Source of the DNA: a virus | Virus record (IMG/VR): IMGVR_UViG_3300031837_000019 | DNA: 48,984 bases | Reading direction: 5' to 3' (one strand) | Shown: positions 1 to 48,984 of the stretch, piece after piece | Layout: every line of letters begins with the position of its first letter | Position numbering within the stretch: position 1 is the stretch's first letter | Notes under the pieces: generated by a model | What the model was told of the DNA's origin: nothing | What the model saw: only the letters and a program-made list of their open reading frames with translations | The model's database searches: none | Translations under genes and position numbers: made by a program

Positions 1-127
1 GGTTAATTCCTACCGCTGCAATGAGGATTTGCATGTTGCAATACCCTACCTGGGGGGTAGGATAAAGTGGGGATCCGACAGAGCGTTTTTGAGGTCACCT
101 CTTTTATTTTATAAAAAAATGAAGTTT
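1..127. repeat. terminal direct repeat, left copy (identical to 48858-48984)
   Basis: Read base by base: nt 1-127 equal the last 127 nt of the window, giving a unit length of 48,857 bp. Confidence 0.95.
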
Positions 128-152
128 CTGCATAAAATTCTTCGATGTGCTA

Positions 153-181
153 TTGACTTTGGCGGGGGAAATTTATATAAT
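153..181 (+). promoter_or_regulatory. sigma70-type promoter candidate (TTGACT-17-TATAAT)
   Basis: TTGACT at 153-158, 17-nt spacer, TATAAT at 176-181; faces the late arm. Confidence 0.6.
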
Positions 182-389
182 ATCTCTATAAGGGATAGAT
201 AGAGATATATAATATATATTAATATAATATATTTATAAATAAACAATTAAGATGTAAACAATAGATAAACTTAATAAGAGAATCTATTTACAAACACTAC
301 ATAAAGTAAAATTACAAATAAGTACTATAGATTGGTTTGTCTGACCAACGCCGTAGGCGGTGCTCGGGGGACACTTTTAATTATTGAGG

Positions 390-418
390 TTGACAGACTG
401 TAATGGATTTAGTATAAT
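390..418 (+). promoter_or_regulatory. consensus sigma70 promoter (TTGACA-17-TATAAT) upstream of terS
   Basis: TTGACA at 390-395, 17-nt spacer, TATAAT at 413-418; ends 18 nt before the terS ATG at 437. Confidence 0.75.
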
Positions 419-436
419 ATGAATATAGGGAACTGA

Positions 437-979
437 ATGGCTTATTTATCTGCTAAAAACGGTGACGAGAAGGCATATAAAGGCCGTAGAGACCTCACAC
501 CTAAAATGTTATCATTCATTAATGCCTATCTTGGTGCGGCTCAATACAATGCCCAAGAGGCTATTAAGTTGTCTGACTATCAATGTAAGTCAAAGTATTC
601 AATTGCTCGCACAGCCATCGAACTGATGGATCATCCCGCAATTCAGGCAGAAATTAAAAGACGTCTAGAAAAGCGAGAGAAGCAATCCGAGATCAGGGCC
701 GAGTACCTAATCAATAAACTCGTGGAGATTATTGATGACCTGGAAGGGCTTGAGAAGACCGCTGACAGGCTTCGGGCCATCGAGCTGGCAGGGAAGGCCA
801 TCGCCCTCTGGAAAGAGCGTCAGGAGGTCACAGGGGCCGACGGGGGGGCCATCCAGCACGAACAACACATAAAGGAATCCGTTGCAGACTTCACCAGCAG
901 AATTTCTAGCCTCTCTCAGCGAACAGGAACGGACAACGTTGTTAAATTCCCTGACGGACGAGGAGAAGGCGGAACTTAA
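437..979 (+). CDS. terS: terminase small subunit (positional call)
   Basis: 180-aa ORF directly upstream of and overlapping terL. Basic helical N-terminus (RRDLTPKMLSFINAYLG..AQEAIKLSDY) resembles small-terminase DNA-binding domains. Confidence 0.65.
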   Translation: MAYLSAKNGDEKAYKGRRDLTPKMLSFINAYLGAAQYNAQEAIKLSDYQCKSKYSIARTAIELMDHPAIQAEIKRRLEKREKQSEIRAEYLINKLVEIIDDLEGLEKTADRLRAIELAGKAIALWKERQEVTGADGGAIQHEQHIKESVADFTSRISSLSQRTGTDNVVKFPDGRGEGGT

Positions 980-2306
980 ATGGCATTGGCGTTTCTGGGC
1001 CAGACCCAACCAACTTGCCCCCGAAGGTCTGTGGAATACTTGGTTGGTACTGGCGGGACGTGGTTTCGGTAAAACCCGCCTTGGTTCAGAATGGATTAGA
1101 GAAAATGTCTGTGGAACATCACCCCTTACGGCTGCCCCCAACGCACCCAGACGGATTGCCCTCGTGGCTGAGACAGCCGCTGATGCACGGGACGTTATGG
1201 TACTCGGAGACTCTGGCCTCCTCGCTTCGCACCCGAAAGACCAAAGACCCGACTGGTCACCTACAAATCGTCGTCTTACGTGGCCCAATGGTACGGAAGC
1301 CTGGGTATATAATGCAACTGAGCCGGATCAACTACGGGGGCCGCAGCATGGTCTCGCCTGGGTCGATGAACTTGCTAAGTTCCGGTACATGCAAGAAACG
1401 TGGGACCAGCTTCAGTTCGGCCTTCGCCTTGGCCAACACCCTCGCTGCCTGATCACTACAACCCCCAGGCCGTTACCACTTATCAAGCGTCTTATGGGAG
1501 ATGCAGACACTGTGGTAACTCGTGGAGCTACACTGGACAACAAAGCCAATTTGGCTGTGAACACTGTAAAGCAACTGTACGAAAGATATGGTGGGACACG
1601 CCTTGGAAGACAAGAACTCCAAGGTGAAATCCTCTCAGACATCCCAGGAGCTCTCTGGAATAGAGACATGATTGATGCTGCACGTCTTAAAGAACCTCCA
1701 GCAGACCTTGAAAGGGTATATGTGGCAGTTGACCCAGCGGTATCAAACAATGAACATTCCGACGAACATGGTATCGTTGTTGTCGGACTGGCTAGAGACG
1801 CCGAGGGCTATGCTCGTGGTTATGTTCTTGAAGATGGTTCCATGCGAGGTAACCCTGAAGAGTGGGCTCGTAAAGCAGTAAGTCTATATCGTCTTTGGTC
1901 CGCAGATAAAATCATTGCGGAAAAGAATCAGGGTGGTCTTATGGTTGAAAGCACCCTCAGGGCTATTGATCGGTCCGTCCCTATCGAACTAGTGAATGCC
2001 AGTAGGGGTAAGGTTGTCCGTGCTGAACCAATCAGTGCTCTATATGAACAAGGTCGGATTCATCACTGTGGCGCATTCAATGCACTTGAAGATCAGATGT
2101 GTCTCTTTTCTGTGGACTTCATTCGTTCTGCTGCTAATGGTTCCCCTGACCGCGTTGATGCTCTCGTGTGGGGACTTACAAAGATTTTTGACAAGTTGAC
2201 TGGTCGTCGACTAACCGCTGAAACTGGGCCGACTAAACAACAAATTGAAGACGGACAACAAATTGATTGGGTTCGTGACACTGCAACAGGGTGGATGGCT
2301 GGTTAA
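882..2306 (+). CDS. terL: terminase large subunit
   Basis: WHWRFWARPNQ motif, Walker A-like LAGRGFGKTR, Walker B-like LAWVDELAKF, C-terminal nuclease-like VAVDPAVS..DEHGIVV..DRVDALVW. Track start is TTG at 882 (alternative TTG at 939). Overlaps terS by 98 nt. Confidence 0.9.
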   Translation: MQTSPAEFLASLSEQERTTLLNSLTDEEKAELKWHWRFWARPNQLAPEGLWNTWLVLAGRGFGKTRLGSEWIRENVCGTSPLTAAPNAPRRIALVAETAADARDVMVLGDSGLLASHPKDQRPDWSPTNRRLTWPNGTEAWVYNATEPDQLRGPQHGLAWVDELAKFRYMQETWDQLQFGLRLGQHPRCLITTTPRPLPLIKRLMGDADTVVTRGATLDNKANLAVNTVKQLYERYGGTRLGRQELQGEILSDIPGALWNRDMIDAARLKEPPADLERVYVAVDPAVSNNEHSDEHGIVVVGLARDAEGYARGYVLEDGSMRGNPEEWARKAVSLYRLWSADKIIAEKNQGGLMVESTLRAIDRSVPIELVNASRGKVVRAEPISALYEQGRIHHCGAFNALEDQMCLFSVDFIRSAANGSPDRVDALVWGLTKIFDKLTGRRLTAETGPTKQQIEDGQQIDWVRDTATGWMAG

Positions 2307-4561
2307 TGGCTGCAATAACTGACAATGAAAAGCCTGTAAAGAAGAAGATTCAGAATCTTCGTCTACCGGACCTCATTGACGTTGAACCAGTAAAGAATAA
2401 GTATGTACCTGAGGGGTTTGACTCTCAGGAGCAGTTCATTGATCAAATGCGTGCAGAGTATCAGCACAATCTTGACTTTGATCGTATTAATCGCTACGAG
2501 GCGATGGATGATCTTCGTTTCGCTGCCGGTGAGCAGTGGGATCCCGTAGTCTTGCAACAGCGTAAATCGCTTCCGTGTCTAGTCATTAACACTATACCAC
2601 AGTTCACTGCTCAACTGGTTGGTGATTGGCGGGAGTCTAGAAAAGCCATTAAAGTTGTTCCTAGTAATAACGAGGATACCGACGTAGCATCCATCCGTGA
2701 GGACTTGGTGCGTAACATCGAAATGCAATCTCGTGCTGATCGTGTTTATGATCAGTCTTTTGAATCTATGATTCAGTGTGGCGATGCTGATTTTAAAGTA
2801 ACGGTTGAGTACGCAAGAGATGATGTATTCGATCAAGAAATTCGTATTCGACCCATTGAAGACACGATGGCAGTTGTCTGGGATCGCTTCTCTGTGGACC
2901 CTACCGGACGAGATGCCCGTACTGTCTGGGTTGATGATCGCATCCCCAAAGATGAGTTCTCCCGTAAGTGGCCACAAGCTGGTGGTGGGTCAAATCTCCT
3001 TGAGGTTGATAAGGTTGATCGTATCACCCTCGCTGGATGGCAAGATGAGTATGCTTATCGTGTGACCGAATACTGGCGTATGATTGAACGTCAAAAGACA
3101 CTTGCCCTCTTCGAGAATGGCAAGATGTATGAAATTGATGAAACTAACGAAGAGCAGATCATTCAAGCAAATGGTGCTCCAGTTAAAACACGCATAGTGT
3201 GGTGCAGGTATGCTCAGATGCATTACTGCACTGGTTGGTGCATTCTAGCTGGTCCATATGAATATCGTATGAATAGACTACCCGTTATTCGTATGTCTGG
3301 TCGTATCGTTAATGTGGCTGGACGTCGGGTACGGTACGGTCTGGTTCGGTTCATGAAGGACCCGAGCCGACTGAAGAACTTTTGGCGGTCTATCGCAGCT
3401 GAGCAACTCGGCTATGCCCCGAAGGCCCAATGGTTGGCCACCCAGTCTGCGATTGAGGGACGACAAGACGCCTTTAGACGGGCGCACTTGACGCGTGATC
3501 CGTTGCTGATTGTCAATGATGAGGCCGTCATCGGACAAAACATTCAACGAATTGAACCTCCCGCCCCCCAAGCAGCCATCTTCCAAGAGGTGGCCATGAA
3601 TACCCAAGACATGAAAGATGTCAGTGGTATTCAAGATGCGAGTCTGGGTATCAGGTCGAATGAGACATCTGGCCGGGCAATCATGAATCGTCAACACGAA
3701 GGTGATATCGCTAGCCAAACCTACTATGATAATGCGGATGCTGCTCTTCTGGAGGCCGGAGATGTAATCAATCAACTTATTCCACAGATTTATGATGGAA
3801 CCAGAGTTGTTCGTCTTATCGGTAAAGACGAGAGTATTAAATTCCAGAGGATTAATGACCCAATGGACCCGCATGCAGTTGATTTAGGTATTGGTATATT
3901 CGATGTTGCTCTGTCTACTGGTACGTCTTACACGACTCGTAGGGTTGAGGCTGGTCAAGCTATGATGGATGCCATTCAAGTTTGGCCACAGCTTATGGAA
4001 ATTGCTGGTGACCTTGTAGTTAAAGCTCAAGATTGGCCTGGGGCAGAAGAATTGTCGGAACGTCTGCAGAAGACTGTACCCCCACAGTTCCTTAGTCCAG
4101 AAGATCAGCAGAAGCTCCAACCACCTCCCGTGTCTCCACAAGTTGTGCAACAGATGCAACAGGCACTGCAACAACTACAACAAGAGAATACACAACTTAA
4201 ACTTGATAAGACTATTGAATTCAAGAAACTTGAGGTTCAGTCTTATGAAGCCACCACTAAACGTATTGCCGCCCTTAATCAGGATCGTGGAACTGAGTCC
4301 CCAGACGATATGGGTGCTCTGAATAGTATCCTGACACATGCCGCTAAGGTTGATGAGCAAGACATTCAACGTGCTCAACTTGAGCACAGTGTTGTTATGG
4401 ACCATGCCAAACTTGGTCTTGAACATCAAAAACTACAGGTGCAGCAACAGCAAGTTGAGAACCAACATGAGGTTGCACTTAAACAAGCTTCGACACGACC
4501 TGCCCCAACTGCTCAAGCTGGCGGGTCGAAAAAGTCGCAATCCAGTAGAGCAAACGGTTAA
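2306..4561 (+). CDS. portal protein (P22-type, with long C-terminal coiled-coil barrel)
   Basis: About 750-aa ORF after terL; TAATG stop/start overlap at 2304-2308 favours the ATG at 2306 over the track start at 2291. Q-rich C-terminal helix QQMQQALQQLQQENTQLKL. Size and position fit a portal. Confidence 0.8.
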   Translation: MAAITDNEKPVKKKIQNLRLPDLIDVEPVKNKYVPEGFDSQEQFIDQMRAEYQHNLDFDRINRYEAMDDLRFAAGEQWDPVVLQQRKSLPCLVINTIPQFTAQLVGDWRESRKAIKVVPSNNEDTDVASIREDLVRNIEMQSRADRVYDQSFESMIQCGDADFKVTVEYARDDVFDQEIRIRPIEDTMAVVWDRFSVDPTGRDARTVWVDDRIPKDEFSRKWPQAGGGSNLLEVDKVDRITLAGWQDEYAYRVTEYWRMIERQKTLALFENGKMYEIDETNEEQIIQANGAPVKTRIVWCRYAQMHYCTGWCILAGPYEYRMNRLPVIRMSGRIVNVAGRRVRYGLVRFMKDPSRLKNFWRSIAAEQLGYAPKAQWLATQSAIEGRQDAFRRAHLTRDPLLIVNDEAVIGQNIQRIEPPAPQAAIFQEVAMNTQDMKDVSGIQDASLGIRSNETSGRAIMNRQHEGDIASQTYYDNADAALLEAGDVINQLIPQIYDGTRVVRLIGKDESIKFQRINDPMDPHAVDLGIGIFDVALSTGTSYTTRRVEAGQAMMDAIQVWPQLMEIAGDLVVKAQDWPGAEELSERLQKTVPPQFLSPEDQQKLQPPPVSPQVVQQMQQALQQLQQENTQLKLDKTIEFKKLEVQSYEATTKRIAALNQDRGTESPDDMGALNSILTHAAKVDEQDIQRAQLEHSVVMDHAKLGLEHQKLQVQQQQVENQHEVALKQASTRPAPTAQAGGSKKSQSSRANG

Positions 4562-4580
4562 AGGACCGCAAATAACCTAA

Positions 4581-5570
4581 ATGAGTGAGACCCAAGTAAC
4601 TACTGAAGTTCAATTTGAGAATACAGATGATCTTGACGCTTTCGCAAGTGGCTTCTTTGGTCAGAAGCAACCCGAAACTACCGAGACCAAGGTAGAGGTG
4701 GAACAAGACAATGAAACTCAGACTTCAGAAGAAACCGAAGCTCAAGTTAATGATGAGCAGGACGAAGCTGAACTTCAACAAGAAGTTGTTGAAACTCCGA
4801 AACGGAAGACTGTTCAAGATAGAATTGACGAAGTAGTACGTCAACGTGAGGACATTCGTCGAGAAGGGCAGAATCAAGTTGCTGAACTTCTCAAACGAAT
4901 TGAACAACTAGAAAAGGGCACAAAGCCAGAGGTTCAAAATCAATCCACCGAACAGTTGGTTGATCCTAATGAGCCCAAGCCTGACGCACTCAAAGAGGAT
5001 GGTTCTCCTGTCTATGCCTTGGGTGAGTTTGATCCGCAGTACATTCGGGACCTGACCCGTCATACGCTCCAACAAGAGCGCCAAAGGATGGAAGTTGAGA
5101 ATGCTCAAGCTCAACGCCAAGCTGCGGTTCAACAAGAGCAACAAGCCCTTACGAACCAGTGGAACACTAAGTTGGCTGATGCTGTGAAAGAGTACCCCGA
5201 CCTTGAAGAAAAGGGTCGCGCAATGCTTTCTCAGTTTGATAACCTCGATCCTAATTACGCTGGTTACCTTACCCAAGTCTTGATGTCTATGGATAAGGGT
5301 CCTGACGTTCTGTATTACCTGTCTAATCACCCGGATGAAGCACAAACAATCGTAAACAGTGGCGCACAAAGAGCGACCCTCGCACTGGGTCGGATTGAAA
5401 GTCGTTTCCTTCAGGGTGAAAAAGAGGCTCCGAAACCTAAGATCACCAAAGCCCCTGAACCGCCTCGTCAACAGGCTAGAGGAACAAATGGTGCTTATGT
5501 GGCGAACCCCGATACCGATGATCTGGGTGCCTTCGAGAAGCAATTCTTCACGAAGGCCAGATACGGATAA
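4581..5570 (+). CDS. scaffolding protein (positional call)
   Basis: Acidic, Q/E-rich 329-aa ORF with a coiled-coil look, lying between the portal and capsid genes. Confidence 0.65.
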   Translation: MSETQVTTEVQFENTDDLDAFASGFFGQKQPETTETKVEVEQDNETQTSEETEAQVNDEQDEAELQQEVVETPKRKTVQDRIDEVVRQREDIRREGQNQVAELLKRIEQLEKGTKPEVQNQSTEQLVDPNEPKPDALKEDGSPVYALGEFDPQYIRDLTRHTLQQERQRMEVENAQAQRQAAVQQEQQALTNQWNTKLADAVKEYPDLEEKGRAMLSQFDNLDPNYAGYLTQVLMSMDKGPDVLYYLSNHPDEAQTIVNSGAQRATLALGRIESRFLQGEKEAPKPKITKAPEPPRQQARGTNGAYVANPDTDDLGAFEKQFFTKARYG

Positions 5571-5600
5571 TATACCCACTCATAAATAGGAGTATTGTCT

Positions 5601-6983
5601 ATGACTACTGGTGGCGCTAACGTCACAGTTGATCAGGCAAAACTGGTTCTAAACTCGTTTGCCGCGATCTTCCAAAATAATCTGACCTCTGCTGAGCTCG
5701 TAACTTGGCGGAAGTTTGATAATGAAATGAACGACCGAAATAAGTTGACTGTCGTTGAACAAGTTGTGCCGCGTTACCTCGTGACCCATACGGTCAATGG
5801 GGTTAACAATCTCACAACTAACGACGTGCAGAATACCGTCTTCGGTTCGGAACAATACCAGGTGGCCGACGTGTTCGGTTCCAGCATGGGTTGGCAAGAC
5901 TTCGTAAAGATTCAAGACATCGGTGCGGCTCGTGAAAGCGAAGCGCTCCGTGGTGCCGCTCTGAACCTCGCTGAACAGATCGATGCCTACATCTTGAATT
6001 TTGCCACTAATGCCTCCAACAACTGGCTTGGTACTCCTGGTGACCCCGTCTCTCAATACAATGACATTGCTTCGGGCTATACCCGCCTGAAGGAAGAGGG
6101 TGTTGAGGATACGGACTTCCGGGCTGTGCTTAACTATTATGACCGACAGGCACTCGGTGCGAATATTGTTAACCAGCAAGGCATTGGTGCTTCCTTTGCT
6201 GCGCAGGGTAACTCCTCGCTTCCTGGTGTGGCCGAAGGTGTCTATCGTAAGGGCTTCTCTGGTGACATTGATGGTATCCCCACCATGTTCACCCAACAAC
6301 TGCCCACGAATGCCATCGGTTCCCGTAATGCTTCTGATACCGCCATGGATGGTGCTAATCAGTACAGCGATTACGCCTCTGTGGCCATCTCCACTGGTCC
6401 TGGTCTTCGTCTTACCCAGACGATCCAAGTGACTGTTGGTGTTGGTTCCGAGACGGTCAAAGATGGTGAAGTGTTCACTATCGCTAATGTGTACGCCTGG
6501 GATAATCGCCTCCAAGCGGCTCTTCCTCACTTGCAGCAATTCCGAGTGATCGGTAATTATACTGCGACTTCAGGCGTCATTGCTGCGATGACCATCTTCC
6601 CCGCCATCGTTGTGCAGGGTGCCAGCCCCAGCGGTTCGGACTATAATACCATTGCTAACAACACCGCCAATGCGACTGTTGACTCGATCCCCGGTTCGAC
6701 TGCTGCCATTACCTTTGTCGGTACTGCCAGTACTAATGTCCGTCCTCGTGTCATTCTGTCTAAGGATGCGATTGTTGTGAATACGGCTGATCTGATCATG
6801 CCGGCGACTGGTATCGGTTCTCGTAAGTCTCTTACCAAGGTTCCTCTGTCGGTCCGTATGTGGCAGAACTCGGTCTTCTTGACTGGTGAACACCAAGTAC
6901 GCTTCGACGTGGCTCTCTCGGCTAACGTGGTGGATCGTCGTCGGATTTGCCGCATTAACGGCACTTCTGGTACAGACGTTTAA
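5601..6983 (+). CDS. major capsid protein (positional call)
   Basis: 460-aa ORF after the scaffold gene. TAGGAG lies 8 nt before the ATG at 5601 (track start 5595 is a TTG). A strong stem-loop follows the gene. Confidence 0.7.
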   Translation: MTTGGANVTVDQAKLVLNSFAAIFQNNLTSAELVTWRKFDNEMNDRNKLTVVEQVVPRYLVTHTVNGVNNLTTNDVQNTVFGSEQYQVADVFGSSMGWQDFVKIQDIGAARESEALRGAALNLAEQIDAYILNFATNASNNWLGTPGDPVSQYNDIASGYTRLKEEGVEDTDFRAVLNYYDRQALGANIVNQQGIGASFAAQGNSSLPGVAEGVYRKGFSGDIDGIPTMFTQQLPTNAIGSRNASDTAMDGANQYSDYASVAISTGPGLRLTQTIQVTVGVGSETVKDGEVFTIANVYAWDNRLQAALPHLQQFRVIGNYTATSGVIAAMTIFPAIVVQGASPSGSDYNTIANNTANATVDSIPGSTAAITFVGTASTNVRPRVILSKDAIVVNTADLIMPATGIGSRKSLTKVPLSVRMWQNSVFLTGEHQVRFDVALSANVVDRRRICRINGTSGTDV

Positions 6984-6994
6984 CCACACTAATA

Positions 6995-7021
6995 GGGGAG
7001 GGTCCTTTGTGGGCTCTCCCC
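6995..7021 (+). terminator. stem-loop after the capsid gene (attenuator or mRNA stabiliser)
   Basis: GGGGAGGGTCC-tttgt-GGGCTCTCCCC, about 11 pairs including 2 G-U, starting 12 nt after the capsid stop; no U tract follows. Confidence 0.5.
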
Positions 7022-7037
7022 ACCTTAGGAGAAGCTA

Positions 7038-7634
7038 ATGACGAACCCTACTACCGCTAATATTGCAATTCACCCTCAGGATGGTTGGGTCGAACTCGCT
7101 TCAGGCGGGGCCACAGCTTTTCTAAGGGTTAGTCACGTCCCTAACCATGTACCGTTCTTTCTCTATGTTGGATCGTCTGCACCATCCACATCTCCCGCAG
7201 TTGCGACCGGTTCTGTTGTCTTTGCAACAGCTAACCCAACTAATGGTCAAACGGTCACAATTGGTACTGAAGTCTACACATTCGTAACATCTGGGTCCGC
7301 ACCTTTTGACGTTGTTATCGGTGCTACATATCTTCTGACTGCAACTGCTTTTGCTGCGGCCGTTAATGCTAACTCTCAACTTGTTACTGCCGTAGATACT
7401 GCTGGCTCAGTTGCTCTTACTGCCATTGCCTCTGGTCCATCTGGAAATTACACTGTGACTTCTGCCGCTACGGATGTGACTGCTACTAGTCTGACTGGTG
7501 GTGCTCTCGCTAATGGTGGTTTCCGTATTGATTGCAGTTCAGTTCATTTTGATGGGGCCTATTCTGGTAACCTGTACGGCCGCATTATGAACAACTCTAA
7601 TGACAAGATTGTAGTTTCAGTCTGGCAATTGTAA
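7038..7634 (+). CDS. virion protein of unknown role carrying the shared Ala/Thr/Gly module
   Basis: 198-aa ORF with SD AGGAG upstream. Contains GQTVTIGTEVYTFVTS..AAAVNANS..VALTAIASGPSGN, a module also seen in the 8682 and 10010 gene products. Confidence 0.55.
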   Translation: MTNPTTANIAIHPQDGWVELASGGATAFLRVSHVPNHVPFFLYVGSSAPSTSPAVATGSVVFATANPTNGQTVTIGTEVYTFVTSGSAPFDVVIGATYLLTATAFAAAVNANSQLVTAVDTAGSVALTAIASGPSGNYTVTSAATDVTATSLTGGALANGGFRIDCSSVHFDGAYSGNLYGRIMNNSNDKIVVSVWQL

Positions 7635-8420
7635 ATGTCTACACCCATTACAAGCATTATCACATCTGCATTACGTGAAACGAACCTAGTCCCTCTAGGT
7701 ACGACACCTAATACTAATCAAATTAATGAGGCTTTTCAACTCCTATTGACAGTCGTTGAGTCAGTGCTTGGTAATGAAATGGGTGAGAATCTTGTTCCGT
7801 TCCCACTGGGACAAGACAATATCGTATCCCCGGCGGGATATCCTTGGTGGTCTAATTCCTTGCCGGGGAATGTCTTCCTACAAACCAACATGCGTGTGAT
7901 GTGTAACCTGACCGCAGAAGGTTTCGTAAATCTACATCCGAAGCCACATGACGGTGCTCGTATGGGTATTGTTGATGTATCTGGTAATTTCGCTACCAAC
8001 GAGTTGACCATTTATGGTAATGGTCGTCAAATCGAAGGTGAGTCAGAGATGACTTACAATACCGACGGTCAGATGCGTGAATGGATGTATCGTGAAGACC
8101 TTGGTAATTGGGTAGTTACTAGTCCGATTGAACTCACTGGTACTATGCCATGGGGTCCAGAGTATGATGACATGTTCATCATTAAATTGGCTATGCGACT
8201 TAACCCGCGTTACGGCCAGATCATGCACCCTGCATCTATGCAGACCCTTAAAGAGGTGCAGACTAAGTTCAGTGCCCGGTACAGTCAATCTACTACACAG
8301 ATGCCAGCAGAGAATGGGCTCATCTATCTCACCCACTGGCAGCGTTACTGGGGTTACGGTGCTTGGGGTCCGTACTATGGTGATCCGAATGCTCAGTTCC
8401 AGTCGGGTTTTCCTTATTAA
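7635..8420 (+). CDS. structural protein, possible head-to-tail adaptor
   Basis: 261-aa ORF abutting its neighbours in the morphogenesis block; no motif recognised. Confidence 0.45.
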   Translation: MSTPITSIITSALRETNLVPLGTTPNTNQINEAFQLLLTVVESVLGNEMGENLVPFPLGQDNIVSPAGYPWWSNSLPGNVFLQTNMRVMCNLTAEGFVNLHPKPHDGARMGIVDVSGNFATNELTIYGNGRQIEGESEMTYNTDGQMREWMYREDLGNWVVTSPIELTGTMPWGPEYDDMFIIKLAMRLNPRYGQIMHPASMQTLKEVQTKFSARYSQSTTQMPAENGLIYLTHWQRYWGYGAWGPYYGDPNAQFQSGFPY

Positions 8421-8704
8421 TGCCATACAGCAAATCCAAGGAAAAGCGTCTTGCAAGAAAAGTTCACTGGCCCGATCTCAGGTATGGACCTAACGGGGAA
8501 CAGAGGCTATTCTACTCTGCTGATGAAGTTCCATTAGGCTGGTCTGATAAAAAGTATATCCCATATATAAATAAACCGATCATACTTCTTAATAGAGACG
8601 AACTTGTGGCTGAACTGACTAAACGTAATATTAGAATTGATCCCACCTGGGGTACCGCACATATGAAGAGGCTTATAGACAGTGACACAAGTACCGCTCG
8701 GTAA
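8420..8704 (+). CDS. small AT-rich ORF with HeH/SAP-like motif
   Basis: 94 aa; LNRDELVAELTKRNIRIDPTWGTAHMKRLI resembles HeH/SAP helix-extended-helix motifs. Markedly lower GC than the flanking genes. Confidence 0.45.
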   Translation: MPYSKSKEKRLARKVHWPDLRYGPNGEQRLFYSADEVPLGWSDKKYIPYINKPIILLNRDELVAELTKRNIRIDPTWGTAHMKRLIDSDTSTAR

Positions 8705-10013
8705 AGGCGCTTATGAGCGTCTATATGCTGGAGCACCAGTTGTTGAACTGCTAAACCGTTGGTTGGAGGCTAATCCTGCTAACCTGCGGGAAGGTACTTC
8801 TGTGCTTGCTCGTCCAGGTACTACTATCATTGGTGATGCACTTAATCAAGGTTCATTCACCGGTTATGGTGCTATGCGCGGTAATTACGCTCTTAGTGGT
8901 CTTTTCAACAATAACTTATTTGTTGTCTGTGGTTCTAACCTCTATATGTTTACTGACAATGGTAACGGAACCGTGACCTCTACTCTTATTGAGGGCACTA
9001 TCAGTGGTACCGGATATCCAGAGGTTGCGTGGCAAGCTGGTGCTGGTTACCAGAGACTTTGGATTTCAGACGGCCTTCTTCTTCAATATTATCAAGGAGA
9101 GTCTGCCGCCTCGGGAACACTAACCCTTACCGGGACTATTGTTAATGGAACAGATAAGTTTGAGGTTGGCGGTATATATTATGTCTGGGGAACTACCTTT
9201 AGCCCTTCAGATGCGGGAACATCATCTAACCCATTTGTGATCAACCCAACCAGCATTGCTCTTGCACAACTTGCACCACTTGATCAGGCTGTTTTAGCAA
9301 TCACAGACACTGGAGAAGCTGGTACAGACTATAGCTCAACTATTGCTGGTCCAAATACCTTAGTTACTGCTGCAAATAATAGCGGTAACAGTCCGGCCAC
9401 ATCTATTCAAATTTCTGCGATAACTGTTGGCTCAGGCGGAGACTCTATTACTTTCACGATTGTCGGTGGTACTGCGCTGTCTGTTACAGGTAGCGGCACT
9501 TTGCAAAATGGCGGTATCCAAACCCTTCTTGGTTGCACAATGCCTAATGGTGTTGCTCCTGGGTCCATCACCCAAGTTAGTTCTTACGTAATGGTTGCTC
9601 AAGCGAATAGCCAAGAATTCTTCTGGGTTAATCCTGGAGAGACAACAATTGATCCCTTCAACTTCGCGTCTAAAGAAAGTTCACCCGACCCGATCATCTC
9701 TATGCGAGCTGTCGGGGATCAGGTACTTATTATGGGCAGTAAATCAACAGAGAACTGGTATGCCACAGGTAATCTCGCAGCACCTTTCGCACCTATTGAA
9801 GGTCGCGTTTATGCGCGTGGTGTTATCGCTGGAACCCCTGTTGTGGTTGACGATGGTATTATTGTTGTAGGAGACGATGGCCGAGTGTACTCTATCGGTT
9901 TCCAACCAGGGGATGCTACGGACACTAGCTGGGGTGTGAATAGGATTTCAAACAATGGGATTGAAGAGCGTGTTCGATATCAAATTAGACGTGAGGACGG
10001 ATTAACACCATGA
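8682..10013 (+). CDS. P22 gp10-like tail hub protein (tentative)
   Basis: FASKESSPDPIISMRAVGDQVLIMGSKSTENWYATGN..PF resembles, from memory, P22 gp10 YRAESQPDGIIGIG..IVCFGSSTIEYFSLTG. GTG start. The central 140 aa carry the shared module. Confidence 0.55.
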   Translation: MTQVPLGKGAYERLYAGAPVVELLNRWLEANPANLREGTSVLARPGTTIIGDALNQGSFTGYGAMRGNYALSGLFNNNLFVVCGSNLYMFTDNGNGTVTSTLIEGTISGTGYPEVAWQAGAGYQRLWISDGLLLQYYQGESAASGTLTLTGTIVNGTDKFEVGGIYYVWGTTFSPSDAGTSSNPFVINPTSIALAQLAPLDQAVLAITDTGEAGTDYSSTIAGPNTLVTAANNSGNSPATSIQISAITVGSGGDSITFTIVGGTALSVTGSGTLQNGGIQTLLGCTMPNGVAPGSITQVSSYVMVAQANSQEFFWVNPGETTIDPFNFASKESSPDPIISMRAVGDQVLIMGSKSTENWYATGNLAAPFAPIEGRVYARGVIAGTPVVVDDGIIVVGDDGRVYSIGFQPGDATDTSWGVNRISNNGIEERVRYQIRREDGLTP

Positions 10014-12130
10014 CAGCGATTTGGCTAGATAGCTTTGATCAGTACGGCACTGGTACGATTGGCCAGACTAATATGCTATCTGGCAATTATGCTAATATTG
10101 GTAGTTGCGCGCCTTTGACCCCAAGTTTTGGGGCCAGAACGGGCCAATACTGCATGGGCTCTATTAATAATTCACCTAGTTTGTATTATACTCTACCTGC
10201 ATCTTTAACGAATATGTTTCAATCTTTCGGTTTCGCCGTGTCCCATCTTGCAACAGAGTTCGGCACAATCTGTGAATTTATAGATGGCAGTGCTAATGTC
10301 CTATTTGCTTTGCAATATACGCCTACGGGTGCGATTCGGCTTATTCAAGGCGGTACTTCGAATGTTCTTGGTATCACGTCTGGTCCTGTTATTGTTCCTG
10401 AAAATTGGAACTTTTTTGAGATGAATGTCAATACCAGCACCAATACATTTACTCTTCGTGTTAATGATGCTACTGCCAGTAATACCCCTGTCCTGACTGT
10501 GACAAATTCTGATATCGCTGGTACAATAGCTCAACTTGGCTATATGCAAGATCCTGCATCATTTCTTGATGATCTCTTTATCCGTGATACAACGGGTTCA
10601 GTTAATAATAGTTGGCTGGGGGATAGGCGTATTGCTACCCTTCTAGCAGATGCAGATACTGCAACAATGGGGTGGACGCCAAACTATTATCATCAATTGG
10701 GTGCGGGTATTCTCACTAATACCGCAGGAGGCGGCCTATGGGTGACCAATGGTACACCGCAACTACTAGGTACAGGCGACTTCACTATCGAAGGTTTTGT
10801 GCGCTTCCAGTCACTCCCCACGGGCACGAATAAGGCGGTTATATTTGGTAAATGGGATGAGACACACAACCAACGTAGTTATCAACTATTCTTAGGCTCA
10901 ACTGCGCTAAATAATGGTTGCATCTGTTTTCAGACGTCTACTGATGGGACAGTCTCGACAGTCGTGCAACCAATTGTGTATCCATGGACACCCGCATTAG
11001 ATACGTGGTATCATGTGGCTATTGTTCGTGCATCTGGCGAAGACCTTCTATTCATAGACGGTATTCAGATGGGGCTGCCAATTGCAGACACTGCAGACTA
11101 TTTTGCTAGCGGCACTTATCTAGGTATTGGTGCTCAGGCTGAATTGTCTGGTTCACCGCTTCTTAGTGGCACTACACTAGAAGGCTGGTTTGATGAAATT
11201 CGCTGGACTGTGGGTCATGCTAGATATACTGCTAACTTTACTCCAACTACTGTAGAATTCCCTAGAGGTTCTAGTGATCCTTACTGGTCTGATGTGGCAT
11301 TTCTTGCTGGTTTTGATAGTACTATCCAAGATGAAAGTAGCTACACTTGGTCGATTGGTACTGGCGGTTCTGTTCAATTTACAACAAATGATGGGCCTAC
11401 TGTAGGGAATTTCTCTACCGTTAGTAAGTCTGTGCCTGATGATAATACATTCATGACAGCACCATACATTGCCGCCACCAGTATTCTAACTATGACTGCC
11501 CAACCTACCGCCGGTAATACTGTTACTGTCGGTACAAAAGATGGAACCACAGCAGCTGTATATACATTTGAGACTAGCCTCTCAGCAGCCTTTCAGGTTC
11601 TGATCGATACCAGTCTACAACAAACATTACAAAATCTATATAATGCTATTAATGCTGGTCCGGGTGGTGGTACGAAGTATGGTACAGGTACAACATCTAA
11701 TTATGATGTGAATGCTGTACAGCTTCCCGTTGGGCAGTTGGAAGTGATTGCTAATCGTTCTGGTACATCCGGTAATAGCATTGCCACAAGTGCTTCTGGC
11801 ATTACCGGTAGTTGGACAGGTTCCACTTTGTCTGGTGGCCTTAATATCCCGGGGCCATCAAATTTCAAAGTTCAACGTTTGCCCCCGAATACAACACTAA
11901 TTAGTGCAGTGCAAATTGTAACTCGCGCCTCTAAGTCAGATGCTGGTGCAGGAACATTTAACACAGGATTTATTGGAGCTCAGGGTGGTCAGGCAACTGG
12001 CCCGACACACTCTTTGACAATTAGTCCTGTATTCTACAACGATCTTTATGATGTTGACCCAGATACTTCGGGACCGATCTCGCCCGTTACGATCACTAAT
12101 GGGGCCATCCAGATTAATAGGGACACCTAA
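10010..12130 (+). CDS. tail-associated protein with LamG/concanavalin-like jelly-roll regions
   Basis: GDFTIEGFVRF..AVIFGKWD..SYQLFLG..WYHVAIVRASGEDLLFIDG..GWFDEIRW is a typical LamG pattern. The C-terminal third carries the shared module. Confidence 0.6.
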   Translation: MTAIWLDSFDQYGTGTIGQTNMLSGNYANIGSCAPLTPSFGARTGQYCMGSINNSPSLYYTLPASLTNMFQSFGFAVSHLATEFGTICEFIDGSANVLFALQYTPTGAIRLIQGGTSNVLGITSGPVIVPENWNFFEMNVNTSTNTFTLRVNDATASNTPVLTVTNSDIAGTIAQLGYMQDPASFLDDLFIRDTTGSVNNSWLGDRRIATLLADADTATMGWTPNYYHQLGAGILTNTAGGGLWVTNGTPQLLGTGDFTIEGFVRFQSLPTGTNKAVIFGKWDETHNQRSYQLFLGSTALNNGCICFQTSTDGTVSTVVQPIVYPWTPALDTWYHVAIVRASGEDLLFIDGIQMGLPIADTADYFASGTYLGIGAQAELSGSPLLSGTTLEGWFDEIRWTVGHARYTANFTPTTVEFPRGSSDPYWSDVAFLAGFDSTIQDESSYTWSIGTGGSVQFTTNDGPTVGNFSTVSKSVPDDNTFMTAPYIAATSILTMTAQPTAGNTVTVGTKDGTTAAVYTFETSLSAAFQVLIDTSLQQTLQNLYNAINAGPGGGTKYGTGTTSNYDVNAVQLPVGQLEVIANRSGTSGNSIATSASGITGSWTGSTLSGGLNIPGPSNFKVQRLPPNTTLISAVQIVTRASKSDAGAGTFNTGFIGAQGGQATGPTHSLTISPVFYNDLYDVDPDTSGPISPVTITNGAIQINRDT

Positions 12131-12133
12131 TGT

Positions 12134-13036
12134 ATGTCGGATGCATACTCAGCTACTGCATCACAGCTTATAGTACTTGCCGCAGAAGCAAAAGATAGTA
12201 CACCCACTAAAGTTTCTAAAATTTCTGCCATTGCAGCTACAGAAGCTGTAGATACAAGGCCACGAGTATCCGATGTACTTCTCTTAACTGCCTATGGGCC
12301 ACCACAAACGAGACATGCTTATGATTCACAACAGGTTGTACTCGCTGCAACAGCCGCTCAGGAAAGTAACGTGACAACACAAGTCTCTGATGCAATGCTT
12401 TTAGTAGCTTATGCAACTGCTGTACCCAGTTCTTCGGCTCAAGCTGCCTGGACTTTTGTGATGGATGGTCACCGCTTCTATGTTCTACCATTGGGGCCTG
12501 AAGGTGATTGGGCATATGATTTTACTACTCAAGAGTGGTGTCAACTTCAAACCCAAGGTTTCCCAGGTATGAATTTCACGCATGGTGTCATGTGGGGGCT
12601 TCGTGTTATGGGGGGTGATGCGCTCTATACATATCTGTATGAGCTTGATCCTACGCAACCACTGGATGAACAGTGGCGAGAAGTTGAACATATGGTTACT
12701 GGTGGTATTCCCACGCGTACCCGTTCAATGATCGGGGTAGCTAATTTCACTCTCACCGCCTCTGTTGGTGACGACAGTGCAGATGATATGTCAATTAGTC
12801 TAGCCTTTAGTGATGACAATGGTGTCACATGGTCCCAGGAATTTGATTTACCACTAACTGATCAAAGTACTCAAATGCTTATTTGGAATGCTCTTGGATC
12901 ATTTGCCGCCCCCGGTCGAGTCTTCCGTATCACGGACTATTCAGGCCCAATTCGACTGGATGGTGCTGATGCTGTTCTGACTATTGGTACTGGCGCAGAC
13001 AGCGGTATTGAACAAGACGGACAGAAAGCACAATGA
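12134..13036 (+). CDS. structural protein with an Asp-box (BNR) motif
   Basis: 300 aa; SDDNGVTW matches SxDxGxTW. The N-terminus has VS(K/D)..L(L)..A triplet repeats. Confidence 0.5.
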   Translation: MSDAYSATASQLIVLAAEAKDSTPTKVSKISAIAATEAVDTRPRVSDVLLLTAYGPPQTRHAYDSQQVVLAATAAQESNVTTQVSDAMLLVAYATAVPSSSAQAAWTFVMDGHRFYVLPLGPEGDWAYDFTTQEWCQLQTQGFPGMNFTHGVMWGLRVMGGDALYTYLYELDPTQPLDEQWREVEHMVTGGIPTRTRSMIGVANFTLTASVGDDSADDMSISLAFSDDNGVTWSQEFDLPLTDQSTQMLIWNALGSFAAPGRVFRITDYSGPIRLDGADAVLTIGTGADSGIEQDGQKAQ

Positions 13037-14076
13037 CCCAACAAGTTCAGGACCTAGGGCCACTTACTTGGAACGTACCTATTGTTACTAAGAATGGTGG
13101 TCCCACCCCCGAATTTCAGCGGGCATGGAATACACAGCGCAATAATAATACCCAGATCGGTACTGTTGCATTTGGATCGGGAGCTCCTACAGGTTCACCT
13201 GCAGATGGTGCAGAATATATAAATACTGGGACCACACCATATACTCTGTATATCGGTAAAGGCGGTTCTTGGACTCAAGTGGGCGCTATTAAATTTACAG
13301 ATCTATTAGATGCACCACATAGTTATTCGGGTTCTGGCGGTCTTATTACTCGTGTTAACTCGGGTGCCACCGGTCTTGAGTTTGATAGCATCTCAGCTAT
13401 CTTAGACTCTATTGGTGCAACTCAGGGGGATGTTCTATATCGTAGTGCATCTGGATGGGCAGTCTTAACACCGGGTACATCTGGCCAAGTCTTACAAACT
13501 AATGGTACTGGTGCTAATCCTACCTGGGTAACACCTAGCGGTGGTGGCGGCGGGGCCTTGACATTTCTAGATACAATTACGACTACGAGCGGTCAGACGA
13601 GTATCGCCTTTAGCTCATCAGTTATCCCGGCAAGTGGTTATTCACAGTTGGTATTACGATTTAACGGGAACTCGACTCTCGGTTCACAAGATACAATTAA
13701 TATGCAATTCAACGGAGACACGGGATCAAATTACAACTACACGGATTATCGTCAGATAGCCGGTTATGGCGGTGCAGGGGGCGGGAATAATAATCAGTCA
13801 TCTATAGTTGCTGCGTATACTTTTCCCCCTGGAAGTCCGATTTCGATTGAAAGTGAGATAACAATATCTTGGTATCTATTACCACTCATAAAATCAATAC
13901 ACGGAATGGGGAGCGCCTATGAGCCTTCAGCAAGTTTTTCAGGCCAGTCTGGGTGGGCACTAACGGTGAGTGGTGGTTGGAATAATACGGCCGCTATCAC
14001 TAGTATTACAGTATTTCCTGCCTCGGGTAGTGCATTCACCACTGGATCAATTTTCAATCTTTATGGTGTCCAGTGA
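13033..14076 (+). CDS. tail fibre/spike protein
   Basis: GDVLYRSASGWAVLTPGTSGQVLQTNGTGANPTWVTPSGGGG is a motif common in phage fibre proteins. Position fits. Confidence 0.6.
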   Translation: MTQQVQDLGPLTWNVPIVTKNGGPTPEFQRAWNTQRNNNTQIGTVAFGSGAPTGSPADGAEYINTGTTPYTLYIGKGGSWTQVGAIKFTDLLDAPHSYSGSGGLITRVNSGATGLEFDSISAILDSIGATQGDVLYRSASGWAVLTPGTSGQVLQTNGTGANPTWVTPSGGGGGALTFLDTITTTSGQTSIAFSSSVIPASGYSQLVLRFNGNSTLGSQDTINMQFNGDTGSNYNYTDYRQIAGYGGAGGGNNNQSSIVAAYTFPPGSPISIESEITISWYLLPLIKSIHGMGSAYEPSASFSGQSGWALTVSGGWNNTAAITSITVFPASGSAFTTGSIFNLYGVQ

Positions 14077-14146
14077 GCATCATAGATGTACTTGACCCTA
14101 GGCTATGGTTAATCTTTTACTTAATCGTTGTGAGCACCGCCCCTAG

Positions 14147-14560
14147 ATGAGAACCTATGATGCTTTTAAGATTGCGTTAGCAATTAAGCACTTTTTAAAG
14201 ACAGAAGAACAGGTTGACCCAATTGAATGGTTGAGTAAACCAGAACATATTGTCTTAGAGAATGAGTACGGTGATTTAGCACTATTTGAATATAGTTTCC
14301 CTATTAAGAAAATCTACTCCGGTCATTACTATTTCAAGTCTCGTGGTAAGCAAGCTATTCAATCTGCAAGGGGTTTTCTTGACGAATTGTTCAATACGTG
14401 TTACAATATAAATGTGGTGATGGGGTTAGTCCCAATTGAACGTAAAGAGGTCAAATGGTTGACCCGTCGTGTCGGATTTACCTCTCATGGTCTTGAAGAA
14501 ATTCATGGACAGGAATATGAATTATTCATCATAACAAAGAAAGAATTTAATAATGAGTAG
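14147..14560 (+). CDS. AT-rich moron-like ORF, possibly GNAT-like (tentative)
   Basis: 137 aa, preceded by a 70-nt gap. Much lower GC than its neighbours. HYYFKSRGKQA..GF..EYELFIITKKEF loosely resembles an acetyltransferase core. Confidence 0.4.
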   Translation: MRTYDAFKIALAIKHFLKTEEQVDPIEWLSKPEHIVLENEYGDLALFEYSFPIKKIYSGHYYFKSRGKQAIQSARGFLDELFNTCYNINVVMGLVPIERKEVKWLTRRVGFTSHGLEEIHGQEYELFIITKKEFNNE

Positions 14561-15113
14561 TATCTTTGGCGGTTCACAACAGCAATCGCAATCTACTTCC
14601 AGCTCATCCAATCAGGCATACCCGTACCTTCAGCAAGCATTGGGCGGAAATGTTAGCAATGGGTCAAATGCTGGTAACCAACTGGCCAGTATGTTGGGAC
14701 TTAATGGTACACCCGCACAAGCCACAGGATTCAATAATTTCCGAAATAGTACTGGATATCAGTTTGGTCTGAACCAAGGTATTCAGTCTATCACAGGCAA
14801 TGCTGCCACACAGGGTCTACTTAATTCGGGTTCGACCCTAAAGGCGTTGGACACATACGGTCAGAATTATGCCAATACTCAATATGGTAATTATACCAGT
14901 ATGCTCCAAAATCTCCTTAGTGGTGGTAACACATCTGCTTCTGTCATTGGTGGTGCTGGTAATGTGTACAATAGCCAAAGTACTGGGTCTGGTTCTTCTA
15001 ATGGAGGGGGTATCGGTGGTGCTATCGGTTCTCTGTTGGGTAAGGGGGGTGCTGGTATATCGTCTGGCGGGTCTGCACTTGGTGGCCAACTAGCAGCAGC
15101 AGGAGTTTCATAA
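14553..15113 (+). CDS. Gly/Ser/Asn/Gln-rich internal virion (ejection) protein candidate
   Basis: 186-aa low-complexity ORF directly upstream of two larger internal-protein candidates. Confidence 0.5.
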   Translation: MSSIFGGSQQQSQSTSSSSNQAYPYLQQALGGNVSNGSNAGNQLASMLGLNGTPAQATGFNNFRNSTGYQFGLNQGIQSITGNAATQGLLNSGSTLKALDTYGQNYANTQYGNYTSMLQNLLSGGNTSASVIGGAGNVYNSQSTGSGSSNGGGIGGAIGSLLGKGGAGISSGGSALGGQLAAAGVS

Positions 15114-15119
15114 TTAATT

Positions 15120-16454
15120 ATGGCCGGTATTATGGACCTTCTAGCATCTCTTGGTTTAGGTTCTCAACCTCAAACAAATTCTTTGGGATTTGGGCAAACT
15201 TCCAACGGAGTAGCCCCTGGTCAAAGTACCTCACCAGGTGGCCAAACAGTCACGCCACTTAGTCAAGTTGTAGTCACTGCTGCGAAAGGGCCTAATGGCG
15301 TAAATCCACAAATGCCTTCTCAGGCATCTTCTGCGCCTATGACAATGGCTGCACCGCCAAATATGTCTGGTCTTGATCAATCCGTGCCATCTCTACCGTC
15401 AGACTCCAATGGTGTTCTTCAAGGCTCTCAAGGAGCCCCATTCAACTACGACAATAGCTCTGCTGCAGCGGCAGTAAATCAAGCGGTTCAAAAAGAGCCT
15501 TTTGGCGGCCAAGGGGGTAATCCTGGTATATACGGGTTACTTCCTCAAAACCTTCAACACGGTACTCTGCGTAATGTCCTAGGAGCTATCGGAGATGCAT
15601 TTCTTGTCGGGTCCAATAGGCAACCACAATATGCCCCTGCTATGGCCCGTATGCAAGTTGGTCAAGCTATGGCGGGTATGAACCCGAATGACCCTGATTC
15701 TATGTATGCTGCTGCCTCTCGTGTTGCGGCAACTGGTGTTTCAGGGGCTGCTGAGATGTCTGATAAGATTGTTCAACAAGCCGAACAAGCCGCAATGCGT
15801 AAACAATACATGGAGTACAATCAGAACTATCGTGAACAGGTTATAGGCAATAAAGCGGACAATACGCTTCGCCTACAAGCACCACAAGTTAGTGGAATGG
15901 TTAATTCAGCTAAAACTGCTCAAGACTATGCCACACGATATGCCCAAGCAGAGGCCATTGCTCAGCGTATCGGCCCTAACTATCATGCCAGTGATTTTGG
16001 ACTTGTCTCTCCTGATCAGTGGCAGCCCGGTATGACACAAGGTCTGACCGCTAATCAGGAGCAACTATCCTCGGATAAAAGTGCTCAACGAGATGTGACT
16101 AAACGTGGTCAAGATTTCGGGTACCAGGGTCGAGTCACATCAGCTACTATTAATGCTGGTGGTCATGTTCGAGCGGCTCAAATCTCTGCCGGTAAACCCA
16201 CATCAGGTACAATTGAGCAAGGAATTATCTCTAAGATGAATTCGGAACAACCCCTCAGTGCTGGTGAACAATATTATGTTCAACATAGCCCCACATTTAA
16301 TGCTAAGAGTGGGCGTCAACTTCTCGTACCTCCCGCTGGTGGTAGTGGCGCGCAACCTGCACATCAACAGTTCCAAAATGGAATGATATATCATGACGCC
16401 CACGGAAATAGTGCTCGATATCAGAATGGACAATGGATTTCGGTTAATCACTAA
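15120..16454 (+). CDS. internal virion (ejection) protein candidate
   Basis: 444 aa, Q/A/G/P-rich; call based on position. Confidence 0.5.
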   Translation: MAGIMDLLASLGLGSQPQTNSLGFGQTSNGVAPGQSTSPGGQTVTPLSQVVVTAAKGPNGVNPQMPSQASSAPMTMAAPPNMSGLDQSVPSLPSDSNGVLQGSQGAPFNYDNSSAAAAVNQAVQKEPFGGQGGNPGIYGLLPQNLQHGTLRNVLGAIGDAFLVGSNRQPQYAPAMARMQVGQAMAGMNPNDPDSMYAAASRVAATGVSGAAEMSDKIVQQAEQAAMRKQYMEYNQNYREQVIGNKADNTLRLQAPQVSGMVNSAKTAQDYATRYAQAEAIAQRIGPNYHASDFGLVSPDQWQPGMTQGLTANQEQLSSDKSAQRDVTKRGQDFGYQGRVTSATINAGGHVRAAQISAGKPTSGTIEQGIISKMNSEQPLSAGEQYYVQHSPTFNAKSGRQLLVPPAGGSGAQPAHQQFQNGMIYHDAHGNSARYQNGQWISVNH

Positions 16455-19400
16455 TGCCGTTTGACCCATCAACTGCACAACCCTTTGACCCTTCCTCGGC
16501 TCAATCCACTGTGGGAGGGTTTGACCCGTCATCTGCCAAACCTGTACAACCAACACAAGATGTTAGTGTTCCACAGGCGATTGGTAACTTTATCGGTCAA
16601 TTAGGCCAAACAGCGGGAGACCTAATAGCAGGTCATCCGAACCATGCTCCTAATCAGATGGAACAGGGACTGATGGGTGCTGGTCAACGTACTGGTGCGG
16701 CCCTGGACTCCGCTGTGTCTAACAACCTACTATTTCAACCTGTTCGTGCAGCTATGGAATGGTCTGGCCAAGGTATGGACAAACTAAAGAGCCTATACCC
16801 TGGGCAATCACAACAATGGTATCAATCTCAGCTCCATCAAGTCTATAACCAAGCTGTTATAAACTCAAGACAACATGCGCAGCAAGAACAACAACAGGTT
16901 GATCAACAGACTCCAGGATGGGCTGGAAAAGCAGGTCAAGCCGCTCTAAACATTGGTACAGGTCTTGCTACTAATCCTGAATATATGCTTATTCCCGGTA
17001 TGGCAGGTACAGGTGGCCTAGCCTCTAGACTAGCTATGGCTGGTGGTAGTAATGCGGCTATAGGGTCTGCGTCTGATGTGGCTGCTCAAGCCATGGATAT
17101 GGCTACTGGTGTTAAGAAGAACTTCGACATCCAACAGAATCTAGAGAGTGCTTTCACGGCAGGTGCTTTTGGTGTTGGCATGCATGGTGCTGTAGAGGTT
17201 GCACCATTCGTTAAGAACCTATTCTCTGCCCGTGGCATGGACACAACCCCATCAGTCGATCCTCGTCAGAGTCTTCAACTATCACCGATGACAGGCGATC
17301 ATGTTGCTATGAATGCTGCTGATTCTATGCAATATCATCAACTACTGATGCATGGTTCTGTGGACGATATCAAAGGCTTCTTCAATGGTCGTAATGGTCC
17401 TCAACCTAGTTGGACAGATGTCAATGATTGGGTAGAACACCGAGATAATCCTCCCGTCTCCACTAATGGTGTTGCTGGGGTGGACACATCACGTATGCCC
17501 GATTTTGACTATAACACCGAATACAATAATCATGCCGAACAACAATGGAAAGAACAGAACCGTCAGGCAGTTGAGGATCATGTAACTCAACAGATGTCAG
17601 GGTGGAAGAATGCCCCTAATGTTGAAGTGGTTCACGGACCTGAGGATATTGCTGATCCTGCTCAACGCCAAGGGGCTATGGATGCGGACAACGGAAAGCA
17701 ACTAGGGTTCTTCGGGGATGACGGAACTGTACGTATGTACAGTGGCCGTATCACTGGTGAGCCTATGGCTAATGCTCTTCTGTTCCACGAGGGCTTAGGT
17801 CACTTTGGTCTTCAACAAGCATTTGGTGACAGACTTGACTCTGTAATTGGCTCACTCCTAGATCGGAATGTGAATAATCTTAACCGTCTAACCGATGCTT
17901 GGCAAGAGGCCAATCCGAATGCCTATGGTGGAGATCGTACGAGAGCTGCTGAAGAGGTACTAGCAGAGGCCAGTCAAAGGGATGGTAATGCTAATGCTCA
18001 GGGCTTAGGGGCAGATGCTTCAGGTAACTTTAAACAATCTTGGTCTGATGCTCTGGGTTCAACTATTCGTCAGTTTGGTCGTAAGATGGGTTTTAATATT
18101 GCTGCGTCTGATGCAGAGGTGCGTCAAGTACTTTCGATGGCTCATGATGCTGTGATCAATGGTAAGGGTCTTGCTCGTGATAACGGTTACAGTAATGGTA
18201 ATCGCTATATGTTCATTGGTAAAGATGCCTATGGGTTTGATGATAACGGACCAACTGCTGACTTAGCATCCGATGGCCGTTTCCGTAATGAAATTGATGA
18301 TAGTCAAGCCAAACTAAAAGATCCATATTGGTATGAGAAACCTAACCAAACATTAGGTGATGTCTTGGATCATCCAGAATTATACAAAGCATATCCAGAC
18401 CTCAAAGATCTTCCTGTTTATCCTTATAATAAAGACAGCAGAATGTCTGGGGCTTATGGTCAAAGAGGTGATGGCTCTGGTAACTATATGCTTATCAATC
18501 CCGATAGAAGTCCTGATGAACAACTTATGACTGCTCTTCACGAATCCCAACACGCTATTCAGCATATCGAGCAATATCCCGATATGATGAAACAGTTGAA
18601 TGTCGGTGGTTCAGAAGCTATGTCAAAAGAAGACTATCTAAACAATATGTCCGAAAAAGAGGCTCGAATTACCGAGTCTCGTAAAGATTTAACTATGCAA
18701 CAGCGTATTGATCAAGTACCTCCTAAATATATGACCTCAGATCAGTTCAGTCGTACTGAGAAAGATATAGCTTCTGAGGCTTTTGACCGACTGGCAGATG
18801 GTTATGATAATCGTTCCACACGTTCATGGGACGATGCCATGGATGCTGCCCGTGATACGGCTATCAATCTTGATAAGTTAAAACGAGTTCGTGGTATTGG
18901 TGATCTTGATAAACGACTCTTTCAGTATGATAATGCGGCCAAAGAGTTGAATGATCGACTTCAAACATCTGCTGCTAAAGTTGTCTCTGGTGAGTCACTA
19001 ACATCAGAAGAACAAGCACAACGTATTCAAGATGTGGCCCAATTCCACTATGTTCTTGGACGTATTGAGAACGATAGTGCTCAAATTGGTCGTGCCCTCA
19101 ATGCGATGAAGGCTATTGAGTTCAGTCGTAACAATCTCCTTGGTCTTAAATCCCTATTAGATAAGTATGATTCTTCTCTTGGTCCTCTGTCTGATCCCGA
19201 AGTGATGCAGAAATTCCTCATGCAGTACTCCTTACTTGGTGGAACTAAGGGTGGCCAAACGCTTGCGGCCACTCTGAATAAACCTGGATGGGAGAAATAT
19301 GCTCTCACACTGTATCGTAATATGATACTGTCCTCTGTGGGTACCCATATTAAAGCCCCTATGGACATGGCCACAGGTATTGCCCTAGACATTGAAGATC

Positions 19401-21076
19401 GTGTGGCTGCTGCGGGTATTGGTAAGGTCCATGATGCTCTACAAGCCCTAGGTATCACTAAACAAGGGGGTATGTCAGGTAAAGAACCTATTGCTTATCT
19501 TCTAGGCACCTTGAAGGCCATCACATCGGGTGATGCATGGATGAGAGCTGCTACGACATTTACCAATCTTCATGCTCAGACAATGAGAATGGGCAATACT
19601 GCACCCGCAGTTCTCCCCGGTATTGCTGGAGATATAACCACAATACCAACCCGTCTTATTGCCGCTCAGGATGCCTTTTTTAGGGCCATCTCTACTAATG
19701 CACATCTCTATGGTGATGGGATTGCTAAATCATTAAACGAGGGCGGTAATCTTTCGTGGCTTGACCATATGACTCGTGGTATCAGTTATGCTGAGAACCC
19801 TACAGATCAGATGATTGATAAAGCTGCGGATATGGCTAATCGAACTCTTCTTCTCGGTGACAATCCATTTACTAAGTTCCTTGAACGAGGTAAGATGATT
19901 AAGATGGGTGCTGATCCTATTGACAGAGCAATTACTGCACTTATTGATCTAGTTACCCCAGTTATCCGCGTACCAGCTAATGCTCTTCTTACTCGCACTA
20001 TCGCCAGATCTCCGCTTGGTCTTCTGGACCCTGAGACTCGTGCAATGTTTATGGCTGGTGGCCGTCAAGCAGATGTGGCAATTAGTCGTATGATTGTTGG
20101 TACAATGAAGATGGCTATGTTCTATGGAGCAGCTAATGTAGTTGGCGGCGCTCTCACACAAGGCAATAAACGTAAGGAACTAGAGGCTTCTGGATGGCGT
20201 CCCGGATCTGTTGATGAGGGTGATAAGTATTCCACTGGAATTCAACTTCCCGCATCTGCAAATCCATTTGATGTACATAATCAGACTGCTGCAGATATTG
20301 CTAATATGCGAGAAGCATACAGACAGGGGGCCAATGGTGGTCAAGTTGCTGCTGGTCTGATGGCTGCCACAGCCTCTCTCATACATTCGACATTCACTCA
20401 GTTGTGGACCAACGATATCAGTGAAGCTATGGGGATGTTTAGTGATTCTCAACAAGATGCTGGTGCTGTCACACGGACTGCACAAAACATTGTTGGTAAT
20501 GCCGCTGTTCCTGGGGCTGTTGCTCAATTCCGCAACCTTGCTGATCCCAATCAAAGAGACACAATTGACCCAGATAGCCACCTGAATTCCATGGTTAATG
20601 CAGTAAAGAATCGTATTCCTGGTTTGTCTGAATCACTACCGACTAGATATTCGGTCTACGGTGATCCGATGCAGACAGGTACGGCACCTAATGCGTTAGT
20701 TCCCACACATAATTGGGTGACTGGTGGCAATCAACAACAGAAACCGACTGATCCTGCAGAACAAGAACTTAACCGTCTTGCAACTTCAGGTCTCAAAGTC
20801 CAATTGGACAATGGGGATATTCTTGATCTTAGTAAATCTGCTCTTATCACCCCCGTTCAACGAACAGTTAAATTTGATGGAGAACCCACAAGACATCTAA
20901 CTTCAGATGAGTTTGAGCAGTATCAGAAACTTGCTGGAACTAATATAGTAGCGTATGTGCGACAAGAGATGGGTACCCCAGAGTGGCAGAAAATGTCTGA
21001 CCAAGATAAGGTGCTAGAAATTAAAGACATTGAAAAAGACATGAAGAAAGCCGCCAAGGAGGCCCTATTCCAATGA
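16454..21076 (+). CDS. giant internal virion / DNA-ejection (polyvalent-type) protein
   Basis: 1540 aa. N-terminal triple FDPS(T/S)A repeat; HESQH (HExxH) at 18539-18553. Size and position match the last and largest internal protein of podoviruses. Confidence 0.65.
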   Translation: MPFDPSTAQPFDPSSAQSTVGGFDPSSAKPVQPTQDVSVPQAIGNFIGQLGQTAGDLIAGHPNHAPNQMEQGLMGAGQRTGAALDSAVSNNLLFQPVRAAMEWSGQGMDKLKSLYPGQSQQWYQSQLHQVYNQAVINSRQHAQQEQQQVDQQTPGWAGKAGQAALNIGTGLATNPEYMLIPGMAGTGGLASRLAMAGGSNAAIGSASDVAAQAMDMATGVKKNFDIQQNLESAFTAGAFGVGMHGAVEVAPFVKNLFSARGMDTTPSVDPRQSLQLSPMTGDHVAMNAADSMQYHQLLMHGSVDDIKGFFNGRNGPQPSWTDVNDWVEHRDNPPVSTNGVAGVDTSRMPDFDYNTEYNNHAEQQWKEQNRQAVEDHVTQQMSGWKNAPNVEVVHGPEDIADPAQRQGAMDADNGKQLGFFGDDGTVRMYSGRITGEPMANALLFHEGLGHFGLQQAFGDRLDSVIGSLLDRNVNNLNRLTDAWQEANPNAYGGDRTRAAEEVLAEASQRDGNANAQGLGADASGNFKQSWSDALGSTIRQFGRKMGFNIAASDAEVRQVLSMAHDAVINGKGLARDNGYSNGNRYMFIGKDAYGFDDNGPTADLASDGRFRNEIDDSQAKLKDPYWYEKPNQTLGDVLDHPELYKAYPDLKDLPVYPYNKDSRMSGAYGQRGDGSGNYMLINPDRSPDEQLMTALHESQHAIQHIEQYPDMMKQLNVGGSEAMSKEDYLNNMSEKEARITESRKDLTMQQRIDQVPPKYMTSDQFSRTEKDIASEAFDRLADGYDNRSTRSWDDAMDAARDTAINLDKLKRVRGIGDLDKRLFQYDNAAKELNDRLQTSAAKVVSGESLTSEEQAQRIQDVAQFHYVLGRIENDSAQIGRALNAMKAIEFSRNNLLGLKSLLDKYDSSLGPLSDPEVMQKFLMQYSLLGGTKGGQTLAATLNKPGWEKYALTLYRNMILSSVGTHIKAPMDMATGIALDIEDRVAAAGIGKVHDALQALGITKQGGMSGKEPIAYLLGTLKAITSGDAWMRAATTFTNLHAQTMRMGNTAPAVLPGIAGDITTIPTRLIAAQDAFFRAISTNAHLYGDGIAKSLNEGGNLSWLDHMTRGISYAENPTDQMIDKAADMANRTLLLGDNPFTKFLERGKMIKMGADPIDRAITALIDLVTPVIRVPANALLTRTIARSPLGLLDPETRAMFMAGGRQADVAISRMIVGTMKMAMFYGAANVVGGALTQGNKRKELEASGWRPGSVDEGDKYSTGIQLPASANPFDVHNQTAADIANMREAYRQGANGGQVAAGLMAATASLIHSTFTQLWTNDISEAMGMFSDSQQDAGAVTRTAQNIVGNAAVPGAVAQFRNLADPNQRDTIDPDSHLNSMVNAVKNRIPGLSESLPTRYSVYGDPMQTGTAPNALVPTHNWVTGGNQQQKPTDPAEQELNRLATSGLKVQLDNGDILDLSKSALITPVQRTVKFDGEPTRHLTSDEFEQYQKLAGTNIVAYVRQEMGTPEWQKMSDQDKVLEIKDIEKDMKKAAKEALFQ

Positions 21077-21249
21077 GACATCCGTTATTTATTCCACTCG
21101 ATGTTGCAGCATGGGTAGGAATCGTTGGTTCTTCCATGCATGCATTTCCTCAAGAAGCCTCTGGGGTTGCTACACTTCTTGGTGGTGCGTATTATGCCAT
21201 TATGATTGTAGATTACTTCCTAAAGCGGAGTAAAACACATGACAAGTAA
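21073..21249 (+). CDS. holin candidate (58 aa, not in the ORF track)
   Basis: ATG overlaps the stop of the giant gene (ATGA). MRHPLFIPLDVAAWVGIVGSSMHAFPQEASGVATLLGGAYYAIMIVDYFLKRSKTHDK has two hydrophobic segments and a basic tail. Overlaps the endolysin start. Confidence 0.55.
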   Translation: MRHPLFIPLDVAAWVGIVGSSMHAFPQEASGVATLLGGAYYAIMIVDYFLKRSKTHDK

Positions 21250-21694
21250 TTATCTTGTACCTGATCTTCAGAGAGATGAGGCACATGTAGGGGAACCTGA
21301 TCTAAAGGCTTATCCTGATCCCGGTACTGGGGGACCTCCTTGGACCATTGGTTATGGCCACACTGGGCGGGAGGTTCACCCAGGGCTCATTTGGACAGTG
21401 GCACAATGTAATGTTGCTCTTCTGTCTGATATTCAATCGGTCTGTACTGGTCTTGATACAGCGATTCCGTGGTGGAGAAGTCTTGACGATCTAAGGCAAG
21501 ATTGTTTAGTTAACATCGCATTTAATCTTGGTGTTCATGGTCTTCTTGAATTTAATACATTTCTTGCGTATATGCGAGCTAAACTATTCAATCATGCCGC
21601 TCTTGATCTAATGGGTACGCTATGGTATCGTCAAGTAGGGGATAGAGCTAAGAGAATTCATGATCAAATCTTAACTGGAGTACATCAACAATGA
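21239..21694 (+). CDS. endolysin, T4-type lysozyme (GH24-like)
   Basis: LQRDEA..AYPDPGTGGPPWTIGYGHTG gives the E..D..T catalytic pattern of phage lysozymes. Confidence 0.8.
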   Translation: MTSNYLVPDLQRDEAHVGEPDLKAYPDPGTGGPPWTIGYGHTGREVHPGLIWTVAQCNVALLSDIQSVCTGLDTAIPWWRSLDDLRQDCLVNIAFNLGVHGLLEFNTFLAYMRAKLFNHAALDLMGTLWYRQVGDRAKRIHDQILTGVHQQ

Positions 21695-22167
21695 AGAAAC
21701 TTCTCAGTATCGTCGGACTAGTTTCTGGTCTTCTTTTAGGTCTTACTACAGCTGTACCAGCAGCCCCCACAGGTGCTCCTTGGCCAGCTATTGAGTGTAG
21801 TAATCCTTGTATTATTGAGGACGATGGTGGAGGGATTATCGATCTGTACCAAGCTCAAGCACGCCAGATGGCTGCTGGACATACATCCGTAATAGTCGAT
21901 GGGCCATGTATGTCTGCCTGTACTATTTTTATAGACATTGATCGTAATAATGTCTGCCTAACAGACCGAGCACTGTTAGGTTATCACAAAAGCCGGTTGG
22001 AAGACGATACTGGTAAAGTTACTTTCGGTGAAATCGACTATGAAACACCCGGCTTAAATAAGTACATCGAAGATCATGGTGGTCTTCCCGACCCCGATAG
22101 CGGTCATTTACTGATGCTTAATTCGTATGAGGCATCTAAATTCTATAGGAGCTGTGCAATAAAATGA
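21691..22167 (+). CDS. secreted or membrane-anchored protein, possible lysis accessory
   Basis: N-terminal MKKLLSIVGLVSGLLLGLTTAVPAAP signal/anchor; lies directly after the endolysin gene. Confidence 0.5.
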   Translation: MKKLLSIVGLVSGLLLGLTTAVPAAPTGAPWPAIECSNPCIIEDDGGGIIDLYQAQARQMAAGHTSVIVDGPCMSACTIFIDIDRNNVCLTDRALLGYHKSRLEDDTGKVTFGEIDYETPGLNKYIEDHGGLPDPDSGHLLMLNSYEASKFYRSCAIK

Positions 22168-22436
22168 TGGCACCAAGACCAATGAAACCACCTAATATGC
22201 CCCAGATGAAAATGGTTAAACCAAACTACAGTCAACGAACACCTGCCTTCAATGATCAGCATTTTACAGATGGCCCTAGAGAGCCCACAATTGGCTCAAC
22301 ACAGGCTTCATTTAATCCTGGCCAGAATGCCTCGGCTCTTCCTAATGGGCCTCCTAGGTACATCCAGCCGCCCGGACAGAGGGTATTTCCTGGTAAGGGC
22401 CTAACAAACAAACGAATCGGTAATACTACAATTTAA
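22164..22436 (+). CDS. hypothetical Pro-rich protein
   Basis: 90-aa ORF, the last gene of the + arm before the terminator. Confidence 0.4.
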   Translation: MMAPRPMKPPNMPQMKMVKPNYSQRTPAFNDQHFTDGPREPTIGSTQASFNPGQNASALPNGPPRYIQPPGQRVFPGKGLTNKRIGNTTI

Positions 22437-22448
22437 AGATACAAAAAT

Positions 22449-22480
22449 AGCCCCGCCGGGAATTTCTTCCTAGCGGGGCT
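22449..22480. terminator. bidirectional rho-independent terminator between the convergent arms
   Basis: AGCCCCGC..(GGAA-tttc-TTCC)..GCGGGGCT stem with an A tract upstream (acaaaaat) and a T tract downstream (ttcgtttat). Confidence 0.8.
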
Positions 22481-22493
22481 TTCGTTTATCTAA

Positions 22494-22823
22494 TTACAGT
22501 GAATGAATCGCCAGGGCCAATAGACCTTGAAGAAGAGTAGAACCGATAGATTTAGCATCGGTGATCAAATCCTGACCTTGAGTCTCAGCCCATTCGAGGA
22601 AGTCTTGTTCCACTGTCTCCAGAGGAGTACCGGTAAGAACTTCCTTCTCAACAGTCTCAAGATAATCGTCAAAGGATGTTACAACATTACTAATGACATC
22701 TGGTACCTGCTTGAACACCGTCTCAACGATAGACCAAACAGCCTCACCTTCATGCTCAACTTCATCCTCAAGCCACGTACCAGCAGCCTTCAGATCATTC
22801 TCAATGGATTGAATAAGGGACAT
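22494..22823 (-). CDS. acidic protein with hydrophobic C-terminal segment
   Basis: 109-aa D/E-rich ORF ending in LLQGLLALAIHSL; last gene of the - arm. Confidence 0.5.
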   Translation of the reverse strand: MSLIQSIENDLKAAGTWLEDEVEHEGEAVWSIVETVFKQVPDVISNVVTSFDDYLETVEKEVLTGTPLETVEQDFLEWAETQGQDLITDAKSIGSTLLQGLLALAIHSL

Positions 22824-22825
22824 TA

Positions 22826-23119
22826 TTAGCTAACCTTTGCTTGTACTGCAGCCGCTTCAGGAGAACCCGGAGTGGCAGCCAGAGCTTGTTTGAATAGGGT
22901 CTGAACTGAGTTATGTTGAAGATAACTAAAGACGGCAGGAATAATAACAAATGCAGACGAGACAAGGTAGTACAAGGCACCCTCAAGCTGGGTTGGATCA
23001 ACTTGCTTGGAGACACCAAGAGCACCCAGAGCTCCTCCAACAGCGGGAAGGGCATTACGCGCCTGACTAAGTACAACAGACTTAATCAAACCTTCAACAA
23101 TATTACTAATTACGGACAT
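22826..23119 (-). CDS. small membrane protein
   Basis: 97 aa with hydrophobic segments (ALPAVGGALGALGV; YYLVSSAFVIIPAVFSY). Confidence 0.5.
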   Translation of the reverse strand: MSVISNIVEGLIKSVVLSQARNALPAVGGALGALGVSKQVDPTQLEGALYYLVSSAFVIIPAVFSYLQHNSVQTLFKQALAATPGSPEAAAVQAKVS

Positions 23120-23130
23120 TTAGTTCCTCC

Positions 23131-25029
23131 TTAAGTTATCTCACAGAAGCCAGAAACACATGCGTATTCCTGACTACCGGTTGTTGTATCTTCTTTTTCA
23201 TATTCTTGAAGTCTTTGCCAATCAATTGACTCTGGCATACGAGTCACCCACTCATCATATTCTTCTTTATTTATCTCCTGATAAGGAGCTTGTCGGTAAG
23301 TATGCTCTGAATAAGGGAGGAAAGCGACTCCCGATAGGATATCGAAATTAGACCACACCCAATCAGCAACACCAATCCACTCAGACTCTCGAACATTAAC
23401 AGTAATAGATGGTTTATGTTCACACCAATGCTCCTGAACATTCTTCCAGATTTCTAAATGATTTTTAGCAGGCAAGGCTTCCCGGAATAGAGCATCAGTT
23501 GGCGCACATTGGGGGAAAGAGAAGACCACGGTAGAGTCAGGATTGGTGTGGTCTCGTTCGTATGGGACATCTTGATCAATGAGGAACTGGGTGAGAGGGT
23601 CTTTGATATCCCCGCGAACAGTTCGTATGTAGTAGGGACTATGGCGAGGATGAATGCCAGAAGCGCAGTCCACCAACTGGGAGACTGTCCCGGAAGGTTT
23701 AACACAAGTGATAGCGACAGACTGCTGAATCCCAAGTTCCTTAGCCAGTTTAGCATTGGTCTCAATAGCTACGAGTCGAAGATGGTCGAGCCAGTCACAA
23801 CCCTCACCAGCTCTTCCGAGGATTGGATGGTCGAGGATGCCTGTAAGCGAGACGCCAAGTAGACGTTCCTCTTCAGTATTTTTCCTCCAGATATGTCTGA
23901 GATATTTAAACTCAGTGAGAGTGGATTGAAAGGTCCCAAGACAGGTGGCCAATCGCACTTTTCGTTCCAGGGCTCGAAGGTCATCATCAGGTCGAACAAC
24001 GACTTCCGAAAGATTACAGAACTGAAACGGTCGAAGAATGATTTCACTGCAGGGATTTGTTCCAAAATCATAACTGATGTTTCTTCGCCCATTTCGAGCA
24101 GCCTGTCGCACACTAGCTGTGCGACTAAATACTCCTCTTTCTCCACTTTTTGAGTCGTAAAGAGATTTCCACTCGCGTAGAAACTCTCCGACGGTTGGTC
24201 TTCCCAAGTACACCGCAGAGTTATTAGATAAGCCTCGTTGTCCATTGTGCTCCCACCAAGCTCCGTGCTTGGCATATCGCATCTCCTCATTGTTAAGATC
24301 AGATAATGAAATCATCGCCGACCTACGTACGCCACCAACCACTACAACCTCTGCGATCTTACAGAGAATATCATGGCACTCTAAAGATGATAGTTTACGT
24401 CCTCTAGCTCGGCCAATAATTCCTGTAAGGTAACTAAATAGCTCGATAAGTGGCTCAGGTCCCGAAGCACGACCCCCAAAAGTCTTGAGTCTAGCTCCCG
24501 CAGGCCGAACCTTCCCGATGTCCCATTTTGGCTGATACCCTGCATAAAGGTAATCAATGACATGTCGGAGTGATATCGCCCATCCCTCTTTAGAATCGGG
24601 AACTGTAACAGTAGGTTGATCTTCTCCAACAATTGATTCACCAACTGTTGGGAGTTGACTGACATACTTATCCTCCACACTAAATCCGACACCAGTCCCA
24701 CACATTAGTATATACATGGCCTCGTCAAATGCCCGAAGATTATCCACTACCATATAAGCACAATTGTAACCTGCAACATGAGTTCTGTCAAGAGCTGGTC
24801 CTGCAGTCATAAGACACCTCATGCTGGGCATCACTTCGAGATCAATGATTGCAGACTTAATGTCGTGGTACATTTCAGCGGGCATTTCCCATTGATGTTT
24901 ATCAATGAGATGGGTAAACATCCAAGATGTATAACGACTTACAACCTCTTCCCAGGTCTCCCGCCTTTGTTCGTCTTCAAGCCATCGGCTATAGCGACTA
25001 TATGCAATAAATCTTTGATAATCTTTCAA
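23131..25029 (-). CDS. nrdJ: ribonucleotide reductase, class II (B12-dependent) type
   Basis: 632-aa single chain. TNPCSEIIL..FQFCNLSEV active-site loop motifs. No separate small-subunit gene is seen. Confidence 0.85.
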   Translation of the reverse strand: MKDYQRFIAYSRYSRWLEDEQRRETWEEVVSRYTSWMFTHLIDKHQWEMPAEMYHDIKSAIIDLEVMPSMRCLMTAGPALDRTHVAGYNCAYMVVDNLRAFDEAMYILMCGTGVGFSVEDKYVSQLPTVGESIVGEDQPTVTVPDSKEGWAISLRHVIDYLYAGYQPKWDIGKVRPAGARLKTFGGRASGPEPLIELFSYLTGIIGRARGRKLSSLECHDILCKIAEVVVVGGVRRSAMISLSDLNNEEMRYAKHGAWWEHNGQRGLSNNSAVYLGRPTVGEFLREWKSLYDSKSGERGVFSRTASVRQAARNGRRNISYDFGTNPCSEIILRPFQFCNLSEVVVRPDDDLRALERKVRLATCLGTFQSTLTEFKYLRHIWRKNTEEERLLGVSLTGILDHPILGRAGEGCDWLDHLRLVAIETNAKLAKELGIQQSVAITCVKPSGTVSQLVDCASGIHPRHSPYYIRTVRGDIKDPLTQFLIDQDVPYERDHTNPDSTVVFSFPQCAPTDALFREALPAKNHLEIWKNVQEHWCEHKPSITVNVRESEWIGVADWVWSNFDILSGVAFLPYSEHTYRQAPYQEINKEEYDEWVTRMPESIDWQRLQEYEKEDTTTGSQEYACVSGFCEIT

Positions 25030-25361
25030 GTAATTTCTCGTACCTCCACAGCAGCCTCTCTGGCTATTCTCTTCATATGTGCTGTTCCTCGTCCGCCAGG
25101 AAAGGCTATAACTAGGTCGGGGTGTTCATGGTCCAACATTTGTTGATTACGAATAAGACCCGCTGCTTTACCATATAAATCCCAATTAGCAGGATAGATT
25201 TTTACCGGATTACCATATTGTTTAGCGTACTGAATCGCTAATGTGTCAGCACCTTTAGCAGCTCCACTAATTATAGTAAACCTTCCTTCAATTTGATTTA
25301 GAGTATCTTCGAGTTTAACATAATCATTAAAATCTCTACCACCACAGATTAGAATTTTCAA
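25026..25361 (-). CDS. SLOG/DUF2493-like Rossmann-fold protein
   Basis: ICGGRDF..ISGAAKGADTLA..GLIRNQQML..AFPGGRGTAHM pattern, recalled from DUF2493 (YspA-type) proteins. TTG start. Confidence 0.6.
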   Translation of the reverse strand: MKILICGGRDFNDYVKLEDTLNQIEGRFTIISGAAKGADTLAIQYAKQYGNPVKIYPANWDLYGKAAGLIRNQQMLDHEHPDLVIAFPGGRGTAHMKRIAREAAVEVREIT

Positions 25362-25522
25362 TCAATTAAATCCTCTAATTCGTCGATATCCTCTGAACGC
25401 TTCAAATGTATCACTCTTTGTCTGTATTTAGGTGAATGTAAATCACGAGCGATCTCATTCCTTTGATATTGACGTCTTGCTCGACGCTTCTCTTTTTCCT
25501 GGAACTTGTTCATCCCGGTCAT
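25358..25522 (-). CDS. small basic protein (54 aa, not in the ORF track)
   Basis: MTGMNKFQEKEKRRARRQYQRNEIARDLHSPKYRQRVIHLKRSEDIDELEDLID. Its stop overlaps the next start. More protein-like than the overlapping 70-aa track ORF. Confidence 0.5.
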   Translation of the reverse strand: MTGMNKFQEKEKRRARRQYQRNEIARDLHSPKYRQRVIHLKRSEDIDELEDLID

Positions 25523-25561
25523 GTTTAGTATCTTTCAGTGTTACCTCAATCTGATAAAGAA

Positions 25562-25587
25562 GGAGACTGAGATGTGCCTCAGTCTCC
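25562..25587 (-). terminator. intrinsic terminator-like hairpin inside the - arm
   Basis: Perfect 10-bp stem GGAGACTGAG/CTCAGTCTCC with a 6-nt loop, followed on the - strand by TTCTTTAT. Confidence 0.55.
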
Positions 25588-25608
25588 CTCAATACTTTAT
25601 CTACAGCT

Positions 25609-25986
25609 TTAAGCTGCTGTCTTAACTTCTTGGTTGATTTCGCCAAGTTTCCACACCTGAAGATCAAGAAATTCAGCTAAAGAGTGTTCAGTTCGAGCAC
25701 CCTTAGAAGCACTCCATCCTGGTAGAAGAGCAATGGTATCTGCTTCATTAATAATATACATTAGATCATCAGTAATTGCAAGTCTGCGATCAAAACCTTT
25801 AGCCTCAGCTTCTTTAAGATCACCAGTCTCTGATCGACTGTAGTCTTCACCATCCCGTTCAATATCACGACGAGCCGGGTTAAAGACAGTATGTCCATGA
25901 CCTTTAAGGTATTCTTCAGCGGCAAAGAATGCCGGGAAATTAAAATCTTTATACCCAGTCATAGGACCAGCTAGGTAGACTTTCAT
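25609..25986 (-). CDS. nucleoside 2-deoxyribosyltransferase-like protein (DUF4406-type)
   Basis: MKVYLAGPMTG..FNFPAF...A..L...GH.V.NP matches the DUF4406/NDT-like N-terminal pattern. Confidence 0.6.
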   Translation of the reverse strand: MKVYLAGPMTGYKDFNFPAFFAAEEYLKGHGHTVFNPARRDIERDGEDYSRSETGDLKEAEAKGFDRRLAITDDLMYIINEADTIALLPGWSASKGARTEHSLAEFLDLQVWKLGEINQEVKTAA

Positions 25987-26330
25987 TTTTGTCTCTCTGA
26001 ATTAGCGAGTATTAATTCAAATCTCGCGAGGGCGTTCCATGCAACGTGAGCAGCATGGGGAAGTCCAGAATCAAGGTCCACAATTTCTCCCGATGCTTCT
26101 GCTGCAAGGTGTCGTACCATTGCATCAGTGTATCTATTAAGTCCATCATCGACATATCGCCAACCGTCCCAGGCATATTTAGTTGCTCCGAAAGCTGAGA
26201 CGGAAGATACTCCAGAAATTGCTTTCGGGAAGTAGCCAAGCCCTCCGCGATAGATTGGAGCTTTTCCGGCGTCATCTTTCCGAGCCCCAGCAATACCTTC
26301 TGACGGGTCACCTGTAACCTCTCTACTCAA
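25983..26330 (-). CDS. DUF5664-type protein (possible dNTP pyrophosphohydrolase-like domain)
   Basis: KDDAGKAP..GATKY..WRY...Y.DAMVRHL..E..GE.VDLDSGLPHAAHVAWNALARFEL matches my recollection of the DUF5664 pattern; needs a profile check. Confidence 0.5.
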   Translation of the reverse strand: MSREVTGDPSEGIAGARKDDAGKAPIYRGGLGYFPKAISGVSSVSAFGATKYAWDGWRYVDDGLNRYTDAMVRHLAAEASGEIVDLDSGLPHAAHVAWNALARFELILANSERQK

Positions 26331-26472
26331 ATCTAAGTTCCTCCGTTGGAACTATTGTGTATCCATGTCTTTCTAGTGTGTTCATGAAGACTTCAGCATC
26401 AATATCCGCTTGACCATCAAACTCACCCGCTTCAAAGAATGCAGCATAAATAGCTTCAGTAATTGAATTCAC
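26323..26472 (-). CDS. small acidic hypothetical protein
   Basis: GTG at 26472, 2 nt before the end of the upstream stop codon. Encodes about 49 aa ending HGYTIVPTEELRFE. The track ORF start (26619) lies inside the exonuclease gene. Confidence 0.4.
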   Translation of the reverse strand: MNSITEAIYAAFFEAGEFDGQADIDAEVFMNTLERHGYTIVPTEELRFE

Positions 26473-26473
26473 A

Positions 26474-27184
26474 TTACACCTTTGTTCGAGCACCAGTAGA
26501 CCACGATCCACAATCATTACACTGTAGACGTTGAACTTTGAAGAACTTAGTTCTACGATGACCTCTAAGCTGAACACTCTTAGACCCACAAACACCACAC
26601 TCACCTCGGTTATCACCAAGATGTGGATGATTGTCTATGAATGGCTTAATACGATCATAGAGTTTGACTAGAAGCTTAACATCTTGAATGCAGTACTTTT
26701 GCATACGTTGACGAGCTTTCTCATTACCTTCGAGTACAGATCGCCAAAGCATAAAACCTTCATGTTTTGTCTTACCGCCAATACCGAATAGTGGTCCGAT
26801 AAATGCAAGACGGTTCATGACAAAACCAAACTTCTTAACAGCTTTAATTAGATCAATTGATGTTGCAGGAGGCGGAGGATTAAGTCCAGCAAGAATAATA
26901 CATCCACGAAGTTTAGGAAGATCGTATTTATCTCCGTTGTATGTAACAATTGCATTAGCTTCTGTTAGGAGCTCAAGAGCCGCTTTCGCCATACCATCTT
27001 GACCATGTTCCCATTCGGAGAAGAATTGATACTCTTTCTCCCCGTCCCAATGAGCACAAAAACAAAGCAGACCACCATCATCAATCAATTGTTCGGGACT
27101 AACATTTTCATCCCACATACGCCAAACATAAGCTGTTGCAGGCTTCCACTCTATGTCCAGCATGAGAAGTTTATCTTGTTTCAT
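26474..27184 (-). CDS. DEDD-family 3'-5' exonuclease with C-terminal zinc ribbon
   Basis: LMLDIEW (Exo I DxE), YCIQDV (YxxxD), C-terminal CGVCGS..CNDCGS. Confidence 0.7.
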   Translation of the reverse strand: MKQDKLLMLDIEWKPATAYVWRMWDENVSPEQLIDDGGLLCFCAHWDGEKEYQFFSEWEHGQDGMAKAALELLTEANAIVTYNGDKYDLPKLRGCIILAGLNPPPPATSIDLIKAVKKFGFVMNRLAFIGPLFGIGGKTKHEGFMLWRSVLEGNEKARQRMQKYCIQDVKLLVKLYDRIKPFIDNHPHLGDNRGECGVCGSKSVQLRGHRRTKFFKVQRLQCNDCGSWSTGARTKV

Positions 27185-27530
27185 TAAACCATTTCTCCGG
27201 TGCTACGCCTTCAGCCCAGCGGAAACCGTTCCGTTCGGCCCACTGAGCGTGAGTTTGTTTCGTTCCGGCGATCTTCTTATGCGGATACATAAAAACGAAC
27301 CTAATATCAATGTCAGGGTGTTGTCGCTTCACAGCGAGCATTTTAGCTTTACTATCTCTATCCAATCGACCTTTAGTCTCAATAAAGAAACCGTGATCTA
27401 TAATCTCAAAGTCGGGGAAATAATTACGTTCGAGAGTATATGGAATACCTATACTCTCATACTTAAACTTGATTCCCCGAGACTTTAGATTAGCTTGGAA
27501 AGAGCGTTCAAAGCCGCTCTTTAAGGCCAT
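27171..27530 (-). CDS. T7-type endonuclease I (Holliday junction resolvase)
   Basis: SGFERSF...LKSRGIKFKYES..IPYT....YFPDF......FIETKG......K.......QHPDIDIRFVF closely parallels T7 gp3. Confidence 0.85.
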   Translation of the reverse strand: MALKSGFERSFQANLKSRGIKFKYESIGIPYTLERNYFPDFEIIDHGFFIETKGRLDRDSKAKMLAVKRQHPDIDIRFVFMYPHKKIAGTKQTHAQWAERNGFRWAEGVAPEKWFNETR

Positions 27531-27805
27531 TAGAAGGGTAGAACGCTTTCTTCAGGCTCTTCTTCATTCAATTCAGCCGCCTTGATACGCCCAAGTGGCA
27601 GTACAAGAACGGGAACTGCCCCCGCCCCGAAATCCCGCATAATTGCGATATGATGCGGCGTGAAAATGAGAAATCCCCGACCGAAAAGTTCATTGTTATC
27701 CATATCAGTAATGATGTAATCATTCGTCGGAATTCGGGGTTCATCCTCTTCAGCTTTACCACCACTAATTGCACCAAATCTGAATACGTTATCGTTTTCG
27801 TCCAC
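27530..27805 (-). CDS. hypothetical protein
   Basis: 91-aa ORF abutting its neighbours. Confidence 0.45.
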   Translation of the reverse strand: MDENDNVFRFGAISGGKAEEDEPRIPTNDYIITDMDNNELFGRGFLIFTPHHIAIMRDFGAGAVPVLVLPLGRIKAAELNEEEPEESVLPF

Positions 27806-27822
27806 TTATGTTCCTTTCGAGG

Positions 27823-28683
27823 TTAGAACGTGGCTTCTTTGACTTTAGGTTCTCTCACAACCTTCGTGAGGAATTTAGGGCCATTAGAATAAAGGAAGGT
27901 CCGAAGACCGATACCACCATTACTATCAGCCCAACAACGGAATTTATGATCACAGTATGAACAGTTGACTCCCAGCGCCCGGTTACCCGAAGCACCTTCT
28001 TCTTCGTCTTCATAGCATCGCTCAGGAGGGCTATCTGACTCAAGAGTGGCCTTTAGGTAATTAATACGATCCTGAACATTAACTGCAGCTTTTAAGTCTT
28101 CTCGACTGACTGGAAGAAAAGCAATGTGGCCATTCTGCTTATCAGTCGCGAGGAAGCCCCCATCCGTATCGCGAGCCTCACAGTATCCTGCAAGTTGCTC
28201 GACATATCCGAAAGGGTCATTCTCTGCAAGTGTTCCGTCAGCAAATTTTCTAAATGAATGGGTTGATGCAGATTTGACATCTACAGTTACTCCGTCGATG
28301 TCTGCGTCGATATGTCCTTTAATGCCTTCGATAGATACTTCAGCTTGGCGATGCGTAACATTATGGCCCGACTTTCTGGCGAGGAATAATAGAACAGTCT
28401 CGACAAGGTCGCCGAAGAGGAACTTGAACAGAGTGTGAGGAGGAAACGCCTCTTCCTTTCCGACGTGTTTGTCATACCAAAGTTGCCTTGCACCCTTACC
28501 AATATTAGACATCCGTAGAGTGAACTCTCTTCGGGAGTCTTCTTTTCTTTCTTCTAGGCGAGACTTAATGATGGTAGCGATCTCAGACCCAAATTCTGTT
28601 GCTTCAGCGTCTGTAACATCAGTACCTTCACTAAGTACTCTATAAATATCCGTAACTAATGGGTGTTGTTCAGTCAAATACAT
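27823..28683 (-). CDS. Cas4/RecB-like PD-(D/E)xK exonuclease with four-Cys cluster
   Basis: GHIDADIDGVTVDVKSAS (D..DxK core); C-terminal C-x22-CSYC-x5-C. The ATG at 28683 is preferred over the track start at 28722. Confidence 0.7.
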   Translation of the reverse strand: MYLTEQHPLVTDIYRVLSEGTDVTDAEATEFGSEIATIIKSRLEERKEDSRREFTLRMSNIGKGARQLWYDKHVGKEEAFPPHTLFKFLFGDLVETVLLFLARKSGHNVTHRQAEVSIEGIKGHIDADIDGVTVDVKSASTHSFRKFADGTLAENDPFGYVEQLAGYCEARDTDGGFLATDKQNGHIAFLPVSREDLKAAVNVQDRINYLKATLESDSPPERCYEDEEEGASGNRALGVNCSYCDHKFRCWADSNGGIGLRTFLYSNGPKFLTKVVREPKVKEATF

Positions 28684-28954
28684 CACCGTTATCAAAACAC
28701 TTTTGGTCTTCATATGATGCAACTACTCGACGGTAAAATTCAAGTTTTGCACATTCGAGCATACCAATAGCTGCATTAAGGTCGGTGTATTTTTTATCAT
28801 AACAAGCAGTTATGATTGTTGAGATCACATAATTCAAGAAACCATCTCTGTCCTGCGTACCCTTAGTCAACTCCACAATCTGTGAAATTGCATCGTGATA
28901 CGCAGGACGATGAAACTCTTTAATATATGGAATTACGCAGCGTCCGCTTGCCAA
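28670..28954 (-). CDS. hypothetical protein
   Basis: 94-aa ORF between the SSB and nuclease genes, overlapping both ends. Confidence 0.45.
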   Translation of the reverse strand: MASGRCVIPYIKEFHRPAYHDAISQIVELTKGTQDRDGFLNYVISTIITACYDKKYTDLNAAIGMLECAKLEFYRRVVASYEDQKCFDNGDVFD

Positions 28955-29403
28955 GACTCATCAGTCTCAGCATCTTCCTTGACGGGGAAATTATCACCAT
29001 CATACTTAATCATATCCCAAATCTGTAGGGACAAGATATTAGCAGACTTCTGGTTTTTACCATATTCATTAATAGCGAAGTTCACATTAACAACAGAGTC
29101 ATTACCAATCTTCGGACCCTTATAGACAGTTTCCGAATCTTGTAGCGTGTTGCCATGATGGTCCACAATACGGACTGGTTGATTAGGGGAGCCGTCAGCC
29201 TTGAGCTCACGACGCTTAAATGTAATGAATGGACCGTTACCCTTGTCCTTGATTTTAGGCTTCAAGCCCTCAACCTCAAGACGATGAACGGTCTCTTCAT
29301 CAAGATAGACATCAATCGACCATTCTTTATGCTTATTCTCAAAACCCCAATGAAGTTGATCAGCAAAGATTTTGGCCCACTTGGCCTTACCACGGATTAG
29401 CAC
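28933..29403 (-). CDS. single-stranded DNA-binding protein, T7 gp2.5-like (tentative)
   Basis: OB-like pattern (KAKWAKIF.., NDSVVNVNFAINEYG....ANILSLQIWDMI) and an acidic aromatic tail (DAETDESWQADAA). AGGAG 9 nt before the GTG start. Confidence 0.55.
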   Translation of the reverse strand: MLIRGKAKWAKIFADQLHWGFENKHKEWSIDVYLDEETVHRLEVEGLKPKIKDKGNGPFITFKRRELKADGSPNQPVRIVDHHGNTLQDSETVYKGPKIGNDSVVNVNFAINEYGKNQKSANILSLQIWDMIKYDGDNFPVKEDAETDESWQADAA

Positions 29404-29475
29404 TATTTTGTGCTCCTTGTTCTTATTATTTGTTCGTTGTCTTTGACATGCTATCCAAATCTGGATAGGTAATAT

Positions 29476-29550
29476 TGGTGCCCTTTGACCAGAATCGAAC
29501 TGTCCTCCACGCTATACAACGGCGTTATAATACCACTATACGAAAAGGGC
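29476..29550 (-). tRNA. tRNA-like gene, possibly tRNA-Thr(UGU), non-canonical fold
   Basis: Reverse complement is GCCCTTT..AGTGGTA..(loop GTTGTAT)..GTTCGATTC..AAAGGGCACCA. It has a perfect 7-bp acceptor stem, canonical D and T loops and an encoded CCA. The T stem has a mismatch and a 1-nt register problem. Confidence 0.5.
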
Positions 29551-29658
29551 CGAAAGAACCAAGAGGAGCCTTGCGGCTCCCCTGGCGTGTAGCTCCCTTG
29601 CGGGCAACGGACATTCGGTTTCCCAAAGCCGCAGGGCTCACATAAGCCCCATATGATT

Positions 29659-29686
29659 AGTATACCATACTAAATATTAGTGTCAA
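29659..29686 (-). promoter_or_regulatory. sigma70-type promoter candidate (TTGACA-16-TATACT) upstream of the tRNA-like gene
   Basis: On the - strand, TTGACA at 29686-29681, 16-nt spacer, TATACT at 29664-29659. The -35 element overlaps the stop of the polymerase C fragment. Confidence 0.45.
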
Positions 29687-30195
29687 TGACATTCTGCCCA
29701 ATTTGCTCCGCATTTGTAGCCACCTGTGAGTGGGACTTTAAATCCGATATCTGTTCCTGCAGTTTCAATGGCGTTAACACAGATTTTCCCAACTTCCTCA
29801 GAATCCTTGGTCGCTGCATCTAGTTGTCCTTCATCATGAATATTACCAACATAGAATCCATCAAGTCCTCGTCTCTTAATTTCATTTCTGGCAACAATAG
29901 CGGTCCTTTTCATAACTATTGCGCCGGCTGACTGGAGCTTATAGTTAAGCGCAGCGCTCTGGGCTGGGCAGCGAACGAAGCCTCCATCAATGGTTCGCAA
30001 CAGTCCGCCAGTTGCTCGAAACTCATCTTGGATATCTGCAGAGAGTCTGGAAAGTCCGGGAGTACCTCGCTCAAGGATTCCACGAGCCCATTTACCATAG
30101 TGTCTAGCTTCACTTCCTCGAAGTTCAGGGCGCAACGTGACTCCGAGCTTTGGATCGCCACCTCCATAGAGATACCATGTGTTTAACTGAGGTCG
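29683..30195 (-). CDS. polA: family A DNA polymerase, C-terminal fragment
   Basis: The frame is open from 30195. It encodes NTWYLYGGGDPKLG (rest of motif B, cf. T7 gp5 FLYGAGDEKIG) and VGNIHDEGQLD (motif C). The first canonical start is the TTG at 30135, downstream of motif B. Confidence 0.75.
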   Translation of the reverse strand, partial: RPQLNTWYLYGGGDPKLGVTLRPELRGSEARHYGKWARGILERGTPGLSRLSADIQDEFRATGGLLRTIDGGFVRCPAQSAALNYKLQSAGAIVMKRTAIVARNEIKRRGLDGFYVGNIHDEGQLDAATKDSEEVGKICVNAIETAGTDIGFKVPLTGGYKCGANWAECH

Positions 30196-30807
30196 TTAAT
30201 CTCAGCCCATATAGCTGCATGTCCCCATGCAGAGCAGACTATATCATCATCCGACTGTAGGGCCGGAGCTGGGCGCTTCCAGACACTTGTCTGTACTCTC
30301 TTTCGAGATAGTCGTTGCACCTTCTAGATATTCAATTGCCTTCTGGAGATTGCCTATATTGTCATCAAACAAACCTAATGCTTGATTACATTTAGGGCAC
30401 AGAAGTCCACGAATTAAACCAGTTAAATGATCATGGTCAATGGCTAATTTAGCCTTACCATTTCTGGCGACCACATATCCTTCAGAACCACATATCCTAC
30501 AATGTGGATCAGCAAACATATCTTCATACTGCTCTAAAGTAATACTATATGCTTTATGCAAATACCTTCTTGAGTATCTGCGTTCTGCACAAATATTAGA
30601 GCAGAATAAATGAGATGGTGCCACTGGTTGAAAATCTAAATCACATTCTCTGCACTTCTTAATCCTGAAAGAACCTTGGGGGTATTTATCAGGTGTTGCA
30701 GTAAAATGTTCTTGAGATTTATTCGTATTTTTGAATATCATGCTTGGCTCATGATTAGCTGTTCTAGCTTTCCCATGAGTTCACCCAGTTTTACTACTGC
30801 TACTTTA
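30196..30807 (-). mobile_element. homing-endonuclease insertion splitting the polymerase gene
   Basis: 612 nt between the two polymerase fragments, of which 495 nt are the Endo VII/HNH ORF. Confidence 0.55.
30247..30741 (-). CDS. HNH/Endonuclease VII-family homing endonuclease
   Basis: CRICGSEG......LAIDHDHLTGLIRGLLCPKCNQALGLFDDN is the Endonuclease_7-type HNH motif. Confidence 0.85.
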   Translation of the reverse strand: MIFKNTNKSQEHFTATPDKYPQGSFRIKKCRECDLDFQPVAPSHLFCSNICAERRYSRRYLHKAYSITLEQYEDMFADPHCRICGSEGYVVARNGKAKLAIDHDHLTGLIRGLLCPKCNQALGLFDDNIGNLQKAIEYLEGATTISKESTDKCLEAPSSGPTVG

Positions 30808-32142
30808 CTAACAGTAGAATCCGTTTTTAACGGTAAGATCACGCATTTCATCACTGAGGTTGAGGTTTCGAGTGTTAACGAGGTGGGGATCCCCAACAGT
30901 GAAGAGAATGGTGGCTTCAGGATTGTTAAGATATTCAGCAAACATACGCATTTCAAGGCCACTGGCATCATACCCAACTTCTCTTCGATTGGGTCGAGCT
31001 TGCCAAAGTCGTCTACATTCAATTCCATACCTGACCTTCTTCTTGGCCTTTGGGATATTCATAGTATTAGGGTTAAATCCAATCATACGTCTAGTAGATG
31101 CACCACATGTAAGAACCTGACCATGCATACAATGGTCATCATAGTTAACACAATTAAGCCAACCCTCGACCATTGTACTTCGGCCTTGTAAGACCAGCCA
31201 ATCCGCAAGGGCTTTGACTTCTACCTTACCTGAAATCTCAGCAAAAGATATTAATGCCTCTTCATCAACCTTTGGGAATCCCTTCTCGGTAAAGTTAAGT
31301 GGTTCCCACCCAAGATCTAGAAGACGATCAACTCGTTGTTTAGGTGATCCAAGATTAAAGTCTACCCAATCAAGGGTAGAATAGGTTCCGTCTCGGTTGT
31401 CTCGAACTTCGGGGTATTCTCTAAGATGTCGTAAATAGCTTGCAAATTCACTACCATCTTTTTTAGTTCGTCTTTCGTACGTTCTACTGACTTCCAATCG
31501 CCTTGGGAAAAGTTCGTGGATAGCGAATTCAGATTCAGATTGAACAGCCCTGAGGTAACCTGCGAGCGCCTGTGCTCCAGGGATATCAAAATACCATCCA
31601 TTTCTTTGTTGTTCATCTACAACTTCCCTGACTTCATGTTCGATCTGGCATGATAATTCACTGAAGCCTACCCTCCGCATACGTTGCCAAAGGGCTCGTG
31701 CAACTTTCTTACCAAGCTTTACATCTTGTTTACAGTAGGTCTCCATCTCAGGAGACCACTTAGACCAATCATTGAAGTCCCCTTTAGGGTCTCCAAGACG
31801 TATTCCCCAAGCCTCCAGAGAATGACCGCCGGAAAGCTTAGGATCATACAGGTAAGAAAGAACCAGAGTGTCAACAATATTTCGAGTACTTGCGGTACCG
31901 CCGACAAGACGACGTGTATGGGGTCCGTCATAGCTGACCGCATTATGTCCAACAAAATAGACTTCACTACCACGAAGACCATCAAAGAATCCTTTTATCT
32001 CGTCGTGACCACGAAAGGCCATGACCTCTTCTTGATCCATCCTGGAAGCACACAGAAGCCAGATACGTGACGGATATAGTGAGTCGGCTTCGATATCTAT
32101 ATACCAATACTTATGGTAATCTTCAGGTCTAGGTAGATACAA
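30808..32142 (-). CDS. polA: family A DNA polymerase, N-terminal fragment (3'-5' exo plus palm motif A)
   Basis: DIEAD (Exo I), VGHNAVSYDG (Exo II), YCKQDV (Exo III), SPKQRVDRLL, PNTMNIP, YDASGLEMRMFA (motif A). Ends RDLTVKNGFYC-stop inside motif B. Confidence 0.85.
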   Translation of the reverse strand: MYLPRPEDYHKYWYIDIEADSLYPSRIWLLCASRMDQEEVMAFRGHDEIKGFFDGLRGSEVYFVGHNAVSYDGPHTRRLVGGTASTRNIVDTLVLSYLYDPKLSGGHSLEAWGIRLGDPKGDFNDWSKWSPEMETYCKQDVKLGKKVARALWQRMRRVGFSELSCQIEHEVREVVDEQQRNGWYFDIPGAQALAGYLRAVQSESEFAIHELFPRRLEVSRTYERRTKKDGSEFASYLRHLREYPEVRDNRDGTYSTLDWVDFNLGSPKQRVDRLLDLGWEPLNFTEKGFPKVDEEALISFAEISGKVEVKALADWLVLQGRSTMVEGWLNCVNYDDHCMHGQVLTCGASTRRMIGFNPNTMNIPKAKKKVRYGIECRRLWQARPNRREVGYDASGLEMRMFAEYLNNPEATILFTVGDPHLVNTRNLNLSDEMRDLTVKNGFYC

Positions 32143-33702
32143 TTAATTCATAACCCATTCATGTCCGGCGACCTTACTGCCGCCAGAGCGATAAGAATTG
32201 ATCTCTTCTTCTGTAAGTTCGGTGAGACGCCCGGTGTCATTATTATAATGTAGGTATGCGCCCGGACCAGTACGACCGCAAAACCTGTTCTTCTCAACCA
32301 TAAGAGACACAACATTCCTTCTCCAAGGGTCTTCGGAGAGTTTTTCTCGGTTGAGTTTGATAACGATATTAGCTAGTTGTTCTACCCCGGCAGTGCCTCT
32401 GATCTCGCCCTTCCGGTTCTGGTGAATTACAGCGATAATGGAAATATTACATTCCATACATAATGTCTTTAATTTGGTAGCAATCTCATCAAGCTGTTTA
32501 CGCTCATCCCCTGATTGATCAGACACCACAATAGATAGGTGGTCCAGAATAATATACTTACAACCAAGATTATGCATGTATCGAACTTTGTTGAGGATTT
32601 CTTGAATTGAATTAGACCCAAAATGGTCATAAATAACGAGCTTGTCAGTATCGACGATGCTATCGAAATATCCTCTAAGTTCCTCTTGGTTGACCATCGC
32701 CCTAATGTCTGGAAGATGCAGAGGCATATTAGCCTCAATAGACATTAAACCGAGCGCAGTATCTCCGTTCGTTTCTTCCAAGTGTAGAAGCCCGATACCC
32801 GCTTCTGGCGATGTTTTTCTAATATGATATTCAATCTCTTTGAGGACAGACGTCTTACCCACACTGGTTTCGGCAGTGAAGACCACGAATTCTGAGAGCC
32901 GTATGCCATAAGTCTGAGAGTTAAGTGACTCCCAGGGATATGGTACTGTTTCATAGTTTTTTGGGGCGGAGACCTCCTCCCACAGTTCACGCCCGAGTTT
33001 AAGCCCTGACGGACTGTATTGCGGAGCCGCCCACCATTCACGGTTAAACTGCTCACGTTTGCCAACTTTAAGATAGTCGTTCGCATCTTTGGCTTCTGCA
33101 AGAGTAAGAACCTTGACCTTGCCGATGGGGAACATACCTGCCACAGTAAGAGCGGCTTCCTGGCCCGGATAGCGAACCTGACCTGTCTGGGCATTTAGTT
33201 TACCCTCATCTTTGTCAAAACAAACAACAATATTCTGGAAAGAATTGAGGTACTCGCTGTTCTCTGCAACATCCTTAGCAGCACCTGCTGCTCCAGACCT
33301 GACAGAGACGACTGGCCATCTCGAACCCATAAGCTCGTAAGCAGCAAGTGCGTCATATTCACCTTCGACGAGTGTAATGTATTTCGCACTTCCAGGAGGG
33401 AAGAGGTGGCTTCCGAAGAGCCCTGTGTGCTTAATATCACCTTCATTAAAGAACTGTTTGTCCGCAGTCCTGACCTTATTGGCAAGATGCTTTCCGTCTT
33501 CAAAATATGGGAAGTATGTATAATCACCTTCACGCCACACGCCATACTTCTCTGCGGTGGCCTTCATGATCTTCCTGTCGGTTAGATCAACAGTAATACG
33601 TTTAATGTCTGTAAGGATTGTCGTGTCCTTATTCTCATTATCGTTGTCTGGAAAAGTTGTTATGCCGCACACAAAACAGTGTGTGTGACCGTCGGAGTAC
33701 AA
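32143..33702 (-). CDS. T7 gp4-like primase-helicase
   Basis: SDGHTHCFVCG zinc motif, TOPRIM LVEGEYDALAAYE, Walker A TAETSVGKTS, ILDHLSIVVSD..DERK. The frame stays open upstream to 33786 and encodes the first CxxC (see findings). Confidence 0.9.
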   Translation of the reverse strand: MYSDGHTHCFVCGITTFPDNDNENKDTTILTDIKRITVDLTDRKIMKATAEKYGVWREGDYTYFPYFEDGKHLANKVRTADKQFFNEGDIKHTGLFGSHLFPPGSAKYITLVEGEYDALAAYELMGSRWPVVSVRSGAAGAAKDVAENSEYLNSFQNIVVCFDKDEGKLNAQTGQVRYPGQEAALTVAGMFPIGKVKVLTLAEAKDANDYLKVGKREQFNREWWAAPQYSPSGLKLGRELWEEVSAPKNYETVPYPWESLNSQTYGIRLSEFVVFTAETSVGKTSVLKEIEYHIRKTSPEAGIGLLHLEETNGDTALGLMSIEANMPLHLPDIRAMVNQEELRGYFDSIVDTDKLVIYDHFGSNSIQEILNKVRYMHNLGCKYIILDHLSIVVSDQSGDERKQLDEIATKLKTLCMECNISIIAVIHQNRKGEIRGTAGVEQLANIVIKLNREKLSEDPWRRNVVSLMVEKNRFCGRTGPGAYLHYNNDTGRLTELTEEEINSYRSGGSKVAGHEWVMN

Positions 33703-33718
33703 ACTACTACCGTCTGAA

Positions 33719-34240
33719 CTACCGCACGCCTCGCAAACTAAGTGCCTGATGAATTTCGATTGGGCTATAGTCGGTATGCTCCAAACTTACACAAACATAT
33801 CGTGAGTCTTCAACCTTCTGGTAGTGCAGGTGGCCATGAATATTGGTGCCAAACCTACCTAGTGAGTCTGGATGAATTGGGATATGTGATAGAATCACTT
33901 TATTCTTATCTTTGTCTTTCTGAACTACATATGAACGGATGTCGTCGAAGAACGGGAGATAATCTTTTAGGGCAAAGGTGTCATGATTACCTTTAACAAG
34001 AACAAGACGACCTCGAAGACGCCCAAGAAGAAAAAGATTCCGCCTATTGATGACAACATCACCAAGCAAATAAACCCTATCGCTCGGATCAACTCTTTCG
34101 TTGTGTCTAGCGATGATTGTTTCATCGTGTTCCTCAATGTTCTTGAATGATCTAAGCATAGTACCGTCGTCACGCTTAAAAGTCAATATATTCACATGAC
34201 CAAAATGGTGATCGGCTGCTACCCAGGTTCTACCACTCAT
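33719..34240 (-). CDS. calcineurin-like metallophosphoesterase
   Basis: ADHHFGH, LGDVV, GNHD, HIPIH and GHLH motifs in canonical order. Confidence 0.8.
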   Translation of the reverse strand: MSGRTWVAADHHFGHVNILTFKRDDGTMLRSFKNIEEHDETIIARHNERVDPSDRVYLLGDVVINRRNLFLLGRLRGRLVLVKGNHDTFALKDYLPFFDDIRSYVVQKDKDKNKVILSHIPIHPDSLGRFGTNIHGHLHYQKVEDSRYVCVSLEHTDYSPIEIHQALSLRGVR

Positions 34241-34401
34241 ACTCTATCCTGAAATAGTTGCATAGATTCACCGTAGCCTTCCCAATTATCAACACCACAT
34301 TCTTCTAGACATCTCAATTTAAGTAAAGAACGTTGAACCTCTTCGACTGTTTCATTAAAATAAGCTTTAAAGTCCTCCTCAGTTATACCGGTATCACTCA
34401 T
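34237..34401 (-). CDS. small acidic hypothetical protein (54 aa, not in the ORF track)
   Basis: MSDTGITEEDFKAYFNETVEEVQRSLLKLRCLEECGVDNWEGYGESMQLFQDRV; ATGA overlaps at both ends. Confidence 0.5.
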   Translation of the reverse strand: MSDTGITEEDFKAYFNETVEEVQRSLLKLRCLEECGVDNWEGYGESMQLFQDRV

Positions 34402-34691
34402 GCCCAGCCTTCGGGACCGTTAAAGCCATATCCCATATTATCAAGCATTTGGGATACTAGGTTCCAGACATGAAGTTTACGAGGCCACGCATATACGACA
34501 TTCTTTTTAGAAACTTCTTTAGCCTTGTAACTAGCCTCAAGGGCTTGTTCAGTCTTACCCACGAATGTTTCACCAATATAATCGCCACGATCAATAGTTC
34601 CGTGACCATCATTATAAATTCGCATACGAGCAATTTCTTTCTTATTAGCCTCAGAACCATGAGGCCAAAGCTCAACTCGGATCATTAACAT
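34398..34691 (-). CDS. hypothetical protein
   Basis: The ATG at 34691 is coupled (TAATG) to the upstream open frame. The track start at 34724 is probably too long. Confidence 0.5.
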   Translation of the reverse strand: MLMIRVELWPHGSEANKKEIARMRIYNDGHGTIDRGDYIGETFVGKTEQALEASYKAKEVSKKNVVYAWPRKLHVWNLVSQMLDNMGYGFNGPEGWA

Positions 34692-34844
34692 TACGGTTGT
34701 TCTCCGTGGAAGCGTGTTTTCCACCCTTCATGCCAGTCAGTATATTTATTAAACTGTTCATCTGTCTCCAGCTGACCTTTCAAGAGACGATAAGGATTTT
34801 TATTTAAAGAAACTGAAATTGCTTGATACCCTTCCCGCCACTCA

Positions 34845-35327
34845 CTACTTCGCTCGGCTATCTCTTCCTCCCATTTGATTCATGGTTGATATGAGTATAC
34901 CCTCATTAAAATCTATGAGAATAAGATGTTTCTCCATGTCTTCTGGATGTTCGTAGTTATTTAGATCAGCCTGATATGGTTCATCATCTAGAATTAAATA
35001 GTGCGTTGTGTCGGGATGTTCTTTCAACCATTTGGCTACTCTTGTGTAACGCCAATTTTCGTTCTCATCACATATAGGATGTTCATGGAAATATTCTCTC
35101 TTGAGTCCTTCAATAATGCAATGCTCAAGAGTCTCGTTACTACCAATAGCCCGAATCCAGGAAGAATGTATAACAAGTTTCCAATTACGAACTAAACACC
35201 AATCATTAATAAGACCGACAGCAGCAGGGTCAAATTTCTTAACAAAAGGTTTGGTCTGCCCAGGCATAGCATATGCTCGATAAGGAATGAGAGGCCCGTC
35301 AATATCAAGAAATAGAATTTTAGTCAT
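34845..35327 (-). CDS. HAD-superfamily phosphatase-like protein
   Basis: MTKILFLDIDGPLIP contains the DxDG motif I of HAD hydrolases. Confidence 0.6.
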   Translation of the reverse strand: MTKILFLDIDGPLIPYRAYAMPGQTKPFVKKFDPAAVGLINDWCLVRNWKLVIHSSWIRAIGSNETLEHCIIEGLKREYFHEHPICDENENWRYTRVAKWLKEHPDTTHYLILDDEPYQADLNNYEHPEDMEKHLILIDFNEGILISTMNQMGGRDSRAK

Positions 35328-36003
35328 TTAAACCAAATGGGCGAAAAAGATTTGCATCAATAACTGCATCAACGATCATCGGACAATTTTTCTCCAGTAG
35401 ATAACCACAAGCAAATGCAATCTGTTGATGTTCTAACTGAGTTTCAGGACCTTGGCGAATAGATACATAATGTATCCAATCACGAAGAGTACCTTGCATA
35501 TACATACGAGTTGATGTCAGACCTTCAGGCAGAAGTTTACGGGCGAGCTCCTTAGCAATACCAACCGCAAGACATGCCTTATAGCCGGCCCAACAGATGC
35601 CCCAAACTTGATTCTGCCAGACTGACCACAAATCATTGATTTCAATGTCCGCAGTAGGGATGGAGTTCTGACGATTCTTCGGGTCTTTAAGTCTGGCTTG
35701 CGGCGACATTACCAGCTTCTCGTCCACTTCAGAATACCGCTGACTAAATTCTTGAAAGTGGAATGATCTGTGTCTCAAAATTTGACGAGCAATATCTCTT
35801 GTAGTCTCAATTTCAACGCACATACAGGCCATCTCAAATGGTGACCAATGATTATGATCAATTAAATACTTAATCAACTTTTCGGAAGGATCATCTGGTT
35901 TGGCAGACGGATTAGACACACGAGCCATGTGTGCCACCATCTTGTCGGCATCAGGCGTGATCCACTTAAGTTCGACTCTCAATCTGAAAACCTTAATGTA
36001 CAA
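35320..36003 (-). CDS. thyX: flavin-dependent thymidylate synthase
   Basis: ThyX signature RHRSFHFQEFS (RHR-x7-S) followed by QRY. Confidence 0.85.
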   Translation of the reverse strand: MYIKVFRLRVELKWITPDADKMVAHMARVSNPSAKPDDPSEKLIKYLIDHNHWSPFEMACMCVEIETTRDIARQILRHRSFHFQEFSQRYSEVDEKLVMSPQARLKDPKNRQNSIPTADIEINDLWSVWQNQVWGICWAGYKACLAVGIAKELARKLLPEGLTSTRMYMQGTLRDWIHYVSIRQGPETQLEHQQIAFACGYLLEKNCPMIVDAVIDANLFRPFGLND

Positions 36004-36254
36004 TAATTGATTTGCCCTTTCGAGTGAAGCAGCAGTACGATCTCATCGTTAAAATCGGCATCCATAACATATTGGTCTCCATAATCCATCAAATAGCGGG
36101 TGAGTTCCATAATCAGTTCGCTAACTCTCATCTTTTTTAGCTCCAAAAACTTGAGACCAAACCTCATGCATGGCTATACGTCGATGCTGACGATTAAATT
36201 TACGCTGAAGATTACGAACAGAGTTGATTGGTGAACTTAGACGTTGAGTATTAC

Positions 36255-36410
36255 CTATGAGGTTGTATCGCATTCTTGAGCCTCTTTTGTGTGATAATCC
36301 ATAAGAACTTCTTCAATAGCGGCTTGACAGACAACACAAGGCCCATATTCTTTATGGATTTTGTCATATGTAATTAAATCATCTTCACGGTTGCAGATAT
36401 AGCAACGCAT
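36255..36410 (-). CDS. small zinc-ribbon protein (51 aa, not in the ORF track)
   Basis: MRCYICNREDD..GPCVVCQAAIEE has two CxxC pairs. Its start overlaps the upstream stop (TGATG). Confidence 0.45.
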   Translation of the reverse strand: MRCYICNREDDLITYDKIHKEYGPCVVCQAAIEEVLMDYHTKEAQECDTTS

Positions 36411-36664
36411 CAGATAATCTTAATCCTTGTATCTAGTCCTAGTTCTTTTGCCAAATACGAAATTCGATCTTCAGCTTCATTTAAACGAGCTTGAGCAGCC
36501 TGTTGGGCAACATTTGAAAGGTGGTCAGCTTGAGCCCATCTAAGTTGAGCGCGATTAGTGTCAAGACCCCAAATGGCATCAGAAATCTTTCTAGATAACG
36601 CTCGAAGAGCGTGTTCAGGATCAGAATATTCTTGAACTTCAAATGGTTTTGGCTGATATCGCAT
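36410..36664 (-). CDS. hypothetical protein
   Basis: 84-aa ORF of helical character. Confidence 0.5.
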   Translation of the reverse strand: MRYQPKPFEVQEYSDPEHALRALSRKISDAIWGLDTNRAQLRWAQADHLSNVAQQAAQARLNEAEDRISYLAKELGLDTRIKII

Positions 36665-36685
36665 ATCAGAACCTCCTAGTATAGT

Positions 36686-37075
36686 TTACTGGCCTGTTTC
36701 TACCATTGGGAAATTATCGTCTGCATACTCAAGCACAAATTGACGTTCTGGTAGAGTTTGAAGTGATGCACACATATTCATAAGTCGTTGCCTTACAGAC
36801 AACGGAACAGCATACGGATCAGGGAAAAACCCCACTACATTGTCACATCTAGTGAATAGTGCCGTTTTCTGAGCATCCGTCAAGCCGAAAGGTAGGATAT
36901 TATTCCTATCTTCCCACGGAAGAGTATCGTCTTTTAGCATATCTTTTTCAAAAATACCGTACACACCATAAAGTTTAGAACTAACATCATACCCATACTT
37001 ATTGATCAAGATTTGTTCTAGTACAAAAGGAAGATCATGTCTAAGTTTAAGTGTTCGCTTGATTGGATTAGGCAT
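36686..37075 (-). CDS. hypothetical protein
   Basis: The ATG at 37075 overlaps the ATP-grasp stop by 8 nt. The track start at 37204 lies inside the ATP-grasp gene. Confidence 0.5.
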   Translation of the reverse strand: MPNPIKRTLKLRHDLPFVLEQILINKYGYDVSSKLYGVYGIFEKDMLKDDTLPWEDRNNILPFGLTDAQKTALFTRCDNVVGFFPDPYAVPLSVRQRLMNMCASLQTLPERQFVLEYADDNFPMVETGQ

Positions 37076-37817
37076 TGGCAAGTGCTGTAAGGGCTGCGGC
37101 GTATGCAGGGACTGTTTCCCCTTCAATACCCGGTGCAGTATTGACTTCAAGGACATAGAAATTTCCCAACTTATCCTCAATGATGTCCACGGCCCCGAAG
37201 TCAAGTCCGAGCGCCCGAACGGCGTCTACCCCCAACTCATCCCGAGTTTCGTTGGGGGGAATATTCTTACGTTGATAAATAAATCCATTCTTCCAAGACC
37301 TGACCTTCCAATTGGTCGGCTCTCTTTTTGGGTCTCGAATCTTTCTATGAGTAGCGAATGCACCAAGACAAGTTGCATGAACTCTGAATTCTTTGTCTTT
37401 GAATATGTATTTAGTATACAATTTGGAATCTACAAGCTCATCACCCGGTTCCATTATAACGATACCAGCACCTTCATGACCTGTCAAGATCGTCCGAGCA
37501 ACTACTGTATCACCATTATCTAACCACTCTTGGGCTATAGCCTTATTCTCAGTCCAAGGAACAGTCTGAACTCCGGCATTAGTTAGATAGTGAAAGGTTT
37601 TTCGTTTATTAACAGCTTTATAGATTGCTTCACAAGAATTAATATGAATGTGATTAGGAAGGTGCGGCCAAGCCTTATCGTCACCAACGCCCCATGAGAT
37701 AACTACATCACCTTCTTCGACAAGCTTACCGAGACGCATACGACGGAACCCTTGTTCCTTAGACAAGAAGTAGGCACCTTCAGAGGGGCGGTTCCCAGAG
37801 AATACCCAGAGTGTCAT
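37068..37817 (-). CDS. ATP-grasp carboxylate-amine ligase (RimK-like)
   Basis: VVARTILTGHEGAGIVI, KEFRVH and GLDFGAVDII..FYVLEVNTAPG are typical ATP-grasp elements. The ATG at 37817 overlaps the upstream stop (ATGA). Confidence 0.75.
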   Translation of the reverse strand: MTLWVFSGNRPSEGAYFLSKEQGFRRMRLGKLVEEGDVVISWGVGDDKAWPHLPNHIHINSCEAIYKAVNKRKTFHYLTNAGVQTVPWTENKAIAQEWLDNGDTVVARTILTGHEGAGIVIMEPGDELVDSKLYTKYIFKDKEFRVHATCLGAFATHRKIRDPKREPTNWKVRSWKNGFIYQRKNIPPNETRDELGVDAVRALGLDFGAVDIIEDKLGNFYVLEVNTAPGIEGETVPAYAAALTALANA

Positions 37818-38698
37818 GAAGCTTCCTTCCATGTGGAGCAGAAGGCTAAATCTTGAGCATTCCGCATACCACGTTTGAGCATATTTTCATAGCCATCAAC
37901 AGTTAAATATTTACGAGACATAGGCCCTAGCACATCTTCTAGAAATCCTTTAGGGCCTGTTAGACTAAATTTACGAATAATTTCAGCCGGATTAGTATAA
38001 TTTCTTGCCCGTTCTTTCATTGTCTGAAGTGTCTTGATCCAATGAATAATACGTCCATAATGGATTGAACACTCCATTGCACGAAACTCAATTGATCCAT
38101 ACTTTAGTAGGCTAGCGAAGTTGACAGATGCATAACGATCATCAATCTCAATACCGAAGAAATTATTTCCATTCTGAATAGACCTAATAAGACCGACGGC
38201 AATACCGTAAGCGTCTGTCACTCTAAGACAGAAATTATTACCAATTCGATGATCTCCGGCTTGTGATGTTAGGAGTTCATCAAGAGTGATAGACAGGACC
38301 ATCATATTATATATGGTTCGGTAAGTCTCGTGGGCAAAGTTCAAATGCACATGAACTGAAGTACGGTATGAATCATACACAACAGCCGGGGGCGTTTTAA
38401 TAAAATCCAGGAGAATTGCTAGAGAAATCTCAATATTCTCAAATGTCATCGGATGTTTAGATACGTACTCTATACACTCATCTCCATGGCTGAGTGCTCT
38501 CAAAGAATTCTCAGGATGAACTACCCAATATCTGGATATATTGGCAGATTTCTTTGAGATATTCTGACCTTCAAGTTCAATCTCAACGCCGAATGCGTCA
38601 GCGTGATTTCTGGCCTCAGAGTGAATAGGGATTTGCTCAATAAGTTTCCTATTGAGTTGCATGGGAAGCGTGTACACCACTATTCTCCTCAATTGCAT
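37814..38698 (-). CDS. glutamine-synthetase-like amidoligase (Amidoligase_2-type)
   Basis: FGVEIELEG near the N-terminus, VHVHLNF, and GSIEFRAME near the C-terminus. The start could instead be 38662. Confidence 0.65.
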   Translation of the reverse strand: MQLRRIVVYTLPMQLNRKLIEQIPIHSEARNHADAFGVEIELEGQNISKKSANISRYWVVHPENSLRALSHGDECIEYVSKHPMTFENIEISLAILLDFIKTPPAVVYDSYRTSVHVHLNFAHETYRTIYNMMVLSITLDELLTSQAGDHRIGNNFCLRVTDAYGIAVGLIRSIQNGNNFFGIEIDDRYASVNFASLLKYGSIEFRAMECSIHYGRIIHWIKTLQTMKERARNYTNPAEIIRKFSLTGPKGFLEDVLGPMSRKYLTVDGYENMLKRGMRNAQDLAFCSTWKEAS

Positions 38699-39302
38699 CC
38701 GAAAGGTGTTCAGTTAAATAAGAATAGTTATCAACTAATTTAAAATCTTTCAAATTCTGTGTAAATCCGACGGGTTTTCCACGGTATTCTAGAGTAAAAT
38801 CACCGCGGATTGCATTAGGTTGCAACGCGAAATCTTTATGAAATGCAACTATCTTGCGTTTTTCAGTTCGTAATATCTCTTCTGCCGAGAGAATTGTCGG
38901 GTAACTATTAGAGAGCATCATAACTATCGATTTACTGAAAGTAAAATCATCATTAACATACCCACTATAATGAGAGTGCCAACTTAATTGATCTCTTCTC
39001 AAACCTTGTCGCCACTGACGCACAGCTCGACGATACCACCAAATTGCTGCTTCACTCGAATTAGCATATCCGATTGCGTAGTCTCGATAAGATAAGTTAG
39101 GATCATTATTTAAATCGATAGACTTAATACAACCAGTAATACCACTTACAACTAGATGATAGGTCCAGACTTCAGGATTCTCTTTTGACTGAACACAGCC
39201 ACAATCTTTAACGTACATAGGCACCCCATCATAATAGATGATGGTCGAAACAAACTTTGTATGGATATCGTTTAGGTTATCAAACTGACATCTAGCCGTC
39301 AT
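38649..39302 (-). CDS. hypothetical protein within the ligase operon
   Basis: 217 aa; TAATG coupling to the upstream gene; no motif recognised. Confidence 0.55.
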   Translation of the reverse strand: MTARCQFDNLNDIHTKFVSTIIYYDGVPMYVKDCGCVQSKENPEVWTYHLVVSGITGCIKSIDLNNDPNLSYRDYAIGYANSSEAAIWWYRRAVRQWRQGLRRDQLSWHSHYSGYVNDDFTFSKSIVMMLSNSYPTILSAEEILRTEKRKIVAFHKDFALQPNAIRGDFTLEYRGKPVGFTQNLKDFKLVDNYSYLTEHLSDAIEENSGVHASHATQ

Positions 39303-40129
39303 TAAGCCACCTTCGGTAGTGGCTCCAAGCCGAGATCATAGTAGATCACGCTTTCAGGCCAATTTGTTTCGTTATTGTCTATAATACTACGAGCAAGATC
39401 ACCATAGAAATCTTCTGCCCAATTATCTGAGAAAGCGTCTGCCATTGCGCATTGCACAGAGTTATAAATCCATCGCATCAGCGGTTCTGAGTCGAGCCAT
39501 TTGTTTGAGAGCACACGATATTCGATGCCATACGGCTTTGGTCGGAAGGCCCCTGCTCGTCCGTAGAGTTTACGCCGTATGCTGTCCCTATCCCAAAGAA
39601 CAGAATATACACCGATATAATGATCAAGTTGCCTAGCAATACGGCAGGCATATATGAAGGTTTCTTTGTCTTCAATGTCGAGGTCATTCGACCATCCTAT
39701 ATGTATATGCCCTGCAGCGGTCCTGAATGGCTCACCACCGGGGTTTGGTCTTGGGTTGATATCCATGGTCCATGCATTAAAGTCTGGCATACAGCCCAGC
39801 TCCTGGGCGTAAGACGGGACCTCCCATCTGAAATACCCTGCATCATACCGGGCCACTGGCTCCGCTACAACATTATAACCGGGGACCATCTCTGTGAGTG
39901 TCTTACGGACAGACGTGATATTACGTACGAACTCGTCAATCGTTGACGCTGGATCGATATTAAACTCAAGAGCAGTTCCATCAACTTGAACCGCCCCATT
40001 TAGGACCTTATAAGGTTTAGCCTTAGTCCCCGGAATGCGGCCGTGGGCAGACACAAAAGACCCATTATCTGGGTCTCTCATAAACAGTTCAGGATCAGCC
40101 CCAATGAGGACTGTGTTCTTGATATTCAT
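39302..40129 (-). CDS. phage-type COOH-NH2 ligase (GCS2-like, phiEco32-like family)
   Basis: N-terminal IGADPELFM, later AAGHIHIGW, matching my recollection of the phage COOH-NH2 ligase type 2 family. Confidence 0.6.
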   Translation of the reverse strand: MNIKNTVLIGADPELFMRDPDNGSFVSAHGRIPGTKAKPYKVLNGAVQVDGTALEFNIDPASTIDEFVRNITSVRKTLTEMVPGYNVVAEPVARYDAGYFRWEVPSYAQELGCMPDFNAWTMDINPRPNPGGEPFRTAAGHIHIGWSNDLDIEDKETFIYACRIARQLDHYIGVYSVLWDRDSIRRKLYGRAGAFRPKPYGIEYRVLSNKWLDSEPLMRWIYNSVQCAMADAFSDNWAEDFYGDLARSIIDNNETNWPESVIYYDLGLEPLPKVA

Positions 40130-41254
40130 TTAGACTCCATAGGCGGCTATTTCGTAGATTTCCTGAGTGTCATAACAGTCGCCACAAATGAACGGGGTGT
40201 GATAACCATGATAAGGCCCAATGACATAAATGAGATCACCCCAAACGATGTCCGTTTTATTGCAGAACGCACACCCTTCAGCAACCATCGGGGTAAACTT
40301 CTTCTTGTTGATAACGAAGCCTTTGTTATCTTTGTACGGGGCTCGAAATCGTCCCTCACGATAGGGCCTATCACTAAACGGAACTGGATCGTTGATCTTA
40401 AAATTAGCAGTAGAGGCCGTATTCTGCGTTCCAGTCACGAGCTTCTTTTGAAAATTGTTCGACGATCCTTTCTTCAAATTTGAAGAAGAATGGCCTTCGT
40501 AAACCCAGGTGTACTTACCCTCTATCTTCTCCTGACCCGGAAAGTCAAACTTATCCGATATCATGGCGGGGATAGTCCAGCTATAGTGGGTGTCTTCCGT
40601 AACACTAAAAATAAGGTCCTCACCTTCTTTGTCTTTAACAATATCCTTGTCATTGCGATCAAGGATATATTTCATAAGGCCCATTTCAGAAGACCAAATA
40701 AGTGTGCTTCGATCTTTAGAGTATGTATAGTATAGTGGTCTACGATCATTGCGTATGAAATTTATCGTATTATTACGACGATCATACCAAGTCAAAGCCC
40801 AAGCGCCCATAAGACTCTCAATCGTATCTTTGACAGATCGTTCATTCAGTGTCGCAATAATCGCTTCAGAATCGGTACCGAACCTATCAGAATGGTGTAG
40901 GTCAGCTAAGCACCACTTTTCTAGTGTCCCATTGTGTGCGCCAACGATATGTTCAAACTGAAACGGGTGCGCATTGGCTTCTGTCTTCTCACCAACTGTG
41001 GCAAAACGATTATGACCAATAATAACCTTAGGTGGCACAGTGGATTTATCCATCGCATCCTCAAAATCTTTTTCAGCTAACAGAATAAAGGGATGTCCTG
41101 GTTTTTTAATTACTTTGAAACTAGAATCATATCGACTAACAAAAGCTGCGCCAGTAGCATGTGGACCTCTAACCACATCAAAAATAAGCAATTCTTGAAA
41201 TACGTCTTTCCATTTGCCAGTTGTATCGCCGGCAATCCCAACTAAGCCGCACAA
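40130..41254 (-). CDS. class II (Ntn) glutamine amidotransferase with C-terminal zinc ribbon
   Basis: MCGLVGIAG places the nucleophile Cys at position 2. GHNRFAT, AHPF. C-terminal CAFC..CGDC. Confidence 0.75.
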   Translation of the reverse strand: MCGLVGIAGDTTGKWKDVFQELLIFDVVRGPHATGAAFVSRYDSSFKVIKKPGHPFILLAEKDFEDAMDKSTVPPKVIIGHNRFATVGEKTEANAHPFQFEHIVGAHNGTLEKWCLADLHHSDRFGTDSEAIIATLNERSVKDTIESLMGAWALTWYDRRNNTINFIRNDRRPLYYTYSKDRSTLIWSSEMGLMKYILDRNDKDIVKDKEGEDLIFSVTEDTHYSWTIPAMISDKFDFPGQEKIEGKYTWVYEGHSSSNLKKGSSNNFQKKLVTGTQNTASTANFKINDPVPFSDRPYREGRFRAPYKDNKGFVINKKKFTPMVAEGCAFCNKTDIVWGDLIYVIGPYHGYHTPFICGDCYDTQEIYEIAAYGV

Positions 41255-41898
41255 AGGTTAGTAATCTCGGCAAGATACTGAACCATCAGACCAATACAAT
41301 AGCTGGCAAAAGCAGTATTAGGGACGTATTCAGGGTGCCCTTGGATACAAAGGCTGTGTGTATTAGGGTAGTAAACAATTTCAATATCATCCTTGATCTT
41401 CCCTCGAATTTCGGCATATTCACACCGCTTAAGTGTTGACTCATTAGCAATAGCAAGAATGATGGCATCTTTACCGGGTATCATCATTTGATGATGCGTC
41501 GATGTGCATTTCATGATCACTCCCATTTCTAGGACTGTCATGTCGTGATCATGTTCATGATTGTTAACATCTTGCCAGAGAGAGCCGCCATTTAAACAAT
41601 TAAGAAGCTGAGCTCCCCGACAAATACCCACCTTCAACTTAGGTGCATCACGAACACTATTAAAAATATCAATCTCTAATTTATCCCGTATACTTGGCAT
41701 TTTTTGATGTGTATAGATAGGGTTCTCATTATAAATAGATGTAGCAATGTCTTCACCGCCATTAAAAACAATAATATCTACTTCTAACAAATTCTCAGGA
41801 TTAACATTAATCATACCCTCATTTTGGAGGAGATGAGCCATAGACCCACCATAATCTCCATCGTATATAGAACAAAAGGTAGTTTGTTTATTGACCAT
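41242..41898 (-). CDS. class I glutamine amidotransferase / peptidase C26-like (gamma-glutamyl hydrolase type)
   Basis: GICRGAQLLN (nucleophile elbow) and IQGHPEY (His-x-Glu). Confidence 0.75.
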   Translation of the reverse strand: MVNKQTTFCSIYDGDYGGSMAHLLQNEGMINVNPENLLEVDIIVFNGGEDIATSIYNENPIYTHQKMPSIRDKLEIDIFNSVRDAPKLKVGICRGAQLLNCLNGGSLWQDVNNHEHDHDMTVLEMGVIMKCTSTHHQMMIPGKDAIILAIANESTLKRCEYAEIRGKIKDDIEIVYYPNTHSLCIQGHPEYVPNTAFASYCIGLMVQYLAEITNLCAA

Positions 41899-42769
41899 TA
41901 ATCAATGCCTCGTACATTATGAATTGTTGTTGAAGTACCTGGGGGATATCTGCTTGAGGCATAAATTCATCACCGATATTTGCAAAAACCACCGGTTCTG
42001 CTGGCGCAATATCTATCAGCTTATCACCTTTATTACGTCTTGTACGGCTAGGCGCGATGACCTGAGAAGTTTTCTCAACACCATAGAAATAGATAATCTC
42101 TTCATCAGTCATCTCTATCATAAATTTATTGTTCCTACGACCCCAGATAATATTACATGGGGTACATCCTGACGGATCAATTTTAAAGGAGTCAGAAGAT
42201 GAACAGACTTCACCTCTCAAAATACTTAACCAATCAGATGTCGTATCAAACCAGAGGTGCTCTCCTATCTCTTCAACATTATGTAAATAAGACAAAAGAA
42301 AAGCCATTGTTGGCCCTACTCCAGATTTAACTAGGCGGTCCCATTCAAAAAGAAGTATTCTATGCTCAATTGGAACCCTAGTTGCGATACAATAATTGTA
42401 CAAAACATTTGCAGGCCATTTATCAAGATCAGAACAATGGATGAAATATTGACCATCAATACTCTCTATTGATATAAGGTCTGACCAGCCCTTAAATGGT
42501 CCAGAAATCAGCATACGTTGGTATGCAACATCAATGGGCTTTTTATTAGGCATAGCAGTTATCAGGTGATCAAACCCACTATCTAAATCGACCATATCAG
42601 AATGGCATACTCTTAGAGTTTTCAGATGAATGTCGAGGCAGTCCTCCGTCCATACCACCCAAGATGATGGGGTATTATTATCAATAGAACAATAACTATT
42701 AAAAAGTTCTGGGAGATATTTATCAACGATACAATCAGAGATTTTATTTTTCAGTATTTCTTGTACCAA
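41888..42769 (-). CDS. hypothetical protein, first gene of the ligase operon
   Basis: 293 aa; TTG start with AAGAAGG upstream; no motif recognised. Confidence 0.55.
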   Translation of the reverse strand: MVQEILKNKISDCIVDKYLPELFNSYCSIDNNTPSSWVVWTEDCLDIHLKTLRVCHSDMVDLDSGFDHLITAMPNKKPIDVAYQRMLISGPFKGWSDLISIESIDGQYFIHCSDLDKWPANVLYNYCIATRVPIEHRILLFEWDRLVKSGVGPTMAFLLSYLHNVEEIGEHLWFDTTSDWLSILRGEVCSSSDSFKIDPSGCTPCNIIWGRRNNKFMIEMTDEEIIYFYGVEKTSQVIAPSRTRRNKGDKLIDIAPAEPVVFANIGDEFMPQADIPQVLQQQFIMYEALINGQ

Positions 42770-42883
42770 TGTTGACCTTCTTTAATGGAGTTAAACTCAA
42801 CATTAAAGGAAACATATATATATATAAACTATATATTATATTATATATTAATATATACCCTCCTTAAGGGCCTCCTAAGAGAT

Positions 42884-42911
42884 ATTATATCTTATATTTT
42901 TGGTCTGTCAA
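42884..42911 (-). promoter_or_regulatory. consensus sigma70 promoter (TTGACA-16-TATAAT) for the ligase operon
   Basis: On the - strand, TTGACA at 42911-42906, 16-nt spacer, TATAAT at 42889-42884. An AT-rich leader follows. Confidence 0.7.
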
Positions 42912-43339
42912 GCAGCAACGACAGAGAATTCCTCCGGATTTTCGTCAAAGGACATCCAAGTCTTAGATTCGTCACGTACAAAGAACCCCTGTGTCATCCC
43001 ACGAGGTGCACATTCACCAATCTTGAAGAATCCCGCGTCTTTGATAGCTTCCATGATCTTCTTGGAATGTAGTTGATCATAGTTGAGTGTCAAAAACGTT
43101 AAACTGGGGTTGATGCGTTCTCCAGCATATACTTGAAAATCGGGGATAGGCCCCTGATTTTGATCACAAATTTGTGAAATCTGTGAGGTCAACTCTTCTT
43201 GCGTAAGCATTTTAACATTTTTAAAACCAGAGATAATCGATGCCCCGCAGCATAGTGGCCATAACTGACGTCGCATCTCATCGGGGAAGTTACCGAGCTT
43301 AAATGTCTGTTCAAACTCTTTCGGTAGATCAGTCTTCAT
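42908..43339 (-). CDS. hypothetical protein
   Basis: 143-aa ORF with AGGAA upstream. Confidence 0.55.
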   Translation of the reverse strand: MKTDLPKEFEQTFKLGNFPDEMRRQLWPLCCGASIISGFKNVKMLTQEELTSQISQICDQNQGPIPDFQVYAGERINPSLTFLTLNYDQLHSKKIMEAIKDAGFFKIGECAPRGMTQGFFVRDESKTWMSFDENPEEFSVVAA

Positions 43340-43439
43340 AGCTTATTTCCTCAAATATTTCAGTGTAATATAGTACAAAATAACATATCGCAATAAACAC
43401 CATGAATACATTCTTAATATATTCCCTCATGTCCCCTCT

Positions 43440-43913
43440 CTATGGGGGCGGAACCCGGTTGGCCTGGGCGGTTACAGCCCGCGCCACAATTTCGCAGTCC
43501 ACAAGGCTCAAGATGCTTCCAGCCGCTTCAAACGCGCAGTAGATGACAGAAGCCTCTTTGGACCAAGGGGGTCCAGGAAGTTTATCCGCTGAAAGGTTTT
43601 TAAACCGTCGTTTGGCGACCTCGCTTTCCTCCGCTAGCAACTCGACGCCATACTCCAGCGTGCGCCGGATGACAGCGAGCCGCTCGCGGAGGAGTTCTCG
43701 CTGTTCGTGCTCAAATCGCCGGAACTTCTCTTGCCCCATCAGGAAGTGCGCCACATTGAGGCGGTGTGCCAGCACGGCCTCTTCGTGATCAATGCGCATC
43801 CGCAGCCCGCGGAGGTAATCGCGCAACAATTCCACGTCATACACCCGGCCGCTAGACCCCTCGCGGTAAGCTTTCGCCAGCACCGCTGCCTCGTATCTCT
43901 CAGTGTCGGTCAT
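43440..43913 (-). CDS. hypothetical protein on a sharp GC-rich island
   Basis: 157 aa; AAAGGAGA SD upstream; Arg/Glu/Leu-rich and helical. Confidence 0.55.
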   Translation of the reverse strand: MTDTERYEAAVLAKAYREGSSGRVYDVELLRDYLRGLRMRIDHEEAVLAHRLNVAHFLMGQEKFRRFEHEQRELLRERLAVIRRTLEYGVELLAEESEVAKRRFKNLSADKLPGPPWSKEASVIYCAFEAAGSILSLVDCEIVARAVTAQANRVPPP

Positions 43914-43946
43914 TGATCAATCTCCTTTCTGTGGTGTTATTACTAT

Positions 43947-44792
43947 TTAAGACATGAAAATTTTAAGGAATATTTCTTTCTGAGCAGTCTCTTCAGCAGA
44001 CCTAGCAGCAGATTCAGCGCCATACCTAGCAGACCAATTAACAGACTCAGCAGCAGACCTAGCAGACCAAGCAGCAGACTCAGCAGCAAACCTAGCAGCC
44101 TCAGTAGCACACCTAGCAGACCAAGCAGCACACCTAGCAGACCCAGCAGCAGACTCAGCAGCCTGAGCAGCACACCTAGCAGACCAAGCAGCAGACTCAG
44201 CAGCATACCTAGCAGACCTAGCAGCAGACCTAGCAGCAGACCTAGCAGCAGACCTAGCAGACTCAGCAGCAGTCTCAGCAGCAGACATAGCAGACCTAGC
44301 AGCAGACCTAGCAGCAGACTCAGCAGCAGACTCAGCAGCAGACTCAGCAGCAGACTCAGCAGCAGACCTAGTAGCAAACCTAGCAGACCTAGCAGACTCA
44401 GCAGCATACCTAGCAGACCTAGCAGCAGACTCAGCAGCAGTCTCAGCAGCAGACATAGCAGCAGACCCAGCAGCAGACCCAGCAGCAAACAAAGCAAACT
44501 CAGAAGCAGCCCTATCGGCTGTAATATCAAGCCAATTTTGAGTCGCATCCAGGGCGACTTTTACTCTTTGGTCTGTATTATGGTGCTGAACACGTTGAGA
44601 ACACAGAAGAGCAAACTGAACACATTCACATTTCATACTTAAACGTCCGGCTACCCACAGAAGATCTGGTATTAAAACACCGAATTCTATAGCCTGTTTG
44701 GCGTTTAAATATTTACGACGCCCGAAGTTAGGAATTTTAGCTAATGAACAAGGCTCTAGGGCGACGATCTCTTCATATGTTAGCTTAATCAT
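43947..44792 (-). CDS. Ala/Ser repeat protein with helical N-terminal domain
   Basis: The ATG at 44792 is preceded by GAGGGG. The N-domain (LLWVAGRL..CVQFALLCSQRVQHHNTDQRVKVALDATQNWL) is followed by about 170 aa of SAA(E/R/W)/SAR repeats. Confidence 0.65.
   Translation of the reverse strand: MIKLTYEEIVALEPCSLAKIPNFGRRKYLNAKQAIEFGVLIPDLLWVAGRLSMKCECVQFALLCSQRVQHHNTDQRVKVALDATQNWLDITADRAASEFALFAAGSAAGSAAMSAAETAAESAARSARYAAESARSARFATRSAAESAAESAAESAAESAARSAARSAMSAAETAAESARSAARSAARSAARSARYAAESAAWSARCAAQAAESAAGSARCAAWSARCATEAARFAAESAAWSARSAAESVNWSARYGAESAARSAEETAQKEIFLKIFMS
43990..44510. repeat. imperfect in-frame tandem repeats (9-, 12- and 15-nt units)
   Basis: For example, four perfect copies of gcagcagactca at 44311-44358; many agcagacct and agcagcagacct variants. 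Confidence 0.9.
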
Positions 44793-45060
44793 GATTATTA
44801 CCCCTCTGATGAATTTTAGAGAGCAGTTTAAGGACATGCTCAGGTCAGAGGCTCATTTACTTAAGCAGAGCAGCGATATTAGCAGACACACGACGAGCAT
44901 CTGTGGATTCATCTTGATGTTCTCCGATCTGAAGATTCAAGTTAGCCACTACATCCGTCTTACGTTGCGCCTCATAAAAATGATGCTCAGCAACAGCATT
45001 GAGCTTATGTGGGGCTACCAAAAAGAAAGAGGCGAATACGCTTGAGTAGTTCCAGCATGA

Positions 45061-45393
45061 TTAAGCTGCGATGGCCTCAACAGTAGAAGTATCTTCATTG
45101 TACTTCGCCGCAAGCGTAAGAGCAGCTTCAGCAAGATACGAAGATACCTCATCCGGTGAGGCGGGCTGAAGTTCAATGCTGTGTCCATTGTGCATGGCCC
45201 ACCAGTTGTGCTTGGCGAGCCAGTTGTTAGTGCCGTAATGATATAGATCGACGATCCGTTCACCCATTGGGTGGCCGGTAATTGCGTCAAAAGTTCTTAC
45301 GACGAAATAAAGATTAGATGAGGAATGGCTGTTAGAAGTGGCCGGTTGTTGATCGGCGGCCTTATCGACTTGCTTCGACATGTGTTTTCCCAT
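45061..45393 (-). CDS. hypothetical protein
   Basis: ATG at 45393 or 45381. The track start at 45447 would include the terminator-like hairpin. Confidence 0.5.
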   Translation of the reverse strand: MGKHMSKQVDKAADQQPATSNSHSSSNLYFVVRTFDAITGHPMGERIVDLYHYGTNNWLAKHNWWAMHNGHSIELQPASPDEVSSYLAEAALTLAAKYNEDTSTVEAIAA

Positions 45394-45412
45394 GAGTTTG
45401 GGTTGATGTGAA

Positions 45413-45436
45413 AAATAGAGACAGCAAGCTCTATTT
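45413..45436 (-). terminator. AT-rich hairpin with T run (weak terminator candidate)
   Basis: On the - strand: AAATAGAG-cttgctgt-CTCTATTT followed by TT. Confidence 0.4.
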
Positions 45437-45574
45437 GTTAATAGCAAGTCAGTTGTATGAGTGGTTTAAGGTTGCGTAATGGCCCACCCCGAGTATGTGT
45501 GGTGTTTCCGTTTCCCCTCACACAAAACGCAAAGAATTCCATCAATGCGCCTTGCTCATCTAACTGAGCAATAG

Positions 45575-45859
45575 TTACAAATTGTTGAGATGACTAATCA
45601 GTTCAGACTCATCATCCCACTTTAGAAACGGAAACGCCTTTATGACGTTATGCAAATAACTACCAACGGATTCCGCATTACGGAGACCCGAATAGATTTC
45701 TTGTGAAGGCATAGCGGGGTGGTGAATTTCGTAAGAATAGAGCCCGCCAGACAGGAAACGAACAGCGATTGTGTCCGTTTGTTCATCAAAAGCCACAGCA
45801 TCCACATTACTTGAGGTGACTTCCTCCCAAGCAATCTCCGATAAGGCTGTTTGTCGCAT
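45575..45859 (-). CDS. KTSC domain protein
   Basis: SSNVDAVAFDEQTDTIAVRFLSGGLYSYE..P...Y..L..AESVGSYLHNVIK fits the KTSC pattern with a central YxY. The ATG at 45859 is preceded by AGGAGA. Confidence 0.65.
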   Translation of the reverse strand: MRQTALSEIAWEEVTSSNVDAVAFDEQTDTIAVRFLSGGLYSYEIHHPAMPSQEIYSGLRNAESVGSYLHNVIKAFPFLKWDDESELISHLNNL

Positions 45860-45916
45860 TTCAATATCTCCTAATTCATAATACACCTACCTAACCACAC
45901 TCGGTTGAGCATGAGA

Positions 45917-46018
45917 GAGCACACACAGCGGTTTTGGCCTTACGGGTCATTGTCTGTATGGCGTTTGAAGCCATAAAACATGCATTTGCCGGTTAATGGT
46001 CCAGTTGTGTATGTGCTC
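45917..46018 (-). other. long-loop stem with arms gagcacacaca / tgtatgtgctc
   Basis: 10 of 11 arm positions pair. The mismatch is C-A on + strand RNA and G-U on - strand RNA. Shares the 14-mer tgtatgtgctcact with 46541-46554. Confidence 0.5.
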
Positions 46019-46088
46019 ACTGATACTCAAATAGTGACCTTACCTGAACAATTGAAGATCAGGATGATTATGACAAATATTGACCCAA

Positions 46089-46244
46089 TCATGGCGATTT
46101 GATCACGTTATCGGCGTGACTGAACACACCATTTACGGTGCCGCCAAGTCGAGACATCGTACCAATGAGAAACAAGACCATCAAGCACAACAGCAAGCCA
46201 TATTCAGCCGCAGATGCGCCGCATTCATCTGTGAGATATTTCAT
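46089..46244 (-). CDS. flp: Flp/Fap-family (Tad, type IVb) prepilin-like protein, 51 aa
   Basis: Hand translation gives MKYLTDECGASAAEYGLLLCLMVLFLIGTMSRLGGTVNGVFSHADNVIKSP. It has the G/ASAAEYG processing motif plus a hydrophobic helix, as in Caulobacter PilA (DESGATAIEYGLIVALIAVV). GGGGA lies 7 nt before the ATG. Confidence 0.7.
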   Translation of the reverse strand: MKYLTDECGASAAEYGLLLCLMVLFLIGTMSRLGGTVNGVFSHADNVIKSP

Positions 46245-46509
46245 GATTAAATCCCCAATAAAGCCCCCGAATTGAGCAGTTTAACGACTGCAAATATCTG
46301 CTGCACCATCCGGGGGGCGGTTAGATGGGGCAGAAAGATGTCTACTGCTGCTCAGGTCGCTCATAAGCCAGACAACAAAATCCCACTACCCTCTAGGTGT
46401 AATGGACATAACATCAATCTGACTTACAATTCACATCCTTTATATTTATGCTCATTAGTTTACCCACATAGAGCGAGGTGCATAACCACAGATAATCTTG
46501 TGGTTGGGA

Positions 46510-46551
46510 GAGCACATACACACAGAGTTGTGGCGATGCATGTATGTGCTC
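46510..46551 (-). other. perfect 11-bp stem-loop gagcacataca / tgtatgtgctc
   Basis: 20-nt loop; lies about 65 nt downstream (- sense) of the stop of the 254-aa gene. Confidence 0.6.
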
Positions 46552-46617
46552 ACTAAATCACAAGTAATAGTTACGCCCCCAAAGCTTTCACCCTGAGGGC
46601 GCAACCATTAGGCGTTG

Positions 46618-47382
46618 TTATTGGGCGTTGGCCGCTTCGACCTGTGCAGTGGCGCGCTTCAGATCGGCCTCTGCCTTCCGAGCATCTTGCGTCGCATCGG
46701 AGAAGCTGTTGAGCGTCTGAAGAACACCCTCAATCTGGTCGAAGGCTGTGTCCATCTTGTCCAGATGAATACCGTCGTAGAACGGCTTCCCTGGAACAAT
46801 CGGACCCACGACCTTACCGTCAACGATCTTGGTGTTGTCGATGGCACGAGTGTACTCACGCCTAGCCGCTTCAAGCTTGGCAACGATGCCGCCCTTGAAT
46901 ACGGGCTTGAGCGCATCAACCTGTTCAGCGGCCTTGGCTAGGGTCCAGAACGGATTGGCCATGGCCTCTTCGATCCGCCATGGACGCGGTTGACCGTCCA
47001 GAGTACCGGACAGCTTGATGACGTCCTTAACAAGCTCCATGGGCGTGTATTCGCGCATATGGAAGATGATTCCCTTTACGCGATATCCATGGGCAGGGAG
47101 CTTGTCAGCGGCCTGGAGGACCTCCACCAACAGACGACGTGTCAGTGAGGTGTCCCCATGCTTTTGAGTATGGAGATAACACTGAATGAGGTTGTTGTGG
47201 ATACGTCTATCAATGTCTGACAGGTTCGCCTTGATGACGTTCTGGTCAGACTTGATGACTTCCTTGTCCCACAGGATGAATTGTGGCTTCCCATCAACGA
47301 CCTTAGCCATTTCGGGAAGGACCAATTCAGCTTGGTTTTTCGGTTCCATAGTGTGTAGGTTCCCTTTTGCAGTCACTACCAT
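46618..47382 (-). CDS. hypothetical protein (254 aa)
   Basis: Long GC-rich ORF with a coiled-coil C-terminus. Its start codon lies inside the inverted-repeat arm 47378-47407. Confidence 0.65.
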   Translation of the reverse strand: MVVTAKGNLHTMEPKNQAELVLPEMAKVVDGKPQFILWDKEVIKSDQNVIKANLSDIDRRIHNNLIQCYLHTQKHGDTSLTRRLLVEVLQAADKLPAHGYRVKGIIFHMREYTPMELVKDVIKLSGTLDGQPRPWRIEEAMANPFWTLAKAAEQVDALKPVFKGGIVAKLEAARREYTRAIDNTKIVDGKVVGPIVPGKPFYDGIHLDKMDTAFDQIEGVLQTLNSFSDATQDARKAEADLKRATAQVEAANAQ

Positions 47383-47407
47383 TAGTGCTGCGCAGAGTAG
47401 ATGAGAC
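47378..47407. repeat. 30-bp inverted repeat, left arm
   Basis: The reverse complement, gtctcatctactcTgcgcaGcactaatggt, matches 47981-48010 at 28 of 30 positions. Confidence 0.9.
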
Positions 47408-47414
47408 CCACACG

Positions 47415-47645
47415 TTACGCCGCAACAGTCTGCCGACGATCACGAAGTATCTGTTGAGACACTACGTGGCCTTCATGTGACTGATACGGCTGGATTGGAA
47501 CACGCCTAGCCCAGCCCCCTGTTTGAGGCATAGGAAGGCTAGCTTGAAAGAACTGAGCAATATTTTCAGACACAAATGGTCCAAAGTGTAGTTGCTGCGA
47601 TTTTGGGCTGTCTCGGTATACAACCAGATAGCTAACGGGTTTCAT
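47415..47645 (-). CDS. hypothetical protein (76 aa)
   Basis: ATGA overlap with the upstream 104-aa ORF. Confidence 0.5.
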   Translation of the reverse strand: MKPVSYLVVYRDSPKSQQLHFGPFVSENIAQFFQASLPMPQTGGWARRVPIQPYQSHEGHVVSQQILRDRRQTVAA

Positions 47646-47956
47646 GTCAGATACACAGGAATTGGGACAACACGATACTTTGCATTGAACCCGAATTTCC
47701 GATTACTATTTCGGAGCTTGTTACGATAACTCTGAGCCTCAATGGTCATTTGGGCTTTCGTTCCGATGCGGATCGGACCCAACTGTCCACCTACCGGCGG
47801 GAACCGGCAGAGAAAAGGTTCATAAATGACGTTAGACGTCCCGAGAATTGCATAGAGCATGGATAAACCCTCTGGTTTCATGATTGAATGAACACTGCGA
47901 TATGAAGACCACATATTTGGACAGACGACTATGTGAGATGTTATTGATTTTTGCAT
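47642..47956 (-). CDS. hypothetical protein (104 aa)
   Basis: ORF with AAAGGGG about 10 nt upstream of the ATG. Confidence 0.5.
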   Translation of the reverse strand: MQKSITSHIVVCPNMWSSYRSVHSIMKPEGLSMLYAILGTSNVIYEPFLCRFPPVGGQLGPIRIGTKAQMTIEAQSYRNKLRNSNRKFGFNAKYRVVPIPVYLT

Positions 47957-47980
47957 GAGCAGTGACCCCTTTCCAAAGGC

Positions 47981-48010
47981 GTCTCATCTACTCGGCGCAA
48001 CACTAATGGT
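47981..48010. repeat. 30-bp inverted repeat, right arm
   Basis: gtctcatctactcGgcgcaAcactaatggt. Confidence 0.9.
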
Positions 48011-48451
48011 TGCGTGCTTAGGGATCACTCAGACATTGCATAATGCAATGCTGGGGCTCAACCCAAGCGTAAGACGTTGCTTCCCCTCAATCTCACAGTC
48101 ATCCCACATCGAACGGCAAACGGATTGCTAGGCCCGTTCACCGCCTCATGGGTGCGAGATTGTGGGGCCAGACCAGTGACGGATCGAATTACCCAAGCGT
48201 CCCGGCCGCTTTAAGCCGGTCTATAGCTCGGCACGCTCCCTGACGGTCTAGCGTCCCAAATCGGCACTTACCATTTGGCAGTTACCAGTCACCAAGGCCC
48301 TTAACAGCGACACCCTTATTGGAGACCATACACGATCGCCCAGACAGTTAGCCTAGGTTAGATCGGTTGATCCTTATAGGTGTCACCAGAGGTGCATATG
48401 CCCTTGGCCGGGTCCTGACCGGACCTCGTTTGTAGTCCGTATGTTATAACC

Positions 48452-48685
48452 CTAGTAACGTAGCAGCTTATACCCGGTCACCTTCACAGGATCGGGGGGA
48501 TTGTCTGCGAACTTGCTATGGGGCTTCATGGCACGGTGAGGCTTAACCCTCAAGTTGAGGGCGGACCTAACTATGCCCTGTTGCAACTTACCGCAATCGG
48601 GTTCATATCCAGCGTTCTGCGCAGCCTGTTTAAGGGCGGCTTGACGCGCTAGCAGTCTCCGATGCGGGTTCAGGCGCTTGCCCAT
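48452..48685 (-). CDS. small basic hypothetical protein, probable first gene of the - arm
   Basis: 77 aa; strong SD AAGGAG 7 nt before the ATG. Confidence 0.6.
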   Translation of the reverse strand: MGKRLNPHRRLLARQAALKQAAQNAGYEPDCGKLQQGIVRSALNLRVKPHRAMKPHSKFADNPPDPVKVTGYKLLRY

Positions 48686-48819
48686 GGCAAGTCTCCTTAG
48701 CCGCTAGGGTTCACGCGGTCCAAGCGGACCTTGCGTGGTCTCGGGGGTGTGTCCCCTTTGACAAGACCAGGTATAGCACTACGTTTTGCAATAGTCTAAT
48801 CACGAATGCGTGATGTGGT

Positions 48820-48856
48820 TTATCGTTTATCGATATATTGTTATCGTTTATCGATA
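48820..48856. repeat. two perfect 16-nt direct repeats (ttatcgtttatcgata) spaced 21 bp apart
   Basis: Copies at 48820-48835 and 48841-48856. Each contains the palindrome tatcgata. They lie in the divergent control region. Confidence 0.9.
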
Positions 48857-48857
48857 C

Positions 48858-48984
48858 GGTTAATTCCTACCGCTGCAATGAGGATTTGCATGTTGCAATA
48901 CCCTACCTGGGGGGTAGGATAAAGTGGGGATCCGACAGAGCGTTTTTGAGGTCACCTCTTTTATTTTATAAAAAAATGAAGTTT
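48858..48984. repeat. terminal direct repeat, right copy
   Basis: Identical to nt 1-127. Confidence 0.95.

Follow-up and report, generated by a model that had tools for sequence, protein, structure and literature searches.

A new copy of the phage seven-gene amidoligase cassette in an uncultured podophage, with a possible glutamate or gamma-glutamyl pathway

The window, i.e. the whole 48,984-nucleotide stretch of viral DNA that was analysed, is an uncultured 49-kb podophage carrying a new copy of a known phage seven-gene enzyme cassette. The seven coupled genes occupy positions 37068–42769 of the minus strand, and all of their ORFs were present where an earlier sequence-only reading had placed them. 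Specifically, g1 (41888–42769; 293 aa, TTG start) is the first cassette gene and has no assigned function, g2 (41242–41898; 218 aa) has a class I amidotransferase fold of the Peptidase C26 or gamma-glutamyl hydrolase type, and g3 (40130–41254; 374 aa, TTG start, MCGLVGIAG in its product) is a class II (Ntn) glutamine amidotransferase. These are followed by g4 (39302–40129; 275 aa), a phiEco32-type COOH-NH2 ligase of type 2 that is GCS/glutamine-synthetase-like, g5 (38649–39302; 217 aa), a phage-only two-barrel protein, g6 (37814–38698; 294 aa, with 38662 as a possible alternative start), a glutamine-synthetase-like Amidoligase_2, and g7 (37068–37832; 254 aa), a RimK-family ATP-grasp ligase.

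The gene junctions and the quoted sequence motifs of the sequence-only reading were all found again. The overlap of g1 with g2 measures 11 nt and that of g2 with g3 13 nt, g3 and g4 abut directly (TAAATG), and g4 and g5 have one base in common (TAATG). The g6/g7 overlap becomes ATGA when g7 starts at 37817, a position preceded by a Shine-Dalgarno-like GGAAGGA, so that the likely g7 product is 249 aa long. Two features had been passed over: the g5/g6 overlap, which measures 50 nt, or 14 nt from the alternative g6 start, and a possible eighth coupled gene (36686–37075, minus strand; ~129 aa), with an 8-nt overlap between its ATG and the stop of g7. The product of this ORF gave no Pfam or PHROG match and no family assignment, and homologues occupy the same position at 11 related loci. 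Because of this start/stop overlap, the transcription unit probably continues past g7 towards thyX (35320–36003) and the other nucleotide and replication genes that lie downstream; no terminator-like site was found on the cassette strand between g7 and thyX. The region was also called AT-rich, and its GC content (0.411) is indeed below that of the window (0.451), but the difference is modest.

Upstream of g1, direct reading of the minus strand reveals a sigma-70 consensus promoter (TTGACA-16 nt-TATAAT; 42884–42911), which is the sole 12/12 match within 34–46 kb and shares part of its –35 box with the stop codon of the ORF upstream (42908–43339). In seven close relatives, gene 1 is preceded by a site that matches at 11 or more of the 12 positions and keeps the 16-nt spacer, at a distance of 130–156 nt in six of them (L007, L008, L009, L010, L013 and L017) and of 78 nt in L014. 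Since only 5 of 369 random windows scored as high, the conservation of this promoter exceeds chance. The sequence further shows a 5′ leader of ~110 nt (42770–42883, minus strand), in which two AGGAGG Shine-Dalgarno-like elements form part of a short palindrome just 3′ of the –10 box, followed by a (TA)n-rich tract and a GAAGG ribosome-binding site. In an alignment with relatives, the 3′ part of the leader is conserved and the palindromes are lineage-specific; a search of Rfam yielded no match. LUZ24 likewise has an annotated sigma-70 promoter upstream, and the early products in the proteomics table of phage SU10 include those of the ATP-grasp, amidotransferase and YtfP/UPF0131 (GGCT-like) families (PMC4281155). 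Together, these observations suggest that the cassette would be transcribed early by the host sigma-70 RNA polymerase, in the arm leading into the replication genes.

The operon has been recognised before: it corresponds to the seven genes published as the ‘peptidoglycan modification cassette’ in RIO-1, PA11, CW02, LUZ24 and phiEco32-type phages, a name resting on comparative genomics alone (PMC5498523, PMC11945000); the cassette is also described in PMC10580990. The link to the phage neighbourhoods of Iyer, Aravind and colleagues (2009) was correctly drawn, and the literature, as far as searchable, indeed contained no demonstrated product. Six of the seven products gave tblastn matches to cassette genes of TC6, T5S1 and CW02, the enzyme genes additionally matching those of LUZ24 and phiEco32, and gene order is mostly the same in PA11/TC6, CW02, LUZ24 and phiEco32. 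Relatives of g4 turn up in 319 phage records of GenBank and in 488 or more stretches of IMG/VR. Among 85 loci, the order 1-2-3-4-5-6-7 was the commonest (35 exact, and 11 with a gamma-glutamyl cyclotransferase (GGCT) gene at either end). GGCT accompanies 19 of these loci in all, and is present in LUZ24, phiEco32, CW02 and T5S1; no such gene was found in the window, which means that the pathway can do without cyclisation as a way to remove gamma-glutamyl groups. A search of 185,579 species genomes returned 40 matches, mostly on contigs of metagenome-assembled genomes and many of phage-genome size (~42–57 kb), and the cassette is essentially phage-restricted. This restriction, together with the identity of g1, the traits of g5, the four cysteines of g3 and the gamma-glutamyl kinship of g2, adds to what was known of the cassette.

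Pfam and PHROG profile searches upheld all five enzyme-family assignments of the sequence-only reading, and the catalytic residues proved conserved in homologue alignments. Judging from these alignments, the cassette encodes five catalytically intact enzymes (g2, g3, g4, g6 and g7), which are most naturally taken to form amide bonds in one pathway. The best conserved gene is g4 (PF14395, 36.1 bits against a cut-off of 25; phrog_3815, E = 5e-77), with 40–52% identity to the genes of PA11/TC6, CW02 and LUZ24 and ~32% to that of phiEco32, and with D12, E14, E55, H141, H143, E203 and R205 conserved at 99–100% in 86 sequences. For g6 (PF12224, 44.8 bits against a cut-off of 22; phrog_7469, E = 2e-58), all 82 sequences compared share E39, E41, E43, H116, H118, E204 and R206. 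Sequence searches retrieved no relative of solved structure for g4, nor was one found for g6; for both families, PF14395 and PF12224, we therefore infer the ligase chemistry from the superfamily. Iyer and colleagues are said to have placed the COOH-NH2 ligase and Amidoligase_2 families within one glutamine-synthetase/GCS-like superfamily in 2009. The proposed three unrelated ligase folds thus come down to three ligases with only two folds, the second being the ATP-grasp fold of g7 (phrog_2599, E = 3e-66; Pfam RimK and Dala_Dala_lig_C marginally under their cut-offs). The best NCBIfam matches of g7 were MptN and the RimK family, next to CofF, S6-glutamate ligase and LysX, all of them alpha-L-glutamate ligases, and its PDB sequence matches (D-Ala-D-Ala ligase and RimK) span the Mg-binding D216...E229-x-N231 motif.

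The catalytic triad of g2 (C93-H188-E190) is 100% conserved across 73 homologues, but the protein passes the Pfam threshold for Peptidase_C26 only (59.3 bits, cut-off 20.5; phrog_7218, E = 6e-32) and falls under that of GATase PF00117, so that two glutamine-derived ammonia donors, as had been proposed, are not established. Among solved structures, Lin1909 and the plant gamma-glutamyl peptidase GGP1 come closest, and there is a weak NCBIfam match to gamma-glutamyl-CDP-amidate hydrolase. The closest characterised relatives of g2 are gamma-glutamyl peptidases and hydrolases, and g2 may remove gamma-glutamyl groups instead of supplying ammonia. The g3 product (GATase_6, 72.3 bits; phrog_4736, E = 3e-67) consists of an Ntn amidotransferase domain with Cys2 as nucleophile, a linker and a C-terminal four-cysteine motif (C328, C331, C357 and C360), presumed to be a zinc ribbon, and has no fused synthase domain. 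Its C2, R83, N108, G109, D128 and four cysteines are conserved at 97–100% in 58 homologues, and two CxxC motifs lie near the C-terminus in 82 of 85 family members. The alignment with GlmS extends across the HNRxAT...HNG motif and retains the residues that bind free glutamine, R83 and N108-G109 aligning directly; D128 (motif T-D-S-E) we take to be the counterpart of GlmS D123.

The remaining two genes, g1 and g5, had been noted as proteins without an annotated family, which we confirmed; both are strictly co-conserved and phage-specific. The ‘293-aa unknown’ g1 is a conserved gene that opens the cassette. Searches of Pfam, PHROG and NCBIfam gave no match, while 47 metagenomic homologues were recovered and iterated HMMs joined g1 to the TC6_056 family (69 loci; window E = 1e-15). 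The near clade conserves C55-H56, H171 and D175, and the wider family shares the signature [AS]-x-R131-x3-E135. Its AlphaFold2 model is confident (pLDDT 88), with no fold neighbour among solved structures (best E 0.03, TM <0.25) and with BFVD matches only to uncharacterised proteins of CW02, CVT22, GAP52 and Aeromonas LAh phages. The phage-only g5 (phrog_11055, E = 3e-24) is homologous to TC6_050, CW02 gp8, LUZ24 gp17 and phi32_85, the LUZ24 and phiEco32 counterparts being detectable only via profile search. Its family comprises 433 clusters at 50% identity; among those listed, nearly all are stand-alone proteins of 180–220 aa, and no informative fusions were found in the family. The model of g5 (pLDDT 72.6) contains two small beta-barrel domains connected by a flexible loop (<50) that bears the family signature R-x2-3-[RK]-x-G, and only G78, R91 and G100 are near-invariant. 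This protein is probably non-catalytic, serving as adaptor, specificity subunit or substrate.

We lean towards reading the locus as a copy of the phiEco32/LUZ24/PA11-type amidoligase cassette that runs a glutamate or gamma-glutamyl pathway on a cytoplasmic, non-DNA acceptor. The peptidase kinship of g2, the glutamine-binding residues of g3, the glutamate-ligase matches of g7 and the presence of GGCT in relatives all point to this chemistry. The ligases would spend ATP to form acyl-phosphates. What they add to an acceptor carrying amino and carboxyl groups would be glutamate, units of the gamma-glutamyl type, or ammonia that g3 frees from glutamine. Subsequently, g2 would trim or remove gamma-glutamyl groups, aided in many relatives by GGCT, the overall logic being that of a phage-encoded ‘gamma-glutamyl cycle’ or transient-handle pathway. 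In this scheme g5, and possibly g1, would be non-catalytic specificity or scaffold subunits or themselves the acceptor. We consider a peptide, a protein, or a small metabolite that is an amine or resembles a peptide, to be the most likely acceptor, as opposed to DNA. Alternatively, g1 may be an enzyme of a novel kind, which would alter the scheme; equally, g2 and g3 may both truly donate ammonia for the amidation of carboxylates.

A hypothesis of the literature (Iyer 2009; Hardies 2013), stated in PMC5498523, PMC11945000 and PMC10580990, is that the cassette acts on the stem-peptide precursors of peptidoglycan, rebuilding or modifying them, including by amidation. Such activity, at linkages of the gamma-D-Glu, mDAP or D-Ala-D-Ala type and for purposes such as blocking superinfection, recycling the cell wall or preparing it for lysis, seems rather improbable to us. 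All cassette proteins do appear cytoplasmic, where these precursors are synthesised, and D-Ala-D-Ala ligases are among the best PDB sequence matches of g7. There is also the precedent of MurT/GatD and AsnB/LtsA, amidotransferase-plus-ligase pairs that amidate peptidoglycan precursors. However, the best family matches of g7 are L-glutamate ligases and not D-Ala-D-Ala ligase, the glutamine that g3 binds has free alpha groups, and GGCT requires a free alpha-amino group, which stem-peptide D-iGlu does not have. Moreover, Pfam and NCBIfam revealed no Mur-ligase, transpeptidase or peptidoglycan-binding domain in the cassette, the sole basis of the proposal is comparative genomics, with no muropeptide data in the searchable literature, and the gain for a strictly lytic, short-cycle phage is hard to see.

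It is similarly doubtful that the ligases tag a host or phage protein (ribosomal protein S6, for instance, or a factor of translation or transcription) with glutamate, a gamma-glutamyl group or a short peptide, with g5 as adaptor or acceptor, in the manner of RimK-S6, LysX-LysW or PafA/Dop-Pup. Here, g7 is a RimK/LysX family member, and in each of the five reference phages examined the small conserved g5 separates the two glutamine-synthetase-fold ligases, recalling the pup gene between dop and pafA. In addition, g5 seems non-catalytic, with its signature in a flexible loop, the only weak neighbours of its fold belong to EF-P/eIF5A, proteins which are themselves post-translationally modified, and GGCT-type enzymes can cleave gamma-glutamyl-lysine. 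The likeness to EF-P is nevertheless low in TM-score and unsupported by sequence, and the g5 family has neither an invariant Lys or Glu nor a conserved C-terminus. Acidic C-terminal tails among g1 homologues are limited to 7 of the 69 family members and missing from the window.

An auxiliary metabolic module that, during infection, boosts the nitrogen, glutamine or glutathione-like metabolism of the host, whether by making a free gamma-glutamyl compound, by recycling one or by detoxifying amines such as polyamines, would be another explanation of fairly low probability. A GCS-fold ligase, an ATP-grasp ligase, GGCT and a gamma-glutamyl peptidase together mirror both the gamma-glutamyl cycle and the PuuA/PuuD-type pathway of polyamine gamma-glutamylation, and the same set (amidotransferase, amidoligase, ‘glutathione synthase’ and GGCT) has been read as nitrogen-metabolism genes (eLife 2024; PMC10945688). 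Yet g7 matches no glutathione synthetase family in Pfam or NCBIfam, the families are phage-restricted instead of copies of host genes, and plain metabolism hardly explains why two phage-specific, non-enzymatic proteins belong to the set.

The cassette consistently adjoins primase/helicase and nucleotide-metabolism genes, which makes a nucleotide- or nucleic-acid-linked role possible; the presumed zinc ribbon of g3 could bind nucleic acid, and amidoligase and amidotransferase genes lie close to thymidine-hypermodification genes in viromes (Lee et al., PMC8989533). DNA hypermodification, an option of the sequence-only reading, is nonetheless unlikely, and it is highly improbable that the cassette puts an amino-acid-derived side chain on a base or nucleotide precursor to evade restriction. 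The window encodes thyX, which makes ordinary dTMP, a ribonucleotide reductase and MazG-like enzymes, with no dUMP/dCMP hydroxymethylase, 5-hmdU kinase, aGPT-Pplase, DpdA, TET/JBP or glycosyltransferase found there. Moreover, virion DNA of cassette-bearing phages is cleaved by ordinary restriction enzymes: 11 of 16 cut that of U17 (PMC11945000), and that of tf, which was cloned and Sanger-sequenced, is cut by RsaI, HpaI, EcoRV, SmaI and HaeIII (PMC3517423).

The seven minus-strand genes at 37068-42769 (g1 to g7, in order of transcription) form a further, divergent copy of a phage cassette that had already been described. The interpretation offered in the sequence-only reading was largely right, although what it describes is not novel. 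The ORFs lie exactly where that reading had placed them, and the start/stop junctions it had described as coupled indeed overlap or abut. Specifically, g1 (41888-42769) and g2 (41242-41898) overlap at ATGGTCAATAA, g3 (40130-41254) begins with a TTG codon located 13 nt inside g2, and the g3/g4, g4/g5 and g6/g7 junctions read TAAATG, TAATG and ATGA, respectively (g4, 39302-40129; g5, 38649-39302; g6, 37814-38698; g7, 37068-37832). The seven coupled genes therefore stand as proposed, but an overlap between g5 and g6 and an eighth ORF had been overlooked. This minus-strand ORF of ca. 129 aa (36686-37075) matched no family in Pfam or PHROG, and 11 close relatives carry a homologue of it at the corresponding place. 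Because its ATG overlaps the g7 stop codon by 8 nt, the transcription unit probably runs on towards thyX (35320-36003), and the operon probably extends beyond seven genes; no terminator-like site was found on the minus strand between g7 and thyX. The region had also been called AT-rich, which holds only mildly (GC content of 0.411 versus 0.451 for the window).

Upstream of g1, the minus-strand promoter TTGACA-16-TATAAT (42911-42884) is the sole 12/12 match in 12 kb. Promoters with the same spacer and at least 11 of 12 matching positions precede the first gene in the seven metagenomic relatives that are closest, at a distance of 130-156 nt in six of them and of 78 nt in the seventh (locus L014), and this score was reached in 5 of 369 random control windows. 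Between promoter and g1 lies a leader of ca. 110 nt (42770-42883, minus strand), in which two AGGAGG-like elements are contained in a short palindrome directly behind the –10 box, and the palindrome is itself followed by a long (TA)n-rich tract. The palindromes at the equivalent site differ among relatives, and the window element could represent an operator or a structure in the 5′UTR. The leader matched nothing in Rfam, and the idea that it holds a riboswitch or some other known RNA was rejected. Immediately upstream of the cassette, a minus-strand ORF of 143 aa (42908-43339), whose stop codon overlaps the –35 box, is conserved in nine related loci; its sole Pfam match was sub-threshold, to an NAD glycohydrolase catalytic domain (E 0.002).

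Pfam and PHROG searches confirmed all five enzyme families that had been proposed for g2, g3, g4, g6 and g7, and the catalytic residues of these five proteins are present and near-invariant, as judged on 58-96 homologues gathered from related loci. The g2 product belongs to the Peptidase_C26/class I amidotransferase fold and carries a C93/H188/E190 triad that is near-invariant in its homologues. With 59.3 bits for Peptidase_C26 and 17.5 bits for PF00117 (cut-off 22.8), it clears the Pfam threshold for the former only, and it lies closest, among solved and curated proteins, to gamma-glutamyl peptidases or hydrolases (GGP1, Lin1909), next to a weak curated-family match to gamma-glutamyl-CDP-amidate hydrolase. 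The g3 product (374 aa) is a class II Ntn amidotransferase (GATase_6, 72.3 bits) that begins with M-C-G and has no fused synthase domain. Its homologue alignment revealed conserved C2, R83, N108-G109 and D128 residues, and its C-terminal four-cysteine motif is common to 82 of the 85 family members.

Gene g4 encodes a phiEco32-type COOH-NH2 ligase type 2 (PF14395, 36.1 bits against a cut-off of 25; phrog_3815, E = 5e-77) with invariant catalytic residues and acidic, His and Arg clusters, and g6 encodes an Amidoligase_2 (PF12224, 44.8 bits against a cut-off of 22; phrog_7469, E = 2e-58) in which such clusters are near-invariant. Neither sequence nor profile searches found solved-structure relatives of g4 or g6. 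The g7 product is a RimK-like ATP-grasp ligase (phrog_2599, E = 3e-66) that falls slightly below the Pfam RimK cut-off (19.4 against 21 bits), but in which the D216/E229/N231 motif is conserved. Among curated families it scores best with alpha-L-glutamate ligases (MptN, RimK family); CofF and LysX rank lower.

The two remaining genes encode proteins of 293 aa (g1) and 217 aa (g5). Iterated profiles unite g1, which has 47 metagenomic homologues, with the TC6_056/T5S1 ORF21 family, i.e. the first cassette gene of PA11-type phages: all 60 hits of the g1 profile are contained in the 69 hits of the TC6_056 profile, which retrieves the window protein at E = 1e-15. A family-wide [AS]-x-R131-x3-E135 signature is present, and the window protein is a member of a divergent subclade. 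Its AlphaFold2 model is confident (pLDDT 88), and a fold assignment was abandoned since no solved-structure neighbour emerged (best E 0.03, TM <0.25). Searches against BFVD matched uncharacterised phage proteins only (CW02, CVT22, Cronobacter GAP52, Aeromonas LAh and Proteus 3H10_20); from the GAP52, 3H10_20 and LAh matches it follows only that the fold of g1 is not confined to Zobellviridae-type phages. In the closest g1 homologues (L007-L013; P0002-P0047), a long, disordered linker rich in Pro and Gln is found together with a C-terminal tail that is strongly acidic and often ends in Asp-Phe, which recalls the acidic tails of T7 gp2.5 and gp4. These ...DDF tails were rejected as a carrier arm or ligase substrate because no more than 7 of 69 family members have them and the window protein does not.

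Located between the two glutamine-synthetase-fold ligases, g5 is a member of phrog_11055 (E = 3e-24) and homologous to TC6_050, CW02 gp8, LUZ24 gp17 and phi32_85, the latter two being retrieved by the g5 profile. An ORF of this family lies a median of ca. 0.8 kb downstream of the g4 start in 82 loci. In a set of 1.84 billion proteins, the family forms 433 clusters at 50% identity; among the matches listed, almost all were stand-alone proteins of ca. 180-220 aa. The long homologues of g1, g3 and g5, when checked for domain fusions, yielded no informative Pfam domains. In the g5 model (pLDDT 72.6), two small beta-rich domains are linked by a disordered loop, which holds the sole strong motif of the family (R-x2-3-[RK]-x-G), and g5 is a probable non-catalytic partner.

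The top Foldseek matches of g5 were nearly all EF-P/eIF5A proteins, although weak (E >=4e-3, TM 0.2-0.37). At the sequence level, homology to EF-P/eIF5A was rejected: the family profile gave no hits against PDB sequences, hhalign returned a probability of 0.45%, the top Pfam families listed for 90 members did not include EF-P, and the loop that would correspond to EF-P Lys34 was by eye not conserved. We therefore retain only a weak fold resemblance, as predicted by the model.

The window has no nucleotide-level similarity to GenBank phages that we could find, yet tblastn with g4 retrieved 319 phage records (Pseudomonas 121, Escherichia 94, and also Vibrio, Aeromonas, Proteus and others), and at least 488 IMG/VR stretches encode a relative of g4. 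Gene order was surveyed in 85 loci, consisting of the best 80 of these stretches and the reference phages. The commonest order was 1-2-3-4-5-6-7, found exactly in 35 loci and in 11 more with a gamma-glutamyl cyclotransferase (GGCT) gene at either end. GGCT is an optional gene, occurring in only 19 of the 85 loci, and tblastn and HMM searches over the whole window gave no match to it. Primase/helicase is a neighbour in 80 related loci and family A DNA polymerase in 74; likewise, the window cassette sits in the early arm of a virulent podophage, upstream of both genes (32143-33702 and 30808-32142). Among 185,579 species genomes, the g4 ligase was found in 40 loci, mostly on contigs of metagenome-assembled genomes, many of them phage-genome-sized; the cassette is therefore phage-restricted, and the idea of cellular operons carrying it was rejected.

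The closest counterparts are the Zobellviridae-type cassettes of PA11/TC6 (Pseudomonas), CW02 (Salinivibrio), CVT22 (Citrobacter) and T5S1 (oyster virome), which hold the seven families in the window order (unknown X, C26 amidotransferase, Ntn amidotransferase, COOH-NH2 ligase, unknown Y, Amidoligase_2 and ATP-grasp) and likewise lie ahead of the genes for primase/helicase and family A DNA polymerase. At its best match in each of these phages, the window g4 is 44-52% identical. However, the window lacks their small inserted ORFs and GGCT, its Ntn protein is shorter (374 aa versus a median of 437), and its g1 falls in the divergent subclade whose nearest members, unlike the window copy, end in acidic tails.

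The cassette of LUZ24-type (Bruynoghevirus) and phiEco32-type (Kuravirus) phages, the prototype of Pfam PF14395, shares with the window the COOH-NH2 ligase, the Y protein, Amidoligase_2, the RimK-like ATP-grasp ligase, the Ntn amidotransferase with CxxC pairs at its C-terminus, and its location as an early operon immediately upstream of primase/helicase. Unlike in the window, its order is 4-5-6-3-7-GGCT, with GGCT present and the class I/C26 protein absent, and its upstream unknowns of 300-400 aa (gp14/15; phi32_87/88) have no homology to g1 detectable by sequence.

The cassette thus contains five intact enzymes and two obligatory partners, with coupled translation and an early sigma-70 promoter. 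Its chemistry would, going by the families involved, centre on glutamate, glutamine and gamma-glutamyl groups, since g2, g3 and the GGCT families of the relatives act on glutamine or gamma-glutamyl amides with free alpha groups, characterised members of the g4 and g6 superfamily activate a glutamate-type carboxylate as an acyl-phosphate, and g7 belongs to the alpha-L-glutamate ligase family. We propose that glutamate or gamma-glutamyl units would be attached to a cytoplasmic acceptor in an ATP-dependent manner, and/or that this acceptor would undergo glutamine-derived amidation. Trimming would then follow attachment, as in the logic of the gamma-glutamyl cycle, PuuA/PuuD, EgtA/EgtC and BtrJ/BtrG, while g5 and g1 might supply specificity, scaffolding or the acceptor itself.

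As for this acceptor, a small metabolite, a protein target and a peptidoglycan precursor rank about equal, each of them being rather unlikely when taken singly. Gamma-glutamyl handles are known from polyamine gamma-glutamylation (PuuA/PuuD), ergothioneine (EgtA/EgtC), butirosin (BtrJ/BtrG) and the glutathione cycle, where a glutamine-synthetase/GCS-fold or ATP-grasp ligase makes a gamma-glutamyl amide that a C26 hydrolase, Ntn amidohydrolase or GGCT removes. However, g4 and g6 fall in separate, uncharacterised families, and no window protein reached the threshold of the curated families of these four systems; the likeness lies in a possible way of working and not in family membership.

A protein target would recall PafA/Dop-Pup, RimK-S6 and LysX-LysW, in which the protein partner that glutamine-synthetase-fold or RimK-type ligases act upon is encoded by a small gene embedded between the ligase genes, as g5 is. 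Nevertheless, g5 is unlike Pup or LysW in size, disorder and C-terminal sequence, and no acceptor residue is conserved. A Pup-like tag would be small and disordered, with a conserved C-terminal Gln/Glu, and would go with PafA/Dop-family ligases; g5 is folded in its model and its C-terminus is not conserved, and g4 and g6 belong to other families of the PafA/Dop superfamily, so that Pup-like tagging was not supported.

The third acceptor, a peptidoglycan precursor, underlies the "cell-wall modification" label attached to the cassette since 2009 (Iyer 2009 and Hardies 2013, as cited by later authors), which is a comparative-genomic inference only (PMC5498523, PMC11945000); Mur-ligase and peptidoglycan-binding domains were not found among the cassette proteins. 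Later papers either repeat the cell-wall/superinfection idea or refer to "nitrogen-metabolism genes", giving no substrate or product (PMC11945000, PMC10580990, PMC10945688, PMC11706807), while SU10 proteomics placed three cassette proteins among the early gene products (PMC4281155). Full-text literature searches found no experimental product of the cassette.

A bolder and decidedly doubtful reading holds that the cassette is a protein-modification machine. In it, the two-barrel protein g5, with its weak EF-P/eIF5A likeness, would itself receive a new post-translational modification derived from glutamate or gamma-glutamyl groups, or would be an adaptor steering the three ligases to a host translation or transcription component, and g1 would be a new enzymatic or scaffold fold. 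Thymidine hypermodification clusters (ViI, M6, phiW-14, SP10) are also multi-enzyme, early or replication-linked phage clusters, sometimes with amidoligase and amidotransferase genes nearby (PMC8989533), but their defining enzymes (5-hmdU source, 5-HMUDK kinase and aGPT-Pplase) were not found among the scanned minus-strand genes of the window. Because the scanned minus-strand window genes include no 5-hydroxymethyl pyrimidine source, 5-HMUDK, aGPT-Pplase or DpdA-type exchange, and ordinary restriction enzymes cut the DNA of cassette-bearing phages (PMC11945000, PMC3517423), DNA hypermodification was judged unlikely and DNA is a most improbable acceptor.

Few multi-enzyme modules without a known product are as widespread in virulent podophages as this cassette, and relatives of its ligase gene also occur in genera employed for phage therapy (Bruynoghevirus, Kuravirus, Paundecimvirus). 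Two of the enzyme families lack a characterised member, and the two partners lack a known fold or function; an answer would probably bring to light new amide-ligase chemistry and a new strategy of host takeover. The window adds one divergent copy and comparative details to this question, which it makes no more testable than it is in cultured phages.

Elsewhere on the minus strand of the window, a nucleotide-metabolism set (23131-26330) ends the replication arm and includes a 632-aa ribonucleotide reductase, a nucleoside 2-deoxyribosyltransferase-like/MazG-like protein (25609-25986) and a dATP/dGTP pyrophosphohydrolase-like protein (25983-26330). A 296-aa ORF (43947-44837) with a weak match to phrog_18326 consists mostly of degenerate Ser/Ala/Arg/Glu repeats (…SAAESAARSA…), and these, read in a different frame of that strand, give an ORF rich in Leu (43943-44548). 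Finally, the family A DNA polymerase (29683-32142) is split into two ORFs (30808-32142 and 29683-30135), and the endonuclease VII/HNH-type ORF between its two parts (30247-30741) suggests insertion of a homing endonuclease.

Follow-up and report, generated by a model that had tools for sequence, protein, structure and literature searches.

An apparently virulent podovirus from environmental metagenomes carries a solitary Flp-family prepilin gene among its early genes

We found a solitary gene of the Flp (type IVc/Tad) prepilin family in the early region of a 48,984-nucleotide (nt) viral DNA, here called the window, by which we mean the whole stretch that was analyzed. The window is a complete ~49-kb podovirus from environmental metagenomes. 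The reading that we favor, with a probability of roughly 0.55, is that the gene encodes a functional Flp prepilin, forms an accessory early-region cassette, and acts through the Tad pilus of the host. Pili of the Tad/Flp type are widespread adhesins, and some phages, such as PhiCbK and PhiCb5 of Caulobacter, are known to use them as receptors.

Table 1. Features of the Flp locus in window coordinates
Feature	Coordinates	Strand	Remarks
Flp-family (type IVc/Tad) prepilin CDS	46089..46244	-	51 aa plus stop; translation, PF04964, homologues, independent HMM
Predicted leader peptide, residues 1-9 (MKYLTDECG)	46218..46244	-	cleavage after Gly9 predicted from family-column conservation and Caulobacter comparison
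Predicted mature pilin, residues 10-51 (ASAAEYG...IKSP, 42 aa)	46092..46217	-	8u1k alignment, hydropathy, helix prediction
Shine-Dalgarno-like GGGGA	46252..46256	-	7 nt 5' of the Flp ATG; read from the sequence
Upstream motif CGTTAAACTGCTC	46274..46286	-	also at 44821-44833 and 45459-45471, at two other consecutive early genes
Second hairpin with GAGCACATACA core and 24-nt arms	46497..46564	-	5' of Flp; inverted repeat I2 and fold
Long near-perfect hairpin, 20-pair stem	46565..46610	-	just after the 254-aa gene
Downstream copy of inverted-repeat element	45905..46033	-	lies between the Flp and KTSC genes; arms at 46008-46033 and 45905-45927
Upstream neighbor, 254-aa early protein (phrog_1448)	46618..47382	-	synteny anchor
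Downstream neighbor, 94-aa KTSC-domain protein	45575..45859	-	Pfam PF13619, precomputed annotation; synteny anchor

The Flp gene and its product

From its ATG at 46244-46242, the minus-strand ORF translates to exactly MKYLTDECGASAAEYGLLLCLMVLFLIGTMSRLGGTVNGVFSHADNVIKSP (51 codons plus stop). Re-translation agreed with the initial annotation, and the GGGGA Shine-Dalgarno (SD)-like element described there was found at the expected place (Table 1). The placement in a "GC-rich early block" holds only mildly: GC content is 48% in the ORF, 50% between 46 and 47 kb, and 45% in the genome. The gene is "hidden" only with respect to an ORF track with a 60-aa cutoff; the public collection already calls it on 30 contigs under the JGI name "Flp pilus assembly pilin Flp". 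Identical copies of the gene occur on at least 23 contigs, which come from several samples, and eight contigs of the window phage were 99.9 to 100% identical over 2.1 kb. Because all recovered copies are ~100% identical, purifying selection (dN/dS) is not measurable in this phage.

An ORF of this length could by itself arise by chance, given 61 ORFs of 30 aa or more in the last 6 kb of the window; the homology exceeds what chance would give. In a search with the Pfam profile Flp_Fap (PF04964), which had been suggested as a check, the ORF gave an E value of 8.1e-7 over profile positions 2-43 of 46; its 29.2 bits lie just below the curated gathering cutoff of 32.2. The precomputed annotation also assigns PF04964 to the ORF, flagged "weak". 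An exhaustive phmmer search against 1.84 billion (1.84e9) proteins returned 102 matches at E ≤ 1e-3, nearly all of 50 to 160 aa. PF04964 was matched by all 35 homologues tested, which were the best of the 102 (lowest E value, 3.7e-19), so that the match is reciprocal. An independent Flp HMM, built without the phage sequence, scored the ORF at 80.5 bits, compared with 3.5 bits for the next best of 1,034 ORF segments in the window and 14.4 bits for the best of 2,000 shuffles; it is the only Flp-like ORF in the phage genome. Since Pfam, exhaustive phmmer, and the independent HMM agree, the ORF is almost certainly a Flp homologue. The best cellular matches were 40 to 60% identical to the phage protein. 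NCBIfam and PHROGs contained no match to the ORF, and no PHROG family matched any of 36 Flp sequences.

The product carries the processing and assembly motif DExG/AxAxEYG in the form MKYLTDECG/ASAAEYG (the slash marks the predicted cleavage site), in which G9, E14, and Y15 are invariant in Flp alignment A1. The order described initially, with Gly9 followed by ASAA, Glu14-Tyr15-Gly16, and a hydrophobic stretch, was confirmed. The leader residues D6, E7, and G9 sit in family columns conserved at 77%, 82%, and 99%, respectively. The phage protein retains each of the strongly conserved Flp columns (D6, E7, G9, A10, A12, E14, Y15, G16, L17, L21, I27, G28, L33, G34, and F41). Thus, a full-length Flp homologue with every strongly conserved family position is encoded in a tailed-phage genome, and the central claim of the initial annotation, a phage-encoded Flp/Tad prepilin-like gene, is supported. 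The helix of the phage protein differs from that of typical Flp proteins by unusual Cys, Met, Phe, and Arg residues; C20, M22, M30, and R32 are rare in the family at these core-helix positions (2%, 5%, 5%, and 3%, respectively).

The mature part is predicted by hydropathy and AlphaFold2 to be a single hydrophobic/amphipathic helix without a globular domain, as in Flp/Fap pilins, with which it shares the conserved L21, G28, L33, G34, and F41. The Kyte-Doolittle maximum (15 residues) is 2.6 at residues 16-30, and the AlphaFold2 model has one helix at residues 2-49 (pLDDT 82). A Foldseek search of this model against the PDB gave no matches, as expected for a lone helix. The protein resembles Caulobacter crescentus PilA (PDB 8U1K and 8U2B) and PF04964 members in size, in the short charged leader ending in DExG, and in the AxAxEYG mature N terminus; the leader has 9 residues versus 14 in Caulobacter. 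The mature part aligned with the mature pilin of 8u1k over 42 residues without gaps (26% identity), and profile matches gave E values of 7e-14 for 8u2b and 2e-13 for 8u1k. The comparison with Caulobacter PilA made at the outset was borne out, since the N terminus of the solved mature pilin (8u1k/8u2b), ATAIEYG, aligns with ASAAEYG of the phage protein. In Caulobacter, the mature N terminus directly follows the equivalent Gly, the Glu and Tyr residues are needed for filament assembly and not for processing, and the C-terminal half of the pilin forms the filament surface (PMC11067988). By analogy, the C-terminal half of the mature phage pilin is expected to be surface exposed. The kept Glu5 and Tyr6 of the mature pilin point to a filament-related role rather than to a generic membrane peptide.

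Early-region context of the gene

The window encodes a tailed phage with TerS, TerL, a P22-type portal, scaffold, major head protein, lysozyme, and a T7-like replication module. The phage looks virulent; integrase, repressor, and partition genes were not detected in its genome. Peptidase_A24, T2SSE, T2SSF, secretin, and TadE domains were found on none of its called genes. Cellular flp genes are typically, if not always, linked to a tad/cpa locus; the phage gene lacks this linkage and has no tadV, rcp, or tad genes nearby. As an orphan pilin, its product would depend on the machinery of the host. Among the tail genes, nothing pointed to pilus binding. The nearest isolated phages are distant, with at most 33% identity in the portal and ~40% in the primase-helicase to Pelagibacter, roseobacter, and Ralstonia podoviruses. 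Among the cellular matches listed, the closest Flp proteins (46 to 49% identity) are from Terriglobales and Caulobacteraceae soil MAGs of 65% GC, and the closest cellular Flp loci listed share no phage genes with the window.

Several signals around the Flp gene recur at other early genes. Its start context, GGGG(A/T)..AATCATGA, is found again at a 281-aa early gene. For CSTTAAACYRCTC, four matches were detected in the window versus 0.41 expected, three of them on the minus strand and 5' of consecutive early genes. The CGTTAAACTGCTC motif is a candidate early promoter or regulatory element. A sigma-70 consensus scan detected no minus-strand promoter directly 5' of Flp. The good SD, the upstream motif and start context common to early neighbors, and the phage-like GC content argue for integration into the phage program, and the gene appears to be wired to early-gene signals used elsewhere by the phage. 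For the 281-aa repeat protein, an apparent repeat-number polymorphism between contigs (201 versus 281 aa) was traced to the frame choice of the gene caller and rejected.

The predicted MFE fold of the intergenic region upstream of Flp (373 nt) has a z score of -4.6. The hairpin just after the 254-aa gene belongs to this fold, was scored as terminator-like, and is a candidate terminator-like or RNA-processing site. The sequence GAGCACAYACA has four copies in the genome versus 0.03 expected, and all four bracket Flp. Direct repeats D10 and D12, together with inverted repeat I21, revealed the downstream copy of the inverted-repeat element. At the equivalent site 5' of the KTSC gene, the relatives L009 and L070 also have an inverted repeat, with a loop of ~64 to 95 nt. 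Rfam and tRNA scans were empty.

Solitary Flp genes in other phages

Flp is missing from the two closest relatives (L009/L071 and L070), which share the gene order 76aa-254aa-gap-KTSC-128aa with the window phage. Homologues of the 254-aa protein in L009/L071 and L070 are 46 to 50% identical, and the KTSC protein has homologues in L009 and L070. Because these syntenic relatives are without Flp, we consider the gene to be a lineage-specific, accessory, moron-like gene that appears dispensable in both. When the gap that contains Flp was aligned at the nucleotide level with the syntenic gaps of L009 and L070, neither homology nor a Flp remnant was seen, and the alignment thus gave no insertion boundaries.

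Solitary Flp genes also lie inside phage regions that are unrelated, namely L010, L013 (with a tandem pair), L014, and L015. A second IMG/VR scan gave 31 solitary Flp loci, three of which are on the same contigs as L011, L012, and L014. Altogether, such genes are present in at least 30 other viral contigs, amid phage genes and outside tad operons, and more than 30 independent viral Flp genes retain the same intact motif. The 103 ORFs neighboring viral Flp genes included matches to terminases, portal, NusG, PolA, and integrase, and one TadE-like ORF; among the 25 neighbor families listed, there was no assembly ATPase, peptidase, or secretin. Many of the Flp-bearing IMG/VR loci are prophage-like, with an integrase or resolvase as neighbor. 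L015, L089, L093, and L096 are distantly related to the window phage in structural or replication genes and carry Flp at differing positions, implying independent acquisitions. In the L014-like prophage lineage, pairs with 92 to 97% TerL identity share 87 to 94% identity in Flp residues 1-32 and 39 to 56% from residue 33 to the end. Thus, in this one lineage, the presumed surface-exposed half of Flp diversifies much faster than the terminase.

The search of related phage genomes proposed in the initial annotation therefore showed that solitary Flp recurs elsewhere, though both of the closest relatives lack it. A Flp prepilin had been called unusual for a phage. This was right insofar as such genes are rare, have no PHROG, and were not detectable in 50,697 GenBank phages; against it stand the solitary genes in at least 30 IMG/VR contigs and Flp genes annotated earlier in prophages. 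The tblastn search of the GenBank phages, with the phage Flp and a canonical viral Flp, had low sensitivity (hydrophobic 50-aa query, low-complexity filter on). Neither the locus nor the last 9 kb of the window matched GenBank phages by blastn. A word-indexed homologue search returned the identical protein only, and exact-peptide IMG/VR scans for the ORF or its KTSC neighbor returned nothing.

Proposed mechanism and comparison with known systems

From these data, we infer a sequence of steps that comprises expression, cleavage, incorporation, and a benefit against adsorption. The Flp gene would be transcribed early along with the other leftward early genes, and its 51-aa product would be taken up by the inner membrane. 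The host prepilin peptidase TadV/CpaA would cut after Gly9 and release the 9-residue leader. The 42-aa mature pilin, with its Glu5 and Tyr6, would then be taken up by the host Tad machinery and either coassemble with host Flp or displace it. Because the C-terminal half forms the filament surface, a coassembled phage pilin would change the receptor surface; alternatively, its bulkier core residues might destabilize the pilus. Pilus-dependent phages, whether rivals or own progeny, would fail to adsorb productively to the already infected cell. That the phage Flp engages the host Tad peptidase or machinery is probable. That its purpose is receptor modification or superinfection exclusion is plausible, at somewhat less than even odds. 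That small changes in a Tad pilin may matter for adsorption is illustrated by phage PhiCb5: the pilins of its host strain and of the nonhost NA1000 differ by four substitutions, two of which, N43R and T51A, are at Mat contacts and were proposed as the cause of lost adsorption to the Tad pilus (PMC11067988).

The outcome would be similar, with a receptor or adhesin lost, but the molecular route would differ if the protein were a dominant-negative "poison" pilin or peptidase sponge that engages TadV or the assembly platform, forms no stable filament, and shuts down piliation of the infected cell. At the core-helix positions of C20, M22, V23, F25, M30, and R32, which are bulky or rare, Flp proteins usually have Ala, Ile, or Val. 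The core of the Tad filament relies on close packing and on a network of Glu-Tyr hydrogen bonds (PMC11067988), and such residues could prevent coassembly, which would favor a poison subunit or the lack of any function in pili. Moreover, the phage proteins Tip and PfsE abolish type IV pili (summarized in PMC12426801), and truncated phage PilA has been proposed as an assembly inhibitor (PMC12952977). However, the phage Flp is full length with all hallmark assembly residues in place, including G28, L33, G34, and F41, and each of the "rare" residues is found in some cellular Flp proteins. We therefore consider this route unlikely. A non-pilus role of an exapted small membrane protein (membrane perturbation, holin/antiholin-like timing, or action on another inner-membrane machine), with the Flp likeness reflecting ancestry, would suit a 51-aa single-pass hydrophobic helix in a phage without tad genes. 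It is highly improbable given the retention of G9, E14, and Y15, which matter only for prepilin processing and assembly (PMC11067988), the distance of ~24 kb to the lysis genes (lysozyme gene at 21239-21694), and the intact motif in the other viral Flp genes.

An extra or more strongly expressed major pilin might instead increase or alter Tad-dependent attachment or biofilm formation, for instance so that infected cells stay within dense patches of the host. Flp genes of Vibrio harveyi and Sinorhizobium meliloti prophages have been read as virulence or adherence factors (PMC12482185, PMC12429752), pili encoded by SNJ2 become the dominant filaments and stimulate biofilm formation as well as motility (PMC12426801), and the prophage-like nature of many Flp-bearing loci fits this idea. 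Yet the T7-like lytic replication module and the lack of detected lysogeny genes would leave the window phage little time for such a benefit, and the early-region placement better fits host takeover or exclusion, so that we regard this role as quite doubtful. The gene could also be a nonfunctional passenger, either a recent host flp fragment or an unexpressed ORF. Its absence from the two closest relatives and the lack of variation by which selection could be demonstrated are compatible with this. Against it are the intact full-length frame with a well-spaced SD, the phage-like GC content (versus ~65% for the closest cellular Flp loci among the matches listed), the signals common to neighboring early genes, the identical gene on at least 23 contigs, and the recurrence of intact solitary Flp across many phage lineages; a passenger is thus very improbable. 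The preferred reading remains a functional prepilin acting through the host Tad pilus.

Phage-encoded pilins have been described in other systems. Flp pilin genes were annotated in the V. harveyi prophages phi345 and phiGANI1709 (PMC12482185) and in phiLM21-like prophages of S. meliloti (PMC12429752). By description, these are likewise solitary pilin genes carried as phage cargo; they were annotated by BLAST or COG only and belong to integrated, temperate phages, whereas the window phage shows no lysogeny genes and carries Flp in its early region. The prophage protein P-FimU is built into the type IV pilus and stops phages that bind the tip (Sztanko et al., Cell Rep 2026, PMC12952977), and virulent phages carry PilA-like genes, including truncated forms with the N-terminal part only (PMC12952977). 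As with P-FimU/P-PilA, the phage Flp is the phage version of a structural pilus subunit of hosts, is encoded without assembly machinery, and would presumably be handled by that of the host. Highly diverse exposed parts are known from P-FimU/P-PilA and were also seen in the L014-like viral Flp lineage; the copies of the window phage are all identical. The working model is the same, replacement of a receptor component that would block adsorption. In contrast, P-FimU/P-PilA are type IVa pilins, and Flp belongs to another family (type IVc/Tad), a ~42-aa helix without a globular head that would be the major subunit and not a minor tip pilin as in the P-FimU system.

An antiphage role of phage-encoded pilus subunits was demonstrated only recently and only for type IVa pili. 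The present data add a clean Flp example in an apparently virulent environmental podovirus and the recurrence of solitary Flp across dozens of unrelated viral contigs. If our reading is true, "receptor replacement" reaches a third pilus class. This would probably extend a recently described phage strategy, in which an altered pilus is useless to other pilus-binding phages, to a different pilus type, and would not be a new principle. The 42-residue protein would then offer an engineerable module for studies of Tad assembly and phage-pilus specificity, and Flp would be a marker predicting Tad-positive hosts of uncultured phages. More tentatively, solitary Flp may be a convergently acquired counter-receptor device of virulent and temperate phages, a rapidly diversifying major pilin that re-surfaces or disables the Tad pilus early and thereby keeps competitors or own progeny from adsorbing. 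This would be the first such case for type IVc/Tad pili and the first in which a virus replaces the major subunit in a filament of "headless" pilins, and it would mark the hosts of these phages as Tad-piliated; we hold this broader idea possible, with the odds against it.

The functional ideas put forward initially (capping or poisoning of pilus assembly, exclusion, peptidase titration) are better motivated because P-FimU/P-PilA and SNJ2 provide published analogues; they are still what we infer. D3112 Tip and Pf PfsE (PMC12426801) are small phage proteins that remove the pilus receptor from the infected or lysogenic cell, and PfsE is a tiny hydrophobic peptide. Unlike the phage Flp, they bind PilB or PilC and have neither pilin homology nor a prepilin processing motif. 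The Natrinema provirus SNJ2 relies on the type IV system of its host for the assembly of its pilins PilA1 and PilA2 (Xiang et al., Cell Rep 2025, PMC12426801). They resemble the phage Flp in being virus-encoded, in lacking their own secretion machinery, and in multiple independent acquisitions from hosts. In contrast to the window phage, SNJ2 is an archaeal, temperate pleolipovirus with pilin sequences unrelated to Flp, and its viral pili act as a receptor for another virus and in biofilm promotion, not in exclusion. The SNJ2 system has tandem pilin pairs, which may be compared with the two Flp genes in L013.

Family identity and predicted processing of the Flp ORF

The minus-strand ORF consists of an ATG start, 51 codons and a stop, and its translation is exactly that of the initial annotation, which had also placed an SD-like element upstream; GGGGA is indeed present 7 nt ahead of the ATG. 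The length alone is unremarkable, since the last 6 kb of the window contain 61 ORFs of at least 30 aa; homology is what beats chance. The Flp/Fap profile PF04964 matched the ORF significantly (E value 8.1e-7) at 29.2 bits, under the curated gathering score of 32.2, and residues 4-45 were aligned to profile positions 2-43 of 46. An exhaustive phmmer search of 1.84 billion representative proteins yielded 102 hits at E≤1e-3 (best 2.5e-6), with few exceptions 50-160 aa long. All 35 best short hits matched PF04964 (lowest E 3.7e-19), and the best short hits aligned across the entire phage protein, with G9, E14 and Y15 invariant. With a Flp HMM built without the phage sequence, the ORF scored 80.5 bits, the runner-up among 1,034 stop-to-stop window segments 3.5 bits, and the highest of 2,000 protein shuffles 14.4 bits. 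No second Flp copy was detected in the window by Flp HMM. The identical protein is already in a public collection as a called gene on 30 contigs, under the JGI name 'Flp pilus assembly pilin Flp'. The proposed phage-encoded Flp/Tad prepilin-like gene is thus supported by PF04964, phmmer and the independent HMM, and we put at about 0.93 the probability that the phage carries a genuine Flp-family prepilin gene here.

A column-wise comparison with 94 cellular Flp proteins showed that wherever the family is strongly conserved, the phage residue is that of the majority (D6, E7, G9, A10, A12, E14, Y15, G16, L17, L21, I27, G28, L33, G34 and F41). Rare or minority residues are found in the core helix (family frequencies: C20, 2%; M22, 5%; V23, 12%; F25, 11%; M30, 5%; R32, 3%).

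The family profile matches the solved Caulobacter Tad pilins 8u2b (E 7e-14) and 8u1k (E 2e-13). Their mature chains of 45 residues start with ATAIEYG, and the phage protein has ASAAEYG exactly there; phage and Caulobacter mature pilins align gap-free over 42 residues with 26% identity. From the aligned starts, a mature phage pilin of 42 aa is predicted, with removal of a 9-residue leader. In the Caulobacter pilus structure, a 14-residue leader is cleaved, and Glu19 and Tyr20 (mature positions 5 and 6) make a core hydrogen-bond network required for assembly but not for processing (PMC11067988). The C-terminal half is surface-exposed and is bound by phage PhiCb5; the pilins of the non-host strain NA1000 and the host strain differ by four substitutions, two of which (N43R and T51A) lose phage-protein contacts, the authors' proposed cause of lost adsorption (PMC11067988). 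AlphaFold2 predicted one helix for residues 2-49 (pLDDT 82), in agreement with hydropathy, and Foldseek with the ORF model gave no match, as expected for a lone helix.

Genome and early-region context

The window is a complete tailed-phage genome. Its two ends are joined in metagenome contigs of the same phage, where TerS adjoins the early region, which implies a circularly permuted or terminally redundant genome. All recovered copies are 99.9-100% identical to one another. Similarity to the nearest isolated phages is remote: portal identity does not exceed 33%, and the primase-helicase is ~40% identical to those of Pelagibacter, roseobacter and Ralstonia podoviruses. Precomputed Pfam calls spanning all phage genes include neither an integrase nor a repressor or partition gene, and the Flp ORF is their only Tad component. 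The lifestyle is apparently lytic.

Features of the window phage genome
Feature	Position (nt)	Strand	Content or remark
Flp ORF	46089-46244	-	
GGGGA element	46256-46252		
254-aa early gene	46618-47382		
KTSC-domain gene	45575-45859		
First hairpin upstream of Flp	46565-46610		
Second hairpin upstream of Flp	46497-46564		
Rightward genes	0.4-22 kb		TerS, TerL, P22-type portal, scaffold, major head protein (phrog_283), head-closure/tail adaptor (phrog_578), large tail or internal proteins, lysozyme
Leftward genes	23-48.7 kb		class II RNR, ThyX, T7-type primase-helicase, split family A DNA polymerase, endonuclease I, block of amidoligase/glutamine-amidotransferase genes
281-aa early gene	43947-44793	-	phrog_18326
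Tandem array	43994-44487		within phrog_18326
Stretch without gene call	47861-48451	-	~590 nt
40-nt block	~48386-48425		
Inverted repeat, 30-nt pair	47378-47407 / 47981-48010		93% complementarity
Inverted repeat, 21-nt pair	46591-46611 / 48003-48023		86% complementarity
TATCGATAAACGATAA repeat	~48815-48860	-	
Putative hypermodification cluster	36000-42800	-	
Cluster, further segment	34845-36003	-	
Cluster, further segment	25026-26330		
Peptidase_C26	41242-41898	-	
GATase_6/7	40130-41254	-	
COOH-NH2 ligase	39302-40129	-	
Amidoligase_2	37814-38677	-	
ThyX	35320-35982	-	
HAD_SAK_2	34845-35327	-	
dGTP_diPhyd_N	25983-26330		farther on
DUF4406	25609-25986		farther on
YAcAr	25026-25361		farther on
Class II RNR	23131-25029		farther on
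Family A DNA polymerase	29683-32022	-	
Polymerase ORF, 404 aa	30808-32022		
Polymerase ORF, 150 aa	29683-30135		
Endonuclease_7-family gene	30247-30741		

The Flp gene is alone within a 730-bp interval between the 254-aa early gene and the KTSC-domain gene. The 373-nt spacer upstream of it folds much better than shuffles (z = -4.6), with two long hairpins. GAGCACAYACA, the core of the second hairpin, has four genome copies versus 0.03 expected; all four flank the Flp gene, arranged as two inverted-repeat elements, and two relatives also have an inverted repeat at the equivalent site upstream of the KTSC gene. The motif CGTTAAACTGCTC, located ~30 nt upstream of the Flp start, has 4 matches in total versus 0.41 expected, and its minus-strand matches lie only upstream of three consecutive early genes. 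The ribosome-binding and start context GGGG(A/T)..AATCATGA is common to Flp and the 281-aa early gene, and the GC content of the ORF (48%; GC3, 54%) is near the genome's 45%. Together, these features suggest integration of the Flp gene into the phage early expression programme.

Flp genes in other viruses and possible purpose

The window phage shares the order 76aa-254aa-gap-KTSC-128aa, with similar gap lengths, with two related phages: L009/L071 (identities to the window phage: TerL, 81%; portal, 78%; 254-aa protein, 46%) and L070, a 49.7-kb contig (254-aa protein, 50%). No Flp-like ORF is present in L009/L071 or L070; Flp is present in the distant L015, L089, L093 and L096. The syntenic gap sequences of L009/L071 and L070 are unrelated to the window's gap. 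As two relatives have the same order without Flp, the gene is accessory and specific to its lineage, and the slot it occupies is variable. The Flp-less relatives share a 76-nt block in this gap (79% identity; L009 6241-6316, L070 3145-3219), which is missing from the window phage. L015 shares the major-head and connector families of the window phage but carries Flp on the opposite strand, within the structural module. In the further distant relatives L089 (TerL 47%), L093 (portal 30%) and L096 (PolA/primase 25-31%), Flp is at a different place in each, which points to repeated independent acquisition.

Two IMG/VR scans over 2.9 million contigs matched only 59 (first) and 112 (second) pattern stretches. 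Six loci with solitary Flp genes came from the first scan and 31 from the second, which was anchored on canonical Flp; three of the latter were again the contigs L011, L012 and L014. The closest homologue found, on a contig with 68% GC (L010), is 56% identical and has the same ...NGVFSHA tail. L013, an alphaproteobacterial-type siphovirus-like contig with a GTA-like tail protein (phrog_4271), has two tandem Flp genes (9726-10180) adjoining tail genes, reminiscent of the archaeal provirus SNJ2, whose pilins form a tandem pair. In L014, ~900 bp separate Flp from TerL, and the portal and major head genes lie farther out. Among 103 ORFs flanking 30 loci of the second scan, the recurrent Pfam families were Terminase_3 (5), NusG (5), Terminase_2 (3) and DUF2280 (3); PhageMetallopep (2), P22_portal, DNA_pol_A, resolvase, integrase and methyltransferase occurred once or twice, and only a single ORF resembled TadE. 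Assembly ATPases, prepilin peptidases and secretins were absent from the 25 of 29 families listed for these ORFs.

L014-like prophage pairs with 92-97% identical TerL had Flp residues 1-32 87-94% identical and residues 33-end only 39-56%. Nearly the same Flp N-terminus was present in phages of two TerL types (43% identical). A conserved N-terminus with a variable C-terminus would be expected if the exposed surface is diversifying. Across the L014-like IMG/VR prophages L072-L081, with Flp at ~4001-4180 in each locus, the N-terminal 32 residues are 87-97% and the C-terminal part 39-70% identical; together with the N-terminus shared between TerL types, this suggests a mobile Flp cassette whose surface region is diversifying.

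The initial annotation considered a phage-borne Flp unusual. That view holds in part. Solitary Flp is rare, as there is no PHROG family for Flp and none was detectable in 50,697 GenBank phage records, where sensitivity is limited for a query this short; on the other side, Flp is recurrent in IMG/VR and has precedents. Those known from annotation alone are the Flp pilin genes of the Vibrio harveyi prophages phi345 and phiGANI1709, listed as putative adherence factors (PMC12482185), and of phiLM21-like prophages in Sinorhizobium meliloti (PMC12429752). In the type IVa class, FimU minor pilins of P. aeruginosa prophages enter the pilus and block tip-binding phages; PilA-like genes, including 60-residue N-terminal-only forms, are reported from Xylella prophages and four groups of non-temperate phages, and superinfection exclusion was proposed (PMC12952977). 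The two pilins of SNJ2 take over host machinery, and their filaments come to dominate (PMC12426801). No functional description of a phage Flp, and no report of Flp in a virulent phage, came up in our literature search. The finding falls in the known group of phage-encoded pilus subunits, here of the Tad/Flp class; what it chiefly contributes is evidence of recurrence and of C-terminal diversification, along with a compact testable system.

Because residues needed only for cleavage and assembly are kept and no Tad machinery is encoded by the phage, the simplest reading is that the protein is probably cleaved by the host TadV/CpaA peptidase and handled by the host Tad apparatus. Its purpose is less certain than its family identity. 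Tentatively, we favor a role in which the Tad pilus is altered or disabled as a receptor, which might provide superinfection exclusion or progeny protection. This preference draws on the analogy to the phage-encoded type IVa components P-FimU and P-PilA, on the gene's place in the early region and the apparently lytic lifestyle, and on the C-terminal half of the pilin, which offers a phage-binding surface and is hypervariable in one viral Flp lineage. Alternatively, Flp could be a strict poison or peptidase sponge, confer an adhesion or colonisation benefit, serve as an exapted membrane peptide, or be a non-functional passenger.

Other features of the genome

The C-terminal two-thirds of the 281-aa early protein is a degenerate tandem array of ~44 copies of a 12-nt unit (sub-periods 9, 21 and 33 nt) encoding A-A-E/R-S-A-type repeats. 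Some metagenome gene callers report a Leu-rich, 201-aa alternative frame on the same strand; a length polymorphism of 201 versus 281 aa among contigs was thus rejected as a gene-calling artefact.

The stretch lacking a gene call, where the leftward early region begins, folds significantly better than its shuffled versions (z = -4.3) and has no Rfam match; the 40-nt block is 87.5% identical to L009. Both long-range inverted repeats and the hairpin after the 254-aa gene have the common core CTAATGGTTGCG, showing that related hairpin arms recur at several early-gene boundaries, with a possible role in processing or termination. Between terS and the first early gene, TATCGATAAACGATAA occurs in two direct non-coding copies ~23 nt apart, a candidate operator, origin or packaging-related repeat.

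The cluster listed in the table hints at hypermodification of nucleotides or DNA. Two separate ORFs encode the family A DNA polymerase, and the Endonuclease_7-family gene between them looks like a homing-endonuclease insertion.

Follow-up and report, generated by a model that had tools for sequence, protein, structure and literature searches.

The whole stretch of DNA under study, hereafter the window (48,984 nt), is a complete circular phage assembly in which bases 1-127 are repeated at 48858-48984. The + strand carries the structural genes. On the - strand, which carries the early and replication genes, the region of interest runs from a 77-aa gene through approximately 440 nt without ORFs to the 5' arm of an inverted repeat, followed by a 104-aa ORF, a 76-aa ORF and the 3' arm, and then by a 243-aa gene with a strong hairpin behind it. 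The features, in the direction of the - strand, are as follows.

48452-48685, - strand: first gene, encoding a basic 77-aa protein, upstream of the 5' arm
47981-48010, - strand: 5' arm of the long-range helix (RNA ACCAUUAGUGUUGCGCCGAGUAGAUGAGAC); its outer 16 nt are the conserved core and its inner 13 nt are lineage-specific
47957-47980, - strand: short leader from the 5' arm to the first ORF of the loop, holding the Shine-Dalgarno sequence GGAAAGGGG
47642-47956, - strand: accessory 104-aa ORF, specific to this phage; an alternative start at 47860 would give 72 aa
47415-47645, - strand: conserved 76-aa gene with the motif YFGPFVS, in every lineage the final gene of the loop
47378-47407, - strand: 3' arm of the long-range helix (RNA GUCUCAUCUACUCUGCGCAGCACUAAUGGU), beginning 7 nt past the 76-aa stop codon
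47350-47368, - strand: conserved leader of the 243-aa gene (AAAAGGGAACCUACACACU), outside the helix
46618-47349, - strand: conserved 243-aa early gene, the '254-aa' ORF of an earlier note with its start corrected; weak match to phrog_1448

The earlier note on this DNA had described a 30-bp inverted repeat that brackets the 104-aa and 76-aa ORFs, and both parts of that description are borne out. Recomputed, 47378-47407 and 47981-48010 are complementary at 28 of 30 positions across a spacer of 573 nt, and the two ORFs lie between the arms with their stop and start codons overlapping as ATGA. The arm pair is by far the strongest inverted repeat within the last 3 kb of the window, with a repeat score of 24 compared with a shuffle mean of 11.0 (sd 0.9, maximum 13; 200 dinucleotide-preserving shuffles of a 3-kb region). 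The repeat is real and lies far above chance. A second copy of either arm was not found in the genome, which holds a single pair. The arms are asymmetric with respect to strand, again as the note had it: in - strand RNA the mismatch at 48000/47388 becomes a U.G wobble and the other (47994/47394) is C.U, whereas on the + strand both positions stay unpaired. When the transcript is folded, the minimum-energy structure of a 671-nt stretch contains the full arm duplex (z=-8.3), and the full duplex modelled as two strands has an energy of -44 to -61 kcal/mol.

Relatives of the locus were collected via the neighbouring 243-aa protein (35-59% protein identity), yielding 20 distinct lineages and, together with the window, 21. 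The window itself recurs almost unchanged across many metagenomes (99.95-100% identity over 4 kb; 62 index blocks), peat samples such as JGI 3300030737 among them. A repeat of 22-35 nt is present at the same site in 20/20 relatives, with arms 215-692 nt apart, and the duplex spans at least two helical turns in all 21 lineages (22-35 bp). A blastn search with the region found nothing among 50,697 phage records, no relatives were found in bacterial genomes, and no Rfam match was obtained over 45400-48984 at E<=1. In IMG/VR the exact arm pattern does not occur, and the core 16-mer has 41 matching stretches, the partner arm being present only in members of this phage family. A full-text literature search found no published description of such an element.

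Comparison of the lineages separates the repeat into two parts. The outer ~13 bp are conserved in sequence (CGUUAGUGYUGCG paired with CGCARCACUAACG), while the adjoining inner 12-15 bp, contiguous with the core, vary in sequence from lineage to lineage with complementarity kept. In an alignment of 17 lineages, which was anchored on each genome's own repeat and therefore leans towards structure (repeat detection itself being independent for each genome), 88% of cells are paired compared with 28-48% after the partners are slid by 1-3 columns, double-sided changes are found at 20 of the 30 pairs, and the observed pairing values were not matched in any of 500 shuffles. The mismatches within the stems also point to one strand. 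Read on the gene strand, transition mismatches are G.U in 25 cases and A.C in 3 (13 and 3 when counted as distinct position and lineage classes; binomial p=0.02), an excess that favours pairing of the sense strand, i.e. the - strand transcript of the window; the same strand bias is equally expected from a single-stranded DNA hairpin of the sense strand, in which the wobbles would be G.T. Both conservation and covariation of the arms are thus found among the relatives, and the reading favoured by the note, a long-range duplex formed by the early RNA, gains support from the covariation in 20 relatives and from the strand-specific wobbles. On this comparative evidence the inverted repeat is very probably a selected RNA helix that joins distant segments of the early mRNA, transcribed from the - strand, in a family of uncultured soil phages. 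The arms pair over 26-30 bp with one central mismatch.

The relation of the helix to the gene that follows it differs from what had been proposed. The note placed the start codon of that gene within the 3' arm, and the ATG at 47382 does open the longest frame; the true start is most likely the ATG at 47349. The public-contig gene caller chooses this codon, giving 243 aa, all relatives carry the leader (U)GGAACC..AAAGGGAACCU 2-8 nt ahead of the 243-aa start, and in the closest relative (L044) the ATG in the arm lies 37 nt from the true start and out of frame. Taken together, the gene-caller start, the conserved leader and the frame in L044 position the start codon and the ribosome-binding site outside the arm, the 243-aa start and Shine-Dalgarno sequence lying 11-29 nt beyond it. 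A translational lock through a buried start codon, one of the roles suggested for the repeat, is therefore not sustained. Two related candidates were also set aside: a fold-back lock of the hok or icaR type, since the pairing covers neither a Shine-Dalgarno sequence nor a start codon, and a conserved anti-Shine-Dalgarno element upstream of the 5' arm, since the pairing of UCCCU (48024-48020) with AGGGA seen in the window is, on inspection, not conserved in the relatives. The 243-aa protein has no Pfam, PADLOC or PDB sequence match, its weak phrog_1448 match being the only one, and its AlphaFold model (pLDDT 79) gave no Foldseek match in PDB. A remote homologue (28.6% identity, E=4e-4) is encoded by the T7-family Brevundimonas phage BC, where a local 21-bp hairpin precedes the gene and a gene annotated as a protein kinase lies nearby.

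The segment enclosed by the arms forms a complete small translation unit, composed of a ribosome-binding site, variable accessory ORFs and then the YFGPFVS gene, with one to three small genes overall. A homologue of the 76-aa protein closes the loop in every lineage, with GPF.S invariant within YFGPFVS; in one lineage (L042) the counterpart is doubtful, being 46 aa long and very diverged. The stop codon of this conserved gene lies 2-38 nt, mostly 7-15 nt, from the 3' arm, while the first ORF of the loop begins 16-28 nt past the 5' arm in most lineages and its Shine-Dalgarno sequence is situated 10 nt inside the loop, outside the arm. With start and stop codons so spaced, ribosomes could translate the loop without opening the helix. 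The 76-aa protein is conserved and soluble, with an AlphaFold model at pLDDT 92 that has no Foldseek match in PDB. The 104-aa, 76-aa and 77-aa proteins have no match in Pfam, PHROGs, PADLOC or a PDB sequence search.

The slot ahead of the conserved gene holds 0, 1 or 2 ORFs, and the ten such ORFs belong to at least eight unrelated types. No homologue of the 104-aa ORF was found outside this phage. It is absent from L044, in which the conserved Shine-Dalgarno sequence and ATG serve the small conserved gene directly, and relative to L044 the window carries ~315 nt inserted immediately behind that ATG. The 104-aa ORF thereby uses the ancestral ribosome-binding site and ATG and ends, through ATGA, on the start of the conserved gene; this coupled arrangement recurs in several relatives. 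By this comparison the 104-aa ORF is a lineage-specific insertion and the arms are not its footprint. The suggestion that the repeat marks an inserted foreign cassette can accordingly be dropped, given that the arms are syntenic in every relative and the insertion consists of the 104-aa ORF alone.

Each arm can also fold upon itself with its flank, and further elements lie at the center of the helix and beyond the 243-aa gene:

47996-48014, - strand: hairpin U, an alternative local hairpin (CGCAAC-CAUUAGU-GUUGCG) built from the core of the 5' arm and its 5' flank
47994 (partner 47394), - strand: central C.U mismatch, where the conserved core meets the variable inner helix
47369-47391, - strand: hairpin D, an alternative local hairpin built from the core of the 3' arm and its 3' flank
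46565-46611, - strand: element T, a 21-bp hairpin just past the 243-aa gene

Hairpins U (-7 to -12 kcal/mol) and D (-6 to -11 kcal/mol) can form in 17/17 lineages tested and both carry compensatory changes; in lineage L037 the sole A.C mismatch of the long helix is a proper pair within hairpin U. Nearly all relatives have one non-wobble central mismatch in the long helix, mostly pyrimidine-pyrimidine, located in most of them at the boundary between core and inner helix. A search with the core motif found U and D as its only copies, whereas element T was identified by its complementarity to the flank of U. Further intergenic stems of 15-21 bp are present in the same operon.

A duplex of two or more helical turns is a known substrate of RNase III, and a central irregularity is typical of phage RNase III sites. 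By analogy, the main role of the helix may be that of an RNase III-type processing and stability element, a reading to which we give about an even chance of being correct. The host's double-strand-specific RNase III would cut the duplex near the central mismatch to yield three RNAs: an upstream piece carrying the leader and the 77-aa gene, the cassette mRNA, and the message for the 243-aa gene. The termini of the cassette mRNA would stay paired through the inner half of the helix, while the outer half-arms would refold, with U capping the 3' end created on the upstream RNA and D the 5' end created on the downstream one. Early messages would in this way be both separated and stabilized. We infer processing from the length of the duplex, the mismatch at the boundary, the refolding hairpins, the spacing within the loop and the other stems of the operon, together with phage BC, whose arrangement is a lead rather than proof, and with two precedents: RNase III cleaves the duplexes flanking 16S and 23S rRNA (PMC8708148), and T7 early mRNA is cut at five RNase III sites into mono- and dicistronic products (PMC4858673). 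A cut at the mismatch that leaves U and D on the new ends would also account for the palindromic cores. Two features fit less easily. Sequence conservation of the outer core exceeds what a double-strand-specific enzyme needs, which hints at a sequence-specific partner or at alternative pairings, and element T is left unexplained by simple processing.

In the main rival reading the RNA is not cut and acts as a switch between the long helix, the U and D hairpins and, in about half of the lineages, a U:T pairing; the switch would control either how the loop genes are translated or whether transcription passes the terminator after the 243-aa gene into the rest of the early operon. We regard this as possible but on balance unlikely. 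The U and D alternatives, available in every lineage tested and carrying compensatory changes, are what such a switch would use. The 5' shoulder of T (46591-46611) is complementary at 18 of 21 positions to 48003-48023, a segment that takes in the 5' half of hairpin U together with its loop, and such U:T complementarity extends to about ten relatives besides the window. In 8 loci no other site of the whole locus matches the reverse complement of U as well as T does, and T tracks U better than D (for example 13/14 and 6/14, respectively, in lineage L012). T also forms the base of a hairpin, 16-21 bp long after the 243-aa gene and followed by a U-run in most relatives, which makes it an intrinsic terminator there. 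Against the switch, the hairpins are less stable than the long helix by 20-35 kcal/mol, the 3' arm is transcribed ~770 nt ahead of T, T is missing or insignificant in 7/18 lineages, and no lineage has a Shine-Dalgarno sequence or start codon inside its arms. An elaborated form of the switch makes the 5' arm region the hub of three sites, pairing with itself (U), with the 3' arm 0.2-0.7 kb on, or with the terminator shoulder T ~1.4 kb on; the state of the helix would decide read-through into the remaining early genes, and the loop would be a protected landing pad for genes inserted behind the ancestral start codon. This we consider doubtful.

A role at the level of DNA, with the arms as paired sites for a phage protein (operator- or origin-like) or as a single-stranded DNA hairpin of the sense strand, is improbable. 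The outer core is indeed near-palindromic (CGCAAC-N7-GTTGCG) and strongly conserved, and single-stranded DNA also tolerates G.T wobbles. However, the inner 12-15 bp differ in each lineage and yet stay reverse-complementary, a property that a pair of protein sites would not need. The mismatches are also biased towards one strand, and the element, spaced with reference to stop and start codons, sits inside an operon that is transcribed.

The geometry of a 30-bp inverted repeat around 573 bp would suit the crossover sites of an invertible segment, as the note had proposed, or the terminal inverted repeats of a small mobile cassette, but both are very improbable: the assemblies of all 21 lineages and of 24 near-identical contigs agree in orientation, no other copy of an arm exists in the genome, the core occurs with its partner arm in IMG/VR only within this family, every relative has the element and none an empty site, visual inspection of the bases next to the arms revealed no target duplication, and no recombinase was detected among 17 ORFs scanned with Pfam. 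A MITE- or IS-like element was rejected likewise, the arms being a single pair per genome, syntenic in all relatives and without flanking duplication. A toxin-antitoxin pair, for which the layout pointed out in the note (two small ORFs, here with a 4-nt overlap) is the sole support, has next to no credence. Family matches in Pfam, PHROGs and PADLOC are absent, and although the 76-aa gene is conserved, its 104-aa partner lacks homologues beyond this phage and is missing from the closest relative; other relatives have either no ORF in that slot or unrelated ORFs of at least eight types.

Returning to the processing reading, the locus presents a long-range helix of ~30 bp, very probably selected, that encloses whole protein-coding genes in an early operon, in a phage family widespread in soil and peat. 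Should the helix be cut, bacterial viruses would be applying to messenger RNAs the 'excise the loop' processing used for rRNA, and the element would offer a simple way to study the separation and stabilization of early phage messages. The variable cargo of the loop points to a defined slot for gene acquisition in this family.

The closest parallel is provided by the stems of rrn operons, in which, as here, segments several hundred nt or more apart form a duplex of >20 bp and so enclose a functional unit (PMC8708148). By analogy with those stems, the phage helix has a length and a central irregularity that would fit a double-strand cut, while the loop differs in holding protein-coding genes in place of rRNA. 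The parallel does not extend to an rrn-like antitermination leader, a candidate that was rejected: upstream of the helix, the - strand leader has no match to rrn boxA within 2-3 mismatches in the window or 20 relatives. The T7 early mRNA sites R0.3 to R1.3 offer a matching setting, between cistrons of a podophage early operon that the host polymerase transcribes (PMC4858673), and share with the phage helix a central irregularity and a helix of ~20 bp. The T7 sites are local hairpins, whereas here the strands are 215-692 nt apart with genes between them, the two have no sequence similarity, and the phage helix has no Rfam match. Pairing between the ends of a message is also known from the fold-back of the hok mRNA. 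The 5' and 3' UTRs pair in other single mRNAs, S. aureus icaR (PMC3868564) and B. subtilis hbs (PMC5737220). In these three, as here, the ends of a cistron are joined, and there the pairing influences RNase action or stability. In icaR and hok it masks the Shine-Dalgarno region, while the Shine-Dalgarno sequences of the phage locus lie outside the arms; and where icaR, hbs and hok are single mRNAs, the unit closed by the phage helix sits within a longer operon.

At least eight unrelated accessory ORFs occur across lineages between the 5' arm of the long-range RNA helix and the conserved small gene (the 76-aa ORF), at 47642-47956 in the window and in the loops of the relatives' loci L005, L015, L021, L022, L037 and L057. 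In the window the insertion point of the accessory ORF lies immediately behind the ancestral ATG. In the window, L005, L015, L022 and L037 the accessory ORF overlaps the start of the conserved small gene via ATGA or GTGA. The slot ahead of the conserved small gene looks like a defined gene-acquisition site.

In L057 (IMGVR_UViG_3300047172_000014, 14555-14597) the 21-nt unit UAUCGCAGCACUAACGCUGCG, containing hairpin D (the local hairpin formed by the 3'-arm core and its 3' flank), is tandemly duplicated. Brevundimonas phage BC (OK335783.1, locus L043) carries a local 21-bp hairpin at 1294-1387 (7+3+11 bp with two 1x1 mismatches and a 48-nt loop), which precedes a remote homologue of the 243-aa gene by 30 nt. 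This T7-family early region also includes a gene with a protein kinase annotation.

Around and downstream of the 243-aa gene, the window contains the following features.

47347-47368, and in relatives directly before the start of the 243-aa gene: leader in which GGAACC occurs twice, separated by a few nt, (U)GGAACC..AAAGGGAACCU
46510-46551, - strand: additional strong stem
45917-46018, - strand: additional strong stem, having the 14-mer UGUAUGUGCUCACU (+ strand) in common with the preceding one
46089-46244, - strand: 51-aa ORF of the early region
45575-45886, - strand: 103-aa ORF of the early region

The start codon of the 243-aa gene falls within the second GGAACC copy in the window (AUGGAACC), and the two motifs could form a protein-binding or two-GGA (CsrA-like) site. 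One of the stems sharing the 14-mer is a 15-bp hairpin directly behind the terminator-like hairpin and the other encloses ~80 nt (fold z-scores of the two, -7.7 and -4.5). Both ORFs are kept in the early regions of relatives; the 103-aa ORF contains a KTSC domain, and the 51-aa ORF scores 29.2 bits against the Flp/Fap pilin family, slightly under the cutoff of 32.2.

The start of the early region and the AT-rich region next to it hold the following features.

153-181: near-consensus sigma-70 promoter facing terS, within an AT-rich region
390-418: second such promoter, likewise facing terS within the AT-rich region
48452-48685, - strand: 77-aa first early protein, with the conserved arginine-rich N-terminus MGKRLNPHRRLLARQAA
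within 48381-48451, - strand: conserved block of ~55-70 nt, directly after the 77-aa gene stop

The first and last 127 bases of the window (1-127 and 48858-48984) are identical, representing the overlap of a circular assembly with an actual genome length of ~48,857 bp, so that the early leftward region adjoins the AT-rich region with its terS-facing promoters. The block behind the 77-aa gene retains 80-85% identity in relatives with only ~45% protein identity, and includes two hairpins: GGUCC-NNNNN-GGACC, in which 5 bp of stem close a 5-nt loop, and CCAAGGG..CCUUUGG. No Rfam match was found for 48381-48451; the block might act as a promoter or as an RNA element of the leader. The search for a family match to the 77-aa protein likewise found none. 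Its counterparts in relatives begin MARLNxKRRR.., and the arginine-rich N-terminus is reminiscent of the arginine-rich motifs through which lambdoid N proteins bind RNA.
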